64,000 nt of DNA from Shigella phage vB_SflM_004. Shown here piece by piece: positions 1 to 64,000 of the stretch. The notes beneath the pieces were generated by a model. The model was not told the origin of the DNA. It saw nothing but the letters and a program-made list of their open reading frames with translations, and did no database searches. Positions within the stretch are counted from its first letter, which is position 1. The number at the start of each line of letters is the position of its first letter. The stretch lies in sequence record MK295205. One strand, given 5' to 3'. A program made the position numbers and the translations under genes.

Positions 1-32
1 TACTGCTACACTACCAAGTGACAGCAAAATTT

Positions 33-368
33 CTATCCAATATGCTTGCATGACTCACCTCTCATATTCTTGTAAAGGATAAAGCTTCTGTCATGGACGA
101 TACTTGTAGACACTGCAAAGTTACTTTCAAGCATCTGTTTGTTTGGATTGTAGAAGCTCTCTTTAAACTCGTCAAGTGCAAATTGGTGATTGTCTGGAAG
201 ACCTTTTACACAGACCTTTATTGTGATTGCTGCTGCAATCTTACCAGTCAGTTCTTCTTTAGCTGCTACTAAAATTTTGTTAAGGAACTTATGACCATTT
301 TCAGGCTTCTTAATGTTCTCCCAACGCTCTTCTAAGACAATGTTGATATTCATCTCTTTGATTTTCAT
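33..368 (-). CDS. hypothetical protein
   Basis: 111-aa ORF from track; start overlaps stop of upstream ORF (coupled); no recognisable motif. Confidence 0.4.
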   Translation of the reverse strand: MKIKEMNINIVLEERWENIKKPENGHKFLNKILVAAKEELTGKIAAAITIKVCVKGLPDNHQFALDEFKESFYNPNKQMLESNFAVSTSIVHDRSFILYKNMRGESCKHIG

Positions 369-580
369 AATCTGTTAGTGCCTTTGCAGGTTTTACGCCA
401 CTCTCTCCGAAGCTTTCTAATCTGGCGTTTAGTAGGTTTTGCAGGGAACTTATAGTCCATTACAAAGACTTGTCTATCCTCTCTGTAATCTTCTGAAAAC
501 CATAACTGCCAAGATGCTACACAATATCCACCAAAAAATCCAGTGCTATCTGTATAAAATAAATCTGTATTAAATCTCAT
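365..580 (-). CDS. hypothetical protein
   Basis: 71-aa ORF; GGAGAG Shine-Dalgarno-like sequence about 8 nt upstream of ATG. Confidence 0.4.
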   Translation of the reverse strand: MRFNTDLFYTDSTGFFGGYCVASWQLWFSEDYREDRQVFVMDYKFPAKPTKRQIRKLRREWRKTCKGTNRL

Positions 581-591
581 AACACTCTCCA

Positions 592-620
592 GAAATTAAA
601 AAGGCTCCCGTAGGAGCCTC
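592..620 (-). terminator. rho-independent terminator after NAMPT-like gene
   Basis: minus-strand hairpin GAGGCTCC-TACG-GGAGCCTC followed by T-run (plus strand aaaaaggctcccgtaggagcctc). Confidence 0.6.
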
Positions 621-633
621 TTATCATATACTT

Positions 634-2448
634 TTAAAGCTGCTTGTCAATATTATTTCGAATATCACCAAGAGTCGTGTAGCCGAACTGCTCAGAGTCG
701 CTAAAGACTAGACGTAAAGCACAAGCTGGATGCTCAAGTGCATCTGCAAAACTCTGGAATCCATAGCCATCTACAGCTTTCAGGTTCTCACCATCCCACA
801 TAGGGGCTACACCACCAAAAGCAGACTTCTTAATACCACTATCTGTTTTAGGGTCTTTTGCAAGCATAATCTCTTTACCACCAATGCTTGCAAGAGTTGC
901 TTTGACAGCAAATGCAAAGGTGTCACGAGTCATGTACTGGTAAGTGTAAGAACCTACACCAAACACTACGTTAGAACTTGCAAAACCCATTTCATACAAA
1001 CGCTTCAGTATTTCGTTTGCACGTTCCAACGTGATAGAGTCACCATAAATAAGTCCGATATGCTCATCCAGTACTTTAAAACCTTTAGAGTTGATAGTTC
1101 CTCCAAAGATGTTATACAGTGTCTTGATAGCTCCATCAATCTCCGCCACAGGACGTGTTACAACGTTTGCAGAACCAACCATATAAGCGTTTTTCAACAG
1201 CACTGTATCAGCAACTTCAAAGTCTTCTCTGTCAACAACCATTTCGTAGCCTTCTGACAGTAGCCATCCAGCAATACCATAATTGATGTTTTCAAGCTTC
1301 ATGTTCAGAACAGCATTCAACATTGTGTCGCTGGCTTCCAGCTTGCTTAAGTGTTCGTAATAAGCCTTTTTAGCACACTCTAAATGGATTGCTTTGTATC
1401 CTGTGACAATATGTACAGGGTCTCCAGAATCAGGACGAATTACCAGTTTGCCATTGCGTTCCATAATCTCTTTACGGAGTTCTGGTAATATAACTGATAC
1501 AGTTCTCCAGAAGTTATAAGTATCTGAAACAACACTTGCAATACCAGTTGGGTAAGTTTCTGTTAAGAAACGACGGAAGGTTTGTAACTCACCTTTAAAG
1601 CGTCTTTCTTCTAGCAAGTTGTCAGACTGTAACAGATGCCAATCATCAATCAACTCATTACCACCTTCCCAAGCAATGTTTGCACACATTACAGAATGTT
1701 CAGTGGCTGGTACAGAACTACCAATATCAGAAATTGGGTAAGCCTGTCCATAGATGCGTTTAGCCGTGTATACAGCAGGGAAGCTATCAGTTCCTTTAAA
1801 GCTGGTTAAGTGGCCTACAGCGTTAAATGCGTCATCAGTAAAGCCAGACATACCACGCATAGCAAAGTCATGGCACTGATAAGGCAAATGTAAGTCGTTG
1901 TCACAAGTAAGGTCAGACCACTTCTTACAGATGCGTTTGTAGTGCAATGCAATAGTTGCAATGGTACAAGCCTTCCAAATCTCAGCAGAGAAAGCATCTT
2001 CCAGATACCCAGCTACCCAGTGGAAACCTGAAACAGTGTTCTGGAAGACAATCATTGGTACACGCATAGGGACAACTGTGCCTTCTTCTACAGCGTATAC
2101 TTCAACTGGCAGATAACCTAAGTCGTGAAGTGCTTCCCAATGCTCTCGACCAATAGCATCTTTACCCAGAACTCCGTTCATGACTTCTAAGATTTCATCA
2201 ATTGCTTCTTTTTTGTCACGTTCGAAGAAGGTGGCGTTCCAGTGGTCTATCAGGTAATCTTTAACGAAACGTTGAATACCAAAAGCAACTACACCATCAA
2301 TTGCTAAGGGGCTGTTAAACCATTTGTCACTACGTGGTGTCAGGTTCAACATAAGATATTGCGTAGCATCTGGATACTGATATATATGTGATGCCTTGTA
2401 AGCATCTGCATTAAGACCTGCTGGTACTGCGTAAAGTGACTTACTCAT
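634..2448 (-). CDS. nicotinamide phosphoribosyltransferase family protein (NadV/NAMPT-like; possibly Namat-type)
   Basis: 604-aa ORF with NAMPT-family motifs: HDFAMRG, FKGTD, SVPATEHS, VVSDTYN, IRPDSGDP, VFGVGS, AKDPKTDSGIKKSAFGG. Confidence 0.8.
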   Translation of the reverse strand: MSKSLYAVPAGLNADAYKASHIYQYPDATQYLMLNLTPRSDKWFNSPLAIDGVVAFGIQRFVKDYLIDHWNATFFERDKKEAIDEILEVMNGVLGKDAIGREHWEALHDLGYLPVEVYAVEEGTVVPMRVPMIVFQNTVSGFHWVAGYLEDAFSAEIWKACTIATIALHYKRICKKWSDLTCDNDLHLPYQCHDFAMRGMSGFTDDAFNAVGHLTSFKGTDSFPAVYTAKRIYGQAYPISDIGSSVPATEHSVMCANIAWEGGNELIDDWHLLQSDNLLEERRFKGELQTFRRFLTETYPTGIASVVSDTYNFWRTVSVILPELRKEIMERNGKLVIRPDSGDPVHIVTGYKAIHLECAKKAYYEHLSKLEASDTMLNAVLNMKLENINYGIAGWLLSEGYEMVVDREDFEVADTVLLKNAYMVGSANVVTRPVAEIDGAIKTLYNIFGGTINSKGFKVLDEHIGLIYGDSITLERANEILKRLYEMGFASSNVVFGVGSYTYQYMTRDTFAFAVKATLASIGGKEIMLAKDPKTDSGIKKSAFGGVAPMWDGENLKAVDGYGFQSFADALEHPACALRLVFSDSEQFGYTTLGDIRNNIDKQL

Positions 2449-2466
2449 ATTTTATCTCTCTCTCTC

Positions 2467-2958
2467 TTAGTTATGTCTTGCAAACTCACCATGAAGTTCT
2501 ATTCGCTTTTTAATTACAGCTTCTTTTGCTTCTTCTACCGTTTTAAATCTTCCACAAAAGTATTCTTTATGGTAAAGCATGACTCTTGCTTTGTAAAGAC
2601 CTGTTTGTTTACAAAAACTTACACCCTTCACACCAGTTTTATTATTCTTGTATATACCCCTATTCCTCTGATTTTGTGACTTTGTGCTAAGTCTTAAATT
2701 CTCCAACTTATTATTAGATTTATCAAGGTCTATGTGGTCTATCTCATATCCACTTGGTATCTCACCTCCAGACATAATCCATGCAATATTATGTGCATAG
2801 TACCTCTTCTTATTTATCTGGACTTGGATATAACCCTTCTTAGACCTTGTGCCAGCAACATTACCAGCAATAGCGGTATTGCAAAGGGTTACTTTCCAAA
2901 TTAGTAAACCTGTCTCCGGTTCGTATATTAGGTATTTTTCGAAGTAACCCTTATCCAT
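2467..2958 (-). CDS. HNH homing endonuclease with AP2 DNA-binding domain
   Basis: 163 aa; HNH motif (AHNIAW...IDHIDLDKSNNKLENLRL) followed by AP2-like segment (TGVKGVSF...YKARV); sits between two metabolic genes. Confidence 0.7.
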   Translation of the reverse strand: MDKGYFEKYLIYEPETGLLIWKVTLCNTAIAGNVAGTRSKKGYIQVQINKKRYYAHNIAWIMSGGEIPSGYEIDHIDLDKSNNKLENLRLSTKSQNQRNRGIYKNNKTGVKGVSFCKQTGLYKARVMLYHKEYFCGRFKTVEEAKEAVIKKRIELHGEFARHN

Positions 2959-2966
2959 TTTAATAC

Positions 2967-3848
2967 CTAATCCAAATTTGCTACAGTAACTTGACCATAA
3001 TGTGTTAAACCACGGTCTTTATCTTCCCCTAAAGAGTTTGTAGTGTAGATGTGGTCAATACCATTGTCAAGAAGGTTTTCAACACCTTTAGAAAAGATAC
3101 CATGTGTTACATAGAGTTCCACACGTTTTGCACCTGCTTCACGAAGATGTTTAGCTGCTTCTATGAAGGTTCGTCCTCCATCACAAATATCATCCAGAAT
3201 CATGACGGTTTTATCTGTCAAATCAACATCATCAAGGATTCGTATACCAGTAATTTCACCAGTCTTAAGGTTACGTACTTTAGACATTGTGATGTATGGC
3301 TTATCCACCTCTTTAGCAGTCTCTGCAATCTTCTTAGCAGCACCTGCATCTGGGGCTACTAAGTAATCAACCAGTGGGTCATTTGCATAGTGGACTGCAA
3401 TTTCCTTTTGAGGAATACTCTGGAAGCAGTTAAACAGGTTATCTGGTACATAACTGTGAGGGTCAACTGCACAGACTGCACCAAACCCCATTGCATTAAC
3501 CTGTTTAGCAAAAACCTTCAAAGCTGCTGCATCACCTTTAAACATGTGACGGTCATATCGTGCATTTGGTAAGTAGTAAAAAATGACAGTCTTTAAGGCA
3601 TAGTCATGAGGGACTAAATCATCAATTGCTTCTTTAGCAAGTGCCACAGCAAACAATGTGTCCTTATCATAACCTTTCACAATCATAATCACATTGTTGA
3701 TAGATGATGCTGCATAAGCAGTAAAATCAACAAGCTCTTGTGAAAAGTGTCCACCAATCTCACCAGAAGGGAATTGAATGATGTTAAACTCTTCTTCATG
3801 AGTCCCTTTAGTCGGTGAATGAACTGTAACACGGATAGATGTTTTCAT
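2967..3848 (-). CDS. ribose-phosphate pyrophosphokinase family protein (Prs/PRPP synthetase-like; possibly Adps-type)
   Basis: 293 aa; PRPP-binding motif MILDDICDGGRTF, VDPHSY; GAGAGAGA SD-like sequence upstream. Confidence 0.8.
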   Translation of the reverse strand: MKTSIRVTVHSPTKGTHEEEFNIIQFPSGEIGGHFSQELVDFTAYAASSINNVIMIVKGYDKDTLFAVALAKEAIDDLVPHDYALKTVIFYYLPNARYDRHMFKGDAAALKVFAKQVNAMGFGAVCAVDPHSYVPDNLFNCFQSIPQKEIAVHYANDPLVDYLVAPDAGAAKKIAETAKEVDKPYITMSKVRNLKTGEITGIRILDDVDLTDKTVMILDDICDGGRTFIEAAKHLREAGAKRVELYVTHGIFSKGVENLLDNGIDHIYTTNSLGEDKDRGLTHYGQVTVANLD

Positions 3849-3860
3849 AGTTTCTCTCTC

Positions 3861-4139
3861 TCAATCAAAAGTTACGTTTGTTACTGCCATTGCAGATTTG
3901 CATTTTGCAGGGTCTACAACGTGATAAAGTACACTACAGTTACCTGTGCTGTCTGGTACAGGTTTAACCCATTGTTGCTTGACAGTTGGTTCTCCTAAGT
4001 CTTTGTAAGAGCCATCTGTAAAATTGTTTACCATCTCAAGTGCAATTGGTTCTGGGACATGACCACGTATCATGTACATTTCACAACCATTACCACCCTC
4101 ACTGACTAGTGGTAAAATCTCCCACTTTTCTTTAGCCAT
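3861..4139 (-). CDS. hypothetical protein
   Basis: 92-aa ORF in operon context. Confidence 0.4.
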   Translation of the reverse strand: MAKEKWEILPLVSEGGNGCEMYMIRGHVPEPIALEMVNNFTDGSYKDLGEPTVKQQWVKPVPDSTGNCSVLYHVVDPAKCKSAMAVTNVTFD

Positions 4140-4647
4140 TGTAAGTTGCCCTATAAACTGTCTCGAACTTCAACAGGAGAGATATTGCCAAATATGTATA
4201 GTTGTTGTCAAGCACATCTGGCATATTATTTTTGATATATTTCTCTTGCTCTTCATAGGTCATCTTAGGGGTGCTTAAAAGACTATCGCCTTGCCTCTGG
4301 TTATCAAGTTTAGTCTGGATAAACCAGTTTGCACAGTGATGTTCACCACCTTTTGTAACGGGTTTGTGATGACCTAATGTGAAGGATTGATTACCTGTGT
4401 ATCTGCAAAGTTTATTGAGAACTGTAATAGTGTTCTTCACAACAAAACATTCATACAGGTTGTCTATAGTGTAGTGTGGGTAATAGCGGAATAGTGCTCT
4501 TTCACGAGTACTATCACGATTCCAGAGAATCATGTGATTAGAGTTAGAAGGGTCGTATTGGTGGGAGTCGATGAACTCTTGACGTTCCTCAAAGCTGAGT
4601 CTTAGAACTGACATTGCAACCGAACGTTTCAGGTTTGACAGATACAT
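4132..4647 (-). CDS. hypothetical protein
   Basis: 171-aa ORF; no recognised motif. Confidence 0.45.
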   Translation of the reverse strand: MYLSNLKRSVAMSVLRLSFEERQEFIDSHQYDPSNSNHMILWNRDSTRERALFRYYPHYTIDNLYECFVVKNTITVLNKLCRYTGNQSFTLGHHKPVTKGGEHHCANWFIQTKLDNQRQGDSLLSTPKMTYEEQEKYIKNNMPDVLDNNYTYLAISLLLKFETVYRATYNG

Positions 4648-4698
4648 TTTATCTCCAAAATAAAAAGGGAACCTTTACAGTCCCCTTATAGTATCTGT

Positions 4699-5019
4699 TT
4701 ACTGAGCTACTTTCAAGATGCTTGTGAATGAGATTTCACTCTCATCCATAAACTCTTTTGCTTCTCCAGTAACTTTTACAAAGTTATCTAGGCAGATAAT
4801 CTTCTTATCTTTCTTGCTGTAGGTTAACTTAACCTTTTCAATATCTTTCTTAGGGCTTACCTCTTCATTGAAGAGTTTTACAGCCTCTTTGAATGGTAGA
4901 TATGAGCCGTCATTGTCACTGATGAATCCTGTACCACAGTAGTAGTAGTTATACTCTTTAGCCATAAACTGGCACAGTACGAAAATCTGTAATTTACGAG
5001 TGTTATAAACTTTGCTCAT
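4699..5019 (-). CDS. hypothetical protein
   Basis: 106-aa ORF. Confidence 0.4.
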   Translation of the reverse strand: MSKVYNTRKLQIFVLCQFMAKEYNYYYCGTGFISDNDGSYLPFKEAVKLFNEEVSPKKDIEKVKLTYSKKDKKIICLDNFVKVTGEAKEFMDESEISFTSILKVAQ

Positions 5020-5021
5020 GA

Positions 5022-5279
5022 TTATTTAGCCTTCTTGTTACGTTTACGGTTACGAGCTTTCTTAGCTGCCCGTTTAATAGCTGCTGCACCAGTTGGTCGA
5101 TGCGCTTGTTTTTTACCACCTTTGCCACGGCCTACATAGATACTTTTCATAATCTCATTAGCCAGCTTCTCATCCATCTTGAAGTTTTGCATGAGATGAG
5201 TCACATCAACACCAGTGAGCATACCTAGTGATGCCAGTGCTGCTTTTACTTTTGATTTAAAACTGTTCCAGAGTCCCAT
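5022..5279 (-). CDS. hypothetical small basic protein
   Basis: 85-aa ORF, K/R-rich C-terminus; overlaps 3' end of nrdG-like ORF by about 34 nt. Confidence 0.4.
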   Translation of the reverse strand: MGLWNSFKSKVKAALASLGMLTGVDVTHLMQNFKMDEKLANEIMKSIYVGRGKGGKKQAHRPTGAAAIKRAAKKARNRKRNKKAK

Positions 5280-6034
5280 TTCGTATCTCTCTCAATCTTT
5301 TCACAAAATGTTTTAAGTTCTTCTTCAGTGACACCAACAATACTGTCACCGACATTTAAATTTGTCGCGTAAAAGTTTGAGAAATGTGCTTTGTATTTTA
5401 CTTTAAATACTCCGGCGTCCTCAATCTGCTTCAAGGCTGTCATTCCAGTGGAATCAAATAGGCTTTTTGTGTAGTTTCTCCACTCTTCAAGAGTTTCTGG
5501 ATTGACTTTATAGCTACCAAACAGTGACATGTTACAAGCTACCATAACAATCTCACCACGTTTGAATCCACCATTTTCTGCTCGCCATTGACAATCACCT
5601 TGCCACCCATACTCTTTTCTCCAGAGGTTTTGGTTATCAGAACCGCGATAAGGTTTAACTGTTGGTTTAGATGAATCATACTTGCCGTCAATCACCACGT
5701 CAACATATTTCATCACATCTAAGTGAATTTTTTCGTGTAACTGAAAACCTGTCCAAAGCCATATAGACTTCTCTGGGTAAACTGTCTTAATACGTTTGCA
5801 AATGTTGGTGACCTCTCGAATATTTCTATCATCCAGAGGTTCTCCACCAAGTATTGACAATCCACTAACGGCATTATCACCCATTAATTGGATGATTCCA
5901 TAAAGGTTTGCATAAGTAAACTCTTTACCAGCATTAAACTTCCAAGATTCCCTGTTAAAGCAGCCTTCACAGTGGTGCTTACAACCAGCTACAAAGAGGC
6001 TTACACGAACCCCTTCACCATTAGCGTGTGTCAA
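5246..6034 (-). CDS. nrdG: anaerobic ribonucleotide reductase activating protein (NrdG-like) with C-terminal extension
   Basis: radical-SAM type cluster CKHHCEGCFN, GLSILGGEPLD, IWLWTGF, VDVVIDGKYD, RGSDNQ in first ~150 aa; ~110 extra C-terminal residues of unknown function; TTG start in track. Confidence 0.65.
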   Translation of the reverse strand: MTHANGEGVRVSLFVAGCKHHCEGCFNRESWKFNAGKEFTYANLYGIIQLMGDNAVSGLSILGGEPLDDRNIREVTNICKRIKTVYPEKSIWLWTGFQLHEKIHLDVMKYVDVVIDGKYDSSKPTVKPYRGSDNQNLWRKEYGWQGDCQWRAENGGFKRGEIVMVACNMSLFGSYKVNPETLEEWRNYTKSLFDSTGMTALKQIEDAGVFKVKYKAHFSNFYATNLNVGDSIVGVTEEELKTFCEKIERDTKWDSGTVLNQK

Positions 6035-6094
6035 ATGGTCGAATCTCCATGTAATTCATCTAGTTACCTCACCAATATTATTTAATTGTTTTAC

Positions 6095-6490
6095 TCATTC
6101 AAACACTACCTGACAAGGAACCTGTTTAGTAATAAATTCTTCACAGTGTTCTTTAATGAAGTTTTGTAATGGCACACAGTCTTGTGCGCAAGTCATTAGC
6201 ATAATGTACTCTGGATTCATGATATTTTCAAGACTGTAGAAGACAACATCACCAGATAGTTCGTGACCATCTTCTTCAGACCAAGTTCCAGTGACTACAG
6301 CTAATTTGTCAAGCAATTCATTAGGCAATGCTACACCGTCTTCTACGGAGTCACTTAGAACGTTGTCGCTGATGTACAATGTGAAGACCGTGTGGAATGT
6401 TGAGTATCTTACGTGATTCTTTTCGCAAGAGCCACACTCTGAGGCATAATCTTTAATCCACTCTAACTGTTTTTGGTTCAACTTAATCAT
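6095..6490 (-). CDS. hypothetical protein
   Basis: 131-aa ORF, several Cys. Confidence 0.45.
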   Translation of the reverse strand: MIKLNQKQLEWIKDYASECGSCEKNHVRYSTFHTVFTLYISDNVLSDSVEDGVALPNELLDKLAVVTGTWSEEDGHELSGDVVFYSLENIMNPEYIMLMTCAQDCVPLQNFIKEHCEEFITKQVPCQVVFE

Positions 6491-6533
6491 AATTTCACCT
6501 TAGTTGGTAATGCACTGAATGCTATAGCTAACC

Positions 6534-6806
6534 CTAAGAATGGTTTGAAGCATGACCATAAATCCATATTGTTTGGTTGTTATCACAAACATACAGGTAC
6601 TCTGTCCCGATTTGTGGGACGATGATTGTAGTGTTGCCTGATATGACTGTCATATAGTATAGGTAATTTCTACTCTGTGACGTTTGCTGACCATGATATG
6701 AGAAACCCCATTGTGGGTCTGAAAAACCCCACACCATAACACTAGCCCCAAAGAAGAAGACTAGAATATGTAGTATGTATATCAACGTTTTTGGTATTTT
6801 AAACAT
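6534..6806 (-). CDS. hypothetical membrane protein
   Basis: 90 aa with hydrophobic N-terminal segment ILHILVFFFGASVMVWGF. Confidence 0.4.
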   Translation of the reverse strand: MFKIPKTLIYILHILVFFFGASVMVWGFSDPQWGFSYHGQQTSQSRNYLYYMTVISGNTTIIVPQIGTEYLYVCDNNQTIWIYGHASNHS

Positions 6807-6960
6807 TTTAACTTATCTCTCAATTCACAATAAGAGAGTCCTAAAAAGAACCCTAGTAAGACAGAACCTATGAACAATCCAATAATATTCTCTGCCATAT
6901 CTAACATCCAATAAAAAAGGTGATGTAAGCTTATCAAGACCCACATCACCTTGTCAAGTT

Positions 6961-9105
6961 TTACATAGAGATTCTGTCACGAATCTCAGCGATTTTTGCA
7001 TCGTTCATTCGGGATTCACCTTTAATCTTAGTCCATCCAAGATACCCACACACCCTGTTAATCACAGAGATATCATGTGAATGGCAAACCTCACATTCCT
7101 CAACATCAGCCTTTGGTCTGTTACCACAATGCTCACAGATTGCTAAGTCAAAGTTAAGCCCCTGATAAAAACCTTTCAACATCCCTCTTGTAATACAACT
7201 TTTAAGTGCTGGTAAGTTTTCTGGGTTAGCTACTCTTACATACTGGATTCTGCCACCTCTACAGATATGGAAGAATGGCTCTTCTAAGTCCTGCTTCTCA
7301 AATGGTGAGATGTCTGCTGCAACATTCATATGGAAACTGTTTGTAAAGTATTCTTTGTCAGAAACACCTTTAATAACACCAAACATATCTCTGAACTGTT
7401 TTAACTGAGTTCCACAAAGTGATTCTGCTGGAGTGCCATAGACTGCATATAAGAAACCATCTTCATTTTTAAACTCTTCAGTCTTCATGTTGATGTATGC
7501 CAGAACATCGTATGCAAAACTATAGCTTCCAACTTCATGAAGTCGTTTACCTTCAGCAAGAACAGATAACTCATCAAGTGCAGTAACCCCAAAAGAAGCT
7601 GTGAAGGACTTCACGATATCCCAACCAACCTTATCAGTAGGTTTCTTAGTGCCTTTGTACAGACCGCCTTGTGTGAATGCAAGAGGGTTAGAACTTGCTG
7701 GCATATTAGCAATCATTTCGTAGCGTTTCTTGTGGAAGCTGCGAATCATCTCTAGGTACTTATCAAGCTCTTTCCAGAAGTCTAAACCATTCTCTTTAGA
7801 ATACTGGTAAATCATTGGCAAGTTCAAAGATACAGCACCAATGTTAGCACGACCAACATAGAACTCTTCCCCATCCTCATTAAGATATGGAGATAAGAAG
7901 GCTCTGCAACCCATCGGTGAAATCACCTTGCCAGAACGCTCAAAAGCCTCTGCTACAGCACCGTGACCAGATACACTTAAGAAATCTGGATACATTGCTT
8001 TAGAGCAACACTCAATAGCTTTACTGTACAGGTGACCTTGACAGATATTTTCATCATGTCTCTTCTGGTCATAGATATAAACCAGTTTAGGGAATACAAC
8101 AGGTTTTTTGCTCTTACCTTGTCCATTCATACGAACATCTAAGAGAGTACTTGCAATCATGTATTGTAGTCGGTTGTCTTCATTAGACATATCTGAGTCA
8201 AGTAGTCCGAATGTCAAAGTTGTGAATGCAAAATCACCACGGCTGCAAGGTACAGTGTTCAGTTTCATTTCAAGTGACTGAAAACCTTGAGTTAATTCAA
8301 TCTGTAGCTGCTCCATGACATAATTATGGTAATGTTCTTTAGGAATACCATAAGATGCTGCTTTCTCAGCATGGTAGCGTAGAGACTTCTTAGCATACGG
8401 TACAAGTACCTTATCAATCTCTGCTAAAGTAAAGCCGCCAAATTGCTGTGCAGTTGCTGAAAGAACTACATCACCAATAACCTGTAAGGCTGACAGTACA
8501 GACTTCGGTTCACAGTATTCGATGCCAGACATTTCAAAGCCACCTTTCAGTACTTTACCAATGTCAAACAGACAACAGTTGATACCACCAAAAATTAGGT
8601 CTCTTAAGTCATGGATGTAGATAAACCCTTTTTCAATGGCTTCAAGTTCCTCTGGTGTTAAATGGTACTGTTTAAAGATTTCTTTAGTCAGATAACCACG
8701 AATAATTGAGCCTTTTGTGGAAATTAAACTGCTGTCAAAGTTAGCATTTTCACGGTCACCTAAGAAGAGTGTGTCTCTAGTCTTTTGGTAAAGCTCATCC
8801 CAATTTTGAGCAACCTCTTTACGGTAATTTCTATATGTTGAGTAAGACTCATAAATCTCGTGATTGACTTCTGCCAAAGCACCCTCAACAATACTGTGAA
8901 TATCATTTACCGAGATTAGCAAATTATTCTGCTTAGTGGACTTTACCAGAATCCTCATAAATGCTGACTCAAGAGCTTGGGTAACATCTGGTGGAAGTTC
9001 TTTATACCCAACCCTGTTAGCTGACTTAGTTACTGCTGCTAAAACTTTTTTGATATCAGGTTCTTCAAGTGAGCCATTCTTTTTAATAATCTGTACTTTG
9101 TTCAT
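6961..9105 (-). CDS. nrdD: anaerobic ribonucleoside-triphosphate reductase NrdD
   Basis: 714 aa; C-terminal glycyl-radical motif RVCGYLG and Zn-ribbon CEHCGN...CEVCHSHD; N-terminal ATP-cone-like segment. Confidence 0.85.
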   Translation of the reverse strand: MNKVQIIKKNGSLEEPDIKKVLAAVTKSANRVGYKELPPDVTQALESAFMRILVKSTKQNNLLISVNDIHSIVEGALAEVNHEIYESYSTYRNYRKEVAQNWDELYQKTRDTLFLGDRENANFDSSLISTKGSIIRGYLTKEIFKQYHLTPEELEAIEKGFIYIHDLRDLIFGGINCCLFDIGKVLKGGFEMSGIEYCEPKSVLSALQVIGDVVLSATAQQFGGFTLAEIDKVLVPYAKKSLRYHAEKAASYGIPKEHYHNYVMEQLQIELTQGFQSLEMKLNTVPCSRGDFAFTTLTFGLLDSDMSNEDNRLQYMIASTLLDVRMNGQGKSKKPVVFPKLVYIYDQKRHDENICQGHLYSKAIECCSKAMYPDFLSVSGHGAVAEAFERSGKVISPMGCRAFLSPYLNEDGEEFYVGRANIGAVSLNLPMIYQYSKENGLDFWKELDKYLEMIRSFHKKRYEMIANMPASSNPLAFTQGGLYKGTKKPTDKVGWDIVKSFTASFGVTALDELSVLAEGKRLHEVGSYSFAYDVLAYINMKTEEFKNEDGFLYAVYGTPAESLCGTQLKQFRDMFGVIKGVSDKEYFTNSFHMNVAADISPFEKQDLEEPFFHICRGGRIQYVRVANPENLPALKSCITRGMLKGFYQGLNFDLAICEHCGNRPKADVEECEVCHSHDISVINRVCGYLGWTKIKGESRMNDAKIAEIRDRISM

Positions 9106-9123
9106 TATTGCCCCTTTACATGC

Positions 9124-9148
9124 TAAAAAGGTCTCCGAAGAGACCCTT
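9124..9148 (-). terminator. rho-independent terminator
   Basis: hairpin GGTCTC-TTCG-GAGACC flanked by A/T runs between 9154 ORF and nrdD start. Confidence 0.55.
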
Positions 9149-9153
9149 TCATT

Positions 9154-9360
9154 TTAAATCTTTTTAGAAAACTTTGAAACGAGTTTTCTTAGTTTTTCAG
9201 TGATGCCTAGCTGTATCTCTAATATTTCAAAGATAACCCATAGTAACATGGCTCCAAACAATGAACCTTGTTCAAAATCAGTAAATAGGTTAACAATGAG
9301 CATACCAATCACAATGGCTGGTGCATCAACAACCAAGCCTTCCCAAAGGCGTTTAAGCAT
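9154..9360 (-). CDS. small hydrophobic protein
   Basis: 68 aa, mostly hydrophobic (LVVDAPAIVIGMLIVNLF). Confidence 0.4.
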   Translation of the reverse strand: MLKRLWEGLVVDAPAIVIGMLIVNLFTDFEQGSLFGAMLLWVIFEILEIQLGITEKLRKLVSKFSKKI

Positions 9361-9595
9361 TATTCACCTCTGCCATAAAATTCTGTAGCGTTCCAACAGG
9401 TTTTAGATTTTGACCATCAGTTTTCATGATGAATGGCATCTGACGAACTGGCATCTGTGCAATATCCATCAGGTCTGACAGTTCATAGTCCTGCCCTAAC
9501 ATTCTCACAACATGGTCAATACCACGAGCTTTTGCAAAATTCTTTGCAGTCTCACACTGAGGGCATCCAGTTTTGGAGTAAATTACATAAGTCAT
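9353..9595 (-). CDS. glutaredoxin/NrdH-like redoxin
   Basis: 80 aa with CPQC active-site motif near N-terminus, immediately upstream of nrdB/nrdA. Confidence 0.7.
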   Translation of the reverse strand: MTYVIYSKTGCPQCETAKNFAKARGIDHVVRMLGQDYELSDLMDIAQMPVRQMPFIMKTDGQNLKPVGTLQNFMAEVNNA

Positions 9596-10668
9596 TAAGG
9601 AACCTCTAAAAATCCACTATTCAAATCATCTACAACAGTATTCAATAAATACGCACCGTTTTGTTGCTCCTGATTAGCATTCTGCTCTTTATCAATTTCC
9701 ATCTTCTTAATCATATACTTCAAAGGTGGTTCTTTAGGAGCTACAAAATCTCTGGGAATGCCAAACATATCATACAGTGGGGCAGCATTATAGTAAACCC
9801 ACTCATGAAGAAGTTTTGTATTTAAACCAACTACAGCACGTCCTTCGGAGAAGATATAATACGACCATTTTTCTTCACTTTCAACTACTTCATCTAAGAT
9901 TACTTTAATCTCTGGAAGAATTTGTTGGAAAGCTTTTTGCCACTCATCATCTCTTAAAGTTTCTTTTAAAACTTCAATATCAATTTTAGTGTGAAGGATT
10001 TCATCAAGCATAATTTTCTGGACAGCTTGAGCAATACCCTGAAATTTATCTTGAGCATCAAGTGCAAAAGTACATGCAAAGGATGCCATAAAGGATATTC
10101 CTTCAAGTGCAGTCACTGCAAATAAACCTTTTAGAATCACTTTATGGAAGTGCAAAGGGTCTTTGTCCAGAAGTGAGTCACGTACATAACCCAGTCGATA
10201 GTTTATACCTTCATCCAGTAATTCTTCAAGAACACGATTTACAGTTTTTAATCGGTCTTGTACAGCAATGTTCTGGTTAATCTCATCTAAGATTGTTTCA
10301 GGGTTTTTAATACATTGCCTTACAATCTCCGAGTAAGTCAGAGCGTGTAGGTTTTCAATCTCAGACTGCTTCATAATTGCAGTTGCATAAATGTCATCAG
10401 AGATGAATGGTGCAAAAGCAAACGCTAAACTCTTAGCAACTTGGGTATCTGCTTCCCACTGCCACTTAAGAATCTCAAGCATTACACCTGACATTGATGC
10501 TGGTACACTCTCAAAATCAAGACGTGATTGTTCAAAAGGAAACTCATCTTCTGACCAGTCTTGTGCTTTTTGTTGTTTATATAGCTCAAAGATTTTTGGG
10601 TAGTGTTTGTTAAGTGAGTCGAATGTCTTTCTCTCACCACCTAAAAAGATTGGGTGTTGGTTAATCAT
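9595..10668 (-). CDS. nrdB: ribonucleotide reductase small subunit NrdB (class Ia)
   Basis: R2 di-iron helices (EIENLHALTYSEI, LDEILHTKID); likely true start MINQHP at 10668, overlapping upstream stop as ATGA; track ORF extends to 10728. Confidence 0.85.
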   Translation of the reverse strand: MINQHPIFLGGERKTFDSLNKHYPKIFELYKQQKAQDWSEDEFPFEQSRLDFESVPASMSGVMLEILKWQWEADTQVAKSLAFAFAPFISDDIYATAIMKQSEIENLHALTYSEIVRQCIKNPETILDEINQNIAVQDRLKTVNRVLEELLDEGINYRLGYVRDSLLDKDPLHFHKVILKGLFAVTALEGISFMASFACTFALDAQDKFQGIAQAVQKIMLDEILHTKIDIEVLKETLRDDEWQKAFQQILPEIKVILDEVVESEEKWSYYIFSEGRAVVGLNTKLLHEWVYYNAAPLYDMFGIPRDFVAPKEPPLKYMIKKMEIDKEQNANQEQQNGAYLLNTVVDDLNSGFLEVP

Positions 10669-10922
10669 AATGTGATTTCTCCTTTCTTTATCATCTCTAA
10701 GGCTTGTTTTCTGTCTAAAACTTCCCAATTTTCTTTATTAAACATGTCATAAGGTCTTGCATAGATTTTACCATCTGCTGTAGAGATGTAAGAGACACCA
10801 GCGACCCATGAATCATCAGCCTGTTTTATCATCATATCTGTGCTACTCACATAGTACAGTGTTTTTCGAGGTTTGTGGAGCAAGTATATAGGTCGCTCGT
10901 GATTTGCTATCAAATCTTTCAT
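10665..10922 (-). CDS. hypothetical protein between nrdA and nrdB
   Basis: internal ATG (MKDLIANH) preceded by GGAGAAACT SD and a hairpin (GAGGGTCGTAAAAGACCCTC); translationally coupled to nrdB. Confidence 0.4.
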   Translation of the reverse strand: MKDLIANHERPIYLLHKPRKTLYYVSSTDMMIKQADDSWVAGVSYISTADGKIYARPYDMFNKENWEVLDRKQALEMIKKGEITL

Positions 10923-10977
10923 AGTTTCTCCAAAGTTAATTTTAGAGGGTCTTTTACGACCCTCATAGTTATTAAAA

Positions 10978-13212
10978 CTAAACACCACAACCCTCGCAAT
11001 AAGCATCTTGCAGTGCAGATTTACCTACACCGATGCGACTGTTAAGGTAGTACATGGTTTTCATACCTACCGAGTTGGCATAAACCATATACTTCAAAGC
11101 TTGAGCCAATGATACCTTCTTAGACTTTGCATAGTCAACATAGAAATCTGAAGAGATAGCTTGACCAGTGAACTTTTGAACAATTGCATAACAATCAATC
11201 AGGTCAAAGGTATCAATATCCCAAGCAATTTCATAGACATACTTCAACTCTTCATAATCTGGAACAATAAACAGTACGTTACCAGTTGCAGACTTTTTAG
11301 TTAAAATAAAGTCACGAATTGGGTACAATCCATTTGTTGTATTAGTCGCCAGTGAAGAACTCTCGTTAGGCATGTAAGCTTCTAATACAGAGTTGCGGAT
11401 GCCACCATTTTCTTTGATACGTTGTGCTAAGTCATCCCAATCATATCTTAGTTTTGCATCATGCTTCTCATCAATCTTCTTGTTAGCTGTCTTCGGAGGA
11501 ACCCAACCTTCAGGATACTTAGTGAACTTCATGTATTCGGGTACACCACGCTCTTTAGCAAGTCTTAGAGAAGCTTCATGCAGATAGTAAGAGTGCATCT
11601 CTGCAAGTTCGTGAAGCTTTGTCTTACCTGCTCTTGAAGAGTAGTTCACATAGTTTTTCGCAAGGTAATGAGCCACATTTGTAAGGCCAATCCCAACAGA
11701 GCGACGCTTCTGAACATGGTTGCGCATCGACGGATACGGATAATCCATAAGGTCAATAACGGAGTCAACCATTGCAAGAGCATAATAAGCAACGTCAGCG
11801 TATTCATCTTCTGAAATTCTCCCTGCAACCAAACTAGCTAGGAAGCAAAGAGCTACCTCACCATCCTCTTTCACAGCATCATCTCTGTAAAGGTCTGTCT
11901 CTTTCTCAAATCCGTACACTGGCAACACAATTTCCATACAAAGATTTGACATCTTCAAAGGCTCTTTAAATGGTGTATGTGTGTTTGCATTATTTGTGAA
12001 GAATGGATACACACGACCTGTTGCATAACGCTGCTGGATAAACAGTTTAGCAATTTCACGAGCCTTGACTCGTCTGTGTTTAACACCAGAATGTACTGCG
12101 TGACCAACTGCCATAGCAAACTCATCAGCAGATGCAGTGTAGAACATATCATAAAGTTTTGGTGCATCCTTGTAAGAGAATAGCAACCAATCTGTATCAT
12201 ACTGAACACACTGCCAGAAATAATCATTTGTACCAAATGAGTAGTCCATCTCGTTAATACGTTTAGAAGGAACCGTTGTAGGGTGCTTCAAACGCAGTAA
12301 ATCTTCAATCTGCGGGTCTAGAGCAGTGTAGAAGTTGTTAGCTGAACCACCACGACTCTTCTGTTTATTTGCCTCTACAGATGAACGTACAAGCTTGTAA
12401 TAAGGCAGTTTACCCATGTGTTCGATAGTGTTTTGACGGATACCATCACCAATAGTCCGAGTCTCCATCAGCATACCGATACCAGCTTGCTTTGTAGTCA
12501 TGTCATAAGCAACCTTTGCAGCAATACCAAGAGATTCAGCAGTATCGTTTGCCTTAATCAAACAGCATGACGCATAACCTGACTTAGTAGCACGTAAGCC
12601 ATTCAGATAAGGCGTAGGTGCGTTAATCTTCAGGTCAGATAGGTAAGTGTACAGCTTAATAACATCTTGCAGTCTACGGTGCTTTGGTTGCTTCTCAAAG
12701 GCTTTCATAGCCATACCCATAAACATAAATTGTGGTGACTCAAAAAGTCTTCCCGTTTTAATATCACGGATACCATATTTATCTCTGAACTGTTTCAACA
12801 CTGCATAGCCGTAAGAGATATCTTTTGAGTGCACAATGTACCCTTGCAGATATTCAAGCTCTTCCTGAGAATAGTCCATCTTCTCCCAAAGTCCTGCTCT
12901 CTCCATATTTTTAACGAAGGTAACCAGTGTAGGAACCTTAGTAAAGCCCCCAAAGGCTTCTTTGTAGATAATCCCCAGAAGTAGCCGCCCAGCCATGTCT
13001 GAGTACTCTTGAGTTTGCTTATCAACACAAACATCAATCATGGCTTGGTGCATCTCTTTTGTAGTGCAACCCTCATAGACACGCTTCATGGCTTCCATAG
13101 TGACTTCTGACCAGATGATTCCACGCTTATCTGCCCATGATGCCCACTTATTCAATCTTTCTGGGTCAAAGCTTACTACTGTACCGTTTGATTTTTTAAT
13201 TGTCTTAATCAT
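10978..13212 (-). CDS. nrdA: ribonucleotide reductase large subunit NrdA (class Ia)
   Basis: 744 aa; active-site NLCMEIVLP, C-terminal CEGCGV tail. Confidence 0.85.
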   Translation of the reverse strand: MIKTIKKSNGTVVSFDPERLNKWASWADKRGIIWSEVTMEAMKRVYEGCTTKEMHQAMIDVCVDKQTQEYSDMAGRLLLGIIYKEAFGGFTKVPTLVTFVKNMERAGLWEKMDYSQEELEYLQGYIVHSKDISYGYAVLKQFRDKYGIRDIKTGRLFESPQFMFMGMAMKAFEKQPKHRRLQDVIKLYTYLSDLKINAPTPYLNGLRATKSGYASCCLIKANDTAESLGIAAKVAYDMTTKQAGIGMLMETRTIGDGIRQNTIEHMGKLPYYKLVRSSVEANKQKSRGGSANNFYTALDPQIEDLLRLKHPTTVPSKRINEMDYSFGTNDYFWQCVQYDTDWLLFSYKDAPKLYDMFYTASADEFAMAVGHAVHSGVKHRRVKAREIAKLFIQQRYATGRVYPFFTNNANTHTPFKEPLKMSNLCMEIVLPVYGFEKETDLYRDDAVKEDGEVALCFLASLVAGRISEDEYADVAYYALAMVDSVIDLMDYPYPSMRNHVQKRRSVGIGLTNVAHYLAKNYVNYSSRAGKTKLHELAEMHSYYLHEASLRLAKERGVPEYMKFTKYPEGWVPPKTANKKIDEKHDAKLRYDWDDLAQRIKENGGIRNSVLEAYMPNESSSLATNTTNGLYPIRDFILTKKSATGNVLFIVPDYEELKYVYEIAWDIDTFDLIDCYAIVQKFTGQAISSDFYVDYAKSKKVSLAQALKYMVYANSVGMKTMYYLNSRIGVGKSALQDAYCEGCGV

Positions 13213-13230
13213 TTTTGAATCCTACAGATG

Positions 13231-13253
13231 AAAAGAGCCTCCGAAGAGGCTCC
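13231..13253 (-). terminator. rho-independent terminator
   Basis: hairpin GAGCCTC-TTCG-GAGGCTC followed by T-run on minus strand. Confidence 0.55.
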
Positions 13254-13258
13254 CTAGT

Positions 13259-13597
13259 TTAAATCTTGAAAATTTGCTCGTTCTGCCACATATCGTAAAA
13301 CTTATCACTTACCTTTGTGACTGAAGAAGTGTGCATACAATTCAGGGAGAACCATGATGATGTATTATCATCCATAAGTGTTTCAAGTTTTTGTGTGATA
13401 TTCACATCCATGTCTGCAACAACGTAATTACCTCGCATCTTGCAAACAATTCTTCCAAACAAGATTGCACTTCTGCCTCTTCGGTCGTCACAGTACATGA
13501 CTGTGTCCCCGTGCTTAACGTCTTGTCCGATACTATCAACACCTAATTTAGCACCTGAGATAATGTCATCATAAGATAGCTTTTTTGCTTTAGACAT
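13259..13597 (-). CDS. hypothetical protein
   Basis: 112-aa ORF. Confidence 0.45.
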   Translation of the reverse strand: MSKAKKLSYDDIISGAKLGVDSIGQDVKHGDTVMYCDDRRGRSAILFGRIVCKMRGNYVVADMDVNITQKLETLMDDNTSSWFSLNCMHTSSVTKVSDKFYDMWQNEQIFKI

Positions 13598-13922
13598 GGT
13601 ATTTCTCCAAGTTTCTTTTTAGATATAACCAACCATAGTCAGTTCTTTCTACACCCATGAAGAGTGGAGCCATTACAACTTTACCAAAAGTATTCCTGTG
13701 TTGACAGATTTCAAAAGAATACTCTTTCTCAATATCAATCCCGTATTTGTACAGAACTGCTTTTAAAACTTGTTCATTATCCAGAAGTGTATCTGGAGTC
13801 TCACCATACTTCTCAAGTAACGGGTCATTCATAAACACCGTCATAGAGATATTGTAGTTTGAGAAGTGGCTCTTCTGAGCCACACCTTCTTTATTAATGT
13901 TCTGTGAATCCATTATAACCAA
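13590..13922 (-). CDS. hypothetical protein
   Basis: 110-aa ORF. Confidence 0.45.
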   Translation of the reverse strand: MVIMDSQNINKEGVAQKSHFSNYNISMTVFMNDPLLEKYGETPDTLLDNEQVLKAVLYKYGIDIEKEYSFEICQHRNTFGKVVMAPLFMGVERTDYGWLYLKRNLEKYHV

Positions 13923-14649
13923 CCCCTTTTAACCAGCACTTCAGGTTATTAGCATCATAATTCAGTTTTGGGTATGAGGTTACATGGAACTGCTCACCAT
14001 CATAGTAGACAATATCTGCAATCCATAGTCCATTCTCTTTACAGAAATCTTTATCTGCTTTAGAGGTAATTGGATTAACTTCTACAAAACCATCTACACC
14101 CAAATCCTTTAAGCTACATACAATACCTTTGCAGATAACGCATGTCTCAGATACTACCACAAAAAGTTCTTGGCTTTCAAGTTCTACAATGTATTCACCA
14201 AGCTGAACTTTAGGGAGATTAGATTGCTTCATAATCTTCCCATCGGCTGCACGAACAATTGCATACCATTCTTTGCCATCAACTACTGACATTCTGATGA
14301 TACACTCTTGACCAGTACGCTTCTCAATATCTGCAAGACGTTTTAAAGCTTCTTCATAGTCGTCTGTGTACTTCAGGTCATTATTATGGCAAACAGCTTC
14401 CATAGCACCATTATGGTCATGTTGTGACAGGTAAATCAAACCGTCAAGAACATATTGCAAATCTGCCTGAGCATCCAGTGCCTCAATGGGGTCTTTCTCT
14501 TCAATTGCTTTTACAAGCTCTTTTGCTTCTTCAAGCATACACAGGGACTGGGATTTCAAAGATTCCCAATACTCATCACTGTAAGGTTGCTTTTGGGTGT
14601 TTCCGCAACGAAGATTCCAGTTTTTTACTGATTCTCTTGAGTTAAACAT
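13894..14649 (-). CDS. putative nucleotide pyrophosphohydrolase (MazG-like N-terminal domain)
   Basis: EEAKELVKAIEE...DAQADLQYVLDGL resembles MazG EExxE...D motifs; C-terminal half unassigned. Confidence 0.4.
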   Translation of the reverse strand: MFNSRESVKNWNLRCGNTQKQPYSDEYWESLKSQSLCMLEEAKELVKAIEEKDPIEALDAQADLQYVLDGLIYLSQHDHNGAMEAVCHNNDLKYTDDYEEALKRLADIEKRTGQECIIRMSVVDGKEWYAIVRAADGKIMKQSNLPKVQLGEYIVELESQELFVVVSETCVICKGIVCSLKDLGVDGFVEVNPITSKADKDFCKENGLWIADIVYYDGEQFHVTSYPKLNYDANNLKCWLKGVGYNGFTEH

Positions 14650-14887
14650 TCGGACTCCTTAAAAATCTGTTAACTTTTAGCTCTCGTGTTTCAATATATT
14701 CCAGATGCTCACGTAACTCTTGACGTTTAAGCATTAGGTGCTGCATTTGAGATTCAACAGCTTCAACCTCTTTAATTATTGACTCTCTGGCATTTGCAAG
14801 AATGCGCTCAAGTTCTTCAATCTTGCTGTCAACTTTTGCTACATGACTCACAGCTTTACTTTTGTTAAACATTTTATTCTCTCTCAA
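14642..14887 (-). CDS. hypothetical coiled-coil protein
   Basis: 81 aa, heptad-like charged sequence. Confidence 0.4.
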   Translation of the reverse strand: MRENKMFNKSKAVSHVAKVDSKIEELERILANARESIIKEVEAVESQMQHLMLKRQELREHLEYIETRELKVNRFLRSPNV

Positions 14888-14893
14888 TAGTTA

Positions 14894-15391
14894 TCAAGCA
14901 CAGTTTGCTTTCATTACCTTATGGATTCTTTTTTCAGCATCTTCATAAGTTTCTTTAGTAATAAACTTAATTGCTGCAATATTGGCATTGTAGAAGAGTC
15001 TGAGCTTAGAGTCAATCCTTTTTGTCATTACATCGAATTTATGTTGAAGGTTTGCTTCACCATAAACTAGACCACCTTTTGTGTAGTAGGTTTGAATAAT
15101 GTAAAAGTCAAAAAACTCTTTTCCAAAACTCTCAATATCTTTTTTAATATACTCAGAAGAAGTCTCATAAGTCATCCAATCACTTTCCTTAGTGACTACC
15201 TTCTTCCGAGTCTTACCAGCAACTTTTCTTTTGGTCACACTATTAAGCTGTTTCTTTCCAATATAGTATTGTCCGGTTTTCTTACAGTGTACTAAATAGA
15301 CAAAACCAAAATGTTTAGTGGGGTCAACTTCCCCACATAAAGATACCCAATGACCATAGGTGGGACAATTGCCAAATCCTTTAATCTTCAT
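14894..15391 (-). CDS. putative GIY-YIG-like nuclease
   Basis: FGFVYLVHCKKTGQYYIGKK resembles GIY...YIG motif; weak. Confidence 0.35.
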   Translation of the reverse strand: MKIKGFGNCPTYGHWVSLCGEVDPTKHFGFVYLVHCKKTGQYYIGKKQLNSVTKRKVAGKTRKKVVTKESDWMTYETSSEYIKKDIESFGKEFFDFYIIQTYYTKGGLVYGEANLQHKFDVMTKRIDSKLRLFYNANIAAIKFITKETYEDAEKRIHKVMKANCA

Positions 15392-15887
15392 TCATACACG
15401 GCTCCTGATTTGTGAACTCTCTGTGAAGTTCTTCTCTTTTCTTTCTAATTGCTTCTTTGGCATCATCAACGTTATCAAACAGACCAAGGAAATGTGTTAC
15501 ACCGTGAACCATAATCCTTGCTCTCCACTTCTGTGAAGCTTTGTTGAATGATACACCTTTTACACCAGATGTATTGTTGGAGTGTATTTTTCTATTCCAA
15601 CAATTTTCAGCTTGAGTGCAAACTCTCAAGTTCATTCTTCGGTTGTCATCAGTAATTCCGTTACGATGGTCTACACGGTCTGGTAAGAACCCCTCTGTGT
15701 AAAGAATGGCTAAATCATGAGCCATGTATGATTTTCTCTTTATGGTAATCCTGATATAACCCCTTTTATGGGGTGTTCCAGCAACTGAACCAATGACTGT
15801 CCTATTAGCCGATTTCTTCAACCAAGTAAAGACCCCTGTTTCGGGGTCATAATGAAGATACTCTTTAAGTGTCTGCTGAGTCAACAT
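15381..15887 (-). CDS. HNH homing endonuclease with AP2 domain (second copy)
   Basis: MAHDLAILYTEGFLPDRVDHRNGITDDNRRMNLRV (HNH) plus TSGVKGVSFNKASQKWRARI (AP2-like); paralogous to 2467-2958. Confidence 0.7.
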   Translation of the reverse strand: MLTQQTLKEYLHYDPETGVFTWLKKSANRTVIGSVAGTPHKRGYIRITIKRKSYMAHDLAILYTEGFLPDRVDHRNGITDDNRRMNLRVCTQAENCWNRKIHSNNTSGVKGVSFNKASQKWRARIMVHGVTHFLGLFDNVDDAKEAIRKKREELHREFTNQEPCMNED

Positions 15888-16911
15888 TTGGAGTCCAATT
15901 ATATTTCTTAAAAGAGAAATTATCTTTTGGATTTCTCTCTTGATATGCTATCCAGAAATGCTGTTCCATTAGTTCTAATGGTGTCTTTGTGACAGTCTGT
16001 CCATCCCATGACACATAGGTGTAAGACTCTTTTTTAGCATAGAGTTCATAGATAGCGTCAAGACACTCTTTATAGGTCTCTTTACCATCTAAAGCATTCA
16101 TCACAGCTACTTTGCCAGCACCTTTAAGGCCGAAGTAGTTGTCTGCATTATCTCCAGCAACAGCCTGATAACACAAAAATTTAAAACCTACACCAACAGT
16201 TTTTGCAGCTTTTGGTTTTGATTTGATAGGACAATCCCAGATATCACCAACATTATTATCAGCAATAAAAATTAGTGGTGACTTTTCATAAGTCATATCA
16301 ATACAATAAGTCCCTTCAGCTTGTCGAAGGTCTTTGTCAATACTCATAAGAGCAGCCTTCTTACCCATCTTTTCAGCTTTAGCAATTACGATGGAATCGG
16401 CTTCGAAGCCTCCCTTTAAGAGCTTGAACTCTGGTCTTGATAGAAGATATTCACGACAAGCAACTAAGTGTGTTGGTGTGACAGCCTCTTTACGGTTACC
16501 TTGATATTGGTGCTCAAGACCTTTAATGTCTTTATGTTTATGTACACCCTTCTCTGTTAAATAACCTACCCAAGTTCTTTCTTTACCAACAACCTTAAGC
16601 CATTCCTGAAGAACCTGCTGAGTAGCCATGATAGCTTCTTTTTCACTCTTAGCTTCTTTCCAAGTCTGTCTTTCCCATTCATCTTCATCAAATGTCAGGC
16701 CAAGTTCTTCCACAAGGATTCTCTGGTCTGCTAACCATCTTGCAGCATCTTTTGCATTATCAAATGGTTCAGATTCTTCTGCTGTGAGTTTATTGACATA
16801 TTTATATTTTGCTTTCTCAACTACACAAGCACCTTTATAGGCAATACTGTCAGAGTCAATAAAGACATGTGTAACTGAATCGGGAAGTTTTTTTAATGTG
16901 TACTTCTCCAT
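15865..16911 (-). CDS. 5'-3' exonuclease (T7 gp6-like, FEN family)
   Basis: colinear similarity to T7 gene 6 protein: FIDSDSIAYKGA, YQGNRK, SIDKDLRQ, AGDNADNYFGLKGAGK. Confidence 0.6.
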   Translation of the reverse strand: MEKYTLKKLPDSVTHVFIDSDSIAYKGACVVEKAKYKYVNKLTAEESEPFDNAKDAARWLADQRILVEELGLTFDEDEWERQTWKEAKSEKEAIMATQQVLQEWLKVVGKERTWVGYLTEKGVHKHKDIKGLEHQYQGNRKEAVTPTHLVACREYLLSRPEFKLLKGGFEADSIVIAKAEKMGKKAALMSIDKDLRQAEGTYCIDMTYEKSPLIFIADNNVGDIWDCPIKSKPKAAKTVGVGFKFLCYQAVAGDNADNYFGLKGAGKVAVMNALDGKETYKECLDAIYELYAKKESYTYVSWDGQTVTKTPLELMEQHFWIAYQERNPKDNFSFKKYNWTPNVDSADT

Positions 16912-16973
16912 TGTGACTCTCCATATGAAAAAGCCCCATACTAAGTACAGGGCTTTAAAGTAACTTTTAGATA

Positions 16974-17831
16974 TTAGTCTTCTGTATCGAAGTCTTCATC
17001 TTCTTCGTCATCTGGGTCTGGCAAGTCTTCATCGTCACCATCATCAGAATTATTCGAAGGTTTGTGGTCTGTTGCGTCTTCTTCAGTGATTTCACCGTTA
17101 TCTTCAACGCCGTCAAGACCAAGCATAGCCAGTTCGTCTTCATCCAGTTCAGGTTCACCGTTAGCACCATTACCGTCAGTGTAAGGCACAAGAGTATCAA
17201 TGATAAACTGTTCCTGAATAGGTTTTGTCAGGACATTGTTCTCAAAAGTGTAGAAGTGAGTAGAAAGAATCACACTACCAAAAGAACCGTTACCAACTGC
17301 AATATCTGGATGAATTACATCATAGTTTTTGTCATCTTCATGTTTGTCAGATGCTTGAGCTTTGATTTTCTTCATCGGTTGTTTAACAGCTACACGCTTA
17401 CCATTTACTTCTTCAATCAGCATTACAGGGAATGACTGTTTAGCTGTCCACACAGCACCATCTTTATAAGCTGCTGCACGACTTACTTTCAAGATGTAGT
17501 AAGTGTCTGCTTCAAATGGTGGTTTGCAACCAAACTTCTCTTCGAAGTCATCTGCATCAACTGCTTCAGTAGTAACTTTATCCCAACCTTCTGGGTTTTT
17601 CTTAGACTTAGTAAACTCTTTAAACAGCTTGTTACCATCTTCTGCCAGAATTGAAACACTGTAGTTACAGTCTTTGCCTGGGAATTTCTTATCAATGGAT
17701 TTACCTTTTCCCGGACGTGGTGAAGTGTTCAGGTAATAAAACCAGACATCTTTCAGAAGGTAACGCAGAGTTTGACGTTCAGTACCGTTGTACTTCTCTA
17801 CCGGAGCTTTCATTTTAACAACTTTAGACAT
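16974..17831 (-). CDS. putative single-stranded DNA-binding protein
   Basis: 285 aa with strongly acidic C-terminal tail (DDGDDEDLPDPDDEEDEDFDTED), position in replication module. Confidence 0.5.
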   Translation of the reverse strand: MSKVVKMKAPVEKYNGTERQTLRYLLKDVWFYYLNTSPRPGKGKSIDKKFPGKDCNYSVSILAEDGNKLFKEFTKSKKNPEGWDKVTTEAVDADDFEEKFGCKPPFEADTYYILKVSRAAAYKDGAVWTAKQSFPVMLIEEVNGKRVAVKQPMKKIKAQASDKHEDDKNYDVIHPDIAVGNGSFGSVILSTHFYTFENNVLTKPIQEQFIIDTLVPYTDGNGANGEPELDEDELAMLGLDGVEDNGEITEEDATDHKPSNNSDDGDDEDLPDPDDEEDEDFDTED

Positions 17832-18049
17832 TATTTAAACCTCTATCTCAATTTATGAAGAGTACCAATTCTAATTTGTTGATACTCTATTGTCAAACAT
17901 TAATTACTGGAAGTTGTGCTTATCTTTAGAAGCTGCTTTACGTGCAGTTTTTCCAGTTCTTACACGCTTCTCTTCATAGTATTTTGCTGGTTTACCAGCA
18001 GTGGCTTTTAAGGAATCCCCAAAAACTTGTTCAAATGCTTTAGAGTGTT

Positions 18050-18343
18050 TCATGATATTCTCCGATATACTTGATATTCAAACACATTTTCTTTAATTAT
18101 AAACAGCCAACCAATATTATGTTTAGGTATAGTAATGGTGACTGTGATTATGCTGTGATGGAACTTTTCCTCTACCTCAACGCCTCCATCACATTTCATG
18201 TAGAGCATTCTATAGAACCTATCAACCTTTGTCAAACACTCTTCCTGAAATTCATTTAAACTTTTTTCTTCAAAGAAGGGTATGAAACCCTCTCTTTTGT
18301 AACTATCACTCAGTTTCAAACGGGCAGTCATCTGCATCCTCAC
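18050..18343 (-). CDS. hypothetical protein
   Basis: 97-aa ORF; a further ~50-aa basic ORF (about 17893-18050) lies just downstream. Confidence 0.3.
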   Translation of the reverse strand: MRMQMTARLKLSDSYKREGFIPFFEEKSLNEFQEECLTKVDRFYRMLYMKCDGGVEVEEKFHHSIITVTITIPKHNIGWLFIIKENVFEYQVYRRIS

Positions 18344-20297
18344 TTAATACAGGTGGAATCGTTGAGCTTTGACGCTGTTCTTCAGTATAGACTTCACCAG
18401 TCTCACGGTCAAACACTTCATCCTCATAATGAGGTAAAGAGTCGTCATAATGGTCTTCAGCTTCACCAATACCAAACTGTTGACGAATATTTTCTGCTGC
18501 ACCATCAATGTCAACACCACATCCAGAAGCTTTGATAAGACGTCCTGTGTCTGGATTGTACCAAGTATGACCAGCAATACCTGTTGACTTACCATGACGA
18601 CGACACTTAGTTAACTTGATTTTTGTCAAGTTTTTCTTAACAGGGTCTGGGTCAACCTTATTACGCATTAACAGAATGTTGTTCATGGAAATCTGGAAAT
18701 ACGCACCAGAACCCTTAATATCTTCTTCAGAGATATCTCCACCTTCAGAGTTAGCTTTCTGACCACCTGCACTCTTACGAACGTGACAGACGTTTACCTG
18801 TGCATACTGGTAGCGTTTGCAACGACGCAATAGTTCAGACAAGACTTCCTCTTCATCCGTATCAGAACGTGACAGAGCCAATGTAATAGGGTCAAGAATA
18901 ATAATCTTACAGTCTAAACTGTTAACAAGATAGTCAACAAACTCCAGCAGGTTATCTTGGTCAATCGCCCCTTGATGGTCAACGATATGGATGCGACGAC
19001 CTTTTGAAAGCTCGGCGTGTGCTCCCTTTAATTCATCCCAATCTCGTTCATCATAAGGAATCTCAGAAATCTGCTTGCTCAGGTGGATTGCACAGAGCAT
19101 CTCCATCAACTCTTCATAGGTATCTTCTACAGGAATTACACCGATATTATAATCAGTTTCTTTCCAAGCTGAATAAATCATCTCACGAGTGTAAGCTGAC
19201 TTACCTACTGAAGATGGTGCTGCAATAGTCGTAATCTCACCTAAACCGTAACCACCGTAAGTTAGCCTGTTCAAGTCTCCGAAAGATTCTGGAAAAGGAA
19301 TCAATGGAATCTGACCACGATTCTTCATTGCCTCGAAACCATCTGCAAAGTTCTTGATACCAGCAGGGCAATAACGAGGTGCGTTGTAGATACGCTGCTT
19401 AAATCCTTCCAGAACTGTATCTTTCTCTTTATAGAACTTTGTCCACCATTCATTAAGGTCTTTTACACCTTCTGGATACTGGAATAAACGAACCTTCTCA
19501 ATAGGTAGGATGCCAGCAGCCTCTTTTGTTGCTTTAGCACCTGCTTCATCGTTATCAAAGCACAAGTAAATCTCATCAAATGATGTAATGTACTGATAGT
19601 TGTCTTTGATAGACTTAATGTTTGCACCTGATGGAACAGATACGTGACAGTAGTTCTTACGACGAGACTTGTCTTTAATTGCCAGAGAAGTCATGTAGAT
19701 TGCTGTAGCACACTCCATCTCACCTTCCCAGATGAATAGACGGTTGCCACCTTCTGGAGCAATCCATGAACCGAACATTGCCAGTTCACCTTTAATGTCT
19801 CCAACACCACCTGAAAAGTCTTTTAACTTACCACGTAGGTGTTCTTTTGGATGGTCTTCTGGGTAACGGTGACGAACACGGTAGCCAACATGTTCTAGCT
19901 TGCCATCTTCATTACGCTTGTAAGTCGGATAGAAATGTGCATCAATTTCACCATCACTGTCAATGTCAACCTTGATACCTAAGCGTTCAAGAACTTTTGC
20001 AGGAATCTTCCTGTCTTTCAAGTCCATTGCTTCAAGGTTTTCTTTTACATCGTCTAAATCCATTCCACGGAAAGTACGGTTTTTATTATCTGAACCAGTA
20101 GAATAAGTGCTCACAATCTGTCCTTTATCAAAATCCCACTCTGGGAAACCTTTATTACAACTAAAGCAAGTCATCGAATAAGAATCATCGTCGTGATGGT
20201 AGATTGAACCAGCATCTGATGAACCACAACGTGGACATGCACAATGACCAACAAACTGACCAGCCTCTTTCAATTTACGACCTTTAGACATTAGCAC
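18306..20297 (-). CDS. DNA primase-helicase (T7 gp4-like)
   Basis: N-terminal Zn-ribbon CPRCGSSD...CFSCNKG, TOPRIM-like centre, Walker A GLGEITTIAAPSSVGKSAYT. Confidence 0.85.
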   Translation of the reverse strand: MLMSKGRKLKEAGQFVGHCACPRCGSSDAGSIYHHDDDSYSMTCFSCNKGFPEWDFDKGQIVSTYSTGSDNKNRTFRGMDLDDVKENLEAMDLKDRKIPAKVLERLGIKVDIDSDGEIDAHFYPTYKRNEDGKLEHVGYRVRHRYPEDHPKEHLRGKLKDFSGGVGDIKGELAMFGSWIAPEGGNRLFIWEGEMECATAIYMTSLAIKDKSRRKNYCHVSVPSGANIKSIKDNYQYITSFDEIYLCFDNDEAGAKATKEAAGILPIEKVRLFQYPEGVKDLNEWWTKFYKEKDTVLEGFKQRIYNAPRYCPAGIKNFADGFEAMKNRGQIPLIPFPESFGDLNRLTYGGYGLGEITTIAAPSSVGKSAYTREMIYSAWKETDYNIGVIPVEDTYEELMEMLCAIHLSKQISEIPYDERDWDELKGAHAELSKGRRIHIVDHQGAIDQDNLLEFVDYLVNSLDCKIIILDPITLALSRSDTDEEEVLSELLRRCKRYQYAQVNVCHVRKSAGGQKANSEGGDISEEDIKGSGAYFQISMNNILLMRNKVDPDPVKKNLTKIKLTKCRRHGKSTGIAGHTWYNPDTGRLIKASGCGVDIDGAAENIRQQFGIGEAEDHYDDSLPHYEDEVFDRETGEVYTEEQRQSSTIPPVLSEDADDCPFETE

Positions 20298-20484
20298 CTC
20301 TTCGTTGTAGTTCTGCCTTCAATCCATTTTCAATCTTGTCAAGTTCATGGACTTCATCTGCAATCTCTTTCCTTCGTGATTCAACTCTCTTAAGACGTTC
20401 AATCATTACCTCATTGGAAAGAGATGAGAGTTCCACTAAACGATGGTCAATAACTTTGAAATTATCTTTTACTCTCATCTTCAT
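20284..20484 (-). CDS. hypothetical protein
   Basis: 66-aa ORF. Confidence 0.4.
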   Translation of the reverse strand: MKMRVKDNFKVIDHRLVELSSLSNEVMIERLKRVESRRKEIADEVHELDKIENGLKAELQRRGANV

Positions 20485-20492
20485 TCTCTCTT

Positions 20493-21236
20493 TTAAATTT
20501 TAAGGATAGCTCTTAGCTTGCTTTCAAGGTCTGCAAGAGTACCATTATTATGAATAATGTCACGCGCATATTTGGTAGAAATCCCATTTTCTGAAACATG
20601 TGACGAAACCTTATCCACATTGTCTCTTTTTACTTCAATAATTTGGTGTGCAAATCTGCTCAGCCACTCAGCTTCAGAGTCAAACCTTAAGTCACTGATT
20701 AAAACAACACCATCTTGATTCTTAAGTGAGCAAACGTCAAAGAAATTTGCCATTCGTTTTTCGAGGTCTTTAGCCCAGAATTTGTCACCCATAACTTTAC
20801 GGATAACTTCAGTGCCCCAAATCTGTTGAATCTGTCTTGATGAGAATTTATACTTTTTACTAAATCCCAGACGTGTTAATAGAGTCGGTTTAGCAACCTT
20901 CTTTAGTTCCATAATTAGTCGTCCGGTCAACTCTGACATGAGTTTGAAGTCATTATGGTAACTTTCACCTCTGAAGGTAAACTCCATAGCTTCTTTGACT
21001 TTGAACATCAGTTCATGGTATGATAAATCAAAAACCTGTGGAGTCTCTTTAGTTTCACCGTACAGGTCATTCCATGTCAAGTCAAATATCTTTGACGCAG
21101 ATAGCTTAAGATTGTCTGCATAGGCCATTACTGCAACATTGTATCCGTACTCATCCTCTAAGATGTTCTTCACAATAGAACATGAGGTATCTTTTCCAGA
21201 ACGTGCCTTTCCAGTAAATGCGATAATATTACTCAT
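20493..21236 (-). CDS. deoxynucleoside monophosphate kinase
   Basis: P-loop FTGKARSGKDT near N-terminus, resembling T4 gp1 dNMP kinase. Confidence 0.6.
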   Translation of the reverse strand: MSNIIAFTGKARSGKDTSCSIVKNILEDEYGYNVAVMAYADNLKLSASKIFDLTWNDLYGETKETPQVFDLSYHELMFKVKEAMEFTFRGESYHNDFKLMSELTGRLIMELKKVAKPTLLTRLGFSKKYKFSSRQIQQIWGTEVIRKVMGDKFWAKDLEKRMANFFDVCSLKNQDGVVLISDLRFDSEAEWLSRFAHQIIEVKRDNVDKVSSHVSENGISTKYARDIIHNNGTLADLESKLRAILKI

Positions 21237-21297
21237 TCTATCTCCCTTAATTACTAAAAAGCCCCCAACTAAGGAGGCTTGTAAGGTTTATAAAGAC

Positions 21298-22110
21298 TTA
21301 GTGCAGTTGGTCAGTATTAATCTGTGAATACTCTTTTTCAGCCATAGCCGAGATTTGCTTCACAAAATCATCGCCAAAGTTAATGCGAAGCTTCTCTTCA
21401 ATGATTGAAGCACCAATGTTCACCAAAACATCGTTGATTGCTTGCATACTTACACCACCAGTCATGCTCTCAATGAACTCAATGCTTGTACCCATCATCT
21501 GTGAAAGCTGGATTAGTGCAACGATATTCATCATCGTAGAGATGGCTGGAACCATCAATGCAACTTTCACCTGAAGTGGCTCTATGTCAGCTACAGAATC
21601 ATTTTTTACAGCTTCTTCCAAAGAATCTTTGGTTTGCTGGATAATCTCTTTGATTCGTGGGTTTAATTCCTCTACACCCCAATCAAGCTTTTCATATCGT
21701 GACAGCTTCTCTTCCATTCGTTTCTCAAGAGCAGCCATAACAGCACTCGTTGACGAAATTAATAGGTCAATTAGCTCATTATAATCTAAGAGCAGCAGTG
21801 AGTCTTTTTCTTCAGAGGTCATGGCAATATAGTCATTTTTCTGCATCTCATAAAAAATGAACTCTGCAAGGGCATCAACACCTACAACAATAGATGCTAA
21901 AGCAAGTGTTTTGTCACACAGCATCATGTTAACCTGTTCTGCAAAAGCACCGTTATCAGACTTGTCTTTAGGCATGTTATAGCTTGCAGGCATAAACTGT
22001 TCTGTGTAGTTATTTCCACGAAGAATCATAGCCATGCTTTCTACGGCATTGATTAAGAATGCTTCGTCAATACCTTTTTCTTCAAGCATTTGTTCTACAT
22101 TGATATTCAT
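21298..22110 (-). CDS. hypothetical protein
   Basis: 270-aa ORF. Confidence 0.45.
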   Translation of the reverse strand: MNINVEQMLEEKGIDEAFLINAVESMAMILRGNNYTEQFMPASYNMPKDKSDNGAFAEQVNMMLCDKTLALASIVVGVDALAEFIFYEMQKNDYIAMTSEEKDSLLLLDYNELIDLLISSTSAVMAALEKRMEEKLSRYEKLDWGVEELNPRIKEIIQQTKDSLEEAVKNDSVADIEPLQVKVALMVPAISTMMNIVALIQLSQMMGTSIEFIESMTGGVSMQAINDVLVNIGASIIEEKLRINFGDDFVKQISAMAEKEYSQINTDQLH

Positions 22111-22111
22111 A

Positions 22112-22534
22112 TTATTTCTCTCTCAGTTGGTTAAGTTTCTTTCTAGAACATTTTAAGTTTTCGGATGAAGAAAAGTCAAGTGTCTTTTCAGAACGTGGAT
22201 AGTAATGTCTATCCCAAGAAGTTTCAACATCATTAATCAGTGACGCTAGATTACACAGGTCTGTACCACTTTGCAACCTCTTTTTAAGAGAATCTAGTAA
22301 AGCAACTGTGTCTTTAGCTTTACGTCTCGCTGTAGCAACATCTTTCATATGCTCAAATACAGAGCATTTTAAGTCATCTTCATAGTTTTCAGACAACTCT
22401 ATTTCATGTTGTATATCAACCATTCTCCTGTGATGGTGAGCATATTCCCGTTGAGCAGCAATGTCAAGTTCTTCCAACTTCTGCAAAGCTCTAACAAAGT
22501 CAGCTATGTCTGGGTGAACAAACATTTTCTGCAT
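22112..22534 (-). CDS. hypothetical protein
   Basis: 140-aa ORF, first gene of leftward operon. Confidence 0.45.
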   Translation of the reverse strand: MQKMFVHPDIADFVRALQKLEELDIAAQREYAHHHRRMVDIQHEIELSENYEDDLKCSVFEHMKDVATARRKAKDTVALLDSLKKRLQSGTDLCNLASLINDVETSWDRHYYPRSEKTLDFSSSENLKCSRKKLNQLREK

Positions 22535-22791
22535 GTAAGCCTCTTTTAAGTAACTATTAAGTTTTAATCTTTTATCTTAACGTATTCTATACGTTATACT
22601 TTAAAGCTTTTTAAAAGCTATTAAATAATCTTTTAAGAGTTTTAAAGTATCTGTATAGTTAAACTGTTAAGTAACCTTTTAAGTAAAAACCCACTTCGCA
22701 AAGATTAACACCTTGTCAAGTACATTGTCAACTTGCTTTTTATAATTTTTTGCAGTAATGTATGAGGTTAATGATTTTAGAGGGAGTAAAA
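22535..22791. promoter_or_regulatory. AT-rich divergent intergenic region with TTGACA/TTGTCA boxes
   Basis: 257-bp non-coding gap between divergently oriented operons; contains CCTTGTCAAG and TTGTCAA motifs and TATAAT-like hexamers; exact promoters not resolved. Confidence 0.45.
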
Positions 22792-25491
22792 ATGGAAAAC
22801 GTAGATTTTAAAAACTTACATTTAGTTGGTGATACAGAAACTGATGGTTTACTCCTTGAGTTCACTAAAGTGCACGTAATGGCTTTCGCAGACTATAAAT
22901 CTGACGATGAAGAGCCACCTGTATGGGTCTTTACAGATGAGCCTATCCTCGGTCACAAATACACTAAGTACATCAAAGGTGGTTTACGTGAAGGTATTGA
23001 GTTTGCGTTAAAGGCAAAACGACTTTGCATCCACAATGGTCTAGGGTATGACTGGTGGGTTTTCAATCACATTGCACCTGATTTGTGGAACTTTGATAAT
23101 CCAAAGTGTAAGCCGTGGAGTAACTTCTTTCAGGATTCTCTTATCCAGTCTCGTGTTCAGTGGATGGATAGACCAACTCCAAAAGGTTATAAAGGTGCTC
23201 ATGGCTTGGCAGCATGGGGTGCTCGTGTTGGTGTCCGTAAACCAGAGATTGAGCATTGGGGTGTGTGGAATGCAGAAATCTTCACTCGTGTTGTAGAAGA
23301 TATCCGTATTAACGCCAAAACTAAACGTGCACTGGATAATGAATATCTGAAGCTAAAGAAGTGTGGTATAGACACTTATGAAACCTATATGCGAGCTAAA
23401 GAAACATCTTTCTGGATGAGTCAACAAGCTATCAATGGTTGGAAAGCTGATAAAGAGCTTATGGAGTTCCATGTAAAGGAACTTGACAAGTTGACCAATG
23501 AGCTTGCTTCAGAAGTTGAACCACATCTTCCTCCAACTATTAAGACTAAAGGTAAAGTTACTGGAGAAGAGTTTGCAAAAGCTTGGAATGAGTATGTTGA
23601 AACATTCGGTCATGCAGATGGACTGAAGAGAATTACCAAGTACCCTAAGACGAAGTACCGTCAGCAGGTACGTAACGGTGAGATGCAGACATATGAAATC
23701 AAGCCATTTGGTAAACCAACTACAAAGATTTTTAACATTGAAAAGAGAAATTGCTATACACCAACCAACTCTGTAACTGGTGAAGAGTACAAGGAAGGTT
23801 TTGTAGCAATGAAGGATGCTCGTGCAATTTGCAATGAGTTGAATGCAAAGATTGGTAAGAAATGCAAAGACTGGAAGCCAGTAAAAACAGTTAAAACTGT
23901 GAAGTACTATAATAGTCATGTTGTTAATCACTTTGAACTGGAGTCAAGTCGCTACACAGGATTGATTGATGCACCATATACACCAATTGAGTTTGAAGTT
24001 TCTCGTATGACTCAGGTAGCAGTTGTTAAAGACTACTTAAAATCAGTTGGTTGGATTCCAGATGACTGGAACTACAAGAAAGACTCAGATGGTCGCCCTG
24101 TAAAAGTTTGCCGTTTCAAAGACAACAAAAAGATGATTACAAAACATCCTAAGTGGCAGGAGATGGTTGAACGGTGTGGCTTGAGTTATGTTGAACATGA
24201 AGGTGTCCAGTACATTGAACATAACTGGTCTGTGAAGAAGTACACAGATTTGCTTGAGCCTTGCTTAATCCGTACTTCACCAAAACTTACTGAATCATCT
24301 TATGATACGATTGAAGGTGAGCTTGGACAGAAGATTGCTAAATACTATACTTTGATGCACCGACGCAGAACTATTGAGAACTCAAAGGATGATGAGAAAG
24401 GTTGGCTAAACCAGATTCGTCCAGATGGTCGCCTTAGTGCTGGTGCAATGGTGTTTGGTACTTCAACTGGACGTATGACACAATACGGTATTGTAAACGT
24501 ACCGTCTGGTGCTGCTGTCTATGGGGAACCAATGAGGGCAGTGTGGATTTGTGAAGAAGGTACTAACGTTGTCTCTGTAGACATGAACTCAGCCCAGCTA
24601 GTTCTCCTTTGTAACTTTATGGGTGACAAAGACTTCACCAAAGCGGTAACGCAAGGTAAAGAAGAGATTGAGTTTATTCGTCAAGAAGATGGACGCTATT
24701 ACTGCAAACACTTTGATGAGTACCTCAATCCAGATATTGATAAGTACCTTCGCTATGACTCTGAGAATGACCTGTACGTTGTCTATTCAGGGACTGATGC
24801 ACACACACTGAACAGTATTTACTTTAGCTTGAATGATGAGCAGGATATCTTGACTTGTCGAGCTACTCAGGATGAGAACCTTCTCCATGAGATTAGCAAG
24901 GGTCGTAAGAAAGCTAAGAATGGTATCTATGCACTGCTGTTCGGTGCAGGTGATGAGAAGTTTGCTAAGACAATTAAAGCTGCAACTACTCAGGAAGGTG
25001 CACTGACTAAACAGACTTACTTTATTCGTTTGCCTAAAATTAAGAAGCTGCTGGATGACTTGGAAGCTGACTACAAAGCAACTAAAAAGGCACTTGAAGA
25101 GGTATTTGGTAAGACTGCTGCAATATCTAAAGGGGGTTTTGTAAAGGTTGCTGGAGCTTGGTTGTGGTGTAAATCTCCACATAAGTTGTTGAATTATTTG
25201 CTCATGGGTTCAGAGGCTCAGATTCAAAATGAGGCAATTAACCTTGCTTGTAGAAGAGCATGTGAAGAAGGGTTGACAAAATTAAATGGACGAAAACCAG
25301 CAATTGGTGCTAGGCTTTTGCTGGCATACCACGATGAAAACAGTTGGGAATGCCCAGAAAGTATGACTCAAGAAGTTAAAGCCATAACTGACTGGATGTA
25401 TGGTCAGGCATCTAAGAATTTAGGTTTGAAGAGTGAGACGCTTGTAACTGGCACAGGTAAGGTTGGTAAGAGCTGGTTGGAAGTACATTGA
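22792..25491 (+). CDS. DNA polymerase, family A (T7 gp5-like)
   Basis: ATG at 22792 preceded by AGAGGGAG SD; motifs GDTETDGL (exo), RPDGRLSAGAMVFGTSTGRMT, KNGIYALLFGAGDEK, LLLAYHDENSWEC, C-terminal W..H. Confidence 0.9.
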   Translation: MENVDFKNLHLVGDTETDGLLLEFTKVHVMAFADYKSDDEEPPVWVFTDEPILGHKYTKYIKGGLREGIEFALKAKRLCIHNGLGYDWWVFNHIAPDLWNFDNPKCKPWSNFFQDSLIQSRVQWMDRPTPKGYKGAHGLAAWGARVGVRKPEIEHWGVWNAEIFTRVVEDIRINAKTKRALDNEYLKLKKCGIDTYETYMRAKETSFWMSQQAINGWKADKELMEFHVKELDKLTNELASEVEPHLPPTIKTKGKVTGEEFAKAWNEYVETFGHADGLKRITKYPKTKYRQQVRNGEMQTYEIKPFGKPTTKIFNIEKRNCYTPTNSVTGEEYKEGFVAMKDARAICNELNAKIGKKCKDWKPVKTVKTVKYYNSHVVNHFELESSRYTGLIDAPYTPIEFEVSRMTQVAVVKDYLKSVGWIPDDWNYKKDSDGRPVKVCRFKDNKKMITKHPKWQEMVERCGLSYVEHEGVQYIEHNWSVKKYTDLLEPCLIRTSPKLTESSYDTIEGELGQKIAKYYTLMHRRRTIENSKDDEKGWLNQIRPDGRLSAGAMVFGTSTGRMTQYGIVNVPSGAAVYGEPMRAVWICEEGTNVVSVDMNSAQLVLLCNFMGDKDFTKAVTQGKEEIEFIRQEDGRYYCKHFDEYLNPDIDKYLRYDSENDLYVVYSGTDAHTLNSIYFSLNDEQDILTCRATQDENLLHEISKGRKKAKNGIYALLFGAGDEKFAKTIKAATTQEGALTKQTYFIRLPKIKKLLDDLEADYKATKKALEEVFGKTAAISKGGFVKVAGAWLWCKSPHKLLNYLLMGSEAQIQNEAINLACRRACEEGLTKLNGRKPAIGARLLLAYHDENSWECPESMTQEVKAITDWMYGQASKNLGLKSETLVTGTGKVGKSWLEVH

Positions 25492-25568
25492 TGGTGTTGA
25501 AATGATGCTCATGGAAGAGTACCTTATACTATATATTGTATAGGAGACTTGTATGACTATTTCAGAAA

Positions 25569-25751
25569 TTGAAGTTCAACTGCAATGTGCTGGATATTCT
25601 CAAAGTGAGATTGAGGCTATGTGCATCATCATTTGCAGTAGCCATAAGCACCTCAAGCTTTCCAGAAATTCGTCTTAAGGTTGATATTTTTATTGCTGGA
25701 GGTAAGATTATCAAGGATAAGACAGGCTACCTTAAAGGTGAACGTCTATGA
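25569..25751 (+). CDS. hypothetical small protein
   Basis: 60-aa ORF (TTG start in track), stop overlaps next ATG (ATGA); C-terminal KIIKDKTGYLKGERL recurs in diverged copies at 40650 and 45830. Confidence 0.35.
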   Translation: MKFNCNVLDILKVRLRLCASSFAVAISTSSFPEIRLKVDIFIAGGKIIKDKTGYLKGERL

Positions 25752-25957
25752 GCCATCGTGGAAGAACTCATCTTGCCATGATGCAAGGTGCTTCAAAAGA
25801 GACTATCAAGAATCGGAAGAAAACTCTTTTTGACAGAATGAATAGACTCATTGATAATGCAAGCCTACCTAACTCTGAAAAGGTTTTCTTGAAAGGGAAT
25901 CTGAAGAGTATTGCACAGGAACTTATTGACATTGAATTTTGGAGACACCAAAAATGA
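25748..25957 (+). CDS. hypothetical small protein
   Basis: 69 aa; diverged copies of its 5' end with its RBS occur at 36520 and 40265. Confidence 0.45.
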   Translation: MSHRGRTHLAMMQGASKETIKNRKKTLFDRMNRLIDNASLPNSEKVFLKGNLKSIAQELIDIEFWRHQK

Positions 25958-26205
25958 CATACGCAGACGTTATTCAGCAACTTCACGACAACTGCTATAC
26001 CCCAGAGTTGATTCAGGAGATGTGTATTGTAGTGATGCCTAGCAAGTTCGTAAAAGCCTTTAGAAATGAAAATTTCACATCTGATGAGTTCTTTGAAATA
26101 AAAGACGGAAAGGTTGTATGTGAAATGGGTTACCCAATGGCTGCATGGTACAAGGGGGAACCTTGGCAGAAAACTGGATGGAGTATCTTTAATGAAACTT
26201 TATAG
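25954..26205 (+). CDS. hypothetical small protein
   Basis: ATG with GGAGACA SD, ATGA overlap with upstream stop; contains [11 protein letters not shown] segment repeated at 39573 and 40571. Confidence 0.45.
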   Translation: MTYADVIQQLHDNCYTPELIQEMCIVVMPSKFVKAFRNENFTSDEFFEIKDGKVVCEMGYPMAAWYKGEPWQKTGWSIFNETL

Positions 26206-26335
26206 CATTTGGGGAAGAGTTGGTGAAGGTTATGACTGGACTCTTCTTAAAACAAATGTTAAAAGTAACGAGATAGCTTACTACAAAATCTATTACCATA
26301 AAACTTTTAGAGAGGTAGAGTATCGTGAGCAATAA
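26192..26335 (+). CDS. hypothetical small protein
   Basis: internal ATG (MKLYSIWGRVGEGYDW) with GGATGGAG SD. Confidence 0.3.
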   Translation: MKLYSIWGRVGEGYDWTLLKTNVKSNEIAYYKIYYHKTFREVEYREQ

Positions 26336-26589
26336 AGAGCAAGAAGCTTTAGCAATCTTCAAGAGCGAAGACAAATCAATAGCTATTGGACTACGACCCC
26401 GAAACAGGGGTCAGACTATCAATGGTACTTAGATTTGTGTAAAATGAAATCTGTAGAGCCAGTTGATGAAACCCGATTCAAAGAACTGTATAATATCTGC
26501 CAAGAGGGTTATGAAGAACATTACGAAGGTTCTTTGAATCCTGTAAATTCAAAAGCTTCAGACTTATTTTACTTGGAAGTTTAGAGAGA

Positions 26590-26763
26590 GTAGTCCTACT
26601 GGTTGGATGTAACCCTTCTTATGAGAATAAGGATGCTTCTTACAGACTTCCTCCGGTATCACGAGGCAATAAGAACTTCAACTCTCGTGCCATTAGCAGG
26701 GATGTTATTGTAGTTCGCTGCCCAAATTCTCAAGACTACTACTTCTTACAAGTATGGAAAGAA
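26590..26763 (+). pseudogene. fragment of lipoprotein gene (paralog of 45889-46158) lacking a start codon
   Basis: translates to LLVGCNPSYENKDASY...IVVVRCPNSQ..., matching the 45889 lipoprotein; no in-frame start upstream. Confidence 0.4.
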
Positions 26764-26804
26764 TAGTCAGTCACATACTACTGTTTTTGATTGAGGATAT
26801 TAAT

Positions 26805-27011
26805 ATGCAGGTTCTTGTAAATTTTATCTATAAGTATGAAAACATCTTCAGTAACATGACTGTAGCACAACGTAATCCTGTTATACCACGAGAAGGAAAA
26901 AAGGCAGGAAATTATAGTTGGAACTACAAAGTTGAAGAAGTCAAACACAAATTCAAAGATGGTTATGACCACCAAGTTGTAAATGTGTATTTAAAAGGTA
27001 AGTGGCAATGA
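26805..27011 (+). CDS. hypothetical protein
   Basis: ATG (MQVLVNF) with GAGGAT SD. Confidence 0.4.
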   Translation: MQVLVNFIYKYENIFSNMTVAQRNPVIPREGKKAGNYSWNYKVEEVKHKFKDGYDHQVVNVYLKGKWQ

Positions 27012-27397
27012 GTGAAAAAAGGTTATTCAAAGAGTCCTACAGTAATCTGAAGATGGGTTATCAAGGCTACTCAATACCTTGGTATGAAGATAAGAAAAAA
27101 CAGTATTCAAACCCTTTTATATATCAACCTGTAAAACTCTCTGTACTGGAGTTTTGGCATGAAACTGGAGCTACGCCATACCAATTTGACAACATGGAAT
27201 ATGCGCGTATTTGTAAAAGTCTTGGTGCAAGACAAGTTGATAATATCATTGAACATTTGAAGGATTTGTATAAAGATTTTGCTGGATACTTATACGAGAA
27301 ACAGTTTGGGGAGTGCTTAAAATACCCAGATGGGCACTCGTTTTTCACAAAAGGTTGTCTTAATGGTAACATAAAAATTGCATACAAAGGCTTGTGA
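27008..27397 (+). CDS. hypothetical protein
   Basis: ATGA start/stop overlap with upstream ORF; 129 aa. Confidence 0.45.
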   Translation: MSEKRLFKESYSNLKMGYQGYSIPWYEDKKKQYSNPFIYQPVKLSVLEFWHETGATPYQFDNMEYARICKSLGARQVDNIIEHLKDLYKDFAGYLYEKQFGECLKYPDGHSFFTKGCLNGNIKIAYKGL

Positions 27398-27507
27398 GGC
27401 ACGTAATATGATTTTTATACTAGATTGAGACTACCATACCCAGATAGCTCCTTTTCCTTATCTAGCAATGCAATGACGCACTCTGGGAATATTGTTTCTG
27501 TTGAAAA

Positions 27508-28114
27508 ATGATAAACACAGATGGTCACAAGTCTGTTCAGTTATTGCTTGATGGTAAAGGCTACCAAGCTAACCGTCTAGCAATACTATATGTGGATGGA
27601 TACCTGCCTGATAAAACCTTAGAGCGTAATGCTGAACAGCAAGCTCCAGGTTGACCATAAGAATGGAGATGGTTGGGACAATAGGTCCAAGATAAGTCAT
27701 AAGAAATATTTGAAGTTCCCTGCTGACGCTCAACTTAAATTTAAGGGTTTCGTTGCAGGATTTCAAGAGATGCTGACTCAGAAAGCTTTTACAGCATATT
27801 CTCGTGAGAACACGGTATACAACATTCCTATAGAGTTGATTCCTGATGTTCTTCTTATGCTGAAACTGCACAAAGATGTTGAGGATTTCGATGGTGAGAT
27901 TTATGCTCATGGTTGGGACTTAGAAGATATTGTTTCGATGATTAAGAATGCTGACAATCCAGACCGTCACCTTCTTAAATTCTACTGGTATGATATCTGT
28001 GACAAGACTAAATCTTGGCCTGAGCGTCGTGAAGTTTCACCATTGTACAGCTTCACAAAACTCTTGCAATCGGTCAAGAAAGAAAACTCCTTCAACGAGT
28101 GTTGTCACCGTTAA
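27508..28114 (+). pseudogene. disrupted HNH-type endonuclease
   Basis: N-terminal fragment (GYQANRLAILYVDGYLPDKT) in one frame and HNH motif VDHKNGDGWDNR in another; junction coincides with a 25-bp fragment also present near 45760. Confidence 0.4.
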
Positions 28115-28137
28115 TACTCCGGGATTAAGCAAGATGC

Positions 28138-28147
28138 ACGGGGGGGG
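28138..28147. repeat. G10 homopolymer
   Basis: cacggggggggggtt; ten consecutive G in an otherwise AT-rich intergenic stretch. Confidence 0.8.
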
Positions 28148-28494
28148 GGTTAAATTAAAGTAACTGGTGTCAAAACTGATAAACGTGGTCATGGTAAGTT
28201 CGTTGTAGAGACTCTTCCTAACGTCCCTATCTGGGTTGCCAAAAGGTGTACAGAAGATAAGTAAAAGCCCTGAAGAGTTTATCGGGAAACCTTTAACTGT
28301 TCAGTTCCAGAAGATGAGTTTCGAGCAATGATACGTTTATTATCATTGGCTTACTTCACAAGTAAACTCTTAAGTATAACATACAAAGCCAAGGTAAAAA
28401 CTATCATCTTGGTATGTTTGACACACCGTAACTGACTTAGAAAATTTGGTGAGTATACTGAGCATCATAAACCAACGGGTACTCACCAACATCA

Positions 28495-28810
28495 CTTAAG
28501 AGTCTTTCTAAGGGGTTTTTAAGTGATGCTCGGTAAGGTTCGGTTCGGTTGGGTGTGGTATGGTGGTGTAAGGTGGTGTAAGGTGGTGTCAGGTGTAGTA
28601 TGGTGCGGTGAGGTTCGGTATGGGTAGTTAGTCTCAGCTACATTAAAATGAGACTTACCTTTTTAAAAGGTCTTTAATAGGGTCTTTTAATAAGGTGATG
28701 TGAGGTGGGGTCTGGTCTGGTTTGGTAAGGCGCGGTCTGGTTTGGTAAGGTAAGGCTCGGTAGGATGTATGGTAGTAGCCACGTTAAAAATCTACAGGCA
28801 TCTAAGAAAT
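28495..28810. repeat. array of two ~150-bp composite repeat units with GGT-periodic tracts
   Basis: units share an AT-rich leader (aaaaggtctttaa.agggtcttttaat), a 60-70 nt tract of GGT-containing ~7-nt periods and a 3' hairpin motif (agtctcagctacattaaaatgagact). Confidence 0.7.
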
Positions 28811-28853
28811 CTTCTGTTGAGGGTTCTTTACAAACAACTTAACAATTAACTAA

Positions 28854-29453
<600 letters not shown>

Positions 29454-29455
29454 TT

Positions 29456-29896
29456 ATGAATACAAAAGCATTAGCAGCAAAATTTAGTTACGGTGATACT
29501 GTATCACACTCTGAGATGGACACCTTCTTAGGTATTGTGAAGCCGACTTATCAAGGTGACATTGTTAAGTACGAAGATGAAATGAAAGCTTACGCACTTA
29601 CACGTCTAAACCGACTTGAGAAGTTTATTGAGAAGCTTCTTAAAGAAGAGAAGATTTATCTGGTCACTTCAATGGGTGTTGGTTATCGTGTGGTGGAACC
29701 TAAGCATCAAGCAACTATTGCAAAACGTAAAATGTCTGGTAAGATTGGTCGTGCTTTAAAACAAGCCACTCAAGCGATTGAGAATGTGAACACTATGGTA
29801 CTTAGCCATCAAGAACGTTCACGACTGATTGAACAGCAAAACCACTTAGCTGCTATGAAAGCTAACATTAATAAGCAACGTAGAAAACCTTTCTAA
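29456..29896 (+). CDS. hypothetical protein
   Basis: 146 aa, basic C-terminus; followed by a terminator. Confidence 0.5.
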   Translation: MNTKALAAKFSYGDTVSHSEMDTFLGIVKPTYQGDIVKYEDEMKAYALTRLNRLEKFIEKLLKEEKIYLVTSMGVGYRVVEPKHQATIAKRKMSGKIGRALKQATQAIENVNTMVLSHQERSRLIEQQNHLAAMKANINKQRRKPF

Positions 29897-29906
29897 GTTG
29901 ACTAGG

Positions 29907-29931
29907 TAGCCTCTTCGGAGGCTCCTTTTTA
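29907..29931 (+). terminator. rho-independent terminator
   Basis: hairpin GTAGCCTC-TTCG-GAGGCTCC followed by TTTTT. Confidence 0.65.
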
Positions 29932-30355
29932 AAAGGTCTTTAAACAGGGTCTTTTAATGAGGTAGTGTTCGGTCTGGTTAGGTCTGGTCTAGTTCGGTTT
30001 GGCAAGGTGGGGTTAGGTATGGGTAGTTAATCGGAGCTACATAAAAATTCGATTGCACCACTTAAGAGTCTTTAAATTATATTCGAAAGAGTATCTCATA
30101 GGGTTTTTAAGTGTTGTTTGGTATGGTACGGTTCAGTGGTGTATGGTTTGGTTCGGTGGTGTAAGGTGTGGTCCGGTAAGGTATGGGTAGTTAGTCTCAG
30201 CTACATTAAAATGAGACTTATCTTTTTAAAAGGTCTTTAAACAGGGTCTTTTAATGAGGCTGTGCTCGGTACGATTCGGTTGGGTCAGGTAAGGTTGGCG
30301 AGGTCAGGTCGGGTGCGGAAGGATGGCAGTAGCCTTATAAAAAATCTGCCAAATA
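29926..30355. repeat. array of three ~130-160-bp composite repeat units with GGT-periodic tracts
   Basis: same unit architecture as 28495-28810; both flavours of leader and 3' motif present. Confidence 0.7.
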
Positions 30356-30369
30356 AGCTATAAAATCTG

Positions 30370-30398
30370 TTGACAAGTCAGGTGTTATAGCTTATTTT
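30370..30398 (+). promoter_or_regulatory. sigma70-like promoter
   Basis: TTGACA, 17-nt spacer, TATTTT; about 45 nt upstream of the 30443 ORF. Confidence 0.4.
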
Positions 30399-30442
30399 TA
30401 TACTCAATGTAATACAAAATTTAATATAACTTTGAGGTCATT

Positions 30443-30826
30443 ATGAAAAAGATTTTATTAGCTTCTGCAATGGTTATGGCAATGAATTTACCAGTCAAGG
30501 CTATGAAGATGCCTGAAGCAAACTTTAACGGTGTTGCTTTAGAATCTTGTAAGATTGTACAGAAAATTGCTTCAAATGCTGGAGAGTTGACGAAACCATT
30601 ATCTGCTCCAACTGTTCAAGAAATGACTGATAAGATGGTTGACTACAACTACCATTTTATGGGAGATTACTATGACAGATTGGCAGATGAGATGGTTACC
30701 CAGAATGTTGATGTTCTTGACAGCAAAGGTATCGAAGCTGTAGAAGATGTGAAAGATAATTTTATGCGTGAGTCTTTCAAAGGTGTCCAATATTTTATTG
30801 AAAATCGTAACTGCATAGGTTTATAA
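30443..30826 (+). CDS. secreted/periplasmic protein of unknown function
   Basis: N-terminal signal peptide MKKILLASAMVMAMNLPVKA; TGAGGT SD; a start-less ~65-codon ORF follows in the +1 frame. Confidence 0.5.
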   Translation: MKKILLASAMVMAMNLPVKAMKMPEANFNGVALESCKIVQKIASNAGELTKPLSAPTVQEMTDKMVDYNYHFMGDYYDRLADEMVTQNVDVLDSKGIEAVEDVKDNFMRESFKGVQYFIENRNCIGL

Positions 30827-31026
30827 TCATGAAGAAGAACATCCCAGAAGCGGTTATGGTAAGATAATTGACGATACAGACGGCTTTACAGTTTACAGAG
30901 TTTGGGCTAATGATTTTTCAACCGTTGTAGAGTCTTTAGATAACTACATCAACGGGACTCGTGAAAACGTCAGAGCAACTAATCTTGATTCGTTAATAGA
31001 CACTTCTCGAAAGCGGAGAAAGAAAG

Positions 31027-31326
31027 ATGAATGAAGTCTTTGACCCTTATGCACCTCAAGATTCTTGGGAGGCTGATAGTGAGGCTGAAATGGAGAGTTA
31101 TATCTATCCAATGGATATTGAAGAGATGAAGGACTTTGTAGCCTTCCGATTCTCTAAAGAGGTTGAGAATCAGAAACTTTCTCAGGCTCAGGCAGCAATT
31201 ATTTGTGAAATCTCACAGAGTCGTGTTTCAAATATCATTAACGACCCTCAAAAGATTTCTTTAGAGTACATGCTTAATGCTTGTGCAAAACTTGGTGTAA
31301 ACTTTAACTTAAGGCTGGCAGATTAA
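31027..31326 (+). CDS. putative HTH DNA-binding protein
   Basis: LSQAQAAIICEISQSRVSNIIN resembles an XRE/Cro-type helix-turn-helix. Confidence 0.45.
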   Translation: MNEVFDPYAPQDSWEADSEAEMESYIYPMDIEEMKDFVAFRFSKEVENQKLSQAQAAIICEISQSRVSNIINDPQKISLEYMLNACAKLGVNFNLRLAD

Positions 31327-31452
31327 TATGAAACGTGAAAATGCAATCTTTAACGATAACTTTGCAATTGGCTTCTATGGTAAACCAACTCCGGCAGAGA
31401 AGCTTTATGGTAATGCAATTCTGGAGACCTTGAAAGAGGTTTAAGAGCTGGT

Positions 31453-31683
31453 ATGAGGTACATTGATGCAAACCGTGTAAGAGGTTATATGGCAATTGGC
31501 TCTGCAATCTCTAACATTAAGCTGGAGACTACCAGTGCTAAGAAGGTACGAGACCACTTCATCAAAGAGTTGTCAGAGATTGTGGATGGTGTTGATATCA
31601 AGGCTGTCTGGTTAGATGTTGAAGGTCACAACTACACCACTTTTGTATTTAAAAATGAGGATATCAAATGTCTCTTCCCTTAA
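31453..31683 (+). CDS. hypothetical protein
   Basis: 76-aa ORF; a 38-codon ORF at about 31327-31443 might be its frameshifted N-terminus. Confidence 0.35.
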   Translation: MRYIDANRVRGYMAIGSAISNIKLETTSAKKVRDHFIKELSEIVDGVDIKAVWLDVEGHNYTTFVFKNEDIKCLFP

Positions 31684-32060
31684 AACTTGATTTATACTTT
31701 GGTTACAGTGTATTACAGGGTAGCATACTTTCACTACCAAAGTCAGATTACCGTTGTGATTTAGGTTCTGTGAAACGTGCATCACACATGAACAGCAACA
31801 TTTTAGGCTTGCAGACACTTCACAGGTGGCTTGAGGAAGATGGGCATTTGAATGAGTATCTTCACCAACTCGAACTAGCCAAAGAAGAAGGGCATATGGG
31901 TTGGGATTTACTACCCCATCTGTACAAACCTGCAAGCCCTATGGAGATACGCTATAACGAACAAGCGATTGATAGTTATAACAAATATAATATAACTATT
32001 GGCTTAAAATCTTGGTTAGATTATGACAAATCATTATACAGACCATTGGAAAGCGTGTAG
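31668..32060 (+). CDS. hypothetical protein
   Basis: 130 aa; GAGGA SD upstream of ATG. Confidence 0.45.
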   Translation: MSLPLKLDLYFGYSVLQGSILSLPKSDYRCDLGSVKRASHMNSNILGLQTLHRWLEEDGHLNEYLHQLELAKEEGHMGWDLLPHLYKPASPMEIRYNEQAIDSYNKYNITIGLKSWLDYDKSLYRPLESV

Positions 32061-32212
32061 CAAAAGGTATTGCTTATGATGAAAAGGTTGACTGGAATAC
32101 ACAAAAGTGTATAAAATTCTTCAAGTACGATAATGACAAAGATACTTTTGTAGAGGTTTAACATGAAAATTGGAATTACCCTTTGCCAGCCCGAAACAGG
32201 GGTCTTAACATT

Positions 32213-32494
32213 ATGAAAGCTACAAATCATACTGAGAAGACATTCTTGATTGATACAAACTATGATGCAGGAACTATTGAGTTCATTGATGAAGACACTG
32301 CTGATTCCTTGTGTGTTCTTCCTGCTCACTTATTTACTCCAGAGCTACGTGAGAGTCGTTCTATTGAAGTTAATCTTGAGCCAAGTATTGAACTGTACTC
32401 AGATACACAGTATCCAAGAAGTTTTAAAGGATTGGCAGACCTCCACATAGTAGTAGGATGGTTATTGGAAGCCAAGCCGGAGGTGGTCATGTAG
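32213..32494 (+). CDS. hypothetical protein
   Basis: internal ATG (MKATNH) with AGGGG SD; upstream hairpin cccgaaacaggggtc. Confidence 0.4.
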   Translation: MKATNHTEKTFLIDTNYDAGTIEFIDEDTADSLCVLPAHLFTPELRESRSIEVNLEPSIELYSDTQYPRSFKGLADLHIVVGWLLEAKPEVVM

Positions 32495-32661
32495 TAACTG
32501 CTGAGTGTGAACAAGGCACTATCAAGCTGACAGGTGATTTTGGTTCTATGAGTTTCTTAGACTTTGTTCCAAAACACTTTGAAGACTTCCTGTCAAGTGA
32601 AGTTGATGACCTTGATTTCATACTAAAATTTGAACGCACTTTTAAGGTAAACAAAAAATGA
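32458..32661 (+). CDS. hypothetical protein
   Basis: 67-aa ORF; followed by a 41-codon Cys-rich ORF (about 32659-32784). Confidence 0.35.
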   Translation: MVIGSQAGGGHVVTAECEQGTIKLTGDFGSMSFLDFVPKHFEDFLSSEVDDLDFILKFERTFKVNKK

Positions 32662-32926
32662 AAATCTTAAGCGGAGTATCACAGTGTTACATGAATGATG
32701 GTGAGCCAGTTAAATGCTGCCATTGTGGAGGTGAGAACTTCCAAGGTGAAGTTTCAGAGATTGTCTCTGGCAATATCAATTAAGCGCACAAGGTCTGGTG
32801 TGTATATGCACACATTTTATCTTTTTGGGCTTATGGAAGTTATGAACCACAACCCCACCTTATTTACCATCCAAACAGGATTGTGAAGCGTGTTCTGAAC
32901 TGGTTCATTATCAAAGGATTTACAAA

Positions 32927-33366
32927 ATGATTAAGTTAATTTTTGCAAGTGGTATTAACGGGGAGTTTGGCACAGCTACTGGAATGCCTTGGCCTCGTAA
33001 TAAACAGATTTTAGGAAGCAGACTGTTAACCAGTTAGTCTTGATGGGTAGCGAAACTTGGAAGACTCTTGGGAGCAAGCCTTTGCCAAACCGTGAGAACA
33101 TTGTCTTGACAAACTCTCTTGACTTTTATGGTCTGGATTTTAAAGATGACTCTCATTGTAAAGCAAGAGTTAAGCCTGAAGCTTTTGGGGCTTTCCTGAA
33201 GTATATTGATAGCTCTATTGATGAAGATGTTTTAGTAATCGGTGGAGCCAATATCTTAATCTCAGCTTTGCCGTATGCTGACGTAGTTTTCCACAGCGTC
33301 ATTCAGGAAGTTACAGGACAGGTAATCACCGAATTGCTTGGTGGGTTTCTTCCAGTACTTGTATGA
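32927..33366 (+). pseudogene. dihydrofolate reductase, frameshifted
   Basis: N-terminus MIKLIFASGINGEFGTATGMPWPRNKQ in one frame stops at 33035; DHFR continues in the next frame from 33004 (DFRKQTVNQLVLMGSETWKTLGSKPLPNRENIVLT...VIGGANIL...LPYAD); one-base shift near 33000-33008. Confidence 0.6.
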
Positions 33367-33461
33367 CACAGATTTATTTGCTAAAGTACAGTCCAAACCT
33401 CTGGATGACAGGTAAGTGGCCTGACAAACACATTGACCACAAAGAAGAGGGCTTTTCTAAT

Positions 33462-34350
33462 ATGTCACAAGCAGATGTAAGCTACAAAGCTATTTTAAAC
33501 CATGTTTTATCAGTTGGTGAGTTGCGTAAAACCAGAACTGGCTCAGTGATTTCTACCTTTGCTCCACCTGAGTTCCGTTTTGATATGCGTAGTGGATTTC
33601 CATTAATCACCTCAAAACAAACGTTTATGCGTCAAGTCCTCGGTGAAGCATTATGGTTTATGAACGGTGAAAACCAACTAGGCCATTTGCGTTACAGAAC
33701 TTGGGGGGAGAATGACGGAGAGCGTTGGACTATCTGGACAGATGATTTTAAACGTTGGTTGAAAACAACCTATGCTACAGAGAATGATTGGCTGGAGGAC
33801 GCTGGAGGAAGAATCTATGGAGTCCAATGGAGAGCCTACGAAGGTCATGGTGGAGTTGTTGGAGATGGTTTGAATAACGCTTGGGACAATCTAAGAGAGG
33901 CCACAAAAGAACAGAACATGTCTAATAACGCATGGAATGCAGCAGATATATCAAGTAACTCTATGGCATTAGCACCTTGCCATGTACTTTTTCAGATTTA
34001 CATCTCGAACACTAATGAGGTAGATTTGAAATGGTATCAGCGCTCTTGTGATACGTTCTTAGGATTACCATTTAACATTGCTTCCTATGCCTTTATCTTG
34101 GAAGTGTTGTGTAAACTGACGGGGTATACACCGCGATATCTGATTGGTACTTATGGTGATACTCAAATCTATCAGAACCATATGTCGCAGGTTTTTCAGC
34201 TTCTTGGTAATGGAGACAACCTAGAACATCAATCAAGATTTGAAGTCTCTTGAAGACTTGAGACATATGACAGCAGATGACTTCCTAGGTGGGTTGAAAG
34301 GGTATAAACATGCTGGTAAGATTGAAGCACCTTTATCAGTAGGTAAGTAA
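33462..34350 (+). CDS. thymidylate synthase (apparent frameshift near 3' end)
   Basis: ThyA motifs RTGSVISTFAP, YGVQWRAY, catalytic ALAPCH, YQRSCDTFLGLPFNIASYA, GDTQIYQNH; conserved C-terminus (DDFLGGLKGYKHAGKIEAPLSV) is in a different frame after about 34240. Confidence 0.65.
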
Positions 34351-34447
34351 AAACTTAAAAGGTACAAGTAGAAGCAAGTCTGGTAAGTTGTTCTGTAATT
34401 GCTTGCAAAGCTGATATGGATAGCCCAGATTAACCATAACGGCAAGA

Positions 34448-34735
34448 CTATACATATAGGAACATACACAACTTTGCGTTCTCACCCTTAACATTCTCTA
34501 GCTGAACTTTCTGGTTCTCCATCCCTAATTGTAGGAGCTTCATATCAGATTGTAAATCACGAATAGCTGAATAGTTACCTTTTGAGTAACTATCCAACTG
34601 TTGTAACTTTGTGTTGATAGAAACTTCTTGCTTTCCGTCAGAGACCTGCATCGTAGTGTACATACCAATTACACTGAAAATACCTACAACGATTGCACCA
34701 ATATTGTTCTTGAAAGCATCTTCTAACCACTTCAT
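34448..34735 (-). CDS. hypothetical membrane protein
   Basis: 95 aa with one hydrophobic helix (IGAIVVGIFSVIGMY). Confidence 0.4.
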   Translation of the reverse strand: MKWLEDAFKNNIGAIVVGIFSVIGMYTTMQVSDGKQEVSINTKLQQLDSYSKGNYSAIRDLQSDMKLLQLGMENQKVQLENVKGENAKLCMFLYV

Positions 34736-34740
34736 TATTT

Positions 34741-34913
34741 CTCACCTTTAAAAGCCTTTTCCAAGGTATCAACAAATTCATCATCAATAGGTGTATCTGT
34801 TTTACTCGCAAGGTATCTTGCAAGCTTAAAGAACACTTTTTCAATCATGTATTCACTGAGAAGAGGAAGAAGAAGCCCATAAAGTTTCATGAGGATTGCT
34901 AGAATGGTCGGCA
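34741..34913 (-). CDS. small hydrophobic protein (below track size cut-off)
   Basis: 57-codon ORF MPTILAILMKLYGLLLPLL... read by eye; stop adjacent to next ATG. Confidence 0.3.
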
Positions 34914-34963
34914 TTTAATCACCTTACTTCTTGAGCCAAGATGGTGAGAATACCTATTAAGAA

Positions 34964-34992
34964 ATATTAACACCATCTTGTCAGTTAGTCAA
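34964..34992 (-). promoter_or_regulatory. sigma70-like promoter (leftward)
   Basis: minus-strand TTGACT, 17-nt spacer, TAATAT. Confidence 0.5.
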
Positions 34993-35000
34993 CAAGGTAA

Positions 35001-35957
35001 TTAAGCAGTTTTTACCCAAGCCATTAATTTAATAAAGGCGTTAGTAACATCAAATGCTGCACCAGAACCTGTACCACCAGTTGTACCACTTAATGTGTGG
35101 GCATGAGCACCAATTGTCACAGTGTGTGTATGGTCACCTACCCAACTTGTTCTCCCTGTCCAAGTTCTTGATGCGTAGAAGTTAACTGGTGTACCATAAG
35201 TGAACTGTGAACCAGTATAACCTCTAGAGGCTTGCGATGACATCTTACTACCACCTGCACCAGTCCCGTTCCATCTTACTGTGAAGCTGCTATTTGCAAC
35301 ATTATGGGCGTGACCACCCGCACCAGAGATTTCCATGTTACCTCTGTCATGGTCGTGAGCACCTTGAGCGTCTGTGTACTTAGTACCATAATCAAAGGTA
35401 GTGGTTGTTCCAGAGAAGCTGTGAGTATGACTTGGAAGATGACCTACAGCAATACTCTTAGAGTCTGAGCCACCTACAGAACCAACATCCTCACCAGTTG
35501 AAGAGGCAATTCTAATAGTTCTGAACTGACCATTTGATAGGTAAGCCCAAGTAGTTCCTGCAAATGCTGTATTAGGGTTTACATTCGATGCAAAGAACGT
35601 TACCATACCAACTGGATAGATTTTGTTAAGGTCTGTTGAGTTAGAAATAGCTGTTGCAATCTTCTGGTCAGTCTCTGCTTTAGTGTAAGCTCCAACATCT
35701 CCAGCAGAAGGTTTCTGTGCTTCCGTGAAAGTGTTGTAATCAATTACCACATAACCATCAACCGCATTAGCTGGCTTAGTAGATGACACAGTAGGAGCAG
35801 AATGGACAGTAATAACTGCACCATTGTTGTAGTTAAATTTAAACTGTGCAGTCGGTGTAGATGTACAAACTCCACGCATCATAGTTATCTCCACCAACTG
35901 AAACAGTACATACATCAACACCAACACCACTATCTGTACTTCTGTAAAGAACAGCAT
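35001..35957 (-). CDS. tail fibre protein, C-terminal His-rich domain
   Basis: repeated HxH motifs (HTHSFSG, HDHDRG, HAHNV, GDHTHTVTIGAHAHTLSG) as in long/short tail-fibre tips; N-terminal part of track ORF looks like out-of-frame read-in. Confidence 0.6.
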   Translation of the reverse strand: MLFFTEVQIVVLVLMYVLFQLVEITMMRGVCTSTPTAQFKFNYNNGAVITVHSAPTVSSTKPANAVDGYVVIDYNTFTEAQKPSAGDVGAYTKAETDQKIATAISNSTDLNKIYPVGMVTFFASNVNPNTAFAGTTWAYLSNGQFRTIRIASSTGEDVGSVGGSDSKSIAVGHLPSHTHSFSGTTTTFDYGTKYTDAQGAHDHDRGNMEISGAGGHAHNVANSSFTVRWNGTGAGGSKMSSQASRGYTGSQFTYGTPVNFYASRTWTGRTSWVGDHTHTVTIGAHAHTLSGTTGGTGSGAAFDVTNAFIKLMAWVKTA

Positions 35958-37553
35958 TTAGACCCGATGGGTTTGCATTTCCACTTCTCAATACTAGTTC
36001 ATTTTTGCAAAACTAAGTTGAACCAACGTTGAAACCTGTACCACCATAGAGTCTTAAAGTTGCTGTTGATGGTGTTTGTGGCATTGTTACAGTAGCAATT
36101 TTCACCCAACCACTGTCATAAGTTGTTGCATTCATAGCAGTAGCTCTTGAGAATACAGTATTAGCAACACTTTGTGTGTAGTACCTTGCATCAAAGTTAG
36201 ATACATCTGTAGGGATAACTTGACCTTCAACTCTTAAAGGTTTATTGAGATAAGCTACATCCCTTAACTCTAGATATGTATTCACTGACAAGGTGCTCAG
36301 GGAAGAGTACCTTAGTCTGCTACCTTCACCGTTACCAACATACCAACGTCGCATCAGTACTATCTTTTGCAATAACCCCGTTGCTATTCATTGGCTGGGT
36401 AGCTGTCCCACTTTGCAATGTGAAAGCAGCATCTGTAGTAACAATAGTTTGAGCACCTGTGAAAGTGTTTGCAGAGTTATTTCTTGCAAGACTACTTAAT
36501 AAAGAGCTTACAATATCTTATATAGGAGGACTTATGAGCCACCGTGGAAGAACCCATGCAGCGATGATGAAAGGTGCTTCAAAGGAGACACCAGATGAGT
36601 AGAGTCTCATAGTTGCACCTGTCATCTGGTTAAACAAGTTAACATCCTGCTTAGTCCCATCAGGTTGACCAAGATACCAAGACTCTGAACCAGAACCTGC
36701 GTAGGCTTGAACAAATACTGCACCGTTTGCTGTAGCTGGTTTCAATCTAAGCAAAGACCCATCAGAAATAATTGTCTGATAGTTTGTGAAGTTGTTTGCA
36801 CCTGAGAAGGTATTATTTTCAGTTAGTCTTGCAAATCTTTGGTCAGCAGCTATCAAAAATCGTAAGCAGAAGTTGTTTGAGAGAATGAACAGGTTAATTG
36901 ACAATTCATCTCTTTCAGGTTCTGAGAAGGTTTTTAACTAGGGAACCGGTCTTGTTGTTGTAGAAAATAACATCGTCACTTCCGAATCATTACCTACATA
37001 CCACCTATTAGCTCCAGTACTATCCTGGCTACAATAGCGGAGTATGCCTCACTTGCACCAGCAGGGGTCTTCAGTGTCATAGCTTCACCATTTGCTTGAA
37101 TAACTTGTTGGGAGGTAAAGATGTTATTTGCAGCTAGTCTTGAGTATCTTGCATCATTTTCCTCATTTGTTCTCATACCTAATTCATTAGGAGATGGTTT
37201 ATTAAGTGTGTGATAAACTGTTGCAGACCTTGAAGCATCTGCAATAGTTAGTCTAAGACCGTTTGAGTTAATTTTAAATCTTGAAAGGTAATCTGAAAAG
37301 CATTGCACAAGAACTTGTAGAATAAATCTTTTCCACCGTAAGTTAACTTAACAATACCCAGATTACCTGTCATATTCCCGCCAGCTAATTGCAAGAATCT
37401 TTCAAGTCTGAATGAAGCTAAGAAATTTGCATAGGTCATTTTACGGTCTTCATCACCTAGCATATCAGACCTTTTAATTACTCTCAAATGTAATAGGTCG
37501 TCTGAGCGAACTGTATCAATTGTGTTTAGTTCACTTAGTTTGTATTCAGCCAT
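35958..37553 (-). pseudogene. tail fibre gene N-terminal and central portions, fragmented
   Basis: N-terminus MAEYKLSELNTIDTV...LAGGNMTGNLGIVKL at 37553, then pieces in different frames (36994-37308, 36518-36904, 36013-36372) interleaved with three foreign fragments at about 36520-36595, 36840-36935, 37275-37315. Confidence 0.5.
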
Positions 37554-37598
37554 TTATCAATCCTCTTTATAGGGGCTGTGTAGCCCCTTTATAAATTT

Positions 37599-38788
37599 TT
37601 AAGCAACTCTCTTCCACACATAAACAACATAAGATGGTTGTTCAACACTGAAAGCTTGTCCACCACCAGATGCACCAGTTGTACCTGAGTGAGTGTGCTC
37701 AGAAGATTGAACTGTCACAGTACCACTGTGTGTATGTGAACCAATACCGACTGTGTGGCTGTGAGCACCAATACCGACTGTGTGGCTGTGGTCACCGGAT
37801 GCACCAGATGTAACATCTCCAATCGTCACAACGTGAGAGTGGTCACCTGCCCCATAAGTTGGTTGTGACGCATTACCAACACCTGCATCAGCCGTTGCCG
37901 TAATAGCATTCACACCACGTCCACCAACGTTCTGTACAAGAGCTTGGTGAGTGTGATTGCCAGAGTTGTTTGTATTCCTTGAACCATAGTCAAAAGTACT
38001 GGTATACTTAGTTCCATAGTCAAAGTCACTTGTAGATTTTGTACCATAATCAAACACACTCGTTGTCTTATTTCCGTGGTCGAAACTTGAAGCTGACGCA
38101 CTATTACCATGCGTGTGTCCACCACCAGTTAACAATACAGAGTGTGTGTGACTTGGAATGTTATTTTGAGAAAGTGCTACAGATGCACTACCAAAATTAG
38201 TTTCAACTGGTCTTGTGTCAGAATCATAACCAACTAATGCTCTACCTTTAGAGACAAGTTCCCAAGTACCACCACAAAGTAAATATGTAGATGGGTTTGC
38301 AGGGTTAACTGACAAATGGATAGTACCAATTGGGTAACTATTCTGGATAGCTCTATAAAGAGCATTCACAGCTTTTGCAGTAGCATACTTATCAGCATCT
38401 TCAGAGTAAGAGTTTGAATAAGTCCAGTATTGAATATTGGAGACATCTACCTGAATCTTGTTAGTATTGTGAGGGTTGTTCTTATCATTGATGTGGTTCT
38501 GAATAAGAGTATTAACTTCATCACTTGATAGAATATTAAGGTTCTGCCTAGCCTCTTCAACACTAACCACGTCTGACAAGTTATTAGCAGCCATTAATTG
38601 GAGTGCGTTAACAACATTACCAAGTTCTACGTGAACCTTTGTAACGCCGTGTGGGTTATTTCTTAAAGATGCGTGTGGAGCAAGTAATTGCTCAAGTGTG
38701 CAACGCTTATCCTCAAAAAAATGACACTTGTGTCAATAGGTAAAGAGGCTTGAGGCAATGCACTAATTTGAATTTCACCAACTGCCAT
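37599..38788 (-). CDS. tail fibre protein (frameshift at A7 tract)
   Basis: N-terminus from ATG at 38788 (MAVGEIQISALPQASLPIDTSVIF) continues in +1 frame after plus-strand A7 run at 38715-38721 into ...NNLSDVVSVEEARQNLN... and His-rich C-terminus; track reports only 37599-38594. Confidence 0.6.
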
Positions 38789-38790
38789 TA

Positions 38791-39189
38791 TTAGCTCCCT
38801 TTATATTCGTATGTGTAAAGGTTAGTCGTGCTAGTGGGTGCAGTTCCTGTTACTGTGTCAATTAATTCCCAACCATTGGAAACTAAATCAGGTTGCTCCG
38901 TAGCAAATGAACGAACCTCTCCAACCGTACCATTTACTTTGTTAAGCAAATAGTTAATAATATAGTTAAACCACTGGCGACCCATAGGCTCTCCCCTTAA
39001 TAGGCCAGTGGCTTGAATTTCTGGAGGTGGTAATACTTTAAGCTGGTTACTCCCTTCTTGTTGTGATTTATCTTTTCTACCTTTGACGATTTGAGCAACT
39101 TCTGCCATAATACCATAATCGCCACCAGTTACCATTTCTTTACCAGCAATAAAATAGTCACTGCTATTGTTTGTCTTGCTGACTTTCAT
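38791..39189 (-). CDS. hypothetical structural protein
   Basis: 132-aa ORF directly upstream of tail fibre gene. Confidence 0.4.
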
Positions 39190-39601
39190 ATAATCTTTAC
39201 TGGTACTTCCACCAGTTTTGTCAACTCTAAAGTAACCATCCCTAATACCAGCATCTGCAAAGCTACCAAGCTTGTTAGCCTCCAGAGAACCACCTGTGTT
39301 GTTCGTAATAAGACCCTTGTTAGTGTCTGTAACAAACCAGTTGTTGTTCTCATCAGTAATTGCCAGACGTTATTCAGCAACTTCTACAGGAGTCCACGCA
39401 GTACCATTTAGCGTAATATCTCTTATGATAACTGCTACACTAATAGTTGCCAGAGTTAATTCAGGAGATGTGTATGCTGTATCTACAACGTTGTTTCGAG
39501 TGTTTACACGAACAACAATACCACCCGTCATAGGTGTGATATGTTCAAAGATTTGACTAAACGTTGCATTGTAGTGATGCCTAGCAAGTTCGTAAAAGCC
39601 T

Positions 39602-40174
39602 TTAACAGTGACACTTTAAGGTCTGCACCAAATGCACGAATACCAGCAGGTTTTGTGTCCCAGATTGCTTGTGCGATGTTAACATTCTTATTGTTGAAAG
39701 AAGAAGCCCATAAAGCTTACTGTGAAGCCCATCATAATTTGTAGTCTCTGTGTCGTTCTCTACACCAGAAGCATCAGATACACCTTGAACCCTCTTGACA
39801 GCAGCTACAATAGCATCTAAAGTACCTACACCAGTAACGGCTAAGGATTCTAGATAACGCTGTCTAAGTTCTGTATCAGTTTCTTCGTTACGACCTGCTG
39901 TTAAATCGTATCTGTTAAATACCCCATCAAGACCATCTACAGTCGTTTCAATCTCAATAAAAACTCCACGGAGAGTTTGCAAAACTCCAGTTTCTTCAGC
40001 TACAACGTCACTAATTGATACAATCTTTGTAAATGTTAGGAAGGTCGTTGCAGTTACAACCATAGGGTTTGTTCTTGCAATGATATCTCCAGTATCTTTA
40101 TAGATTCTCAGAAGAGAACCGTCATTGATGACTTCAGCTTTTGCTGCAATACCACCATTGATAGAGTCTGCCAA
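39602..40174 (-). CDS. putative tail/baseplate protein, 3' end disrupted
   Basis: 190-aa ORF; C-terminal ~45 codons read through an inserted fragment (39565-39740) homologous to the 25954 gene. Confidence 0.35.
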
Positions 40175-40244
40175 GTGTTGTAACAGAGTCGTAATGGTAT
40201 CTGAGCTTGTAGGATGGTAAGAGTACTAAGTTGACAAGGTGCCC

Positions 40245-40750
40245 TTATACAATATCTTATATAGGAGGGCTTATGAGCCACCGTGGAAGAACCCATGCAG
40301 CGATGATGAAAGGTGCTTCAAAGGAGACTATCAAGAATCGTAAGCAGAAGTATTTCAAATGTGGTGTCATCTGTTGTTACTTTATTCTTTTGAGATGTTT
40401 GAGAGAATGAACAGGCTAATTGACAATTCATCTCTTTCAGGTTCTGAGAAGGTTTTCTTGAAAGGTAATCTGAAAAGCATTGCACAAGAACTTATTGACA
40501 TTGAGTATTGGAGACATCAAAAATGACACTTGCAGACGTTATTCAGCTCCAGAGTTAATTCAGGAATGTCCATTGTAGTCATGCCTAGCAAGTTCGTAAA
40601 AACCTTTAACAACGACGCTTTAAGGTCTACACACATCCTTATCGTGATTGCAAAAGACCGTACTGGAGTACTCAAAGGTGAACGTATTGATATTCTGGAG
40701 TCTGGGGAAGTGTTGGTAAAGGTTTTGACTGGACACTTCTTCGTGATTCC
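40245..40750. repeat. degraded mosaic copy of the small-gene cassette at 25700-26260
   Basis: colinear ~85 percent identical segments including the RBS and start of the 25748 gene, the SEKVFLKGNLKSIAQELIDIE segment, VVMPSKFVK segment and KDRTGVLKGERI segment, with internal indels. Confidence 0.7.
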
Positions 40751-40852
40751 TTAAAAGTTCTGGTATAAAAACACAAAAGGGGAAGACCTTTTACAGTCTC
40801 CCCCTTATTAGGATTTGTCAAACGTTAAACGTAGTGATTGTTGAAGTGTAGT

Positions 40853-41257
40853 CTAACTTCTCACAACCAAAAATCCAAGTTTTAGAGTTCTGGTCACGTC
40901 CAAGTTCAATCTGTGGAAGCTCTTGCAACCAAGCATTATTACCAGAACTGAACCGGATGGGTCATAAATTACGAAGTTAGATGAAATGTCTTCTTCAAGT
41001 TCCATGTCATCTTGTTTAGCTTGAATTGCAGAAAGCATCTGGTTAGATAGAGAAGTCTGCATTAGCTCAATCTCAATCGTACCTGTTTTATCTGCGTTTC
41101 TTGTCAGAGCTACTTGACCACCTGCACCTACAACTGGCGTAACAAGTGGAGAAGTTCTCTGAAGACGTAAGAATGAGTCTGGTGCAAAACCTTCAATGGC
41201 AATGCCATTCCAGCTACAAACTACATCTTTAGGGGAATATTGCTGATACATAGCCAT
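40853..41257 (-). CDS. hypothetical structural protein
   Basis: 134-aa ORF in tail module; 3' end possibly frameshifted. Confidence 0.4.
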   Translation of the reverse strand: MAMYQQYSPKDVVCSWNGIAIEGFAPDSFLRLQRTSPLVTPVVGAGGQVALTRNADKTGTIEIELMQTSLSNQMLSAIQAKQDDMELEEDISSNFVIYDPSGSVLVIMLGCKSFHRLNLDVTRTLKLGFLVVRS

Positions 41258-41272
41258 TCCTATTTACTCCTA

Positions 41273-41581
41273 TTATTCGTAAGCCACTGTGCCTTTCAAG
41301 TCCACATCCAAGATTGCCCCTGCTAAGATACCGTGGAAGGTAATGTCTTTCAGGATACGAGCTTTCTTATCTGCAAGTGATACTTGTGAGGCTTTAGGAA
41401 CAGTAACGGTATAAGTAGACAAAAAGTTTCTGTTAACTGCTCTCTGAAGAGATGTTTCAATGACCTGACGAACACGAGTAATACCTGTATCATCATAAGT
41501 AATCTTACCACCCTTCTGATTAATTAGCAAGTCTCTTAGAGAAGTTTTCAAGTCTGATTCAAGCCAATCGACATCACTCAT
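41273..41581 (-). CDS. hypothetical structural protein
   Basis: 102-aa ORF. Confidence 0.4.
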   Translation of the reverse strand: MSDVDWLESDLKTSLRDLLINQKGGKITYDDTGITRVRQVIETSLQRAVNRNFLSTYTVTVPKASQVSLADKKARILKDITFHGILAGAILDVDLKGTVAYE

Positions 41582-41584
41582 TAT

Positions 41585-41929
41585 TTAAAAACATACACCA
41601 CCAGAAGTGATACCTCTACGCACTACGAGAGGTAGACTATCGTGAACAATAAGGTTACAGCTACGTGCATCAAGTGCTGACTTCTGAATGCTTGTCAGAG
41701 GTCTCTTGTTAGCTGGCTGCATAGATGCTGCTACACCAGTTAACTGAGCATTACCCCAAGCAATAGAACCTGCATCGTATGGAGCACCATAAGCAATGTA
41801 AGCCATTTCTGGGTAGTCAAAGCTTGCTGTGTGATGCCATAGACATACTGTACGAGTGTACTTACTCTTAGAGAGTTGTGTGAAAGCAATGGTTGCAGAA
41901 GCCAGTTCAGTTCCTTGCAGAGCTTTCAT
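41585..41929 (-). CDS. hypothetical structural protein
   Basis: 114-aa ORF. Confidence 0.4.
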   Translation of the reverse strand: MKALQGTELASATIAFTQLSKSKYTRTVCLWHHTASFDYPEMAYIAYGAPYDAGSIAWGNAQLTGVAASMQPANKRPLTSIQKSALDARSCNLIVHDSLPLVVRRGITSGGVCF

Positions 41930-42129
41930 GTCATTGCTTGCCTTGGAGTAATTTTTCTATCTGGCTGTAATCCCTCATTGCAGTAACGAACTGTGAAGTT
42001 CTGTCTTCAGTTGCAATAAAGTACCAATCAGTTGAGTACGTTTCAATTGCAGCCAGAGCTACAGAAGCACTATCAGCAGTTGTTGCAGAGATTGAAAGAG
42101 TCTGTGCAGTTGTTGTAACTCTTACGAGG

Positions 42130-42375
42130 ACAAAAACGCTTCTTATAGCCTCCCACCAGAGATGCAAGATTGCAGAGTCTATAAGTTACATGGTGATGCC
42201 ATAAGCAATAGCCCCTGTATCAAGCACCGAGACATTGTTGTTGTCAGGTGTCCAAACTGTGGTACTCATCTCTAACCTTTGTTTTAGCTCAAGCATAATG
42301 CTGTGAGCACCTTTACCATTTACAGTAATTAATACTGGAATCTGAAAAGCAATTCAAACAACAACATCTTACACG
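42130..42375. repeat. diverged fragment of the lipoprotein gene (45990-46090) between structural genes
   Basis: shared strings cctcccaccagagatgcaagattgcagagt and ttacatggtgatgc.ataagca. Confidence 0.6.
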
Positions 42376-42381
42376 AATTTA

Positions 42382-42669
42382 TCAAGAACCCAACCATAAG
42401 GTGTGACAGCATCTTGACAGTAAACTGTAATAAACGGTTGGTCTGGTTGCTATGGCAAAAATGATTCTTGTATCTGTTAGTCTGATACCTTCAGGTAAAA
42501 CAATCTGTGTACCATTCTTTACAGAACCCTTAATATAAGGTTGAATATTACCTTTGCAGGGAATGTCAACAATATCTTCAGAAGCTACCCAATCACCATC
42601 GTTATTGTAATAACCATCTTCAGATACTTTGCGTTTCACTACAAAGCTGTGTCTGTTTAAGAGTCTCAT
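42382..42669 (-). CDS. hypothetical head-tail protein, 3' end disrupted
   Basis: 95-aa ORF whose last ~20 codons run into the inserted fragment. Confidence 0.35.
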   Translation of the reverse strand: MRLLNRHSFVVKRKVSEDGYYNNDGDWVASEDIVDIPCKGNIQPYIKGSVKNGTQIVLPEGIRLTDTRIIFAIATRPTVYYSLLSRCCHTLWLGS

Positions 42670-42953
42670 TTTTTAATACCTTTCTTAGTAGAAATTTTAT
42701 AAGCAAGGTTATCTCGTAAATCCCCAGTTTCTACAAGAGGTGCGTTGAAACCTTTTTGTTTAATTGTAGAAGGAGCGTTAGGAGGGAGGATAGCAGTATT
42801 ACCAAAGCCTCTCTTAATTGCCTTTTGAGCATTCTTTGCAAATGCCTCTAAAGTTTCTGAGGGGTCTGTATTAAGACTATTTAGTTGCTTATAGAGATTC
42901 TTCTTAGTCTGCTCTAACAAGGTCTGTCTGTGTAACATCATAGTAATTAGCAA
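42666..42953 (-). CDS. hypothetical structural protein
   Basis: 95-aa ORF. Confidence 0.4.
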   Translation of the reverse strand: MLITMMLHRQTLLEQTKKNLYKQLNSLNTDPSETLEAFAKNAQKAIKRGFGNTAILPPNAPSTIKQKGFNAPLVETGDLRDNLAYKISTKKGIKK

Positions 42954-42971
42954 GGATTACGACGACGCATG

Positions 42972-43283
42972 TCAATCACACACTGCATAAGGGAGGCCAC
43001 TAACAGAGCTTTTAACTAGGTCGTCATATACAGCTTTAAGAGATTTGAATCTGGAAGAGTTACGTAAGTAAACACCACCAACCTTCTCATCTCCCATCTT
43101 GGCTACTTGAAAGAGTAAATATTTAAGAGCTTTGATGGCTGCTTTCTTTTCATCCTTTCCAGATTCTTGGTAGAACCACTCTAGCACCGATTGGTCAATG
43201 AGGATTTCACTGTTATTGAGTGAGGTGCTCAAGATGGAAGTCCTAGTAAAAGGGTTATTAGCGGGGTCGCCTGTATAACACAT
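42972..43283 (-). CDS. hypothetical structural protein
   Basis: 103-aa ORF downstream of capsid gene. Confidence 0.4.
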   Translation of the reverse strand: MCYTGDPANNPFTRTSILSTSLNNSEILIDQSVLEWFYQESGKDEKKAAIKALKYLLFQVAKMGDEKVGGVYLRNSSRFKSLKAVYDDLVKSSVSGLPYAVCD

Positions 43284-43304
43284 TATAACCCTCCTTTCAA
43301 GTTA

Positions 43305-44447
43305 TTACTCAGCGTCTGAACGAACGTCAACAAGCAGTTGAGGACGTGTGCAGTATGGCAGCATGTAAGAGTGAGCTTCGAAGTCAATACCTTCGTCACG
43401 GTCTTTCTCATATTCGAACACATACAGTTCCTGACCCAGAGTGTTTGCATAACCCATCTTAGGACATGGAGCTATATCTACTGTTATGATGTTGTTCACT
43501 CCACTCAACATTGCTACGTTAGGGAATGCGTGACCTACACCTACAGTTGAAGCATCAACACCATCGATGCTAACCAGAGTATGAGTCTTACCACGCTTAT
43601 CTTTGAACTTACCGTTGTACTGTACGAATACACAACCGTAGTAGAAACGGTTCATGTGAGCCTGAACACCGTCAGTTCCACCAGTTCTCAGAGAACCAGT
43701 AATCTGTTGCCAAGCAAGCGGAGTCTGCTGTGCAAGGTATGCGTCACGAATCTTAGGATGCTTGATAAGCTTGCTGAAGAAAGTTCTGTCAACAACGATG
43801 TGAATTTCTTCACCGTTGATTACAGTACCTCAACGTAATCCAATAGTTCCACGAGAAGGTTCGATATCAGAGTTCGGGTTGTCCAAGTCGAAGTAGATAG
43901 TCTTCTTAGTTACGTCGAACTGCTTGTACAGGTCTGCGTACAGAACACCGTTAGCATCGATAACTTTACCCTTCAGAGCTTGCATGAACAGGAACTCACG
44001 AGTAATATCGGAGTTGGTTCGAATCGTCATCAGCTTCTTAGCACGTACAACTGCTTCAGTAGTCAGTTCATTTGCAGTGCCTGGCTGACGAACACCCTGA
44101 ATCTCATCAGGAGTGATGCTTTCAACTTCCTTGAAGTACATCATTGGGAAGCTAATCTGACGAACACGCTCAGGAGCGCTAGTCTCAGCTTTACGGCTAG
44201 TACGGTCTAGATAAGACAGTTGCAGGTCTGCGTAGAAGTTAACGATACATACAGAGTCTGCCTGAGCTTCTTCACCTGCTGCGACCTTAGTACCATCAGC
44301 TTTCAGGGTTGGACTTACACTGTATTCTGTGCTGGCTACTGGAGCGTACTCTTTACGAGAGTGACCAGTTGGGGTGATTTCTTCCCAAAGGAAAGCATCA
44401 TTCATAAGTTCTCTGTTACCTAAATGTGTAAAACCTTGATATGCCAT
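43305..44447 (-). CDS. major capsid protein (lambda gpE-like) with in-frame TGA
   Basis: track ORFs 43830-44447 and 43305-43655 are in the same frame, separated only by TGA at 43830-43832 and 58 stop-free codons; combined ~380 aa with E-like C-terminal pattern. Confidence 0.55.
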
Positions 44448-44459
44448 TATTTGTGTTCC

Positions 44460-45407
44460 TTATTTCTTGATAAGAGTATTCAAAGCATTCTGGAGAGCCA
44501 GTTTGCGTTGGTCAGCGTTAGCATTAGCACTTGCTTCTGGAGCGGTATCTTTACCGTCATCCACTTCTGCTTCGCCGTTATTGCCAAGTTCTTCCATAGC
44601 GTTTGAGTGTTCCAGAACAGCACCAGCCGCTTCTTTCAGCTTAGTGATTTCAGAATCCTTCTCAGACATGGCAGAAGCATGGGACGCGATAGTTTCATTA
44701 AGTTTCTGGTTAGCACCTTCCATAACATTCATAAACAGAACACTCAGAGGGTTATCAAGACCAGCACCTAAAATAGCTGTTGCAGCTTCTTTTGCGTCAA
44801 ATCCAAAAGCTTCAGCAGATGCAGAAATCTTACCAGTTAAATCTGTAAGTGCTGCTTCCTGTTCCTTAGCTTTCATTTGAGCAACCTGAAGACGCAGAGC
44901 TTCTAGTTCTTGCTTTTCTTGTTCAGTCATTTCTTCACCTGAATTGTTTGTGTTTAAACTTACAGGAGCTTCTTCAGAACCTTGTAAGTAATTTAAGAAA
45001 TCATCTTGAGACATGATAGAATTAATTAAACCAAGTTCAAGAGCTTCCTGAGCAGAATAAACATTTGCCTCAGTATTCTTTACAGCTTCTTCAGAGATAT
45101 TACGTGAGTCTGCAACAAAACTAGTAAAAGTTTCGTAGGTGTCATCAATTCTCTTTTGAAGTCTATTCTTGCTTTCTTCTGATATTGCTGGTGATGGAGA
45201 ACCCATACCTTTAAATTCACCAGCCTTAATAACGTTAATTGTAACGCCATTCTTTTCAAGTGATTGACGTAGAGATTGGTGGACCATAATTACACCGATT
45301 GAACCAACATCTGCATCTGGTGATGCAATAATTTCTTCAGCAGAAGATGCAAGAGCATATGCAGCAGAGCAAGCAAACTCATCTACATAAGCAATAATTT
45401 TCTTTTT
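44460..45407 (-). CDS. prohead protease (S49/SppA-like) fused to scaffold-like domain, 5'-truncated
   Basis: protease-like sequence KKIIAYVDEFACSAAYALASSAEEIIASPDADVGSIGV...NVIKAGEFKGMGSP runs upstream of first ATG (45287) without a start codon and is cut by a stop at about 45480; C-terminal half is Ala/Glu/Lys-rich coiled coil. Confidence 0.55.
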   Translation of the reverse strand, partial: KKKIIAYVDEFACSAAYALASSAEEIIASPDADVGSIGVIMVHQSLRQSLEKNGVTINVIKAGEFKGMGSPSPAISEESKNRLQKRIDDTYETFTSFVADSRNISEEAVKNTEANVYSAQEALELGLINSIMSQDDFLNYLQGSEEAPVSLNTNNSGEEMTEQEKQELEALRLQVAQMKAKEQEAALTDLTGKISASAEAFGFDAKEAATAILGAGLDNPLSVLFMNVMEGANQKLNETIASHASAMSEKDSEITKLKEAAGAVLEHSNAMEELGNNGEAEVDDGKDTAPEASANANADQRKLALQNALNTLIKK

Positions 45408-45418
45408 GCTAAGAGAAA

Positions 45419-45610
45419 ATGAACAAAGAAGATAAGCATAAAAATGCTGTACGAACTCCTGATGGAAAGGTTCAATCCTTCATCCTGACAGTTGGTGGAA
45501 AACCGTTTCGTTGCCACTGCGGAGCAAACTGTTTTCATAAACCAGATAAAAATGATTTAGAGCTTTACGCATGTAATGCTTGCAATACTTGGTATCACTC
45601 AGAGGAATAA
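45419..45610 (+). CDS. hypothetical Cys-rich small protein
   Basis: 63 aa, CHCGANCF...CNACNTW; its 3' part recurs at 49420-49470. Confidence 0.35.
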   Translation: MNKEDKHKNAVRTPDGKVQSFILTVGGKPFRCHCGANCFHKPDKNDLELYACNACNTWYHSEE

Positions 45611-45885
45611 AATGACAATACTGTACAAACAAAATAAAGATGGCTCTTTTAACATCTGGTCATGTACTGCTGTAGGTGACAAGGTTATTACAACCTCGGT
45701 AAAGAAAATGGCAAGATGAAGAGTATACAGCAGAACCTAAAAACATCGGTAAAAAGAATGAGCGTAACGCTGAACAGCAAGCTCTCTTTGAAGTTGCTGC
45801 TAAGTATAAAAAGCAGGTTGACCGCTAAGATTGCAAAAGACCGTACTGGAGTACTCAAAGGTGAACGTATTGATATTCTGGAGTT
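45540..45885. repeat. chain of short fragments copied in order from loci at 49420-51960 and 40640
   Basis: exact or near-exact 23-50-nt matches to 49420-49470, 49725-49750, 50105-50135, 51185-51235, 51428-51455, 51925-51958, 40640-40695, in the same order. Confidence 0.7.
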
Positions 45886-45888
45886 GCT

Positions 45889-46158
45889 ATGAAGAAAATG
45901 TACAGTCTCTGGGGAAGTATTATGTGGAAAGCAGTAATTGCGCTTGGTGTTGTTTTTCTATCTGGCTGCAACCCTTCTTATGAAGATAAAAATGCTTCTT
46001 ACAGTCTCCCACCAGAGATGCAAGATTGCAGAGTATACAAGTTACATGGTGATGCTATAAGCAGAGATATTGTTGTTGTCAGATGTCCAAACTCCCAAAC
46101 AACAACATCTTATAGCTATGGCAAAAATGGTCAATCACACACTACGGTTATTGAGTGA
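45889..46158 (+). CDS. putative lipoprotein
   Basis: signal peptide with lipobox VFLSGC; 89 aa; degraded paralog at 26590-26763. Confidence 0.5.
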   Translation: MKKMYSLWGSIMWKAVIALGVVFLSGCNPSYEDKNASYSLPPEMQDCRVYKLHGDAISRDIVVVRCPNSQTTTSYSYGKNGQSHTTVIE

Positions 46159-46699
46159 GGTTTTTTCTATCAAGAACTCGATACTGCTTCTCTGAAAGAT
46201 TTGCAAACTTACAGAAACGACGAACAAAACGCATGTGTCGTGATTTTACTCGTGGTAACCATTTTGCTGCCAGAGCAGACGTGTTAGGGTCTAACAGTGC
46301 AGCTTCTAAATGCTTGAAAGCATCTGTTTCGTAACGTGTACCAACAAAGATTTTGAAGTCGTCGTAACGACCTAAGTCAGAAATCTTATCCATGATACGC
46401 AATACTTGGAACTCATCAAGTATACCATCAGAGATTGCCTTGGTAAGAGTATAACGGAACGCTTTGCGCTCTCCCATACCTTCTCGTGCATCTCGCATGT
46501 GTAACAGGATTCGAACTGCTACATCAATGTCTTCTCGCATAGCCTTGTAAAACAAGTTTGGAAGACTCTCTACATTTGACCTGCTTGAACCAGCAGCTTT
46601 GTAGAAATCTACCAGTGCAGACATTGAAGAGGTGTGGTTAACAGCACCGTTTTCAGTTAAACCTGCATGTAGATGCGAGTGTTTAAATAATTCGCTCAT
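46148..46699 (-). CDS. hypothetical protein (possibly N-terminal fragment of a larger gene)
   Basis: 183 aa; GLTENGAV...RILLHMRDAREGMGERKAFR is reminiscent of TROVE/DUF2828-type N-termini (weak, from memory); ORF ends where the lipoprotein block begins. Confidence 0.35.
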   Translation of the reverse strand: MSELFKHSHLHAGLTENGAVNHTSSMSALVDFYKAAGSSRSNVESLPNLFYKAMREDIDVAVRILLHMRDAREGMGERKAFRYTLTKAISDGILDEFQVLRIMDKISDLGRYDDFKIFVGTRYETDAFKHLEAALLDPNTSALAAKWLPRVKSRHMRFVRRFCKFANLSEKQYRVLDRKNLTQ

Positions 46700-46951
46700 A
46701 TTAATTCTCTCTCGTTAGAATGTTTTGGTGAGACAGACTCTAACGTTTGATTCAGAACCTGTCAACACCTTTTTATTATTTTTTCAGAGTTGCTACAGCA
46801 GAGAACGTTGGTTTGTTTTCCTGTGGCTTATCTCCACCTTTCTCACCGCTATTCTTACTGTCTGCTGCAATGGCTTTCATCTCACCTGCTGAGTGAGTCA
46901 TGATAGTCTTACCAGCTTCCATCATTGACTTCAGGTTTACGTTATCAACCG

Positions 46952-47146
46952 TCAAACCAAACTCTTGAGCTTGTTCGCATTGCTGGTAACAACTGCCTCA
47001 AACAGCTTTGCAGCATACTCTGCTGAGTTGTCAATAGTCAACTGTGCCTTGACCAGTGAACTTTTGTTACGAGAACCCTTTGGTCTTCCAGATGGGTTAC
47101 CTGATTGGCCTTTCTTGAACTGGCCTTTGTTAGTTCGTTTAGTCAT
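46952..47146 (-). CDS. hypothetical protein with GNPxGRPKG N-terminal motif
   Basis: KGQFKKGQSGNPSGRPKGSRNK; reading frame appears to shift downstream (46760-46950). Confidence 0.35.
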   Translation of the reverse strand: MTKRTNKGQFKKGQSGNPSGRPKGSRNKSSLVKAQLTIDNSAEYAAKLFEAVVTSNANKLKSLV

Positions 47147-47322
47147 TTCTTCACCTCTTTTAAGACTTCTTAAAAGGCTTTTAAGATAAGAGATAGATAT
47201 CCAGAAAGATATCTGTTTAAATAGCCTTTTTAGAAGAGTCTTTTAAGTAATCTTCTAAGTGTTTTATTAGGCTACACGTTGTCAAGAGGAATGTCAAGTA
47301 AATTTTTTAGTTGCAATACTTC

Positions 47323-47351
47323 TTGACTTGTTGTATGGATTACTGTACCAT
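47323..47351 (+). promoter_or_regulatory. sigma70-like promoter
   Basis: TTGACT, 17-nt spacer, TACCAT; precedes AAGGAGA SD and ATG at 47396. Confidence 0.4.
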
Positions 47352-47395
47352 CTTACTAAAGCTGTAGGTCTGCCTTTATCTACAAAGGAGACTTA

Positions 47396-47557
47396 ATGAG
47401 AAACAACACGAAATCGAAGACAGGTAATAATACCAATCACTGTAAGGAATCAAAGCGGGTAGAATTACTCTATTACAAATCCTCTGAAATTGGTTTGTAC
47501 CTATACTTTCAAAATTATAGACGACAAGAGGATTATTTATGTGTAGCTCCCAACTAG
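47396..47557 (+). CDS. hypothetical small protein (below track cut-off)
   Basis: 53 codons, strong SD AAGGAGA 7 nt upstream. Confidence 0.35.
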   Translation: MRNNTKSKTGNNTNHCKESKRVELLYYKSSEIGLYLYFQNYRRQEDYLCVAPN

Positions 47558-47772
47558 AAATCACAGATATTATTGATTTATACCAAACTGCAAAGAGTCA
47601 TGGGTATATCACTTCAATTGGAAAGAATAAGCACTATGATGCACTAACTGGTATGTATTTCAGAGCAATAGCTCAATCTAGTGAACAGGTTCTAATGGTT
47701 TCTTCCAGTGAATTTGCTTCATTTCTCTATTGCAGCAAGATTATCAATCGTAGGAGAACTGATAAATGTTAA
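47539..47772 (+). CDS. hypothetical protein
   Basis: 77-aa ORF. Confidence 0.4.
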   Translation: MCSSQLEITDIIDLYQTAKSHGYITSIGKNKHYDALTGMYFRAIAQSSEQVLMVSSSEFASFLYCSKIINRRRTDKC

Positions 47773-48134
47773 ACGTGAGTTTTAATTATAATGGTGATGG
47801 GTCTGTATCAATCACTTCACCATATTCTGATGACCTTCTTAAATGGTTGGACTTACACTGTGGAAGAGGTATGCACTACGTACCTAATTCATTTAAACAG
47901 AAAACAATTGCAAATAACTTGATGCGTGTTACTGTTCAGTCAATGAACCCAGATTATAACATTGATGGTGAAAGCCCATATTCACTTATGGCTTTAGGTG
48001 CTAATAGTGAATTTAAACTGGTGTGTCATGATTCAGAAACATTCTTCAAAGTATTCTCAAATCTTATCCACAATGCTAAATACAGTTATGTAGCTGGTTC
48101 AGCATCATTCCAGCAAACTACACATGTGTTATGA
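47766..48134 (+). CDS. hypothetical protein
   Basis: 122-aa ORF. Confidence 0.45.
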   Translation: MLNVSFNYNGDGSVSITSPYSDDLLKWLDLHCGRGMHYVPNSFKQKTIANNLMRVTVQSMNPDYNIDGESPYSLMALGANSEFKLVCHDSETFFKVFSNLIHNAKYSYVAGSASFQQTTHVL

Positions 48135-48352
48135 TTGATAACCTCAGAGAGTCTGAAGATACTTCCACAGAGATTTCTTTCGATGTGAACACCTCTCCAG
48201 AGTCCACTCCAAGTAATGACTTCGACATGAACTATGCGTTATCTCTGAGTAAGAAATCTGATTTCATTGAGTACGTCAATGGATTTGGATTTAAGTTGGA
48301 TGAGACAATGAATCTCAAAAAACTTAAAAACATGCTTAAGACTATGGCTTAA
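48131..48352 (+). CDS. hypothetical acidic protein
   Basis: 73-aa ORF. Confidence 0.4.
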   Translation: MIDNLRESEDTSTEISFDVNTSPESTPSNDFDMNYALSLSKKSDFIEYVNGFGFKLDETMNLKKLKNMLKTMA

Positions 48353-48360
48353 GTTTTATA

Positions 48361-48381
48361 GGGGCTGATGCCCCTTTAATT
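48361..48381 (+). terminator. putative terminator
   Basis: hairpin GGGGC-TGAT-GCCCC followed by TTTAATT. Confidence 0.45.
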
Positions 48382-48398
48382 ATTTATAAGGATATTTA

Positions 48399-48743
48399 AT
48401 GAAAGCTAAGAGTGGAAAAGACTTTTATTGCTTCCTACAATCTTATGTCCAAAGTGTTCAAGAAGGTGACAGGTATAATCTTGATGATGTACTTCCGACA
48501 CCCTTAACATGGCGTGATAGCAAATGGCCTGAGAAGGATATCAACCCTACCGAAACATATTCCGAATACACACCTAAAATTCCTCTACCAGATACTGAAG
48601 AACTTCTTTACCCAATGTTTCATATCGTTGGTCTTGGTACATTTTTGATGGATATTCATAAGTTTGATGTTGCTGGCGATGTTTCTCCGCATCACAAAGG
48701 CTATTTTAGACTAAACGCACATTTAGAGGCTAAAAAGAAATGA
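48399..48743 (+). CDS. hypothetical protein (tandem paralog A)
   Basis: 114 aa; shares RY(N/D)...LP(T/L)..WPE.DI...YTP...EELLY with next gene. Confidence 0.45.
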   Translation: MKAKSGKDFYCFLQSYVQSVQEGDRYNLDDVLPTPLTWRDSKWPEKDINPTETYSEYTPKIPLPDTEELLYPMFHIVGLGTFLMDIHKFDVAGDVSPHHKGYFRLNAHLEAKKK

Positions 48744-48994
48744 TTAAAGCAAAGACTTACCCAGACTTCAAAGAGTTTGTTAAAGACTTTGTAGCGAATG
48801 TTAAAGCTGGCAAAAGATACGACTTCAGAAAGTATCAAGAGGCCGTTCTGCCTCTGACATATAGCTCACCGTGGCCTGAGTCTGATATCCCTGAAGTCTA
48901 CACACCAGATTATACAGTTCCATTTAGTGAAGAACTTTTATATTCAGTTGGTGCTCAGATGAGGACTGCTGACTTCTTCATGGATTGGTGGTAA
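48740..48994 (+). CDS. hypothetical protein (tandem paralog B)
   Basis: 84 aa; ATGA overlap with paralog A. Confidence 0.45.
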   Translation: MIKAKTYPDFKEFVKDFVANVKAGKRYDFRKYQEAVLPLTYSSPWPESDIPEVYTPDYTVPFSEELLYSVGAQMRTADFFMDWW

Positions 48995-49139
48995 GAGAAA
49001 ATGACTGTAGAAGATGACACAGTTTATTGTGAATGGTTGGCAAGGGTTAAACCTTTCTCCATGCTTAATGCAAAATTTAAGAACGCAATCACACCTCCAG
49101 TTCTTACAGAACAACTGACCAAACTGATGGTGAGCTTGA

Positions 49140-49470
49140 AACATTCATTCTTCGTGTTGATGGTACTGGTGCAACTGGTTATCAGTGGAAGAAAGGTGCA
49201 TCAAACATCTCTGGAGCAACCTCTGCAACATATACTAAGAATGGCGTAGTCCCTACTGATAGCTATTCCGGTGTCGTTGTGGGTCAAACTGTTTCTCCAA
49301 CACTGCTACAGTAACTGTGAATGCACTGCCTGTGATTACACAGCAACTAACCAAGAGATTACAGAGGGAGATACACTTACCCTTAGTATTGTAGCAACTG
49401 GTGCAACTGGTCACAAACCAGATAAAAATGACTTAGAGCTTTACGCATGTAATGCTTGCAATACTTGCAT
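49140..49470 (+). pseudogene. fragments of an Ig-like domain protein
   Basis: out-of-frame pieces DGTGATGYQWKKGASNISGATSATYTKNG and TVNALPVITQQLTNQEITEGDTLTLSIVATGATG typical of bacterial Ig-like repeats; no intact ORF. Confidence 0.4.
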
Positions 49471-49512
49471 CTCAATCTTCCAAGGTAGTTATTAATGCAG
49501 TAGGAGCATAAA

Positions 49513-49957
49513 ATGCAACTCTCAAGTAAAGGCTTAGAAGCCATTAAGTTCTTTGAAGGGTATCACTCAGAGGTTAAAAATGACAATTCTGTAATCCCTA
49601 CAATTGGTTATGGTACAATTCGTATCAACGGAAGACCTGTTACGATGGGGATGAAGATTACTGCCGAGCAAGCTGAACAATATCTCCTTGCAGATGTTGA
49701 GAACTATGTAGGTGCACAAACAAAATAAAGACGGCTCTTTTAACGTAGAATGAGTTTGATGCACTTGTTGTAGAGACTTACAACATTGGCATCGGTGCTA
49801 TGCAGGATTCAACTTTTATCAAGCGTCATAATGCTGGTAACAAAGCTGGTCATGCGCAGTGGTGGAACAAGATTACAGTGAATGGTCAAAAAGTAACTTC
49901 CAAGGGTCTACAAAATAGACGTAGTTTGGAAGCCAAGATTTACCTTGACGCTGTTTA
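49513..49957 (+). pseudogene. lysozyme (GH24 type) interrupted at 49720-49750
   Basis: N-terminus LEAIKFFEGY...PTIGYGT...ITAEQAEQYLL in frame 1; conserved C-terminus (NEFDALVVETYNIGIGAMQDSTFIKRHNAGN...) resumes in another frame after a ~27-nt foreign segment that recurs near 45630. Confidence 0.55.
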
Positions 49958-49974
49958 TCCAAAATAGTAGATTA

Positions 49975-49999
49975 AGAGGCTCCTTCGGGAGCCTTTTTT
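49975..49999 (+). terminator. rho-independent terminator
   Basis: hairpin GAGGCTCC-TTCG-GGAGCC followed by TTTTTT. Confidence 0.65.
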
Positions 50000-50005
50000 A
50001 TTTCT

Positions 50006-50416
50006 ATGGAGAAAACTATGAAACTTTGGGCTGATGATGTTGGGACTTTTAAGTACACAAGAAGTGGTATGAAGGTTCGTATTGCAGGAACCAAGTTGAT
50101 TGCTGTAGGTGACAAAGTTATTACAACCTTTACTGTAGAGCTTGTTGAGCTGTCGCCTATCACAATGGCTAACAAAGGCTTCTTTGCTGGTGAACTGTAC
50201 AACGTGGATGACAATGGTATGTTCTCACCTTTAGGTGAAAGTTCTCTTGATATTATTTCAGAACACCCCTTGACAAGAGAGCAGTTATCAGGTTACTATA
50301 AATTTCTACTTGAGAAGCAGAAGGAAGTACACAATCGTGAGGCTATTTACCATAACAATGAGTGTATCAAACTTCTGGATAAAATTGAGAAAGCTGAGAG
50401 AGGTTTTTATGAATAA
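50006..50416 (+). CDS. hypothetical protein
   Basis: 136-aa ORF. Confidence 0.45.
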   Translation: MEKTMKLWADDVGTFKYTRSGMKVRIAGTKLIAVGDKVITTFTVELVELSPITMANKGFFAGELYNVDDNGMFSPLGESSLDIISEHPLTREQLSGYYKFLLEKQKEVHNREAIYHNNECIKLLDKIEKAERGFYE

Positions 50417-50738
50417 CGAGATTCAAGTAAAGGTTGACACATTTGGTCATGATGGCGATGTATATCGTGGCTTGGCAAAAGCAATCATCTTCCAAGAAGA
50501 CGGGAGACTGAAGTTGCAGTTTGAATCAGGAAGCATCTTAGAACACAGTGGCGATGATGCAGATGGTTGTCCAATTTTTGGATGGTTTGACCTGAATTTT
50601 CATCTTTATGCAATCCACTACCCAGATGGTGGAGAAGACTGGACAACTCAATCTATCTTTGATGAACTGAATGGTGTACCTTGTTTCAGAACCAACCCTT
50701 CTAACTTTCACCTTCATCAAAGAAGAAAAAGTTGGTGA
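50409..50738 (+). CDS. hypothetical protein
   Basis: internal ATG (MNNEIQVKV) overlapping upstream stop. Confidence 0.4.
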   Translation: MNNEIQVKVDTFGHDGDVYRGLAKAIIFQEDGRLKLQFESGSILEHSGDDADGCPIFGWFDLNFHLYAIHYPDGGEDWTTQSIFDELNGVPCFRTNPSNFHLHQRRKSW

Positions 50739-50783
50739 TATCTCCGTAACAGAAGCTTTGCAAGTTACACAGGTAATCTGATA

Positions 50784-51077
50784 ATGAGTAAAGTACAGGT
50801 TATTTTCCCTATTTGTGACTTCTCACTAGAGCCTGAGTTTGACCTGTACGAAGAACTTACTGATGATGTTATCTGGGGTGTAGTATCAAAGGCCATTAAG
50901 AAACTCTATGGTGGCCTTTTAAACCCAAACAATGCAAAGGTATCTACAAAGCAAGTATCTGAACCGTACACCAGTTATGATGCTGAGAAACGTAAGTTTG
51001 AGATTACTTGCTATGACCTTCTTGTTTCTGAGAACAAAATCAACTACTTCTTCGTCAGAGAATATGCAGATGCTTAA
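50784..51077 (+). CDS. hypothetical protein
   Basis: 97-aa ORF. Confidence 0.4.
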   Translation: MSKVQVIFPICDFSLEPEFDLYEELTDDVIWGVVSKAIKKLYGGLLNPNNAKVSTKQVSEPYTSYDAEKRKFEITCYDLLVSENKINYFFVREYADA

Positions 51078-51414
51078 GCTCCACATCGTTGTTTATAAGA
51101 ATTTCGCAGATATACAAGAAGCCCTGTCATCAAAACTTGACAGGTCTTATCAAAGACTCTTTGTGATGTTTGACATGGTTGACGGTAAAGAAAATGGCAA
51201 GATGATGTTTGAAGAGTATACAGCAGAACCTAAAAGCCAAGACTCGGTGACAATCTTCGTAAAACATGATTTGTCATCTAAGAACATTGGTCTGCTGGAG
51301 TTCTATATCTTTAAAGCTACAGGTATGCGTGGCGAAAACATAAAAGTGGACTCTATAGAGGTTTTTGAGAAACCTAACACACCACTTAAAAAGTATTTAG
51401 TGAGGAAGTTATAG
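51064..51414 (+). CDS. hypothetical protein
   Basis: internal ATG (MQMLKLHIVV). Confidence 0.4.
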   Translation: MQMLKLHIVVYKNFADIQEALSSKLDRSYQRLFVMFDMVDGKENGKMMFEEYTAEPKSQDSVTIFVKHDLSSKNIGLLEFYIFKATGMRGENIKVDSIEVFEKPNTPLKKYLVRKL

Positions 51415-51557
51415 TATGAGTGTACACATCGGTAAAAAGAATGAGCGTAATGCTCCACAAGTAACACTGGTACAACACTTTGGAAACATTCAAGGTGTAC
51501 TGGCTGCATTTCAACCATCTATCACATCACCTGCAAAAGTTGCCAAATTGACTATGG

Positions 51558-51896
51558 ATGGAACAGCATATTGAAGAAGTTCAATACTTTAAATTCACAG
51601 ATAAAGAGGTTGATGAGGCACTTCTGAAGTACCGTTTAGACCTTGAGAAAGACATTAACCACCAAGAGCTTGTAACACTGTTTGGTGACCTTCACAAGCT
51701 TCTTGAAAAGGTTATGAAGCGCACATACTACATGAATAATGGTTCAATCGTCACCACTCTGATTTCACCGTTCACTGATGAGGTGATTTTGACAGATGAT
51801 AAGCAGTTCTTTGTCATGACTGCCTCAAGCTCAGATTGGTGGATGAAGAACACAGGTATGAAGACGATACTGCTTCAAGCTCAGATTGGTGGATGA
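51558..51896 (+). CDS. hypothetical protein
   Basis: 112-aa ORF; 3' end lies in a tandem duplication. Confidence 0.4.
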   Translation: MEQHIEEVQYFKFTDKEVDEALLKYRLDLEKDINHQELVTLFGDLHKLLEKVMKRTYYMNNGSIVTTLISPFTDEVILTDDKQFFVMTASSSDWWMKNTGMKTILLQAQIGG

Positions 51897-51920
51897 AGAA
51901 CACAGGAATGAAGACGATAG
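51828..51920. repeat. tandem direct duplication of ~46 bp
   Basis: ctcaagctcagattggtggatgaagaacacagg.atgaagacgata occurs twice back to back. Confidence 0.8.
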
Positions 51921-51975
51921 CTCTCTTTGAAGTTGCTGCTAAGTATAAAAAGCAAGTTGCTGCCTAGAAAATATG

Positions 51976-52004
51976 CTTGACAGTAATATCTAGAATTTTG
52001 TATG
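51976..52004 (+). promoter_or_regulatory. sigma70-like promoter
   Basis: TTGACA, 17-nt spacer, TATGAT. Confidence 0.55.
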
Positions 52005-52081
52005 ATGGGAGCTATCGAAAGGTAGTTCCCTTTTTTATTGGAGAGATAAAACCGTCAAAGTTAAAGAGTCAGATAAAGGTT

Positions 52082-52471
52082 ATGCTTACACAAAAGAGTC
52101 CAGCCCAAAGAACTAAGGCATTTGTTACGTATGTGTCTGATAGCGGGGTAGTATACTTTAGACCTGTGAAGAATATGCACTTCAAGTTGTACCCAGATTC
52201 ACCAAATCCCTTAGAAGGTCACTTGTGGGCTGGTAAAATCTATTCAACTGCTGATATTGAAAACTTAACCTTCACAGGAAGCTTCAGAAAGATTCTGGGT
52301 ATTGCCTTGGCAGACACTGGTATCGTTAAAGATGAAGATGCACAGAATACTGAGAAGGTAACTTTTGAGGCAACTCCGACTCTGAAGAAAGAGGCAACTC
52401 CAAAGGTTAGAACGATTGATGTTACTATAGAGGCTCCTACACACAGACTTTCAAACTCACGTTGTAGATAA
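52082..52471 (+). CDS. hypothetical protein
   Basis: internal ATG (MLTQKS) downstream of the promoter; track ORF starts inside the promoter. Confidence 0.4.
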   Translation: MLTQKSPAQRTKAFVTYVSDSGVVYFRPVKNMHFKLYPDSPNPLEGHLWAGKIYSTADIENLTFTGSFRKILGIALADTGIVKDEDAQNTEKVTFEATPTLKKEATPKVRTIDVTIEAPTHRLSNSRCR

Positions 52472-52523
52472 TGCTGAGGAGTACTTTAAACAGTTCTGTA
52501 ATCCTAATCCACACCACCATAAC

Positions 52524-52748
52524 TTGATTCCACCACAAAAGAAATTCAACTCAATGTTGACTAGTACTTGTGAAGATGCTAAAAAGAATGTGGAAGAACT
52601 AAAAGAAGCAATCAGTGTCACAGACCATGTGGTTAATAAGAATGACATTGAGTACACAGTAAGAATGATGTTAAAAGCTGGTTTCACACCTTATCAGATT
52701 GCTGAAGAGATTCAAAGGCAATTCTACAACGCAATGGTGAAAGAATGA
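52524..52748 (+). CDS. hypothetical protein
   Basis: 74-aa ORF. Confidence 0.4.
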   Translation: MIPPQKKFNSMLTSTCEDAKKNVEELKEAISVTDHVVNKNDIEYTVRMMLKAGFTPYQIAEEIQRQFYNAMVKE

Positions 52749-52922
52749 AAAGATGTACAGCTTCAGACGAGCTAAGAAGACTAAACAGTGTTATGGCAAA
52801 ATTGCCAGAGGTGATATCTTAGTATGTACTGAAGAATCACTTAAGAACGTTACTCCCAGAGGTAAAGTCCTGCAAAGACTTGTTGACCTTGAGTGGAACA
52901 AAAGATTGAGAGGGATTGAACA

Positions 52923-53309
52923 ATGATTTACGAAGATTCAAGAGACCAGATTTCTTATGAGAAATCAAGACACCATGTATCTTTCAAGATTGTGAAAGCA
53001 AATGGTGAAGAAGGAACTATTTCACACTTCGGAGGTGAAAATTGGTTTGCGCATGATGCTGCAAAGGTTAGCCATGCAAAGTATCTGAAGGCTTTCTACA
53101 GAGACTTCCCTGCTGATTACAACGAGCTTATCAATCTGGAAAATAAATGTAGAAGTGCTGAGCATAATACAAGAGGGTGGGCAGGGATAGCAATCATGTT
53201 ATCTGTATTCCTTGCTATGATTTGTGTAATCTCCTTCGGTGGCATGTACATGCAGGATTTAACGTTTAATCAAGCTCAACCGAAACTTGATGGTGTCCGA
53301 TTCCAATAG
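52923..53309 (+). CDS. hypothetical membrane protein
   Basis: 128 aa with C-terminal transmembrane segment GWAGIAIMLSVFLAMICVISFGGMYM. Confidence 0.45.
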   Translation: MIYEDSRDQISYEKSRHHVSFKIVKANGEEGTISHFGGENWFAHDAAKVSHAKYLKAFYRDFPADYNELINLENKCRSAEHNTRGWAGIAIMLSVFLAMICVISFGGMYMQDLTFNQAQPKLDGVRFQ

Positions 53310-53491
53310 TTGGTATCAGCCTCTCGTGTTGGAGAATGACGACTTACAAGAAGAGAATTGTAGGATTTCAAGGCAATTTTGAAGAGGTCAGTAGAGAATG
53401 CAACCTTGAGTATTGGCAGTGTATTTACAGCATATTCTCGTGAAAATACTAACAAGGCAATCTTAAAAGATGCCTATGGAGAAACTAAGTA

Positions 53492-53722
53492 ATGATTAGA
53501 ACACCTGTCAAGCCTTTTGGCTTTAACACTCTGGAAGAGTTTACAAAATCCCTACTGAAAGGCTTCTACAACGAACAGCCAGTAACAGTGATTAAGTCTG
53601 ACTTGTCAGAACTTCTTGATATGGTTATCAAGGCAACTTCTGAGAAGGAACCTGAGCAGGAACCTAAGAAGAAAGATAAAAAGGCTTCTTCAAAGAAAGA
53701 TAAAGAATCTGTTGAAGAGTAA
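53492..53722 (+). CDS. hypothetical protein
   Basis: 76 aa, Lys/Glu-rich tail. Confidence 0.4.
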   Translation: MIRTPVKPFGFNTLEEFTKSLLKGFYNEQPVTVIKSDLSELLDMVIKATSEKEPEQEPKKKDKKASSKKDKESVEE

Positions 53723-53765
53723 TCTGTCAAGGGGTGTAAAAGCCCCTGTTTAGAGGTAGCGAAAA

Positions 53766-54209
53766 ATGGAACTAAAGAAATTTGAAATTGTGTCTCTTGT
53801 CAATTATACAACAAGAGAACGTGTAGCCCTAGGTACAGTCAGAGAGATTGACCACAGCCGTTACCCATTTTCAATAGAACTTGCTAATGATTTCAAAATT
53901 GGAGAGGGTGATGATGAAATGTCCTTTAAGTGTGGAGAGATTATCACTTTTGATAATGACCTTCTCTACAGAGGTATAGCACATGCTGACCACAAAGGTT
54001 TTGATATCCAGATTGCAATGTTTGATGAGAAAGATGTAAGTGGGGTTTGCACATATAGTATCCTTCAAGAAGATATTGCTAAAGAAATCTTAGAAATGTC
54101 TGTTAAGATTGATAATGCACTGGAGCCGTTGCTTCCATACTTAAAATCTGGTAAGTTATCTAGACAAGCACTTTTGAATATCATTGATATAAAAATTTCT
54201 AAAGGTTGA
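53766..54209 (+). CDS. hypothetical protein
   Basis: 147-aa ORF. Confidence 0.45.
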   Translation: MELKKFEIVSLVNYTTRERVALGTVREIDHSRYPFSIELANDFKIGEGDDEMSFKCGEIITFDNDLLYRGIAHADHKGFDIQIAMFDEKDVSGVCTYSILQEDIAKEILEMSVKIDNALEPLLPYLKSGKLSRQALLNIIDIKISKG

Positions 54210-54313
54210 CTAATACCTGACATTATGGCAATGTTAAAGGTATCCATCCTCCAAAGGGTGGTTGGAAAGATAACACTTTCTACATCGTTGAAGTTGCTTA
54301 CAAGCCACTTAAC

Positions 54314-54508
54314 ATGATTCATAAAGCAATGTTCTACACAGGGCTCCACAAAGATGTTGATGAATTTGATGGTTACAACTGGCTTATGAATGGTGGTTAT
54401 GAAGAACTTTGCAATATTCAAGAAGCTTATTACTTGAAAGCTATTGCAGAGTTACCTGACGAGTTTCAAATTGAGAGAGATGAGGATTGGAAAGATGAAG
54501 AATGTTAA
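54314..54508 (+). CDS. hypothetical protein
   Basis: 64-aa ORF. Confidence 0.35.
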   Translation: MIHKAMFYTGLHKDVDEFDGYNWLMNGGYEELCNIQEAYYLKAIAELPDEFQIERDEDWKDEEC

Positions 54509-54959
54509 AGAGGTAGTGCGTAAAGCTTTGCTTAACAACGGAACTAAAGATGATATGTACAAAGATATCGTTGCAGAATTTGGTTGTTCAAGACATGCTG
54601 CAAAGGTTCTTCTTCATAGCTTTATCTGGGAGTGTTCAGAAGCTTACATGGTTCATGCAGCTTTTTCAGAATCTCACTTACAAGCCGATAAAGACTTGTT
54701 AGCACCATATGACTTACGTGAACAAGAGCATGAAAGTGCCATTAAAACAAACACTGTGTACATGATTAGAGACACTCATACAGATTTGGTAGTAGCAACT
54801 ATCAAGATTGAGAGGGAAGTTCCTGATTGTGGTTTTGAAGGTGATATTAATAGTGCAGATTTAGACACGGTATTCAGTCGTGGTGGAAGATGGTTGGTAG
54901 GTTATGATGGTTATATCACAGTTGATTACCAACGTTCAAAGTATCAGATTAAAGTGTGA
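54495..54959 (+). CDS. hypothetical protein
   Basis: internal ATG (MKNVKEV) overlapping upstream stop. Confidence 0.4.
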   Translation: MKNVKEVVRKALLNNGTKDDMYKDIVAEFGCSRHAAKVLLHSFIWECSEAYMVHAAFSESHLQADKDLLAPYDLREQEHESAIKTNTVYMIRDTHTDLVVATIKIEREVPDCGFEGDINSADLDTVFSRGGRWLVGYDGYITVDYQRSKYQIKV

Positions 54960-55327
54960 TTATGGGACACCTACTGAAGAAGAGTTGGAAGAACTTAACA
55001 GATATGGTTCCCCATCTGAAGAGGAAGAGAAAGAACTCCGAAGAATGGGAAGCAATTACTAAGAAATGTTTTAAGGATTTGATAGAGATGAAAAAGTTTA
55101 ACTTAAAAGAAGTTGAAGGTAACTACTTAGTACTTGACTGGGGTGATATTCGGGAAGCACTCTCCGAAGAAAATCTTGACTGGTTCGAACAAATTATCGT
55201 TAATCGACTTAAGATGGAACGAGAAGATTCAGGTAAAGAGCCACTTGAAGGTATCTTTGTCAAGAAATCTTATCCGTTCTTTGAAGATACTTTGAAGAGA
55301 GATTTATGCTCATGGGTGGGACTGTAA
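54956..55327 (+). CDS. hypothetical protein
   Basis: 123-aa ORF. Confidence 0.4.
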   Translation: MIMGHLLKKSWKNLTDMVPHLKRKRKNSEEWEAITKKCFKDLIEMKKFNLKEVEGNYLVLDWGDIREALSEENLDWFEQIIVNRLKMEREDSGKEPLEGIFVKKSYPFFEDTLKRDLCSWVGL

Positions 55328-55679
55328 AGAGTTCTCTATGATTTCTCTTGGTGGACAACAAATGCTGGTTATAGAAGATATTGTCTCTAAACCAACAAAG
55401 GTGTTTGTATCAAGGTCACAGGTAAAGAAGAATTTGTTGAATATGACATACTCAGACACATTATAGATGGTTTGGGTGTTGTACAAAAATGAAGACAATT
55501 CTGACAGACACTTGCTCAAGTTTTACGATTCAGGTAAGAGAACGTCATAGTGGGTTCACACACTTCTTCCAGACTTCTAAAACTTCATTGCAAGCCATGC
55601 TTAGTGAATTGATGTAAGACTATACAGCCCCTTAAAATGGATTCGATAGAATCTATCTCATAGGGGCTTTTTATTGAGT

Positions 55680-57300
55680 AAATTTACGAAATTTATAATT
55701 TTTATAAAATTTGGGATTCACTCCGTTCATCTTGGGTCACCATGATATTGGTACGATATCTGTGACAGTACTAAGACATGGCCTGAGCGTAGTCTCTATA
55801 TAGTATTATATAGTATCTATATACTAAACACTCTTCTAACAAGCCCTCTTAACAACCTATACAATCACCTTAATAACCTCTTCCTAGCCCCTTAGAAGCC
55901 CCTATACTCATCTTAATCTCTAGGTAAACGATAGTACCCTATATAGCAGAATCACTAGATATTATTGAGACTTATATAGACTGTTATATAGCACTAAACA
56001 GGTATTCCCTGTAAAGGCTTATCCTACAAGGTCTAACACGGTACTAACAAGGTCTCTTATAAGCCTGTTAATTCCTGTTTTATATAAGATAGTGTATAGA
56101 TAGTTATTCAGAATTATAAAATTTTTATAAAATAGACTAGGTAGGTCACCATTGAATGACTTTAGAGACGGGAAAAATATCTGTCTAGTTGATTCGGTAG
56201 AATCTACCTCATGATGTATATCTGCTTGGTAGCCCTTAACAGCCCTGTAAAGTTGTTCCTGTTAAGTCTCGAAATATCATTAACAATCTCTTAACAACTC
56301 TTCCAAGTTCGTTCAGAGTTCTTAACAGTCTCTTAACAGAACTAACAAGAGCTTAACAAGTCCTTAACAGTCAATACATAGTCTTTACAGAGGCTTAACA
56401 GATGACTAACAAGTTGCTAAATAGTAAATTCTTGGGAAGAGTTTGATGAAGCTCATGATAAGTGGGTTAACAAGTTCTAAACCTTTTTAACAAGCTATTA
56501 ACATGGTCACTATCTCTTGGTCTATAGTTCCCTTCCCTTCTTAGTGATTCTCTATAAAGCCCTCTTAAAAGCTCTCTGTAGCTCTGTATAGCCTCTTCTA
56601 AGATTCTCCCTAGTAACTACACCCCAACTACCTGTATAGCTCTTTATAGGGCTTTCTAGAGGCTAAGTTTGAAGGTGCAATGTACCGTTCAATCTCTGAA
56701 GAATCTTTCTACGAGGATTTAACAAGGGGCTAACAAGTCTCTAATAAGCATAACTATGTTGTCACCGTTCATACTTCTTGATTAAACACAAGAAGATGCA
56801 CACTTTTACGTTACTTTTAAGCATCTTTTACGTTACTTTTAAGCTCTTTTTAGACTCCATAGAAGAGTTTAAAGTGACTATCAAGCCCCTGTTTAACCAT
56901 TCACAAGATTCTATCCAGCTTATAAGCTTATACCCTTATAAGATTCTTTTAAGGCTCTAGAAAGCTCTATAAAGGGCTTTTAAGAGTAGGTTAATATGAT
57001 TGCTTAAGATGAGATGATAAGCCCGTATAGAGCGTTATAGAGCGTTTTAGAGATTGCCCTTCCCTTTCGGGTTATGGGCTTATATTTAAGTTGATTTGAT
57101 AAGAGGATATAGAGTAAGCTATAGAGTTATTGTTCTAAATGTATGAGATAGGTTCTATCAAGGTAACTCATTACCTGAATCACTATCGAATCAATGGTAT
57201 GAGTCTAACTTGTTAGATGAATCGTTCAAGATTCTAGGAAGGGTTTAGATAGACGTTAAAAAGCCCCATCTAAGGGGCTGTAAAGGTGTCAAGACCGATA
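55680..57300. repeat. 1.6-kb non-coding region dense in short repeated words
   Basis: no ORF of 60 codons or more on either strand for ~1.2 kb; more than 15 copies of CTTAACA(A/G)-type words, clusters of TATATAG/TATAAAG, 20-bp direct repeat ttacgttacttttaagc x2, paired aatttataatttttataaaat motifs about 420 bp apart. Confidence 0.7.
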
Positions 57301-57318
57301 AGCCGTTGCGGCGACTTG

Positions 57319-57570
57319 TTAGTTATTGAAGCCGTCAACTTCATAGTAAAGCGTGATAAGAGAATCACCCCAATAGTAAGAGGATTTGCCATCCTTTAAG
57401 ACTTCTTGTTTTACTTCTTTCCAGAACCACTCAGATTGATTGTGGTCATGGCAAGTTCGTTGTAGAGACATATCAACCATGCCAAAAACATCGCCAGTTC
57501 CAACCATATCAAATTTAACATCTAATACATGGAAGCCAAAATTGTTAACAGTTGCGTGGATAGTAGCCAT
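57319..57570 (-). CDS. hypothetical small protein
   Basis: 83 aa; preceded by conserved leader element. Confidence 0.45.
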   Translation of the reverse strand: MATIHATVNNFGFHVLDVKFDMVGTGDVFGMVDMSLQRTCHDHNQSEWFWKEVKQEVLKDGKSSYYWGDSLITLYYEVDGFNN

Positions 57571-57640
57571 TTTCAGATTCTCCAGTTTAGGATTGTTTAG
57601 GTTCTAAATAGTAGGGGCTTTTACACCCCTTGTCAACACT
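57571..57640 (-). promoter_or_regulatory. conserved leader element (SD-containing), copy 1
   Basis: minus-strand ...AACAATCCTAAACTGGAGAATCTGAAAATG. Confidence 0.55.
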
Positions 57641-57936
57641 TATTAGATAACTTTCTTATAAGAGTTACCAGATAAGATATAGTTAGTAACTGAGTGATTT
57701 AGTAAGTCTACACCAGTGATAACTACCGTTTCTTCATTTTTTCTTTCTTCGTGCTCTTTTTTCATCTCTTCCTAACGTCTAGCACCAAATTTACTAATCA
57801 TACGCTGTTCAAAATTCATCTTTCTAGTCTCCAGTTTAGGAATTTAGGTTAGTGGGGAAGTCTCCCTCCCCGTTGAAAGTAATATTAATTCATTGCGGCG
57901 TATGTTGCAAGTCTTTTGTAGATGTCTCATGGAAGA

Positions 57937-58149
57937 CTACTCATGAGAAGAAACAGTATACTTTACAATTGCTTCAGATTTAGTTAGACCAAAATGGCTT
58001 ACGATTTCACCATTCATGAATCCAACTACCTCATAAGATTCTGCGATGATTTCCCCGTTAAACCAGTCACTTTCTATACGTTTGCAAAGTTGGATATCTT
58101 CTTTGTCAGTACCAATCTGTAACAGGATAGTGATTTCTGCGTTATTCAT
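57937..58149 (-). CDS. hypothetical small protein
   Basis: 70 aa. Confidence 0.45.
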   Translation of the reverse strand: MNNAEITILLQIGTDKEDIQLCKRIESDWFNGEIIAESYEVVGFMNGEIVSHFGLTKSEAIVKYTVSSHE

Positions 58150-58214
58150 TTCATAACTCCAGTTTAGGACTTTATTTAGTGGGGAAGGTTATTCCCTCCC
58201 CGTTGATGAGTACT
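58150..58214 (-). promoter_or_regulatory. conserved promoter/leader element, copy
   Basis: minus strand: TTGACG, 17 nt, TAAAGT, then hairpin CGGGGAGGGA..TCCCC, then CCTAAACTGGAG SD region and ATG. Confidence 0.55.
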
Positions 58215-58742
58215 TTATAGAGTTCTGATGATTTCGTCAAGCTCTTTTTCCATATCTTTTACAGATTTTTCGTGTAGTTTAATCATATCATTCAATGCTT
58301 GCCCTAACTGTAAGTTAAAATCACTGTCTTTTGTCTCGCTTAGATAGATGTTTTCTACGTCGTAAAGCTTGCAAGGGTGGCAACCTGTACCCATCGCCAT
58401 AATCCCATGTGCCAACGGCATGATATACATGTTATGGGACTTGATAGAGCGCTCATAAGCCATTTTAAAGCGGTTTAACTCTTCTTTTGATGATTTGATG
58501 CAATGTTCACAAAGTTCTGCGACTAGTGCCATAAAATCAGGGAGGATTGTTGCAACAGCTTGCATAAAGTTTTCTGCTGTTACTACCTTAACGTTTTGGC
58601 GATGTACATAATACTTTTTATCTTGTCCCTTAGTGACAACAGCAAACAATTTATCGTTGCAACGAAATTCGAAAGTGTCTTTTACAGGTTTAGTCATTAC
58701 AGCATTAGAGCGGATATGGTTGATTGCTTGAAACTTATTCAT
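58215..58742 (-). CDS. hypothetical protein
   Basis: 175-aa ORF. Confidence 0.45.
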   Translation of the reverse strand: MNKFQAINHIRSNAVMTKPVKDTFEFRCNDKLFAVVTKGQDKKYYVHRQNVKVVTAENFMQAVATILPDFMALVAELCEHCIKSSKEELNRFKMAYERSIKSHNMYIMPLAHGIMAMGTGCHPCKLYDVENIYLSETKDSDFNLQLGQALNDMIKLHEKSVKDMEKELDEIIRTL

Positions 58743-58807
58743 TTTAGATTCTCCAGTTTAGGAATTTTGTTTTAGTGGGGAAGTCTCCCTCCCCGTTGAT
58801 GAATACT
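58743..58807 (-). promoter_or_regulatory. conserved promoter/leader element, copy
   Basis: minus strand: TTGCAA, 17 nt, TAAAGT, hairpin GGGGAGGGAGACTTCCCC, CCTAAACTGGAGAATCTAAAATG. Confidence 0.55.
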
Positions 58808-58948
58808 TTACTTGTTTTGATTCTGTATTGCAAGTAGTTTTTTATCAAAAAGTTTATCTGAGATTTCACCAATGGTGAGCATTGCTAATGGCAACACAAC
58901 AGAAACAATCATACCGCAAAGGATAGGGTTTTTAATGATATCTAACAT
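58808..58948 (-). CDS. small hydrophobic protein (below track cut-off)
   Basis: 46 codons MLDIIKNPILCGMIVSVVLPLAML...; ATG immediately follows the conserved leader. Confidence 0.35.
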   Translation of the reverse strand: MLDIIKNPILCGMIVSVVLPLAMLTIGEISDKLFDKKLLAIQNQNK

Positions 58949-59144
58949 TTAGTGATTCTCCAGTTTAGGAAGTTGCCTTTTGAAGATACTATATAGAATT
59001 GCTTAGTGTCTTGCAAGTACTTTTTTCGCTTATCTATAAAGAATCTTTTAAGTGAATCCCTTTTAGATAAACCCCCTCGAACAAATCTATCAATGTCAAG
59101 GGGTATTGTCAACAGTTTTTTCAAAGATTTTTGTAAGTCATTGA

Positions 59145-59486
59145 TTAGCTTATAAAGATTTTTTCTGGCTTAACGTAGGTTAATGCTTGTTTTTTAAGCA
59201 AATCAGACCAAATCAAAGCGGCAATGTGACTATAGCCCTTTTCTCTTAGTTCCCGCATAGCTTCTTTGCGAGTCTCAAAACGTGTAGCATAGTGTTCAGT
59301 GTTAAGGGTAGTTTTGTTGCCGTCATTGTCAACATGTACAACCTGCATTACTTGGAAAGGGCTTACATCTTCCCCCCTGTTCCATTGCTCAAAGTATTTG
59401 AGGCACTGCATAGGTGTCATTTTGTCGCTAACCTGAGTAGACCAAGACGAATTTTCTTTATCGGTGATAATTGTTACATAGGCCAT
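59145..59486 (-). CDS. hypothetical protein
   Basis: 113 aa. Confidence 0.45.
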   Translation of the reverse strand: MAYVTIITDKENSSWSTQVSDKMTPMQCLKYFEQWNRGEDVSPFQVMQVVHVDNDGNKTTLNTEHYATRFETRKEAMRELREKGYSHIAALIWSDLLKKQALTYVKPEKIFIS

Positions 59487-59571
59487 TTTCAGATTCTCCA
59501 GTTTAGGATTGTTGGTAAAGCTCTTTATCTGGGGCTTAAGATACTAGCTTTTAAACCCCATGTAAAGCACT
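59487..59571 (-). promoter_or_regulatory. conserved leader element, copy
   Basis: CCAACAATCCTAAACTGGAGAATCTGAAAATG with upstream hairpin GGGGTTT..AAGCCCC. Confidence 0.5.
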
Positions 59572-59769
59572 TTAATAAATTCTATCCATCAGATTATTCA
59601 CGGCCATAATTGCATTATCTTTGAAGTGTGGATGACTGCTATTCTGTGAGAATAGTATTTCTCCATTGTATACTATTTTTAGGTCTATCTTTGAACCTTC
59701 CATGTTAAGGTTACACTCTACACCTTTTAAACACCACAAGGTAGAAAGTTTTTGCATCAGTGATAACAT
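59572..59769 (-). CDS. hypothetical small protein
   Basis: 65 aa. Confidence 0.4.
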   Translation of the reverse strand: MLSLMQKLSTLWCLKGVECNLNMEGSKIDLKIVYNGEILFSQNSSHPHFKDNAIMAVNNLMDRIY

Positions 59770-59860
59770 TTTAGATTCTCCAGTTTAGGATTGTTGGTAA
59801 AGCTCTTTATCTGGGGCTTATCTTATCTAACTATAAACCCCATGTAAAGTACTTTATTAG
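59770..59860 (-). promoter_or_regulatory. conserved leader element, copy
   Basis: near-identical to the 59487-59571 copy. Confidence 0.5.
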
Positions 59861-60397
59861 TTATTTGTAGTAATAATATGTAAACTCATTTATCAGGCTT
59901 CCATCCTCATCATTATACTGCTTATGACTAGCCAGATAACCGCCATTAGCTAGAATTTCATCAATCAACTTTTTAGCGTCATCGTTGGGAATCCTAACAG
60001 GTTTACTAAACGGCTGTAAATAGGTACGACGAACATTTGAGAATTTAAAATCAATGGTTTTTACGTTAAGAACTTGCAACATTTTTTGAATCTCCAGTTT
60101 AGGATTGTTGGGATGTTTCCCGTTGATGAATACTTTACTTTCTTGCGCAGTCTTCAAGTGATTCTGGAAAACACCATAATCATGAGTCCTTTTATTTTCT
60201 AACATGACACCTAATTGTGACTCTTGTAAGGCTATAGCTGCTAAAGGGATTCCCCAACCTTTTCCCATCTGTCCTTCGCCATAGTTATATGCTTTTAACA
60301 TATTTACTTTCTGACTGATTGTAAGTTCTGGACAGTCAGATGCTGTAGCTAAATGTGCTGTAAAGAATAAGCACAAACCTAAAACAAATTTCTTCAT
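59861..60397 (-). CDS. secreted protein with lytic transglycosylase-like motif
   Basis: signal peptide MKKFVLGLCLFFTAHLATA; AIALQES...GVFQ resembles SLT-domain catalytic motif; a copy of the conserved leader lies in frame inside the ORF at about 60083-60130. Confidence 0.45.
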   Translation of the reverse strand: MKKFVLGLCLFFTAHLATASDCPELTISQKVNMLKAYNYGEGQMGKGWGIPLAAIALQESQLGVMLENKRTHDYGVFQNHLKTAQESKVFINGKHPNNPKLEIQKMLQVLNVKTIDFKFSNVRRTYLQPFSKPVRIPNDDAKKLIDEILANGGYLASHKQYNDEDGSLINEFTYYYYK

Positions 60398-60458
60398 TTG
60401 CACTCCTATTTTGTTAAACATGCAGACAATTATACATCATCCTGCACATTTTTCAAAT

Positions 60459-60481
60459 AAAAAAGGCTGCCGAAGCAGCCC
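60459..60481 (-). terminator. rho-independent terminator after rIIB
   Basis: minus-strand hairpin GGGCTGC-TTCG-GCAGCC followed by TTTTTT. Confidence 0.65.
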
Positions 60482-60497
60482 TTTAGGAATTTACTTA

Positions 60498-61619
60498 TTA
60501 TACTTCACGTTTACGCTGAGAAATCAGTTCACCAGCAGTCCCTACAACTACATGAAGTGCTTCTGAACCATCCCACTCTTTGATGACTTCACGGCGACTA
60601 TTCACAATCGCTGCAACTTCATAACGTGAAGCTCGCATTTTCATATCGTTGTAGTCAGTTGGTACTGAAACAACATCACGAGGATGAACACGAACTTTCA
60701 GGATAGTGTCACCAGAGAAGCTAGTTACATAGTCCCAAGCCCCAACATGCAGACCCTGAGAGCATGTTACATGACGGTTATTATCAACCATCCAACGTGG
60801 CATCTCAACAATGTTACCCAAATCGTTTGGAACTTTGCAGGTACGAGAGTCAAACAGTTTATCACTACGAGTTGTGACTTTCTTCCAACCGATGATATAA
60901 CCTTCTTCATCAATTTCAACATCAAGGTGTGATACAAAGCCCCAAAGCTGTTCTACAGAGTCTTTTGATGGGTTTTCCATCAGTTTTTCGAAGAATGCAA
61001 TCAGACGGGTAAAGCCTTCATCACCTTTCTTCATCATGTCCAGAATACGGTCTACCAGAGTTGAACGCATTTGAACAGCACCGTAGTACAGGTTATCACC
61101 TTTAATGGTCACAGCACCCTGAGTAAAGTTCTCAATGGATTTGCGAATATTCATCAGTTCAAAGGCTTTCTTGTACTCACCTGATACAACAGCCATAACA
61201 ATTTCAGTGTAGTTAGGGTGAGTTGATTCAACAATCTCTGACTCTGCACCGAAAGTCATGATAACCGAGTCACCAGTAATCATGTATTCAATCTGACTAT
61301 TATTCTGCATTGCTTCGTGCAGAGCATTTACAGGTTCTGCTTTGACTGCTTCTTTAACAGCTTTTGCAACAGGTTTCTGAGTAGCTACCTTTTTAGTTGC
61401 TTTAGCTTTCTTAGCACCCTTTGCAATATCTTTCAAAGTCTTCGCAGGTTTTGCTTTGGTTTTCCCTGTCAGTAAAGTTGCTTCATGACGCTCTACAGCA
61501 CGACCTACAGAACGAGTTGAAGTATTGTACTTCAGAGCAATTGCAGTTTTGGTAAGTTTACCTTCTTTAACCAGTGCGTAGATTTCTGCGTCGATTTGTG
61601 CTTTAGTCTTAGTAGTCAT
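60498..61619 (-). CDS. rIIB: rIIB-like protein
   Basis: colinear similarity to T4 rIIB as recalled: LVDRILDMMKKGDEGF, PRWMVDNNRHVTCSQGLHV, VRVHPRDVVSVPTDYNDMKMR; Lys/Ala-rich linker after N-terminal domain. Confidence 0.8.
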   Translation of the reverse strand: MTTKTKAQIDAEIYALVKEGKLTKTAIALKYNTSTRSVGRAVERHEATLLTGKTKAKPAKTLKDIAKGAKKAKATKKVATQKPVAKAVKEAVKAEPVNALHEAMQNNSQIEYMITGDSVIMTFGAESEIVESTHPNYTEIVMAVVSGEYKKAFELMNIRKSIENFTQGAVTIKGDNLYYGAVQMRSTLVDRILDMMKKGDEGFTRLIAFFEKLMENPSKDSVEQLWGFVSHLDVEIDEEGYIIGWKKVTTRSDKLFDSRTCKVPNDLGNIVEMPRWMVDNNRHVTCSQGLHVGAWDYVTSFSGDTILKVRVHPRDVVSVPTDYNDMKMRASRYEVAAIVNSRREVIKEWDGSEALHVVVGTAGELISQRKREV

Positions 61620-61662
61620 TTTAATATCTCTCTTTGTTGTTTAAAGTTACTTAGTGGTTCGT

Positions 61663-61691
61663 ATTCTAAGGGGCTTTTCAGCCCCTGTCAA
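61663..61691 (-). promoter_or_regulatory. sigma70-like promoter for rIIB
   Basis: minus strand TTGACA, 17-nt spacer (itself a hairpin GGGGCT-GAAA-AGCCCC), TAGAAT; about 40 nt upstream of rIIB ATG. Confidence 0.55.
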
Positions 61692-61708
61692 ACTCCTTGT
61701 CAAATACT

Positions 61709-64000
61709 TTAATCGTAAATTGTAGTCCCTTCTGGAACACACTTCACATCAAAGCCTAAGAACTTACTCACTTCGATGGGTGACACTTTATTCCAATCTA
61801 AATGAGAAAGCAAGAAGTTTTCTTGTTTTCTTTTTGAAAGGTAGTTTGTCACCTTAATAACCATACGGTCACCAGCTTTCTTAATTTTCTTGTACAGCTT
61901 TGTATCATTGTCAAGGCACTCTTTCAAAGTTTGCAACCGACTAATAGTGTAAGTGTATGCAAACTGTGCAGCAACGTATTGGATTTTACCGAACATTGCC
62001 TCTACAGCCTCTTCATTACCTTCTAGGAAGATAGTTTTGTTTGTATCCCGTGAATAGCAATAACCACGAGAAATCTTCCTATTATTGAATGTAAAGTTTC
62101 TGGCAATAATCCAGCTACTTGTAAGGTCAAGAACACCATTCATGTAGATGCGTGTCATATACCTGTTATGATTAATCCAATGAACATCAGTTAAGCTGTC
62201 GTTCAAGAGCTTCTCATCTACTTCAATCCAGTCTTCTGGTATCTTTTTCCAATTTGCTTTTCGGAAAACATAGACTGTCTTCCCAATAACATTAGCAACT
62301 GACTTAGCTACATCCTCTGGAGATGAGCAAAAACATCTACCATCAACTGTGTCACCTACTGCCTTAATATAAAGCTGAGACTCTTCAATTGTGTCTAAGT
62401 CCTCTGACACCTCTTTGTAGGAGGCTACACCTTCTGCTGGAACAGCTTTCCAGAGTTTTACAACACCTCTTACAGCTTCTTTACGCTGGTAATGGTGTTC
62501 CTTATCAGACATTTTCACAATCTTTAACAAGCTTTTATCAAGTTTGTGCAGATTGATTAAGTCATCTAACTCTTTTTCAGTCGAGAATACAAACACAATA
62601 CCATTGTATCTGTGAAACAGGCTTGACTCACTGGCGTAGTCTCGACATGCACCACGCAGAATCTGATTGCGGCCTACAGTCTTCTCAGTTCCGTTTTTAT
62701 TGCGACGGTCATTAATCACAAACAAAAACTGTTCAATTTGGCTTTTACGCATTGCACCAAAGATATTGAACATGCTCGCCTCTTGAGTGTAGGAAAGTGC
62801 TGTTGCACGAATCTTACTCTCTAAAGAGTTGAACTTAACATAAGCAACTGGATTGTATAGGTAGTCCACTTTAGGAATGTTGTTTCCTTTACTGTCAACC
62901 TTAATATTACCTTTGCCGTCACGTTCATAGATGACTGAGCCGTCTTCTGCGTAGATAATTCCACGACGAATGTTTAACAATTCTTCTTCCAGAGAGTCAA
63001 GCTTAACACCTCCCCACTCTAGCTTTGGACACACAGCATTAAACATCTCTCGTGAGTTCAAACGTAACTCTGCATAAGCCTGTGCAGCATCCATAAGTGT
63101 AGGTTGGCTATTAACTCCCTTAATAACATCCCTTGTAATTGCTTCAGTTATCTTTTTGGTAGCCTCAATGATGACATTTTTTGTCGTGTCATTCATCTGC
63201 AATGCTTCACGAGAAGCTGCAATAGCGACTGAACCAATAGGCATGTAGATGTTTACAAGGTCTACGCTCCTACGGAAAAATTCTGGCAAGATTTTGAAGA
63301 AATCATCACCAAGTAATGCTTCCATGTTAACAGGGTAGGCAATGTTACCCATCACCACATTAAATTCTGTCCTGTTACCACTAGAACGCCAGCTTTGCTT
63401 ATGAATCATGGCATCATAAACACCCTCTTCACGGGCAATGACGTTCATATCTGCTAATACATCGTCGTACACAATATTACTTTCTGGTTTTACAGCAAAG
63501 TATGAGTACACATTCCCAGCTTCTTCAAAGAACTTTGAGATACGGTGGTCAGCAACTGCCACACGTACAGCTAAACCATTAGGTTCTTTTGTTGGGTTAG
63601 TTGTCAGCTTAGTTACTTGAGGAATACCATTCTCAAGATAAACAGAGTACTTATTAACAACACCATCAACATAGCTAGATACTGTGAATGACTGAGCAAT
63701 TGCAAATGGTGACTTTGAGCCGATACCCATTGCACCAATGTAATCATTAGAGTCATTCTTCGTAGAAGCTCCGTAGTTCAGATACAAACTCATAACTTTA
63801 TCATGAGTCAATCCAGTTCCAAAATCACGAACTTCGAAGTAAGGCTCAAAACGAGTAGGTAAATGCACATGGAATGGGATGTTCTCTTTTCCAGCTTCTT
63901 TCTGAGCATCTACTGCGTTACATGACAGTTCACGAATCACTGCTCGCTCTTTAAATGTATATACACCAGAACTCAGAAGGCTGAACATTTCAGGTGTCAT
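61709..64000 (-). CDS. rIIA: rIIA-like protein (N-terminus beyond window edge)
   Basis: GHKL-type ATPase motifs near the N-terminal end (ELSCNAVDA, VRDFGTGL, GAMGIGSKS) as in T4 rIIA; ORF is open to the window boundary. Confidence 0.75.
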   Translation of the reverse strand: MTPEMFSLLSSGVYTFKERAVIRELSCNAVDAQKEAGKENIPFHVHLPTRFEPYFEVRDFGTGLTHDKVMSLYLNYGASTKNDSNDYIGAMGIGSKSPFAIAQSFTVSSYVDGVVNKYSVYLENGIPQVTKLTTNPTKEPNGLAVRVAVADHRISKFFEEAGNVYSYFAVKPESNIVYDDVLADMNVIAREEGVYDAMIHKQSWRSSGNRTEFNVVMGNIAYPVNMEALLGDDFFKILPEFFRRSVDLVNIYMPIGSVAIAASREALQMNDTTKNVIIEATKKITEAITRDVIKGVNSQPTLMDAAQAYAELRLNSREMFNAVCPKLEWGGVKLDSLEEELLNIRRGIIYAEDGSVIYERDGKGNIKVDSKGNNIPKVDYLYNPVAYVKFNSLESKIRATALSYTQEASMFNIFGAMRKSQIEQFLFVINDRRNKNGTEKTVGRNQILRGACRDYASESSLFHRYNGIVFVFSTEKELDDLINLHKLDKSLLKIVKMSDKEHHYQRKEAVRGVVKLWKAVPAEGVASYKEVSEDLDTIEESQLYIKAVGDTVDGRCFCSSPEDVAKSVANVIGKTVYVFRKANWKKIPEDWIEVDEKLLNDSLTDVHWINHNRYMTRIYMNGVLDLTSSWIIARNFTFNNRKISRGYCYSRDTNKTIFLEGNEEAVEAMFGKIQYVAAQFAYTYTISRLQTLKECLDNDTKLYKKIKKAGDRMVIKVTNYLSKRKQENFLLSHLDWNKVSPIEVSKFLGFDVKCVPEGTTIYD

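Follow-up and report, generated by a model that had tools for sequence, protein, structure and literature searches.

The frameshifts in the adjacent genes for dihydrofolate reductase (DHFR) and thymidylate synthase (ThyA) of Shigella phage vB_SflM_004 are very probably an in-silico artefact of sequence record MK295205, in which, judging from sequence comparison, at least two Ounavirinae genomes would have been merged along the path of an alignment; an alignment-based merge is the most likely type. The region is not biology, but a database error rather than recoding, decay or random read error. The window, that is the whole stretch of 64,000 nt analyzed here, is Ounavirinae (Felix O1-like) phage sequence, and its ORFs, truncated ones included, are exact matches to deposited MK295205 proteins. 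We refer to the Sf17-like background of the region as thread A, and to the foreign pieces that interrupt it as the HNH thread or thread B.

With the DHFR of phage Sf17 as query, three-frame translation and tblastn located aa 1-27 at 32927-33007 (coordinate mod 3 = 2), aa 31-140 in the adjacent frame at 33007-33336 (mod 3 = 1), and aa 144-181 at 33344-33457, back in the first frame (mod 3 = 2) and interrupted by three in-frame stops. The first-pass annotation had described DHFR as lying in two adjacent frames, shifted near 33000-33008. The shift is there, but it is not the single one supposed: the gene shows two frame changes (33004/5 and ~33343), in addition to the three in-frame stops and a scrambled C-terminus. 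Alignment to Sf17 reveals a loss of 10 nt at 33004/5 and of 2 nt at ~33342, and aa 28-30 and 141-143 are physically missing by tblastn. No continuous ORF runs across the whole ~160-aa domain; the one-ORF match to Pfam DHFR_1 (PF00186) covers profile positions 41-118 of 159 only, the domain being distributed over three frame segments. The gene is composed as follows:

32927..33003, + strand: DHFR segment 1 (aa 1-27), Sf17-like thread A; tblastn 27/27 identity to Sf17, DNA identical to Sf17
33004..33016, + strand: HNH-thread piece, Meda 28828-28840; 13 nt for 23 nt of DHFR; MAFFT E-INS-i places 12/12 nt here
33017..33311, + strand: DHFR segment 2 (~aa 35-132), thread A, shifted frame; tblastn, DHFR_1 E=6.3e-12 in the ORF 33040-33363
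33312..33342, + strand: HNH-thread piece, Meda 28841-28871; 31 nt for 33 nt; simulation places 31/31 nt here
33343..33399, + strand: DHFR segment 3 (aa 144-162), thread A, first frame again; tblastn
33400..33445, + strand: HNH-thread piece, Meda 28872-28917, encoding WMTGKWPDKHIDHK; equal-length overwrite of the DHFR C-terminus; simulation 44/46 nt
33446..33460, + strand: native DHFR 3' end with TAA stop (33458-33460), thread A; alignment to Sf17

Each defect can be assigned to one of these pieces. The first frameshift (-10 nt) results from the shorter block at 33004..33016 standing in for 23 nt and the second (-2 nt) from that at 33312..33342 standing in for 33, while the three stops in the DHFR frame arise because the piece at 33400..33445 overwrites the C-terminus.

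The situation in ThyA is similar. Three-frame translation and tblastn with the Sf17 protein placed aa 1-250 at 33462-34211 (mod 3 = 0) and aa 260-299 at 34228-34347 (mod 3 = 1), with a stop in the former frame at 34251-34253, and the alignment shows an 11-nt loss at ~34227, within 34212-34232. Additionally, residues 134-156 (33860-33927) have been replaced in frame by the HNH-motif sequence GDGLNNAWDNLREATKEQNMSNN, a 68-nt swap that removes the conserved DRYMLVNAWN stretch of Sf17 and gives rise to a sub-threshold Pfam HNH_3 match inside the ThyA ORF (aa 134-153). Relative to Sf17, aa 134-156 and 251-259 are physically missing by tblastn. The ORF matches Pfam Thymidylat_synt (PF00303) with E=1.2e-57, the match ending at profile position 223 of 266; the catalytic Cys motif ALAPCH is in frame with the N-terminus, but the segment before AWN and the C-terminal 40 aa are not found together in one frame. 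The earlier reading of ThyA as intact through ALAPCH is therefore correct for the reading frame and incorrect for the content, aa 134-156 being foreign by alignment and tblastn, and the displacement of the conserved C-terminus into another frame was rightly recognized (aa 260-299). The segments are:

33462..33859, + strand: ThyA segment 1 (aa 1-133), thread A; tblastn, Pfam Thymidylat_synt E=1.2e-57
33860..33927, + strand: HNH-thread piece, Meda 28918-28985, HNH motif GDGLNNAWDNLREATKEQNMSN; 68/68 identical, simulation 68/68 nt
33928..34211, + strand: ThyA segment 2 (aa 157-250, ALAPCH included), thread A; alignment, tblastn
34212..34232, + strand: HNH-thread piece, Meda 28986-29006; 21/21 identical, 21 nt for 32 nt, simulation 0/21
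34233..34350, + strand: ThyA segment 3 (aa 260-299 and stop), thread A, shifted frame; tblastn 39/40 identity

The ThyA frameshift (-11 nt) is accounted for by the last of these pieces, which puts 21 nt in place of 32. Since tblastn with the intact Sf17 DHFR and ThyA detects homology in the second frames, the frame changes cannot be set aside as a lack of homology there. The chimeric ThyA ORF encodes the 296-aa protein AZV01467.1, which forms a singleton cluster among ~15 billion proteins in an exact-sequence look-up, and a chimeric 32-mer junction (33847-33878) had 0 matches in IMG/VR, JGI metagenomes and GTDB genomes.

Adjacent frames with homology resuming after each shift are what one would expect from read-level sequencing error, or from programmed ribosomal frameshifting that restores the proteins. 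Both are vanishingly unlikely here. None of the DHFR/ThyA shift points lies at a homopolymer or slippery run, as had been noted already for the DHFR shift, and the losses of 10, 2 and 11 nt come with block substitutions. Conserved DHFR and ThyA residues are physically missing and there is no Rfam element; programmed frameshifting is further contradicted by the 10-11 nt lost and by the relatives, which are unshifted. An Rfam search of 31000-37000 gave no intron or other RNA match. A group I intron or intein, as in T4 td, was considered and rejected, the region being 23 nt shorter than in relatives and free of Rfam matches in 31000-37000.

What the lesions consist of became apparent when window positions 32000-35300 were aligned to Sf17 and KMM2. 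Long runs nearly identical to Sf17 are broken by patches of 13-68 nt at approximately random-level identity, several of them with deletions. Outside the patches 2510 of 2553 positions match Sf17 (98.3%), with 43 mismatches and 0 indels; inside them there are 236 matches and 172 mismatches (48% identity), as well as all 81 gap columns. All DHFR/ThyA defects, including the three frameshifts, fall within patches. The patch pieces are not insertions: each takes the place of thread A bases and has at most the length of the stretch lost. At the junctions, threads A and B switch cleanly, with 0-5 nt in common. Comparison with other members of the subfamily gives the same picture: the DHFR (frd)-ThyA (td/thyA) pairs of Ounavirinae such as Sf17 gp57/gp56 and Meda 050/051 have the same genes, order and junction as the window, in which the DHFR TAA is followed directly by the ThyA ATG, and the window is 98-100% identical to the Sf17 DHFR/ThyA region outside the patches. 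In the relatives DHFR (546 nt) and ThyA (900 nt) are intact, whereas the window has 23 nt missing and five foreign blocks.

These observations bear on the proposal of the first-pass annotation that two damaged neighbors might signify gene decay. On such a reading, DHFR and ThyA would be undergoing genuine pseudogenisation in an actual phage that depends on its host for folate and dTMP. Although two adjacent genes are indeed both disrupted, this explanation is very improbable. Decay would leave scattered substitutions and indels also outside the lesions, but there we find 1.7% substitutions and no indels, every gap column lying inside a patch; the patches all derive from one donor, and the lesions are blocks that are identical to successive stretches of a different gene. 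Neighboring genes (holin, tail fibre, capsid) are damaged likewise, and both DHFR and ThyA are intact in at least 33 relatives, in line with their conservation across Felixounavirus genomes (PMC8300805).

The donor is a single homing endonuclease gene. The 68-nt ThyA patch is 100% identical to the HNH endonuclease gene downstream of DNA polymerase in Meda and phiWec172, and in other phages it occurs only within the HNH gene at this location. By short-word BLAST, every patch in 31449-36314 is a piece of one HNH gene, gene 038 of Salmonella phage Meda. The pieces tile Meda 28644-29199 consecutively and in order, with overlaps of 0-3 nt and one 15-nt piece as the sole loss, so that the gene is cut into ~19 pieces over 4.9 kb with 28-560 nt of unrelated sequence intervening. 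Besides those within DHFR and ThyA, the following pieces were recognized:

31449..31468, + strand: first HNH-thread piece, Meda 28644-28663 (DNA polymerase end, ribosome-binding site, HNH start codon); short-word BLAST
31575..31587, + strand: HNH-thread piece, Meda 28664-28676; short-word BLAST
31782..31795, + strand: HNH-thread piece, Meda 28677-28690; short-word BLAST
32004..32027, + strand: HNH-thread piece, Meda 28691-28714; short-word BLAST
32190..32211, + strand: HNH-thread piece, Meda 28715-28736, 16 nt of the Sf17 gp59 homologue removed; alignment, BLAST
32429..32482, + strand: HNH-thread piece, Meda 28737-28790; alignment, BLAST
32777..32814, + strand: HNH-thread piece, Meda 28791-28828; alignment, BLAST
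34349..34388, + strand: HNH-thread piece, Meda 29006-29045, ThyA/holin intergenic terminator region overwritten; alignment, BLAST
34417..34472, + strand: HNH-thread piece, Meda 29045-29100, holin gene 3' end overwritten; alignment, BLAST
34866..34884, + strand: HNH-thread piece, Meda 29102-29120, 15-nt loss; alignment, BLAST
35275..35294, + strand: HNH-thread piece, Meda 29121-29140, within the tail-fibre gene; short-word BLAST
35867..35876, + strand: probable HNH-thread piece, 10 nt of Meda 29141-29155, the weakest of all; piece joining, collinear matching
36004..36021, + strand: HNH-thread piece, Meda 29156-29173, HNH stop codon included; short-word BLAST
36286..36314, + strand: thread piece just 3' of the HNH gene, Meda 29171-29199; short-word BLAST

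Of the 556 nt of the donor, 431 lie in collinear exact matches of 13 nt or more, compared to a maximum of 14 nt in 200 shuffles and 0 for the reversed and reverse-complemented sequences. The concatenated pieces yield an intact ORF of 171 codons, 164/171 aa identical to Meda_038, with a Pfam HNH_3 match (E=1.3e-14, 54 bits vs a cut-off of 24.8) and an AP2 domain. This score above the gathering threshold is reached solely by the in-silico concatenation, and the window DNA holds no contiguous translatable ORF for this HNH_3/AP2 protein. The pieces are 95-100% identical to the free-standing HNH_3/AP2 homing endonuclease of Felixounavirus (Meda_038; phiWec172 BDU11679.1) and rebuild its whole ORF, but what is a gene 3' of DNA polymerase in those phages is present in the window as scattered pieces and no gene. 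At the native site, after the DNA polymerase stop, the HNH gene is missing from the window. In the holin, whose 3' end is overwritten, 95 aa are found here vs 121 aa in relatives.

A homing endonuclease as donor brings to mind ectopic gene conversion or template switching, in which repair of an endonuclease-induced break copied bits of the HNH gene into DHFR and ThyA. The Ounavirinae are rich in homing endonucleases, the window itself carries intact HNH_3 and GIY-YIG genes, and the junctions show short microhomologies. We nevertheless regard this as highly improbable: it needs ~19 independent events that use each donor nucleotide once and in order over 4.9 kb, the ordered pattern would have to extend over 20 kb more, the native site lacks the donor gene, and the resulting genome would be without essential genes. 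It is equally hard to credit that the interleaving exists physically in phage DNA, with the HNH gene running as ~19 ordered fragments through the DHFR, ThyA, holin and tail-fibre genes, either left there by a series of templated repairs or to be put back together as a scrambled gene. The micronuclei of ciliates such as Oxytricha (MDS/IES) do hold the segments of a gene in order with other sequence between them; there, the segments are inserted and pointer repeats mark the junctions. In contrast to the ciliate arrangement, the pieces in the window overwrite, there are no pointers (overlaps of 0-3 nt), and the host genes lose bases. We know of no unscrambling machinery in phages.

The positions of the patches point instead to an alignment program. 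In a simulation, the sole input to the aligners was the HNH thread of Meda, anchored at its ends, plus the Sf17 region. MAFFT E-INS-i split the thread into 19 blocks; 350 of 476 nt (11 of the 15 pieces) came to lie at the Sf17 coordinates matching the window, the pieces at 33004, 33312, 33400 and 33860 among them, while shuffled threads had 0-48 nt placed in the same simulation. The foreign blocks hence lie largely where a global aligner puts them, well above the null. A ClustalW-like Needleman-Wunsch scoring placed 259/476 nt. The placements were not reproduced by MAFFT G-INS-i, L-INS-i or most Needleman-Wunsch settings (20-170/476 nt), and 4 of the 15 pieces were not reproduced by E-INS-i either, among them the piece at 34212-34232 behind the ThyA frameshift. 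Given the match with E-INS-i and ClustalW-like scoring, the patch positions are therefore those that an alignment program picks.

We suggest the following scenario. From the end of DNA polymerase onward, the record would represent several genomes merged rather than one DNA molecule. Thread A is Mooglevirus-like and near-identical to Sf17 in this region, and would have normal DHFR and ThyA genes; thread B is Felixounavirus-like and would carry, directly after DNA polymerase, an HNH homing-endonuclease gene that thread A does not have. A global aligner would stretch the non-homologous part of thread B across thread A as blocks of 13-85 nt, and in the merged output each block of thread B would overwrite the bases of thread A aligned to it, with short gaps in thread B becoming deletions and long gaps being filled from thread A. 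Four blocks in DHFR/ThyA, three of which alter the length (-10, -2 and -11 nt) while the other swaps 68 nt in frame, would produce exactly the defects observed. The merging would have been done by some program or by hand, and the source of thread A may have been either a phage purified along with the isolate or a reference genome. The in-silico merge is favored because the donor is used once, in order and without loss, because the opposite bases are replaced, and because gaps occur only in the shorter partner. Two points run counter to the simplest version of this scenario: a rule by which thread B overrides and gaps are filled with thread A explains neither the deletions at short gaps nor the internal skips of 0.3-11 kb in thread A. 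An origin from a generative model was also considered and rejected in favor of alignment, as the patch starts follow no fixed grid and the thread resumes exactly after hundreds of bases; the provenance from a GenBank record makes the idea moot in any case. The systematic error suggested as the other reading of the two damaged genes is thus right in kind, but not as a read-level error, since ordered foreign HNH pieces overwrite genes over ~35 kb.

Alternatively, SOAPdenovo itself could have made the chimera without any merge of alignments, through de Bruijn graph or scaffolding errors on a lysate of two or three related phages. MK295205 is a record of 85,887 bp, sequenced on Illumina HiSeq at 4,115x and assembled with SOAPdenovo v2.04 at default settings (PMC7925395); the high coverage, the default settings and an isolation without pre-enrichment (PMC7925395) would suit such an origin, as would the contribution of at least two genera to the sequence. 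We consider it unlikely all the same. De Bruijn graph assemblers join sequences only via k-mer overlap, and the junction microhomology of just 0-5 nt is far under the overlap needed; short-insert paired-end links cannot spread a 2.4-kb thread in order over 26 kb; and the patch positions coincide with the optimum of a MAFFT alignment. The record resembles chimeric or mis-merged assemblies in several respects, with clean parental switches, lost aligned bases, non-viable content, duplicated rIIA/rIIB and positions at the aligner optimum; the difference is that the tool or step is undocumented here. To our knowledge, no mis-merged assembly with interleaving this fine-grained has been described. 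The published method mentions SOAPdenovo alone and describes no aligning or merging of sequences (PMC7925395).

The DHFR/ThyA region is a small part of a much larger zone, delimited by sequence comparison:

24900..60147, no strand: whole chimeric zone, a Mooglevirus-like thread with skips and at least two dispersed Felixounavirus threads

From position 1 to ~24.6 kb the window is contiguous and Felixounavirus-like, 91-97% identical to Meda with long ORFs intact. An allele switch from Meda-like to Sf17-like (Mooglevirus) sequence occurs inside the DNA polymerase gene (24400-25000); it adjoins window position 24932, where Meda has a 274-nt insertion splitting its polymerase gene, and may mark either natural recombination or a further boundary of the merge. 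The first Felixounavirus thread corresponds to Meda 28644 to 31038 and continues in pieces over window positions 31449-57959, well past the HNH gene. A second, near-identical Felixounavirus thread (Meda 29103 to 30276) is overlaid on 39698-45825, a part that covers the baseplate, sheath, capsid and protease region. Its contiguous block at 40225-40701 duplicates pieces at 36509-39628 and 45829-45884, and the duplicated pieces were detected as repeat families D3, D4, D7, D8 and D15. The Mooglevirus thread is collinear with Sf17 between the pieces, but with several skips of 0.3-11 kb, located at 40237-40736, 42086-42208, 42948/42949, 44209-44212, 45409-46172 and 60147/60148. The skips remove the terminase, portal, tape-measure and whole tRNA regions, and truncate the capsid, protease, sheath, baseplate J and gp23 genes.

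Correspondingly, ORFs of at least 150 aa cover 0.81 of 1-25.5 kb vs 0.32 of 25.5-60.1 kb, ARAGORN predicted 0 tRNAs in the 64 kb, and no terminase, portal or tape-measure gene was found within the window. No viable Felix O1-like phage could have the gene content of the window, in which terminase, portal, tape-measure and tRNA genes are absent and several structural genes are truncated.

MK295205 thus appears to be chimeric from ~25 kb of the window onward. The paper describing vB_SflM_004 reports 0 tRNAs, two rIIA/rIIB pairs and a ~10 kb 'deletion' (PMC7925395); these oddities, together with the low-identity capsid and tail proteins, are probably products of assembly. The proteins that form singleton clusters, AZV01467.1 ('thymidylate synthase'), AZV01474.1 ('tail fiber') and AZV01487.1 ('head maturation protease'), and other proteins unique to the record look like assembly products as well. 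The interleaving has no biological significance. Its value lies in curation: MK295205 should be flagged as chimeric over the interval that corresponds to ~24.9-60.1 kb of the window, and any other anomalies that genome scans pick up there should be disregarded.

A number of further features of the window were observed. The natural-looking part carries intact homing-endonuclease genes on the - strand at 2467-2958, 14894-15391 and 15381-15887, two of them HNH_3+AP2 and one SegE-like GIY-YIG; neither Meda nor Sf17 has the stretch 15405-15895, which is inserted in the window. In the terminal part (60148-64000), rIIB (60498-61619) is protein-identical to that of Mooglevirus Moogle, and the adjacent rIIA (61709-64000) has 95% DNA identity to Felixounavirus Meda. 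As another rIIA/rIIB pair is reported from an earlier position in the record (PMC7925395), this end is probably a duplicated wrap-around of mixed origin. A 64-kb circle, suggested by the near-join of the window end and start (Meda 2325 | 2555), was rejected, as two rIIA/rIIB pairs fit better and the 85.9-kb record ends in the second rIIA.

Repeated sequences are also present. A conserved element of ~32-90 nt (CATTTTCAGATTCTCCAGTTTAGGATTGTT...) occurs at least seven times between the small ORFs of 57568-60137; the same family occurs in Sf17 (83.4-88.5 kb) and Meda (73-78.6 kb), and the element is probably a natural early-gene promoter/RBS repeat of these phages. A 50-nt tandem duplication in perfect register, 96% identical, is located at 51819-51918 (repeat family D18). 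The intergenic region that follows the DNA ligase gene holds a 75-125-nt repeat (families D1 and D6) in three copies, at 28553-30296; these repeats are likely natural, matching Sf17 repeats at 46.0-47.6 kb.

Follow-up and report, generated by a model that had tools for sequence, protein, structure and literature searches.

The tail fibre gene of Shigella phage vB_SflM_004, as deposited in record MK295205, is broken between two reading frames by the loss of 16 nt. The loss is seen in this record alone, and the sequence around it is pervasively damaged. We consider it very likely that the frame break is part of this unselected damage to the record, that it was most probably born in assembly or consensus building, and that the homopolymer tract at the break has no regulatory role. 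The split of the fibre gene is not a real biological feature. The DNA analysed here is a window of 64,000 nt from the record, the sequence of a Felix O1-like myovirus (Ounavirinae) whose fibre region is closest to Mooglevirus phages such as Moogle, Henu12 and HP1 (85–90% nucleotide identity).

The fibre gene and its missing 16 nt

In Table 1 we list the two pieces of the gene, the homopolymer run at their junction and the neighbouring genes.

Table 1. Features at and around the break in the tail fibre gene (window coordinates)
Feature	Position	Strand	Description
N-terminal fragment of the tail fibre gene	38663..38788	-	ATG at 38788; 41 codons and a stop; translation MAVGEIQISALPQASLPIDTSVIFLRISVAHLSNYLLHTHL, then stop
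Body of the tail fibre gene	37599..38732	-	Other frame; first ATG at 38594; stop at 37599-37601
A7 (plus strand) / T7 (minus strand) run	38715..38721	.	Junction left by the 16-nt loss
Upstream neighbour, 132-aa chimeric ORF AZV01475.1	38791..39189	-	Baseplate gp59-like C-terminus fused to a gp58-like protein
Downstream neighbour, long tail fibre gene	35001..37553	-	Orthologue of the 843-aa Moogle gp56; at least five frame-shifted pieces

The two ATGs are 194 nt apart, and the N-terminal and body frames are one base apart. The original prediction placed the N-terminus and the body of the fibre in different frames, and this is borne out by the ORF map and by tblastn: Moogle gp57 matches the window with residues 1–24 at 38788–38717 in frame -1 and with residues 30–402 in frame -3, the latter at 84% identity. 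In the N-terminal fragment only codons 1–24 are orthologous, and the remainder is out-of-frame read-through. The body had been placed from about 38594. Its first ATG is indeed there and begins an ORF of 331 codons, but the frame is already open from the base that follows a TGA at 38735–38733. The frames overlap from 38732 to 38666, and the T7 run (38721–38715) is the sole homopolymer within the overlap. It had also been predicted that one more A in the A7 run would join the frames; inserting a single T on the coding strand does yield a continuous protein of 396 amino acids, whose full-length alignment with Moogle gp57 shows 85% identity. The description of the break as a +1 shift does not stand: to continue from the N-terminal frame into that of the body, a ribosome would have to shift by -1.

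Because the two pieces find their homologue in the same orthologous gene, a chance pattern of ORFs can be ruled out. That a single tail fibre gene is split at the A7/T7 run is confirmed by the orthologues described below and by two profile matches, to PHROG 2097 (tail fibre; E = 2.4e-121) and to the Pfam domain PF21939 Gp10_C (T4 gp10/gp12-like; 62 bits against a cut-off of 27). The depositors annotated the 331-aa ORF as “tail fiber protein” (AZV01474.1). The orthologues are intact single ORFs, and the window copy is divided between frames -1 and -3. Apart from the split, the gene body is intact across 372 codons and is less damaged than the genes next to it.

We compared the gene with nine orthologues from GenBank (Moogle, Henu12, HP1, Michonne, Sf17, KMM2, pEC-M719-6WT.1, SUSP2 and AYO145A), a set that covers three genera of the Ounavirinae (Mooglevirus, Suspvirus and Felixounavirus) as well as unclassified phages. 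A single ORF of 382–402 amino acids is found in all nine and also in 7 of 7 contigs from IMG/VR, so the comparison with orthologous fibres shows one gene at this position and not two. At the site of the T run every one of these GenBank and IMG/VR sequences carries 16 extra bases, CACYTNAARCARGGTA, and none of them has an A/T7 tract. In the alignments the DNA of the orthologues reads ...AGTGATATYTTY CACYTNAARCARGGTA TTGAGGATAA..., and at the same site the window has ...AGTGTCATTTTT joined directly to TTGAGGATAA.... The protein encoded around the 16 nt in the orthologues, SDIF-HLKQG-IEDKRCTLEQLL, is invariant, and the protein alignment shows the invariant motif SDIFHLKQGIEDKRCTLEQLL to be kept in 9 of 9 orthologues. 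As all orthologues carry the 16 nt there and none carries a tract, the T7 run marks the scar where 16 nt were lost.

The loss removes five invariant codons (HLKQG) and one additional base. It joins ...CATTTTT to TTGAGG... and in doing so creates both the T7 run and the frameshift. The intact allele presumably reads ...ATNTTT, then CACCTNAAGCAAGGTA, then TTGAGGATAAG, which would give the real phage an ORF of approximately 401 amino acids.

IMG/VR was also searched with a degenerate pattern of the site. With a spacing of 9–24 nt allowed (the positive control) the pattern finds seven contigs, each with a spacing of exactly 16 nt; with a spacing of 0–8 nt it finds none. The 26-mer and 35-mer that span the junction have no match in IMG/VR, the JGI metagenomes or the GTDB genomes. 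When the alignment was checked by eye, no convincing microhomology was seen at the deletion ends. The fibre gene contains seven window-private changes at columns that are invariant among the orthologues, and three of the seven sit 7–14 nt 5′ of the deletion.

The gene is the tail (collar) fibre gene of Felix O1-like myoviruses, in which it consists of a single ORF. Its orthologues include Moogle gp57 (YP_009145700; 402 amino acids; “tail protein”), Michonne gp060 (“tail collar fiber protein”), Sf17 gp110 and AYO145A gp101 (wV8 gp37-like), and it shares with them its place in the genome, flanked by a small gp58-like gene on one side and the long tail fibre gene on the other. Gp10_C and PHROG 2097 are common to the Ounavirinae orthologues and the window copy; the orthologues are single ORFs with the 16 nt and HLKQG, whereas the window copy is split between frames and lacks both.

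Damage and chimerism in the record

The genes on both sides of the fibre gene are lesioned as well. Upstream, a 47-nt loss near 39049, seen in the alignment and by tblastn, fuses the C-terminus of Moogle gp59 (query residues 81–285) to gp58 (query residues 15–99); the gp58-like orthologues are 99 amino acids long (cluster members, 99–104 amino acids), compared to the 132 amino acids of AZV01475.1. Downstream, a tblastn search with Moogle gp56 breaks up into nine HSPs in frames -1, -2 and -3.

At 36509–36589, 36871–36934 and 37279–37321, the long tail fibre gene contains patches of Moogle gp38, a small early gene to which it is unrelated. They lie on the plus strand of a minus-strand gene and include the gp38 ribosome-binding site and start (MSHRGRTHAAMMKGASKET...). 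The patches (repeat families D3, D4 and D7) recur at 40248–40498 with 97–99% identity, and an intact copy of gp38 is present at its normal place, 25748–25954.

We scored gene integrity across the window by tblastn with 88 Moogle proteins. From 1 to 25.5 kb, none of the 19 mapped Moogle genes is broken and all give single full-length matches; these intact genes include those for nucleotide metabolism, replication and the DNA polymerase. From 25.5 to 57 kb, at least 20 genes have a broken frame or are cut short. Genes split between frames include DHFR, ThyA, endolysin, sheath, virion protein gp69, wedge, both fibres and many small ORFs, and truncated remnants are left of the capsid (85%), sheath (63%), proteases (63–73%) and wedge (40%) genes. 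The hub is reduced to a trace of merely 8%, and the Moogle spike, tape measure, chaperone, portal and large terminase proteins have no tblastn match in the window. ARAGORN predicts no tRNA genes within the window, compared to 21 in Moogle.

Two short fillers take the place of long stretches of the Moogle map. Window positions 40228–40736 (approximately 0.5 kb) replace Moogle 42.7–49.3 kb, which holds the rest of the wedge, the spike, hub, tape measure and chaperones, and positions 45410–46172 (approximately 0.8 kb) replace Moogle 55.6–66.1 kb, which holds head genes, portal, terminase and the 21 tRNAs. Both fillers are built from early-gene fragments (Moogle gp38, gp40 and ligase).

The density of indels separates the two zones: 4–8.5 per kb in the damaged zone, with a bias toward deletions (4–47 nt), against 0.1–1 per kb in the intact zone at similar identity. 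These rates were taken from HSPs of at least 89% identity and gene breakage from protein-guided frames; indel counts from nucleotide alignments at 77–80% identity are too noisy and were left out. Open frames of 100 codons or more make up a fraction of approximately 0.9 of the sequence in the intact zone and of approximately 0.57 in the damaged zone.

Do the substitutions in the damaged zone look like the product of evolution? In the intact zone the differences are mostly at third codon positions, and the DNA polymerase gene there differs from that of Moogle by 301 synonymous and 66 non-synonymous codons. The head and tail genes of the damaged zone show no such preference: the capsid gene differs from Moogle by 17, 16 and 14 changes at the first, second and third codon positions, and its differing codons comprise 2 synonymous and 25 non-synonymous ones. 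With Michonne added to the comparison of the capsid and protease genes (window 42949–45409), the window agrees with Moogle at 44 of 44 sites that are polymorphic between Moogle and Michonne. The natural differences between these two phages in this stretch are distributed 5/9/30 over the codon positions, and the 53 changes private to the window are spread 20/17/16. The private substitutions in the capsid and protease genes amount to approximately 2–6%, the same genes carry several deletions of 4–14 nt, and Moogle is still the closest known relative in the head genes. Since the polymorphic sites are identical to Moogle and the private changes are flat over the codon positions, the head-gene stretch appears to be Moogle-type sequence with random noise rather than an evolved relative. 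Codon-blind private substitutions without a signature of purifying selection, together with the match to Moogle at every polymorphic site, imply error rather than evolution.

We picture the fibre lesion as one of dozens, none of them under selection, in the Mooglevirus-like 25.5–57 kb of a chimeric assembly. The lesions are of several kinds: short deletion-biased indels, losses on the scale of kilobases, misplaced gene patches and codon-blind substitutions.

Along the window, the closest relative changes several times. Positions 1–25 kb are intact and share approximately 96% identity with phages of the genus Felixounavirus (ULIM8, ULIM3), and 25.5–60 kb is Mooglevirus-like and damaged. The segment at 60148–61694 (rIIB) shows 100% identity with the final 1,547 nt of the Moogle record, and the segment at 61695–64000 (rIIA) is 100% identical to nt 1–2306 of AYO145A, the window ending at the first base of the AYO145A record. 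The ends of the window abut on the Moogle map; a near-complete circle of 64 kb was considered and rejected, the MK295205 record being 85,887 bp long. An HNH endonuclease ORF at 15405–15725 is 99% identical to Moogle gp26 at the amino acid level, and its flanks are Felixounavirus-like and just 87–91% identical to Moogle in amino acids. This ORF could reflect the mobility of a homing endonuclease or could be a further sign of template mixing. The NrdA protein of MK295205 is AZV01440.1. An artificial or machine-made origin of the window, which its intact first 25 kb, the noise after them and the stretches 100% identical to two GenBank phages might suggest, was rejected, because an exact look-up of its proteins finds the ORFs in GenBank under vB_SflM_004, a published phage.

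The phage was described in Front Microbiol 2021;12:619323 (PMC7925395). It was sequenced on an Illumina HiSeq at 4,115x and assembled with SOAPdenovo v2.04 at default settings, and the genome was reported to have 0 tRNAs, two rIIA/rIIB pairs, a “deletion” of approximately 10 kb when compared with related phages, and genes similar to those of Felixounavirus, Mooglevirus and Suspvirus (PMC7925395). Portal, terminase and tape measure are missing from the structural genes listed there. Even so, the phage produces plaques and its adsorption is normal, and its virions look like those of any contractile-tailed phage, baseplate included (PMC7925395). The deposited genome cannot be that of a viable phage, because it is so damaged; the phage itself is viable.

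Readings of the frame break

The simplest reading of MK295205 is a mis-assembled consensus, probably built from mixed templates. The fibre lesion is confined to a single record, and essential genes in its vicinity are lesioned in a similar way, from which we infer that the damage dates from assembly or consensus building and not from the phage. The original prediction offered a sequencing error as one of two explanations for a one-base change in the homopolymer. This pointed in the right direction, but a single-base change is unsupported, the loss being one of 16 nt. Against an artefact, codon-blind substitutions are not obviously accounted for by short-read de Bruijn assembly; in addition, the fibre gene is less damaged than its neighbours and its T7 run forms a formally valid -1 slippery heptamer that leads into the correct frame.

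Alternatively, the sequenced population may have carried a genuine 16-nt deletion, that is, a real loss of function; this might have been a defective genome maintained by a co-infecting helper within a mixed Felixounavirus/Mooglevirus stock. Defective genomes can persist when a helper is present. The record does resemble a mixture of two genera, both in its chimerism and in its two rIIA/rIIB pairs (PMC7925395). However, we consider a genuine deletion unlikely: the codon-blind private substitutions and the agreement with Moogle at all polymorphic sites speak for error, early-gene patches inside a fibre gene are hard to obtain biologically, and the junction occurs in no other public sequence among the viral, metagenome and genome collections searched.

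The original prediction proposed slippage at the homopolymer, with a phase-variation switch as its other possible meaning. On this reading, A8 would be the true or “ON” allele, a natural variant with an in-frame deletion of 15 nt, and A7 would represent a phase-variable OFF state or else the miscall of a single base. One extra T does restore a continuous ORF that aligns with the orthologues, and the tract is one of just two A/T7 runs in the window (the other at 16888–16894), where approximately 42 are expected from dinucleotide-preserving shuffles. This strong avoidance of long A/T runs elsewhere in the genome also fits an accidental origin of the run in the fibre gene. We regard an A8 “ON” allele as very unlikely. 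Neither the tract nor a gene shorter by 15 nt occurs in any of the nine GenBank or seven IMG/VR sequences. The A8 allele restores the frame, yet its product still lacks the five invariant residues HLKQG and keeps D22V and I30F at two nearly invariant positions. The adjacent frame-breaking lesions are multi-base deletions outside homopolymers, and a contingency tract would normally be longer than seven A/T. Illumina data (PMC7925395) are not prone to miscalls at homopolymers of this length.

Slippage of one A as the cause of the break is thus not supported, given the loss of 16 nt and the lack of a tract in the nine and seven relatives. The idea of a phase-variation switch fares no better. The tract is short and is not conserved at its site, its “ON” length does not encode the full conserved protein, and it lies within approximately 30 kb that is riddled with comparable frame-breaking lesions. 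We take the A7/T7 tract to have no switching function.

Could a ribosome read through the break? The codons at the T7 run in the N-terminal frame are AUU UUU UUG, and recoding is formally possible because U_UUU_UUG at 38721–38714 fits the pattern X_XXY_YYZ and a -1 slip on it lands exactly in the body frame. It is nevertheless exceedingly improbable that the T7 allele is real and that a full-length fibre is made through -1 frameshifting on this heptamer or transcriptional slippage on T7/A7: the 90 nt downstream of the tract hold no significant stimulatory structure (MFE -15.8 kcal/mol, z = -0.56 against shuffles), the predicted helix begins without a spacer after the heptamer, the slippery site is absent from all orthologues aligned, the product would lack invariant residues, and the surrounding genes are likewise broken without any such sites. 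It is also highly improbable that a real T7 allele gives a fibre without HLKQG at a low level, by -1 frameshifting or polymerase slippage. If it did, the receptor-binding apparatus of a Felix O1-like phage would contain, in the T7 allele, a recoding or phase-variable site of recent origin. A young recoding site of this kind in the fibre gene would follow from a real allele, and the evidence is strongly against it.

With a damaged consensus as the preferred reading, the case is mainly of cautionary value. When the frame of a receptor-binding gene is broken beside a homopolymer, this can mimic a phase-variation switch, and it is the orthologues that reveal the scar of a deletion. Flagging the record would keep the truncated AZV01474.1 (331 amino acids) and the fused AZV01475.1 (132 amino acids) from passing as natural variants. 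MK295205 is unsuitable for comparative or host-range analyses.

Comparison with known systems

Hypermutable polyG tracts are reportedly found in receptor-binding genes of Campylobacter Fletchervirus phages; these are said to be long G runs that are kept across related phages and are heterogeneous in length within populations. The likeness to the present case is that a homopolymer lies in a receptor-binding or tail fibre gene of a phage and that the reading frame depends on the length of the homopolymer. In contrast, the run here is an A7 that is unique to one record and was made by a deletion, and its “ON” length does not give the conserved protein.

The frameshift in tail assembly chaperone genes of the lambda G/GT type is conserved and gives two functional products. 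In Moogle the gp67/68 chaperones are annotated as a joined CDS (programmed -1 frameshift). An X_XXY_YYZ slippery heptamer in a gene of the tail module is what the fibre gene has in common with this system; unlike the chaperone site, the fibre site is not present in relatives and has no stimulatory structure. The resemblance to a polyG contingency tract or to a chaperone frameshift is superficial, the fibre site having neither conservation nor a functional “ON” product.

A further parallel is found in phage deposits that are mis-assembled or chimeric. The codon-blind substitutions and misplaced patches may set the present record apart from these. The likeness lies in private indels, missing essential genes, a duplicated rIIA/rIIB pair, stretches that are 100% identical to two references, and a viable phage represented by a non-viable sequence.

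Follow-up and report, generated by a model that had tools for sequence, protein, structure and literature searches.

Can a phage major capsid protein (MCP) gene carry a stop codon in the middle of its frame, and what would such a stop mean? The question was raised by a minus-strand frame in a 64,000-nt stretch of DNA from Shigella phage vB_SflM_004 (MK295205), which was analysed as a whole and is hereafter called the window. The initial annotation had described two ORFs of one capsid gene separated by a TGA, and had offered an opal nonsense mutation, a programmed read-through site or a base-call error as explanations. The coordinates of the features discussed are collected in Table 1.

Table 1. 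Features of the flagged frame, its surroundings and the replayed segments (window coordinates)
Feature	Position	Strand	Description
Flagged 380-codon frame	43305-44447	-	Chimeric pseudo-ORF: codons 1-79 of upstream small gene, then capsid residues 60-367, with one internal TGA
In-frame TGA	43830-43832	-	TCA on plus strand; aligned with invariant Thr (ACA in Moogle) of natural capsid proteins
Capsid-derived part	43305-44209	-	Moogle capsid residues 60-367; 100% Moogle except four clustered patches
Deletion junction	44209-44210		349 nt lost (Moogle 54007-54355); resulting fusion in frame
gp76-derived part	44210-44447	-	5' 238 nt of small gene upstream of capsid; phrog_4146 positions 1-80 of 125
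Prohead protease remnant	44460-45458	-	Only Moogle residues 124-449; 5' end replaced by Felixounavirus ligase-region sequence (45410-45824)
Foreign piece	43209-43250	+	ULIM8 37739-37780; in truncated gp74 homologue directly downstream of capsid gene
Foreign piece	43472-43505	+	ULIM8 37781-37814; overwrites 33 nt of capsid, GEANNIFEVAY to SGVNNIITVDI
Foreign piece	43632-43641	+	ULIM8 37815-37824; 3-nt net loss, GGVVF to GCVF
Foreign piece with TGA	43829-43860	+	32 nt, exact copy of Felixounavirus ULIM8 37825-37856; replaces Moogle 53610-53657 (48 nt)
Foreign piece	44011-44026	+	ULIM8 37857-37872; KIRTKFD to TIRTNSD
Foreign piece	44305-44323	+	ULIM8 37873-37891; in gp76-derived part
Foreign piece	44390-44411	+	ULIM8 37892-37913; in gp76-derived part
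Foreign piece	45185-45196		ULIM8 37918-37929
Foreign piece	45255-45282		ULIM8 37930-37957
Foreign piece	45410-45468		ULIM8 37958-38016
Replay 1	36533-39698		ULIM8 36940-37296
Replay 2	40272-45815		ULIM8 36940-38371
Replay 3	45826-57934		ULIM8 37299-39118

A capsid-type frame with one internal stop

Translation of the minus strand at 43305-44447 gave 380 codons and a terminal TAA, with exactly one internal stop. The ORFs 43830-44447 (205 aa) and 43305-43655 (116 aa) were confirmed to share one frame. The stretch that separates them (58 codons, 43656-43829) was open, with the TGA at 43830-43832 as the only interruption, just as the initial annotation had described. The joined protein matched Pfam PF03864 (Phage_cap_E) at residues 86-375 in one stretch across the TGA (E = 5.8e-55), the match covering only positions 55-327 of the 329 in the profile. 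The PHROG family phrog_29 (major head protein) was also matched on each side of the stop, split into 86-198 and 214-359 because a patch of foreign sequence and the stop interrupt the match. A full-length match to Phage_cap_E or phrog_29 within one uninterrupted ORF was not found in the flagged frame. The Pfam match across the TGA and the PHROG matches on either side of it indicated that the shared frame was no chance juxtaposition and reflected descent from one capsid gene; both ORFs are parts of a single lambda-gpE-type capsid frame that is now defective.

The region 43000-45300 matched 258 Felix-O1-like phages (Ounavirinae), with Citrobacter phage Moogle as the best match (96%). Protein alignment assigned residues 80-380 of the frame to residues 60-367 of the Moogle MCP (gp75, YP_009145718; Ounavirinae, PF03864, phrog_29), to which they were identical outside four overwritten patches, and residues 1-79 to the N-terminus of gp76; the PHROG profiles agreed, giving phrog_4146 and then phrog_29. 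The claim of an approximately 380-aa capsid protein with a lambda gpE-like C-terminus thus held for the capsid match at 86-375 (PF03864) and failed for the first 79 codons, which belong to the upstream small gene. Compared with gp75, the flagged frame has lost the first 59 residues and begins instead with 79 residues from a different protein; further on, 10 unrelated residues and a stop stand in place of a conserved segment of 16 residues. For an intact capsid protein of 367 aa, the peptide DAHIEDLRMHMEDEAKTGTV is expected.

Deletion and in-frame fusion upstream of the capsid part

Moogle has three separate genes at this locus, encoding a prohead protease (449 aa), gp76 (125 aa) and the MCP (367 aa), and the arrangement of protease, small gene and MCP is common to Felixounavirus, Kolesnikvirus and an Erwinia phage. 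The match of Moogle to 43000-45300 was obtained in two pieces, spanning 371 nt more in the Moogle record than in the window. The 349-nt deletion comprises 178 nt of the 5' end of the capsid gene, 31 nt of intergenic sequence and 140 nt of the 3' end of gp76, and takes away capsid residues 1-59; the start codon and the ribosome-binding site of the flagged frame are given by the gp76-derived part. Microhomology was looked for at the 44209/44210 junction and none was found. The junction was absent from all of the approximately 260 relatives, in which its two halves lie approximately 430 nt apart.

The small protein gp76, encoded between the protease and the MCP, is named 'tail protease' in RefSeq and PHROGs (phrog_4146), a name that the gene position makes doubtful. 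It also gave a weak match to the head-decoration family phrog_2680 (E = 7e-5).

The stop codon lies in a copy of another locus

The segment of ULIM8 that was copied over the TGA site falls in a hypothetical CDS (37764-37970). The replacement at 43829-43860 changed the length by -18 nt and kept the frame, turning the Moogle capsid residues DAHIEDLRMHMEDEAKT (48 nt) into EPSRGTIGLR and the stop (30 nt) in the flagged frame. Comparison with related capsid genes, which had been proposed as a check for the aligned sense codon, gave ACA (Thr) at the TGA column, two bases from TGA. Thr occupied this column in 6/6 natural capsid proteins, from Mooglevirus, Felixounavirus, Kolesnikvirus and an Erwinia phage, and the 16-residue segment replaced in the window was conserved in the same six MCPs from four genera. 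Each of 218 natural Felix-O1-like phages carried a single copy of the 32-nt piece itself, always under a hypothetical protein and outside the capsid gene, and none of 275 relatives covered the 86-nt patch with its flanks at the capsid locus. The TGA thus corresponds to a TCA, read in reverse complement, within a fragment of another gene that lies on the opposite strand.

The same pattern was seen throughout the capsid part. Over 926 nt of capsid sequence, 55 differences from Moogle were detected, all in four clusters (16, 48, 5 and 33 nt) in which every change was non-synonymous, and zero differences were found outside these clusters. The capsid genes of the natural pair Moogle and Michonne differed by 17 synonymous versus 4 non-synonymous codon changes. 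The patches in the capsid and flanking genes were consecutive gap-free pieces of Escherichia phage ULIM8 (Felixounavirus) 37739-38016. Ten pieces spread over 2,260 nt (43209-45468) joined to a sequence of 274 nt that matched ULIM8 at 274/274 positions, with one 4-nt gap. This sequence restores residues 1-50 encoded by a hypothetical gene of 68 aa, a Felixounavirus early gene located directly upstream of the DNA ligase gene. Natural mosaicism and novel or scrambled sequence were ruled out as sources of the patches, which are exact pieces of another ULIM8 locus. The foreign pieces showed 68% identity to the bases that they overwrote in 21 equal-length patches, when compared with a null of 26 +/- 1.5%.

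Approximately 44 codons of the flagged frame come from reading the wrong strand of foreign DNA. By our own arithmetic, 44 random codons would contain one or more stops with a probability of approximately 88%, and the single stop is about what chance predicts for such codons.

Missing and broken late genes

Twelve of the 35 Moogle late proteins had no match in the window, including the portal, the terminase large subunit, the tape measure protein (TMP) and the TMP chaperone, and most of the remaining ones were truncated, frameshifted or stop-bearing, as found for tail fibre, sheath, baseplate, holin, endolysin and protease. Two large segments were absent: Moogle 42742-49265 (baseplate genes, tape measure, chaperones) at 40227-40743, and Moogle 55555-66066 (protease N-terminus, head protein, portal, terminase and all 21 tRNAs) at 45409-46173, where the gap was filled with Felixounavirus ligase-region sequence. 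ARAGORN detected no tRNA in the 64-kb window, compared with 21 in Moogle. Fourteen in-frame stops (6 TAA, 5 TAG and 3 TGA) were located in homologous segments within 34379-49964 and aligned to nine different residues; these stops and frame shifts sit in homologues of holin, tail fibre, baseplate, sheath, gp71, gp88 and endolysin. The resulting genome is non-viable.

These results bear on the reading of the TGA as a true opal mutation, by which a real phage, suppressor-dependent or simply defective, would have acquired a nonsense codon in its capsid gene. A lone internal stop in a 380-codon frame matching Phage_cap_E would be in keeping with it. However, ACA to TGA requires two substitutions, and the codon lies at the edge of a 48-nt segment that was replaced by 30-32 nt of unrelated sequence copied from another locus, in a gene from which capsid residues 1-59 are missing. 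Moreover, a suppressor could not rescue a genome that lacks portal, terminase and tape measure. We consider an opal mutation very unlikely. The suggestion that the phage is defective pointed in the correct direction, and what is defective is not an intact capsid gene bearing one lesion, as the 349-nt deletion and the foreign patches demonstrate.

Two phage genomes in one window

The segments 1-25 kb and 61.7-64 kb of the window were Felixounavirus-like, with approximately 96% identity to ULIM8 and natural-looking synonymous divergence. The ratios of synonymous to non-synonymous changes in the first 25 kb were 61/7 for NrdD, 38/3 for NrdA and 131/12 for the polymerase, and this natural-looking divergence indicates that part of the window is genuine sequence. 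From approximately 26 to 61.7 kb, the window had a backbone of Moogle (Mooglevirus), often at 100% identity, with clumped patches, large deletions and replayed Felixounavirus pieces, and approximately 24 kb of the 88-kb genome was missing. Across approximately 25-58 kb, 78 ordered exact pieces of ULIM8 (at least 12 nt each) were identified, and the Felixounavirus stream was replayed three times in ascending order over 36533-57934. At 60148-61709, a 1,547-nt stretch was 100% identical to the end of the Moogle record (86449-87995 of 87999); after Moogle 87995, the sequence switched within 14 nt to a Felixounavirus-type rIIA, coinciding with the end of the database record. One parent was thus 100% identical to a Citrobacter phage record, and the other was an E. 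coli/Salmonella-type phage.

The lengths of the perfect Moogle runs in 26000-62000 were exact multiples of 50 nt in 15 of 122 cases, with 2.4 expected (p = 3e-8), including 250-nt runs such as 34551-34800, 34885-35134 and 36601-36850. A constant phase of a 50-nt grid was looked for in window or Moogle coordinates and was not found, so that the quantisation is statistical only. This enrichment is suggestive of an algorithm that works block by block.

No copy of the patch with its flanks was found in IMG/VR, the JGI metagenome contigs or the GTDB genome contigs, IMG/VR also lacked the deletion junction, and the 2.3-kb capsid region had no match in E. coli genome or plasmid collections. Nor were the exact ORF products on record. 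With these searches all negative, the idea that the window is a public contig or a prophage remnant was rejected.

A real but defective DNA molecule, which two co-infecting Ounavirinae phages would have generated through serial template switching before it was sequenced, would account for the natural phage origin of both parental sequences and for the location of the switches at sites of local similarity. It would nevertheless require dozens of switches between non-homologous loci, leaving 10-60-nt pieces with both templates advancing monotonically, a foreign stream replayed three times, and run lengths quantised at 50 nt, and its parents would have to be an exact Citrobacter phage record and an E. 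coli/Salmonella-type phage. To our knowledge, no replication process yields such serial non-homologous switching, and we regard this origin as highly improbable. That the window is a faithful record of a real Mooglevirus/Felixounavirus chimera from one cell, formed by dozens of similarity-guided switches with the capsid TGA as one scar, is barely credible.

Tests for recoding of the TGA

UGA is the leakiest stop codon in enterobacteria, and an RNA hairpin was predicted directly 3' of the TGA (z = -2.77), as would be compatible with programmed read-through, with reassignment of TGA (code 4 type) or with insertion of selenocysteine. The hairpin, however, is native to Moogle, where it accompanies the Thr codon and is stronger (z = -4.67), and no relative has a stop at this position, the column being invariant Thr in natural capsid proteins as described above. 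The capsid segment was covered to at least 80% by 294 of 304 relatives, and the match lay under one capsid CDS in every annotated relative listed; the approximately 290 relatives with an uninterrupted capsid gene contradict the read-through site proposed at first. Reassignment is opposed by the neighbouring stops, which are of all three kinds and align to residues such as T, R and V and in no case to W; the pattern of TGA-only stops aligned to one amino acid was not observed, the three TGAs aligning to R, T and V. No suppressor tRNA with the anticodon UCA was found, the whole 64 kb being free of tRNAs according to ARAGORN. For selenocysteine, no SECIS or other Rfam element matched 43000-47000 at E <= 1, and the homologues have Thr. 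ORF totals under codes 11, 4 and 15, and with TAA read as a sense codon, did not discriminate between the codes, as ORFs lengthen whenever any stop is removed.

The window shares with the Qbeta coat/A1 read-through and with code 4/15 reassignment one superficial likeness, a single in-frame stop between two same-frame ORFs of a virion gene. Unlike these systems, its stop is unconserved, has no suppressor tRNA, is surrounded by mixed stops and lies in a gene that is otherwise destroyed. The probability of read-through or recoding is, in our judgement, negligible. The native hairpin of the Moogle MCP mRNA, strong and local (-23.8 kcal/mol; corresponding to 43765-43829 of the window), directly follows the conserved Thr codon and has no relation to the TGA.

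For a single base-call or homopolymer error in a capsid gene that is correct elsewhere, only the occurrence of one stop could be cited. Such an error is practically out of the question, as the altered stretch reproduces 32 nt of another locus exactly (ULIM8 37825-37856), has an 18-nt net length change and is one of a tiled series.

Origin of the stop and its meaning

We conclude, with a probability of roughly 0.93, that the TGA is a functionless by-product of a composite sequence in which two phage genomes are interleaved. The capsid region is Moogle base for base, overwritten by short consecutive pieces of an unrelated Felixounavirus locus, and the 32-nt piece that replaces 48 nt of capsid happens to spell TGA when its opposite strand is read in the capsid frame. 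A separate 349-nt deletion joins the capsid part, with the frame kept, to codons 1-79 of the small gene upstream, creating an apparent 380-codon 'capsid gene'. The frame is open only because three independent length changes (349 nt over two genes, -18 nt and -3 nt) all chance to preserve it. Among dozens of wrecked genes, the flagged one alone kept its frame, hence its appearance as a gene with a single stop.

The sequence comparisons show where each patch comes from, exactly, and also the deletion, the fusion and the general wreckage of all the late genes. The divergent patches were exact, ordered pieces of a second, non-homologous locus, the genome was non-viable, and the junctions were found in none of the collections searched for each. 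Composite artefacts produced by mis-merging, mis-assembly or generation resemble the window in that two unrelated loci from two phage genera are interleaved with abrupt switches, and further in the long stretches with 100% identity to one database genome, the large unexplained deletions and the genes broken throughout. In contrast to ordinary assembly chimeras, which have one or a few breakpoints, dozens of 10-90-nt pieces are tiled here in order, placed by local similarity, and the intact runs are 50-nt quantised.

From this pattern, the composite was most likely made in silico rather than by a replicating phage. Candidates would be a similarity-guided merge or consensus of at least two genomes, a generative or perturbation procedure, or gross mis-assembly. 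A simple merge that takes one genome where aligned and otherwise the other was considered and rejected, as it leaves the large deletions unexplained. Probably no biologically relevant protein would be made from the flagged frame.

The in-frame TGA is real in the text of the sequence, and it is an artefact that carries no biological signal; the finding matters only as quality control. The region of approximately 26-62 kb is unfit for mining recoding, gene fusions or 'novel' small ORFs, as its in-frame stops, split or fused genes and missing tRNAs are products of two interleaved genomes, and other 'split gene' or in-frame stop findings within 34379-49964 have the same trivial cause. If the sequence is meant as a real phage, re-assembly from the reads is required. 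If it is synthetic, the locus demonstrates that a chance frame-preserving lesion is able to mimic programmed read-through.

Follow-up and report, generated by a model that had tools for sequence, protein, structure and literature searches.

The closest described relatives of the region analysed here belong to the Ounavirinae, whose natural genomes are of about 85-90 kb and carry ~20 tRNA genes together with syntenic core genes. Citrobacter phage Moogle (genus Mooglevirus; NC_027293 / KM236239), Shigella phage Sf15 and the Felixounavirus Escherichia phage vB_EcoM_ULIM8 (OQ850290) share the gene order capsid, gp76, protease, gp78, gp79, portal, large terminase (TerL), tRNA array and gp85, with 21 tRNAs in the case of Moogle (PMC4319497). 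In this last phage, gp76 is a 125-aa protein of the head module that received the label 'tail protease' in RefSeq, and the protease shows NfeD1b_N and CLP_protease matches beginning at residues 85 and 102.

The window, by which we mean the whole stretch of 64,000 nucleotides from record MK295205 (Shigella phage vB_SflM_004), follows the Moogle head module (gp74-gp85) at 42949-45409 and 46173-47502 in the same order and orientation, and is base-for-base identical to it outside overwritten patches and block deletions. Two of these deletions alter the module deeply, one of 349/350 nt that fuses gp76 with the capsid gene, and another of ~10.5 kb whose place is taken by 763 nt of foreign sequence (Table 1). 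We consider it very likely that the truncation of the head module, together with the missing portal and terminase, is a sequence artefact in the form of a computational chimera, and not the sign of a decaying or otherwise unusual virus.

The loss is readily followed in the prohead protease. The frame 44463-45479 of the minus strand matches Pfam Peptidase_S49 (PF01343) with 135.7 bits (cut-off 24.9) along residues 24-165 of its translation, covering profile positions 5-147 of 154, and the listed ORF corresponds to the C-terminal 275 aa of the enzyme. DNA identity to Moogle gp77 (449 aa) extends from the stop codon to window position 45409, equivalent to Moogle 55555 and codon ~134, and is complete outside four overwritten patches. 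Beyond 45409, the frame is the antisense of an unrelated plus-strand ORF and then runs into a TGA at 45480-45482. Since homology ends at 45409 and no in-frame ATG, GTG or TTG exists between this TGA and the ATG at 45287, which also rules out a non-canonical start, ~133 N-terminal residues and the start codon, present in all Ounavirinae homologues, have been lost; residues 1-133 are likewise missing in the alignment with the Moogle and ULIM8 proteins. The initial annotation had described a protease devoid of its 5' end and start and stopped at about 45480, which agrees with these data. As in the S49 prohead proteases of other tailed phages (ClpP/crotonase-like fold, cf. lambda gpC), the motifs ACSAAY and KAGEFK are kept, which we take to be the seat of the Ser and Lys dyad; in contrast to them, the gene is startless, lacks ~133 N-terminal residues and has two internal patches overwritten.

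The major capsid gene is also broken. Its first 56 codons are deleted, and the deletion at 44209/44210 (Moogle 54007-54355) joins the gp76 fragment in frame to what is left of it. An in-frame TGA, read directly at 43830-43832, is produced by a short piece of ULIM8 sequence laid over the gene (43831-43860). A second overlaid piece converts the capsid motif GEANNIFEVAY into SGVNNIITVDI (43473-43505), and a third changes ELTKAFEK of the protease into SLRQSLEK (45260-45282). No phage among about 260 Ounavirinae genomes carries either of these last two variants at the corresponding site, and the patches were matched at 82-85% at best, which rules them out, for the two patches tested, as natural alleles or gene-conversion tracts.

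No portal or terminase follows the protease, as was also remarked in the initial annotation, and neither was found elsewhere. Searches of the whole window by tblastn with Moogle and ULIM8 queries gave nothing but chance matches for the portal (E>1) and TerL (E>4), and the same was observed for gp78, gp79 and the tape measure of Moogle (E>1); at E<=1e-5, there was no match to gp82, gp83, gp61, gp62, gp64 or gp65, and baseplate hub gp63 was represented by a single 25-residue fragment. Moreover, none of the 16-mers of Moogle 55556-66065 occurs in the window, which in combination with tblastn at E<=10 rules out a displaced portal or terminase, and ARAGORN detected 0 tRNAs. The block of 10510 nt lost at this point comprises the protease N-terminus, gp78, gp79, portal, TerL, gp82, gp83, 21 tRNAs and the C-terminus of gp85 (DUF2828, annotated as an RNA-binding protein), whose 3' part is cut off; the 183-aa ORF that had been suspected of truncation is indeed the remnant of this last gene. 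The filler (45410-46172) is sequence of the Felixounavirus interval between DNA polymerase and DNA ligase, where the homologues of its lipoprotein-like ORF usually lie. The window ends at ULIM8 position 11500 and starts at 11731, so that both ends are adjacent on the map of this relative; the 64 kb nearly close on themselves as a ~64.2-kb circle, and therefore no space is left elsewhere for the missing genes. No head can be built from a region that has neither portal nor terminase, whose protease has no start and whose capsid gene is both fused and broken by a stop codon.

Table 1. Features of the head region and of the sequence replacing its missing part (window positions; overlay pieces are segments of ULIM8 substituted into Moogle sequence)
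Feature	Position	Strand	Basis or remarks
Overlay piece, ULIM8 37739-37780 (100%)	43210..43250	+	Over Moogle sequence between gp74 and capsid gene
Major capsid, codons 57-367 of Moogle gp75	43305..44209	-	tblastn q57-367; Pfam Phage_cap_E PF03864; three-way alignment
Overlay piece, ULIM8 37781-37814 (100%)	43473..43505	+	Within capsid gene
Overlay piece, ULIM8 37825-37856 (100%)	43831..43860	+	Within capsid gene; 18-nt net deletion
Overlay piece, ULIM8 37857-37872	44011..44026	+	
gp76 N-terminal part, first 79 codons of Moogle gp76	44210..44447	-	Sequence comparison with Moogle
Overlay piece, ULIM8 37873-37891	44307..44321	+	Within gp76 fragment
Overlay piece, ULIM8 37892-37913	44393..44407	+	Within gp76 fragment
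S49 prohead protease, codons ~134-449 and stop	44460..45409	-	Moogle gp77 alignment, Pfam; listed ORF 44460-45287
Overlay piece, ULIM8 37914-37929 (1 mismatch)	45181..45196	+	Within protease
Overlay piece, ULIM8 37930-37957 (100%)	45260..45282	+	Within protease
Filler, ULIM8 37958-38380 (97%)	45410..45824	+	Same template, continued directly from the overlay pieces
63-aa ORF	45419-45610	+	192/192 nt identical to ULIM8 WPJ69852
DNA ligase gene 5' end, first 214 nt	45611-45824	+	ULIM8 match
Out-of-order piece, ULIM8 37299-37390 (100%)	45826..45917	+	Duplicate of window 40646-40701
89-aa lipoprotein-like ORF, LSGC lipobox	45889..46158	+	Homologue of ULIM8 37531-37749 and Moogle gp40
gp85, first 176 of 471 codons of Moogle gp85	46172..46699	-	100% identical; listed ORF 46148-46699, 183 aa

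Stretches of 16 nt or more that agree exactly with Moogle, Sf15 or ULIM8 make up 90.6% of the sequence between 26.4 and 61.7 kb. Within the head region, identity to the GenBank sequence of Moogle is 100%, with uninterrupted runs as long as 777 and 793 nt, save for block deletions and the short pieces overwritten from another phage; the divergent blocks of the tail gene are Sf15 sequence (99.3%). The 36 kb from ~25.5 to 61.7 kb, which include the whole morphogenesis region, are in all likelihood a mosaic composed in silico from exact pieces of three or more genomes in the databases, namely those of Moogle, Sf15 and a ULIM8-like Felixounavirus deposited in GenBank. The ~9% of the mosaic outside the three compared references could hide further parents or some real divergence.

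The joints of this mosaic follow a unit of 50 nt. Of the 59 runs that match Moogle exactly over 95 nt or more, 10 have a length that is an exact multiple of 50 (1.2 expected; p=2.6e-7), with none in five control comparisons, and along a fixed 50-nt grid blocks without a single mismatch alternate with blocks of 6-25 mismatches. In 37817-38523, eight successive switch points between Moogle and Sf15 share one phase, 17 mod 50, for which our own estimate of the chance probability is about 2e-6. Net deletions of 300, 300 and 349 nt were observed, and the final run of the mosaic, 1547 nt without a mismatch, stops at Moogle 87995 of 87999, 4 nt short of the point, itself arbitrary, at which the GenBank record ends. 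Verbatim identity to database entries, with switches and lengths quantised by a software unit, is what characterizes a computational chimera. The phase of the grid drifts across the window and other deletions (618, 672 and 10510 nt, for example) are off the multiples of 50, and therefore a simple fixed-grid cut of one reference does not describe the region. As for the first 26 kb, no grid phase is prominent, and a slight excess of 50-nt runs was traced to codon periodicity (run lengths 3n-1).

A second signature is the ordered overlay. A total of 46 pieces of ULIM8 36.9-39.1 kb are spread across 36.5-58 kb in the order of their template (Kendall tau 0.84, p=2e-16), with two passes over 37.9-38.4 kb. 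Over the head region, they cover the template end to end and lead directly into the filler at 45410, with each mismatch patch of the capsid and protease genes taking up one Felixounavirus segment where the previous piece left off. They are not copies of the window's own polymerase-ligase locus, which is 70-85% identical to them, compared with 96-100% for ULIM8. Each piece substitutes an equal length of Moogle sequence, to which it shows 55% identity, in contrast with 26 +/- 1% for random placement, a difference that favours the merging of an alignment over a script that overwrites at random. A stretched alignment would place pieces precisely so.

The damage extends well beyond the head module. 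From ligase to gp102 many genes are truncated, frameshifted or bear stops; most morphogenesis genes have been lost or cut short, and many of the core genes expected of a natural Ounavirinae genome are absent or broken. In the structural genes, differences from Moogle show no preference among the codon positions (third-position share of 0.15-0.40), whereas the share is 0.6-0.95 in rIIA and in the intact genes between 1 and 25.5 kb, and the third-position excess typical of purifying selection appears only in the natural-looking part of the window. This Felixounavirus segment of ~28 kb runs from rIIA to the DNA polymerase, from 61.7 kb through 64 kb and 1 to 25.5 kb, and in 1-25.5 kb each gene that matches its Moogle homologue is free of stops and frameshifts; the exception is the minor tail gp34 of Moogle, which has no usable match there, the ULIM8 minor-tail gene aligning fully at 21298-22110. 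The segment is evidence that some real phage sequence is included in the record. Both of its junctions with the mosaic, past the stop of the DNA polymerase and in the rIIB/rIIA intergenic region, are homologously placed, as in a real recombinant. Decay of natural pseudogenes from a Moogle-like ancestor was discarded, as runs without mismatches alternate with dense patches, each of them traceable to another database genome.

Among the explanations that invoke a real molecule, a defective genome would mean either a derivative of the deletion or defective-interfering type or else a satellite-like Ounavirinae 'mini' genome of ~64 kb that, propagated by a co-infecting helper phage, kept its replication and nucleotide-metabolism module and lost packaging and much of its morphogenesis genes. 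The intact genes from rIIA to DNA polymerase with their signatures of purifying selection, the near closure of the window as a 64.2-kb circle and the clustering of losses in structural genes, portal, TerL and tRNAs would all fit. However, the structural sequence left over is 100% that of Moogle or Sf15 in GenBank and no diverged lineage, parent switches and exact runs keep to the 50-nt grid, coding sequence is overwritten by ordered pieces and non-structural genes of 27-57 kb (ligase, DHFR, ThyA, holin and endolysin) are broken too. Public collections offered no matching contig, junction or ORF: the exact junction had no match in viral_contigs, genome_contigs or metagenome_contigs, nor was any found in look-ups of the exact products of the truncated protease, DNA polymerase and NAMPT. 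Such a real defective genome is thus highly improbable, and even more so its most elaborate form, a helper-dependent replicon born from hyper-recombination between a Felixounavirus and a Mooglevirus, shed of packaging genes and with the polymerase-ligase pieces as traces of template switching, to which we give hardly any credence. Faulty de novo assembly of a mixed lysate, with a Felixounavirus and one or more Moogleviruses, could bring together sequence of two genera and of three or more parental genomes by hopping between strains at shared k-mers and collapsing or skipping regions, and it could place the two outer junctions homologously. Chimeras of an assembly graph, unlike the 50-nt grid, switch at arbitrarily spaced k-mers; moreover, they would not overwrite stretches of 15-90 nt with consecutive pieces of a non-homologous locus and remain on the host diagonal, nor would they be expected to stop precisely where a GenBank record happens to end. 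Exact identity to two records from different places of isolation suggests that the records themselves were used, and we regard misassembly as very unlikely.

Less remote, though still unlikely in our opinion, is the output of a generative model or a deliberate simulation or corruption, in which memorised genomes of Ounavirinae are recited while parts are skipped or mixed. Database sequence reproduced verbatim over long stretches, abrupt changes of source, skipped segments, restarts on the same template and a gene content that is phage-like yet non-functional are consistent with it. Nevertheless, the return to the same Moogle diagonal after each overwrite of equal length and the location of the pieces at sites of chance similarity fit the merging of an alignment better than autoregressive generation, and the natural-looking part spans the ends of the window instead of preceding the rest as a prompt. 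An origin of this kind would be a sub-type of the non-biological one that we favour and leaves the verdict unchanged.

The composition of the region, its 50-nt grid, the overlay in template order and the missing essential genes are all observed; from them we infer the software step behind the mosaic, a construction from aligned reference genomes. The pieces were probably blocks of 50 nt drawn from an alignment, where blocks free of residues would have given rise to the deletions, among them the one of 10.5 kb that took away the protease N-terminus, gp78, gp79, portal, TerL and tRNA array. In the same way, the segment of Felixounavirus origin (ULIM8 36.9-39.1 kb) would have been drawn out over the row of Moogle and merged as short ordered pieces overwriting it. 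A faulty consensus, merge or reference-guided fill from an alignment of multiple genomes, or else a deliberate simulation, is the most likely origin. In this regard, the initial annotation had proposed a decaying morphogenesis region or a misassembly. Its notions of a non-functional region and of an artefact hold, but natural decay is at odds with the 100% Moogle runs, codon-blind differences and 50-nt grid, and misassembly in the sense of wrongly joined reads is too narrow a term for a pattern that looks like the merging of several reference genomes, or a consensus drawn from them, after alignment.

Read at face value, the region could pass for a lytic phage in decay, for a scrambled gene or for a satellite-like mini-genome, but no report of this sort is warranted. 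The TGA of the capsid gene, the 'broken fibres', the 'fragment chain' and the absence of portal, terminase and tRNAs share a single cause, and therefore all findings at about 25.5-61.7 kb should be discounted. The practical value of the case lies in quality control, for which the codon-position spectrum of mismatches, the periodicity of exact runs, multi-parent painting and the colinearity of overlay pieces can be reused as flags of chimeras.

Altogether, the truncated head module is with high probability a by-product of how the sequence was constructed and no feature of a living phage. In the Felixounavirus DNA polymerase-DNA ligase region (ULIM8 36.9-39.3 kb), to which the filler and overlay pieces are 96-100% identical, the sequence forms a locus, whereas here it is scattered over 21 kb as 46 ordered pieces of ~15-420 nt that overwrite unrelated genes. 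Defective interfering and other deletion-derivative phage genomes share with the window the loss of packaging and structural genes and an intact replication module, but real deletion derivatives show clean junctions in one continuous parent. In the window, instead, the filler is scrambled, comes from another genus and from a locus without homology, and lies between overwritten flanks, and there are three parents from the databases, overwrites in template order and the 50-nt grid.

BLAST searches against phage genomes place the window in the Ounavirinae, the Felix O1-like myophages, and we compared it with the complete genomes of Citrobacter phage Moogle (a Mooglevirus; NC_027293/KM236239, source of the gp numbers used here), Escherichia phage vB_EcoM_ULIM8 (a Felixounavirus; OQ850290) and Shigella phage Sf15. 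Judged by identity, more than one lineage is represented: positions 1-24000 share 95-96% identity with ULIM8 and similar E. coli Felixounaviruses and only 78-80% with Moogle, and at 40.7-45.4 kb, in the morphogenesis region, identity to Moogle is 93-98%. All genes from NAMPT to DNA polymerase (0.6-25.5 kb) are intact, as is rIIA (61.7-64 kb). From the ligase locus (~27.6 kb) to ~57 kb many genes carry truncations, frameshifts or interruptions; outside the head module, ligase, DHFR, ThyA, holin and endolysin are among them. Most morphogenesis genes are either cut short or missing altogether. The native ligase locus (27300-28340) has four stops and retains only residues 99-356, at 55% identity to the Moogle ligase; the 5′ end of the gene is found instead at 45611-45824. 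Within the Felixounavirus-like part there are also two perfect Moogle matches in surroundings only ~80% identical to that phage, one of 497 nt across an HNH endonuclease region (15402-15898, Moogle 17609-18105) and one of 215 nt near nrdG (5361-5575, Moogle 7929-8143), which could reflect a natural exchange associated with homing endonucleases or further contamination from the Moogle record.

In Moogle, ULIM8 and Sf15 the minus strand reads gp74, major capsid, gp76, S49 prohead protease, gp78, gp79, portal, TerL, gp82, gp83, tRNA array and gp85. What the window keeps of the protease is colinear with Moogle 54356-55555 as far as 45409, where similarity stops in codon ~134 of 449; upstream, the frame is the antisense of a plus-strand ORF and meets a TGA at 45480-45482, with no in-frame start codon between the two points. 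The initial annotation was thus right that the head module is truncated and its protease lacks a 5′ end. The S49 domain is present, yet this is not a functional protease gene, nor does the region qualify as a functional head and packaging module.

Main features at the truncated end of the head module
Feature	Position	Strand	Description
S49 peptidase ORF	44460-45287	-	PF01343, 135.7 bits
Filler	45410-46172		763 nt standing in for a 10.5-kb gap
gp85 fragment	46172-46699		First 176 codons, 100% identity to Moogle, truncated; next after the filler

The reported absence of portal and terminase also holds. Neither portal nor TerL, nor gp78, gp79, gp82, gp83, the tape measure, gp61, gp62, gp64 or gp65, gave a significant tblastn match in the window, where the baseplate hub gp63 gave one 25-residue fragment only and no 16-mer of Moogle 55556-66065 occurs. 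There are likewise no tRNAs in the window; Moogle carries 21 (PMC4319497). It had been suggested that portal and terminase be sought elsewhere in the genome. On the ULIM8 map, though, the window ends at 11500 and starts at 11731, so that with ~230 nt between them the 64 kb nearly closes and the missing genes cannot lie elsewhere. The window is approximately a whole circularly permuted sequence of 64.2 kb, ~24 kb short of any Ounavirinae genome. A second large block, ~6.5 kb long, is gone at 40228-40742 (gp61, spike, hub, gp64, gp65, tape measure and chaperone), and a copy of small ORFs like those of ULIM8 36940-37424 bridges the loss; a 47-55-nt piece of the hub gene (Moogle 45037-45091) is embedded at 40352-40406. 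The capsid gene is without its first 56 codons, is joined at 44209/44210 to codons 1-79 of gp76, with 349/350 nt deleted at the joint, and contains an in-frame TGA at 43830-43832. As biology, the region is unable to make a head. As for gp76 itself (NC_027293 54216-54593, 125 aa), RefSeq calls it a tail protease and GenBank KM236239 a hypothetical protein; its site between prohead protease and capsid, at which one would expect a head protein of the decoration or scaffold type, makes the RefSeq label look doubtful.

A single Felixounavirus segment, ULIM8 36940-39143 (ligase together with the small ORFs that separate it from polymerase), is scattered over 36509-57959 as 46 pieces that follow the order of the template (Kendall tau 0.84, p=2e-16), each of ~15-420 nt and overwriting Moogle- or Sf15-derived sequence; template 37.9-38.4 kb is passed twice, with a restart at 40272-40744. 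In the head region they tile ULIM8 gaplessly (37739-37780, 37781-37814, 37825-37856, 37857-37872, 37873-37891, 37892-37913, 37914-37929 and 37930-37957), and the template then carries on into the filler, whose positions 45410-45824 correspond to ULIM8 37958-38380. The mismatch patches of capsid and protease are exactly these pieces, one of which creates the capsid TGA, and for the two patches compared, one in the capsid and one in the protease, none of about 260 Ounavirinae genomes carries them in place. The pieces substitute equal lengths of Moogle sequence, to which they are 55% identical (26 ± 1% under random placement), the pattern expected where a global alignment draws one sequence out along another and a consensus merges the two. 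This overlay is the "fragment chain" of the initial annotation, and it accounts for the damage to the endolysin and to the tail, fibre and capsid genes.

Codon positions point the same way. In the intact part, 60-95% of mismatches to ULIM8 or Moogle fall in third positions; the structural genes differ from Moogle evenly across the codon (third-position share 0.15-0.40). The head region follows the Moogle GenBank sequence without a mismatch for as many as 777 and 793 nt at a time, every difference being confined to short patches, and blocks diverging from Moogle in other regions are Sf15 sequence (99.3%); 90.6% of 26.4-61.7 kb is covered by exact matches, 16 nt or longer, to one of Moogle, Sf15 and ULIM8. 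Moreover, of 59 stretches of 95 nt or more that match Moogle exactly, 10 have a length divisible by 50 (100 once, 150 four times, 200 once, 250 three times and 450 once; 1.2 expected, p=2.6e-7), and five control comparisons gave none. Zero-mismatch blocks alternate on a fixed grid with blocks of 6-25 mismatches, net deletions measure 300, 300 and 349 nt, and between 37817 and 38523 each of eight consecutive switch points from Moogle to Sf15 or back fits phase 17 mod 50, for which we estimate a chance of about 2e-6. Exact Moogle and Sf15 blocks alternate on a 50-nt grid at 37817-38700 and generally across 25506-61694. The first 26 kb has no grid, and run lengths there show only the 3n-1 periodicity expected of synonymous divergence. 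The mosaic extends from immediately downstream of the DNA polymerase stop (~25506) to the rIIB/rIIA intergenic region, its last stretch (60148-61694, rIIB and upstream) being a 1547-nt perfect run of Moogle 86449-87995 that stops 4 nt short of the arbitrary GenBank record end at 87999. The adjoining rIIA is Felixounavirus-like (~94% to ULIM8, 62% amino-acid identity to Moogle).

Five independent lines, namely codon blindness, verbatim database sequence, the 50-nt quantum, the ordered overlay and the record boundary, therefore support a computational origin and rule out natural decay; of the two readings originally offered, decay or misassembly, it is the artefact that stands. A conventional assembler chimera is a less likely form of it, the 50-nt grid and the equal-length overwrites speaking against joining by an assembler. 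That we are dealing with a genuine phage genome, defective or satellite-like, is very unlikely. The sequence does not behave as a natural Ounavirinae genome, and its verbatim identity and 50-nt quantisation are those of a computational chimera. The junction sequence was not found in viral, genome or metagenome contig collections, and exact-sequence look-ups of three products (truncated protease, DNA polymerase, NAMPT) gave no record.

A 36-kb stretch was built computationally by drawing 50-nt units from several reference genomes; blocks that held only gaps probably turned into deletions, and a row smeared along the alignment into the overlay. As for the tool, consensus calling or merging of an alignment, filling guided by a reference, a simulation and a generative process are all candidates. 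The truncated protease, capsid TGA, broken fibres, "fragment chain" and missing portal, terminase and tRNAs are symptoms of one cause, and the truncated head module is no real feature. Set beside the head module of Moogle, the region is that same module minus blocks.

What the first reader, a model, noticed from the sequence alone, without database searches (positions are those of the whole stretch)
45889..46158. Phage-encoded lipoprotein next to the structural module, with a decayed second copy
An 89-aa protein with signal peptide and lipobox (LSGC). Small phage lipoproteins of this kind are known to mediate superinfection exclusion by masking the receptor (for example T5 Llp, Cor). A start-less paralog is at 26590-26763 and a further fragment at 42130-42375.
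Basis: partly seen in the sequence, partly recalled or inferred. Interest (0 to 1): 0.45.

Follow-up and report, generated by a model that had tools for sequence, protein, structure and literature searches.

The report
Known phage lipoprotein gene, displaced copy
The 89-residue lipoprotein gene is real and belongs to a large family of small lipoproteins of virulent phages whose function is unknown, but its position beside the head genes and its two "decayed copies" come from a scrambled, non-viable mosaic of two phage genomes, not from phage biology.

Summary
The ORF at 45889-46158 exists and has a textbook lipoprotein signal with lipobox LSGC. It is 100% identical to hypothetical proteins of E. 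coli Felixounavirus phages. It belongs to a large family (phrog_902; precomputed Pfam DUF4884) with an invariant lipobox Cys and two further invariant Cys.

In every natural relative examined, the gene lies in the replication module, between the DNA polymerase and DNA ligase genes. It is never next to structural genes.

The window is a fine-grained mosaic:
- 1-26335 and 61709-64000 are a natural-looking Felixounavirus.
- 26.4-61.7 kb is Citrobacter phage Moogle DNA in 181 exact runs (median 56 bp). Portal, terminase, tape measure, spanins and all tRNAs are missing.
- A 2.4-kb Felixounavirus tract (small ORFs, lipoprotein gene, ligase) is threaded through this part as a 50-piece collinear chain.

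The intact gene is a 339-bp piece of a second such thread. The "paralog" at 26590 is the syntenic copy, broken at the main breakpoint. The 42-kb fragment is part of the shredded thread.

The family shows no homology to T5 Llp, T1 Cor or the o-spanin beyond the signal peptide, and no PDB chain matches it in sequence. Superinfection exclusion remains an untested analogy. Verdict: a known gene in an artefactual context. Interest is low.

The parts
45889..46158 (+). Intact lipoprotein gene (89 aa; alternative start 45922 gives the 78-aa form). Lipobox LSGC, lipidated Cys27, Asn at +2, conserved Cys47 and Cys66.
   Evidence: 100% identical to LMP34 QBQ76083 and others. phrog_902 E 7e-17. Precomputed PF16225 DUF4884.
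45826..46164 (+). 339-bp Felixounavirus fragment carrying the gene plus 63 bp of the 3' end of its native upstream ORF. It is a piece of a second threaded copy of the pol-ligase intergenic module.
   Evidence: 98.8% identical to LMP34 locus L001 6001-6339. Flanks switch to other sources at 45825/45826 and at 46164/46173.
45410..45825 (+). Displaced fragment that natively lies downstream of the lipoprotein gene: a small Cys-rich ORF (45419-45610) and the 5' end of the DNA ligase gene (from 45613, frameshifted). Here it sits upstream, so the native order is inverted.
   Evidence: 45407-45824 is 96.9% identical to ULIM8 37955-38380. 85% to LMP34 6749-7120. Sequence read.
44460..45287 (-). N-terminally truncated prohead (S49) protease gene. 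The Moogle-derived block ends at 45409.
   Evidence: Pfam Peptidase_S49 profile positions 48-147 only. 72.6% of the Moogle protease is covered. Block 44210-45409 = Moogle 54356-55555.
46148..46699 (-). C-terminally truncated DUF2828 gene, convergent with the lipoprotein ORF and overlapping it by 11 bp.
   Evidence: Pfam DUF2828 profile positions 1-67 of 405. 37% of the Moogle protein is covered. Moogle 66066 onward is 100% identical from 46173. Moogle 55555-66066 is absent.
26590..26794 (+). Syntenic (native-locus) copy of the lipoprotein gene, Mooglevirus type, inactivated: no start codon, a 12-codon foreign patch, and a 1-nt insertion.
   Evidence: It lies just after the switch from Felixounavirus-like to Moogle-like DNA at about 26335-26413.
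40225..40701 (+). Extra copy of the two small ORFs that natively precede the lipoprotein gene. Its last 56 bp (40646-40701) are identical to 45829-45884.
41932..43250 (+). Shredded third copy of the lipoprotein gene: pieces at 41932-41976 (signal peptide and lipobox), 42119-42258, 42354-42371, 42449-42463, 42971-42984 and 43209-43250. They are interleaved with Moogle tail-sheath and head-module DNA.
34868..57959 (+). Span across which a 2.4-kb Felixounavirus tract (LMP34 L001 5522-7886) is threaded as 50 collinear, abutting pieces of 16-146 bp.
   Evidence: In the control, three other 2.4-kb tracts, a shuffled tract and a reversed tract gave chains of at most 1.

Best explanation
Shown:
- The ORF is an intact copy of a conserved Ounavirinae gene for a small lipoprotein (phrog_902; precomputed DUF4884).
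- In real phages the gene lies in the replication module, in the order DNA polymerase, (HNH), 69-aa ORF, 72-aa ORF, lipoprotein, 68-aa ORF, 72-aa ORF, DNA ligase.
- In this window it sits on a 339-bp Felixounavirus fragment inside a 763-bp patch. That patch replaces 10.5 kb of phage Moogle: the protease N-terminus, head protein, portal, terminase, the tRNA array and most of DUF2828.
- The region 26.4-61.7 kb is a fine mosaic of exact Moogle runs and collinear shreds of the Felixounavirus pol-ligase tract. It cannot encode a viable phage.
- The two 'decayed copies' are the syntenic copy, broken at the main breakpoint, and a shredded thread.

Inferred about the window: no known biological recombination process gives this pattern. 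It looks like an in-silico merge, an assembly artefact or a generated sequence. I cannot say which.

Inferred about the protein in real phages:
- It is exported by Sec, lipidated at the invariant Cys and cleaved by signal peptidase II.
- It folds into a beta domain of about 60 residues, stapled by a disulfide between the two other invariant Cys.
- It is made early, together with the replication genes.
- It acts on a conserved envelope component. My best guess, at about 0.3-0.35, is a superinfection-exclusion or envelope-protecting role that does not depend on one particular receptor.
For: Gene and family:
- ORF and lipobox.
- 100% identity to deposited phage proteins.
- The exact protein is indexed in 171 blocks of the assembly collection; the 8 contigs shown all have the pol-ligase context.
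- phrog_902 E 7e-17.
- 631 clusters at 50% identity with E <= 1e-3.
- 151 of 161 members carry a lipobox; Cys16, Cys36 and Cys55 are invariant.
- dN/dS about 0.06 against the Moogle and Michonne orthologs.

Mosaic:
- Block maps against Moogle, Michonne, LMP34 and ULIM8.
- 50-piece collinear chain, against at most 1 in controls.
- 181 exact Moogle runs, median 56 bp.
- Portal, terminase, tape measure, spike and spanins absent; most structural genes truncated or split across frames.
- 0 tRNAs, against 21 annotated in Moogle.
- No phage record covers 80% of 45000-47000.
- Junction sequences absent from three public collections.
- The two truncated flanking ORFs are absent from the 153-billion-gene index.
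Against: - I could not identify the process that produced the mosaic.
- The left 26 kb and rIIA look like a natural, previously unsequenced Felixounavirus: mismatches to ULIM8 are concentrated at third codon positions. Part of the sequence is therefore genuine, and a real but defective recombinant cannot be excluded formally.
- The displaced gene keeps its Shine-Dalgarno sequence and its translational coupling, so it could be expressed if this DNA exists.
- A live Pfam scan did not reproduce the precomputed DUF4884 hit.
- The AlphaFold model is only of moderate confidence (pLDDT 72.9).
- There is no experimental evidence for any function of the family.
Confidence: 0.8

Rival explanations
1. 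One reading: a real phage genome keeps a receptor-masking superinfection-exclusion lipoprotein next to its structural or receptor-binding genes, as T5 does with Llp and T1 with Cor, and also carries decaying paralogs from earlier duplications.
For: - It is a small lipoprotein of Llp-like size with extra Cys.
- Llp, Cor and Rtp45 show that periplasmic lipoproteins can block receptors (PMC9586334, PMC12685063).
- Homologous degraded copies do exist.
Against: - The natural locus is pol-ligase in all relatives checked.
- Both neighbours here are truncated genes.
- The copies belong to collinear shredded threads.
- There is no homology to Llp or Cor beyond the signal peptide.
- The mature domain is conserved across phages of many genera.
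Confidence: 0.05
2. The mosaic is biological: a defective or recombinant genome from co-infection by a Felixounavirus and a Mooglevirus, for example a defective-interfering-like deletion and template-switch product. In that case the gene really was relocated in nature.
For: - The Felixounavirus part looks natural.
- Phage genomes are mosaic, and the two parents are related.
Against: - There are 181 exact Moogle runs with a median of 56 bp.
- The 50 abutting pieces of 16-146 bp from a non-homologous tract lie in strict order across 23 kb. No known recombination mechanism does this.
- Loss of portal, terminase, tape measure and spanins makes the genome non-propagating.
- The Moogle runs are 100% identical to a RefSeq record, including the whole rIIB gene.
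Confidence: 0.08
3. The gene is the phage's o-spanin (Rz1-like outer-membrane lipoprotein of the lysis cassette).
For: - It is a small outer-membrane-type lipoprotein.
- No other spanin gene is detectable in this window.
Against: - Relatives carry a separate annotated i-spanin/o-spanin pair elsewhere, Moogle121 and Moogle122.
- Profile comparison with the Moogle o-spanin aligns only the signal peptide.
- There is no adjacent or embedding i-spanin ORF in the native locus.
- No PHROG spanin family is matched.
Confidence: 0.03

Closest known systems
DUF4884 / phrog_902 small phage lipoproteins (e.g. LMP34 QBQ76083, Moogle gp40, Michonne gp43, FO1a gp90; 'Lipoprotein' of Vibrio phage JSF10 and Aeromonas phage Aeh1)
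   Same: Identical or homologous sequence. Same length, lipobox, two conserved Cys and the VVRCPNS.TTT motif. Same family by HMM.
   Different: Nothing in the protein itself. Only the genomic position in this window differs: a head-module break instead of the pol-ligase cluster.
T5 Llp (lytic conversion lipoprotein, PDB 8A60/7QJF)
   Same: A small lipoprotein of a virulent phage, about 60 mature residues with Cys residues. Llp is periplasmic, bound to the outer membrane, and expressed early (PMC9586334).
   Different: No sequence homology outside the signal peptide and no fold match. Not linked to a receptor-binding gene. The hosts' receptors are diverse, and for Felix O1 types the receptor is LPS (my own knowledge).
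Cor of T1/phi80/N15
   Same: A small lipoprotein that excludes phages.
   Different: Only the signal peptide aligns. In T1, cor lies in the tail-gene region, whereas this family lies among replication or early small ORFs.
Rtp45 (superinfection-exclusion lipoprotein binding LptDE)
   Same: A periplasmic lipoprotein of about 6 kDa, acting on a conserved outer-membrane machine (PMC12685063). It is a precedent for a target other than a TonB-dependent receptor.
   Different: No PDB chain matches the query at E <= 10. No direct comparison with Rtp45 was made.
o-spanin (Rz1 class)
   Same: A small outer-membrane lipoprotein of a phage.
   Different: A separate spanin pair exists in relatives, and there is no homology.

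Membership tests
Bacterial lipoprotein precursor (signal peptidase II substrate) | N-terminal signal with a basic n-region, an uncharged h-region and a lipobox [LVI][ASTVI][GAS]C, with the Cys within residues 15-35 | tested here: met
   K2/K3, AVIALGVVF, L-S-G-C27 (Cys16 in the 78-aa form). 151 of 161 relatives have such a motif and the Cys is invariant. SignalP and LipoP were not available.
Bacterial lipoprotein precursor (signal peptidase II substrate) | Actual lipidation and LspA cleavage | not testable with these tools
   Needs globomycin sensitivity and palmitate labelling.
phrog_902 / Pfam DUF4884 (PF16225) | Significant match to the family HMM | tested here: met
   phrog_902 E 7e-17 over residues 11-87. 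PF16225 is listed in precomputed annotations for the query protein and 11 homologs. The live Pfam scan returned no hit, so Pfam membership rests on the precomputed tables.
phrog_902 / Pfam DUF4884 (PF16225) | Conserved core: Y.LP.EL.DCK.Y ... VVRCPNS.T.T ... GK, with two Cys | tested here: met
   Alignments A1 and A2.
T5 Llp family | Sequence or profile homology of the mature domain | tested here: not met
   hhalign aligns 18 columns, the signal peptide only. phmmer against the PDB gives 0 hits at E <= 10. The Llp sequence was verified against 8a60_B.
T5 Llp family | Similar fold | tested here: inconclusive
T5 Llp family | Gene adjacent to the receptor-binding protein gene | tested here: not met
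   The native locus lies between DNA polymerase and ligase.
T5 Llp family | Binds and inactivates the phage's receptor | not testable with these tools
   Needs an adsorption or binding assay.
Cor family | Sequence or profile homology to Cor | tested here: not met
   hhalign against T1 Cor aligns 19 columns, the signal peptide only. No annotated PHROG family was hit.
o-spanin (Rz1) | Homology to the lineage's o-spanin, and pairing with an i-spanin gene | tested here: not met
   Only the signal peptide aligns with Moogle121. The spanin pair is elsewhere in relatives. There is no i-spanin neighbour.

The most novel reading that the evidence does not exclude
DUF4884/phrog_902 lipoproteins are a widespread envelope factor of large virulent phages (Ounavirinae, Vequintavirinae, vibrio Demerecviridae, T4-like Aeromonas phages, jumbo phages, Acinetobacter phage-plasmids). 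They are made early and do not depend on a particular receptor. They would bind a conserved outer-membrane or periplasmic machine (an LptDE-, BAM-, Lol- or peptidoglycan-linked target) and so block secondary infection or protect the infected cell. That would be a new class of exclusion or envelope-remodelling protein, unrelated to Llp, Cor and Rtp45.
Probability: 0.25. Interest if true: 0.6.

Novelty: already known. Interest (0 to 1): 0.15.

Why it matters
For this finding the main lesson is caution. Both cues that made it look interesting, the adjacency to structural genes and the decaying paralogs, are properties of a scrambled sequence. In nature the gene is a single-copy member of the replication/early cluster.

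The family itself is worth noting. It has hundreds of sequence clusters, is under strong purifying selection, carries an invariant lipidation site and a likely disulfide, and is present in many groups of virulent phages of Gram-negative bacteria. No function has been assigned. If it proves to be an exclusion or envelope-modifying factor, it would act on something conserved across genera. That would bear on phage cocktail design and on outer-membrane biology.

Tried and rejected
- A live Pfam scan at E up to 10, NCBIfam and PADLOC gave nothing meaningful.
- PDB sequence search: 0 hits.
- First AlphaFold run with 10 close homologs: pLDDT 55.7, unusable. Second run with 117 sequences: pLDDT 72.9.
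- Literature searches for Felixounavirus + lipoprotein, DUF4884 and PF16225 found no functional study.
- Exact junction sequences were absent from viral contigs (right-hand junction) and from metagenome contigs and genome contigs (45825/45826 junction). The two flanking truncated ORFs and the NrdA ORF were not found by exact-protein look-up. The origin of the window therefore stays unidentified.
- o-spanin, Llp and Cor membership were considered and rejected.
- A promoter and terminator scan around the gene gave nothing clearly above background.
- I considered general sequencing or indel error as the cause of the broken genes. I rejected it because the left 26 kb has intact long ORFs, while the damage on the right comes in blocks.

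Full report

Yes. The ORF at 45889..46158 (+) encodes 89 aa, MKKMYSLWGSIMWKAVIALGVVFLSGCNPSYEDKNASYSLPPEMQDCRVYKLHGDAISRDIVVVRCPNSQTTTSYSYGKNGQSHTTVIE. GGAG lies 5 nt before the ATG, and the ATG overlaps the stop of the upstream ORF (ATGA).

The N-terminus has two Lys, an uncharged hydrophobic stretch and the lipobox L-S-G-C27. An internal ATG at 45922 gives the 78-aa form (Cys16) that most relatives are annotated with.

Both claimed extra copies are homologous:
- 26590-26794: tblastn E 2e-18, with a +1 frameshift at 26733.
- More pieces lie at 41932-41976, 42354-42371 and 43209-43250.
- A 56-bp exact repeat links 40646-40701 with 45829-45884.

**2. What the window is**

It is an Ounavirinae (Felix O1-like) sequence.
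- Positions 1-26335 are collinear with E. coli Felixounavirus genomes: 95-98% identical to ULIM8, with intact long ORFs. Mismatches fall overwhelmingly at third codon positions, for example NrdA 2/1/38. The rIIA gene at 61709-64000 behaves the same way.
- From about 26.4 kb to 61.7 kb the sequence derives from Citrobacter phage Moogle (NC_027293). There are 181 runs covered by exact Moogle 25-mers, median 56 bp, 20.6 kb in total. They include the entire rIIB gene at 100%.
- These runs are interrupted by short patches and by large deletions. Moogle 42742-49259, 50661-51359 and 55555-66066 are among the missing stretches.
- Portal, large terminase, tape measure, baseplate spike, both spanins and polynucleotide kinase have no tblastn hit.
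- Sheath, major capsid protein, protease, tail fibre, ligase and others are truncated or split across frames.
- ARAGORN finds no tRNA, whereas 21 are annotated in Moogle.

This cannot be a propagating phage genome.

**3. The threads**

A 2.4-kb Felixounavirus tract (LMP34 locus L001 5522-7886) covers the 3' end of an HNH gene, two small ORFs, the lipoprotein gene, two more small ORFs and DNA ligase. It is present in window 34868-57959 as a strictly collinear chain of 50 pieces.
- The pieces are 16-146 bp long and mostly 85-100% identical.
- Each piece starts where the previous one stopped in L001 coordinates (gap mostly 0 ± 5 bp).
- The pieces are separated by 31-4573 bp of Moogle-like DNA.

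With the same procedure, three other 2.4-kb tracts, a shuffled tract and a reversed tract gave chains of at most 1.

A second, sparser thread consists of:
- 39699-39728, 39961-39986 and 40225-40701 (L001 5582-6059);
- 45826-46164 (L001 6001-6339);
- 47845-47865, 48654-48683 and 48984-49004.

The intact lipoprotein gene is therefore simply the one piece of this second thread (339 bp, 98.8% to LMP34) that is long enough to hold a whole 270-bp gene.

I know of no recombination, transposition or homing process that yields ordered, abutting fragments of 16-146 bp from a non-homologous tract across 23 kb. It is the kind of pattern expected from a column-wise merge of misaligned genomes, from an assembly or polishing artefact, or from a generative or infilling procedure. 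I could not determine which.
- The junction sequences are absent from IMG/VR, the JGI metagenomes and the GTDB genomes.
- No INPHARED record covers 80% of 45000-47000.
- The truncated ORFs flanking the gene are not in the 153-billion-gene index.

**4. The immediate surroundings of the gene**

- 44210-45409 is Moogle 54356-55555. It holds a prohead protease gene that lacks its N-terminal quarter (Pfam S49 profile positions 48-147 only).
- 45410-45825 holds a small Cys-rich ORF and the frameshifted first ~70 codons of DNA ligase. These sequences natively lie downstream of the lipoprotein gene.
- 45826-46164 is the lipoprotein fragment.
- From 46173 the sequence is Moogle 66066 onward at 100%. 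This gives a DUF2828 gene that keeps only 37% of its length and overlaps the lipoprotein ORF convergently.

The 763-bp patch thus stands in for 10.5 kb of head, packaging and tRNA genes.

**5. The natural locus**

In LMP34, Moogle (gp40), Michonne (gp43), ULIM8 and eight metagenomic contigs that encode exactly this protein, the gene always lies in the same cluster: DNA polymerase, (HNH), 69 aa, 72 aa, lipoprotein, 68 aa, 72 aa, DNA ligase. The exact protein is indexed in 171 blocks of the assembly collection.

The 'start-less paralog' at 26590 occupies exactly this locus. It is Mooglevirus-type (closest to Michonne gp43) and begins just after the Felixounavirus-to-Moogle switch. It has three lesions: its start and signal-peptide codons are lost, a non-homologous patch of about 37 bp replaces EMQDC...NGD, and there is a 1-nt insertion.

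**6. The family**

- PHROGs assigns the protein to phrog_902 (unknown function, E 7e-17).
- Precomputed tables list PF16225 (DUF4884), although my live Pfam scan did not reproduce this.
- A profile search of 1.84 billion representatives found 631 clusters at E <= 1e-3 and 84 at <= 1e-10, all about 75-135 aa.
- 151 of 161 sequences have a lipobox in the first 45 residues.
- In a 117-sequence alignment the only invariant columns are the lipobox Cys and two further Cys (Cys16, Cys36 and Cys55 in 78-aa numbering). The core is a conserved Y.LP.EL.DCK.Y...VVRCPNS.T.T...GK.
- Members occur in Ounavirinae, Vequintavirinae, vibrio Demerecviridae, T4-like Aeromonas phages, jumbo phages of Erwinia and Escherichia, Acinetobacter phages and records of about 111 kb labelled A. 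baumannii plasmids. A DUF4884 protein is also reported in a T1-like phage.
- Every name given is 'hypothetical protein' or 'Lipoprotein'.
- dN/dS between the Felixounavirus and Mooglevirus orthologs is about 0.06, although dS is saturated.
- AlphaFold2 with the deep alignment (pLDDT 72.9) predicts the signal helix followed by a small five-strand beta domain.

**7. How it most likely works**

Shown: a conserved lipoprotein signal, two invariant extra Cys, purifying selection, a single-copy position in the replication cluster, and a broad spread across virulent phages of Gram-negative hosts.

Inferred from gene position: co-expression with early or middle replication genes.

Speculative: the target. 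The mature domain is conserved across phages with very different hosts and tail fibres, and the gene is never linked to receptor-binding genes. I therefore think a conserved envelope component is a more likely target than a specific receptor. A superinfection-exclusion or envelope-protecting role is my best guess (about 0.3-0.35). The periplasmic lipoproteins Llp (FhuA) and Rtp45 (LptDE) are mechanistic precedents (PMC9586334, PMC12685063).

**8. Comparison with known systems**

- T5 Llp: my recalled sequence was verified against PDB 8A60 chain B. Only the signal peptide aligns with the family profile.
- T1 Cor: the same result. In T1, cor also sits in the tail-gene region.
- Moogle o-spanin: the same result. 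Relatives carry a separate spanin pair.

The protein may work like an exclusion lipoprotein, but it is not a member of the Llp, Cor or spanin families.

**9. Verdict**

The gene is real and already catalogued, with identical proteins in GenBank. Its family is uncharacterised. The features that made the finding attractive, its position beside structural genes and a decaying second copy, are artefacts of a non-biological-looking mosaic. Interest in the finding itself is low. The family as such is a reasonable candidate for experimental work.

Noticed in passing
window 34868-57959: A 2.4-kb Felixounavirus tract (small ORFs, lipoprotein gene, DNA ligase) is threaded through Moogle-like DNA as 50 collinear, abutting pieces of 16-146 bp. 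A second, sparser thread also exists. Controls give chains of at most 1.
   Followed up: yes
window 26400-61700: 181 runs of exact identity to the RefSeq genome of Citrobacter phage Moogle (median 56 bp, maximum 1547 bp covering all of rIIB at 60148-61694) alternate with short replaced patches and large deletions. The left 26 kb and rIIA are instead a natural-looking, previously unsequenced Felixounavirus.
   Followed up: yes
whole window: There are no tRNA genes, against 21 annotated in Moogle. There is also no tblastn hit for portal, large terminase, tape measure, baseplate spike, i-/o-spanin or polynucleotide kinase. The sequence cannot encode a viable phage.
   Followed up: yes
window 27000-28400: The DNA ligase gene at its native locus is also fragmentary (ORFs 27002-27397 and 27629-28114). 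About 670 bp at 27012-27686 has no counterpart in Moogle. Additional ligase pieces are scattered as far as 57959.
   Followed up: partly
window 57815-59870: Several repeated elements of about 50-110 bp (e.g. 57828-57876, 58157-58217, 58740-58810, 59484-59574, 59767-59866) each match many intergenic places in the ULIM8 and Moogle early regions. They are probably the repeated early promoter or intergenic elements of Felix O1-like phages.
   Followed up: no
L015 (ULIM8) 37519-37756; proteins P0012, P0013: Some natural or metagenomic copies of the lipoprotein gene carry frameshifts. ULIM8 ends ...SHYCY* instead of ...SHTTVIE*, and P0012 and P0013 are 64-aa frameshifted forms. These could be sequencing errors or real inactivation.
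   Followed up: no
cluster of P0019: Family members occur on records of about 111 kb labelled Acinetobacter baumannii plasmids, which suggests phage-plasmids carry the gene.
   Followed up: no
window 45419-45610: A small ORF of 63 aa with a CxC...CxxC pattern (probable zinc ribbon). In relatives it natively precedes DNA ligase. Function unknown.
   Followed up: no
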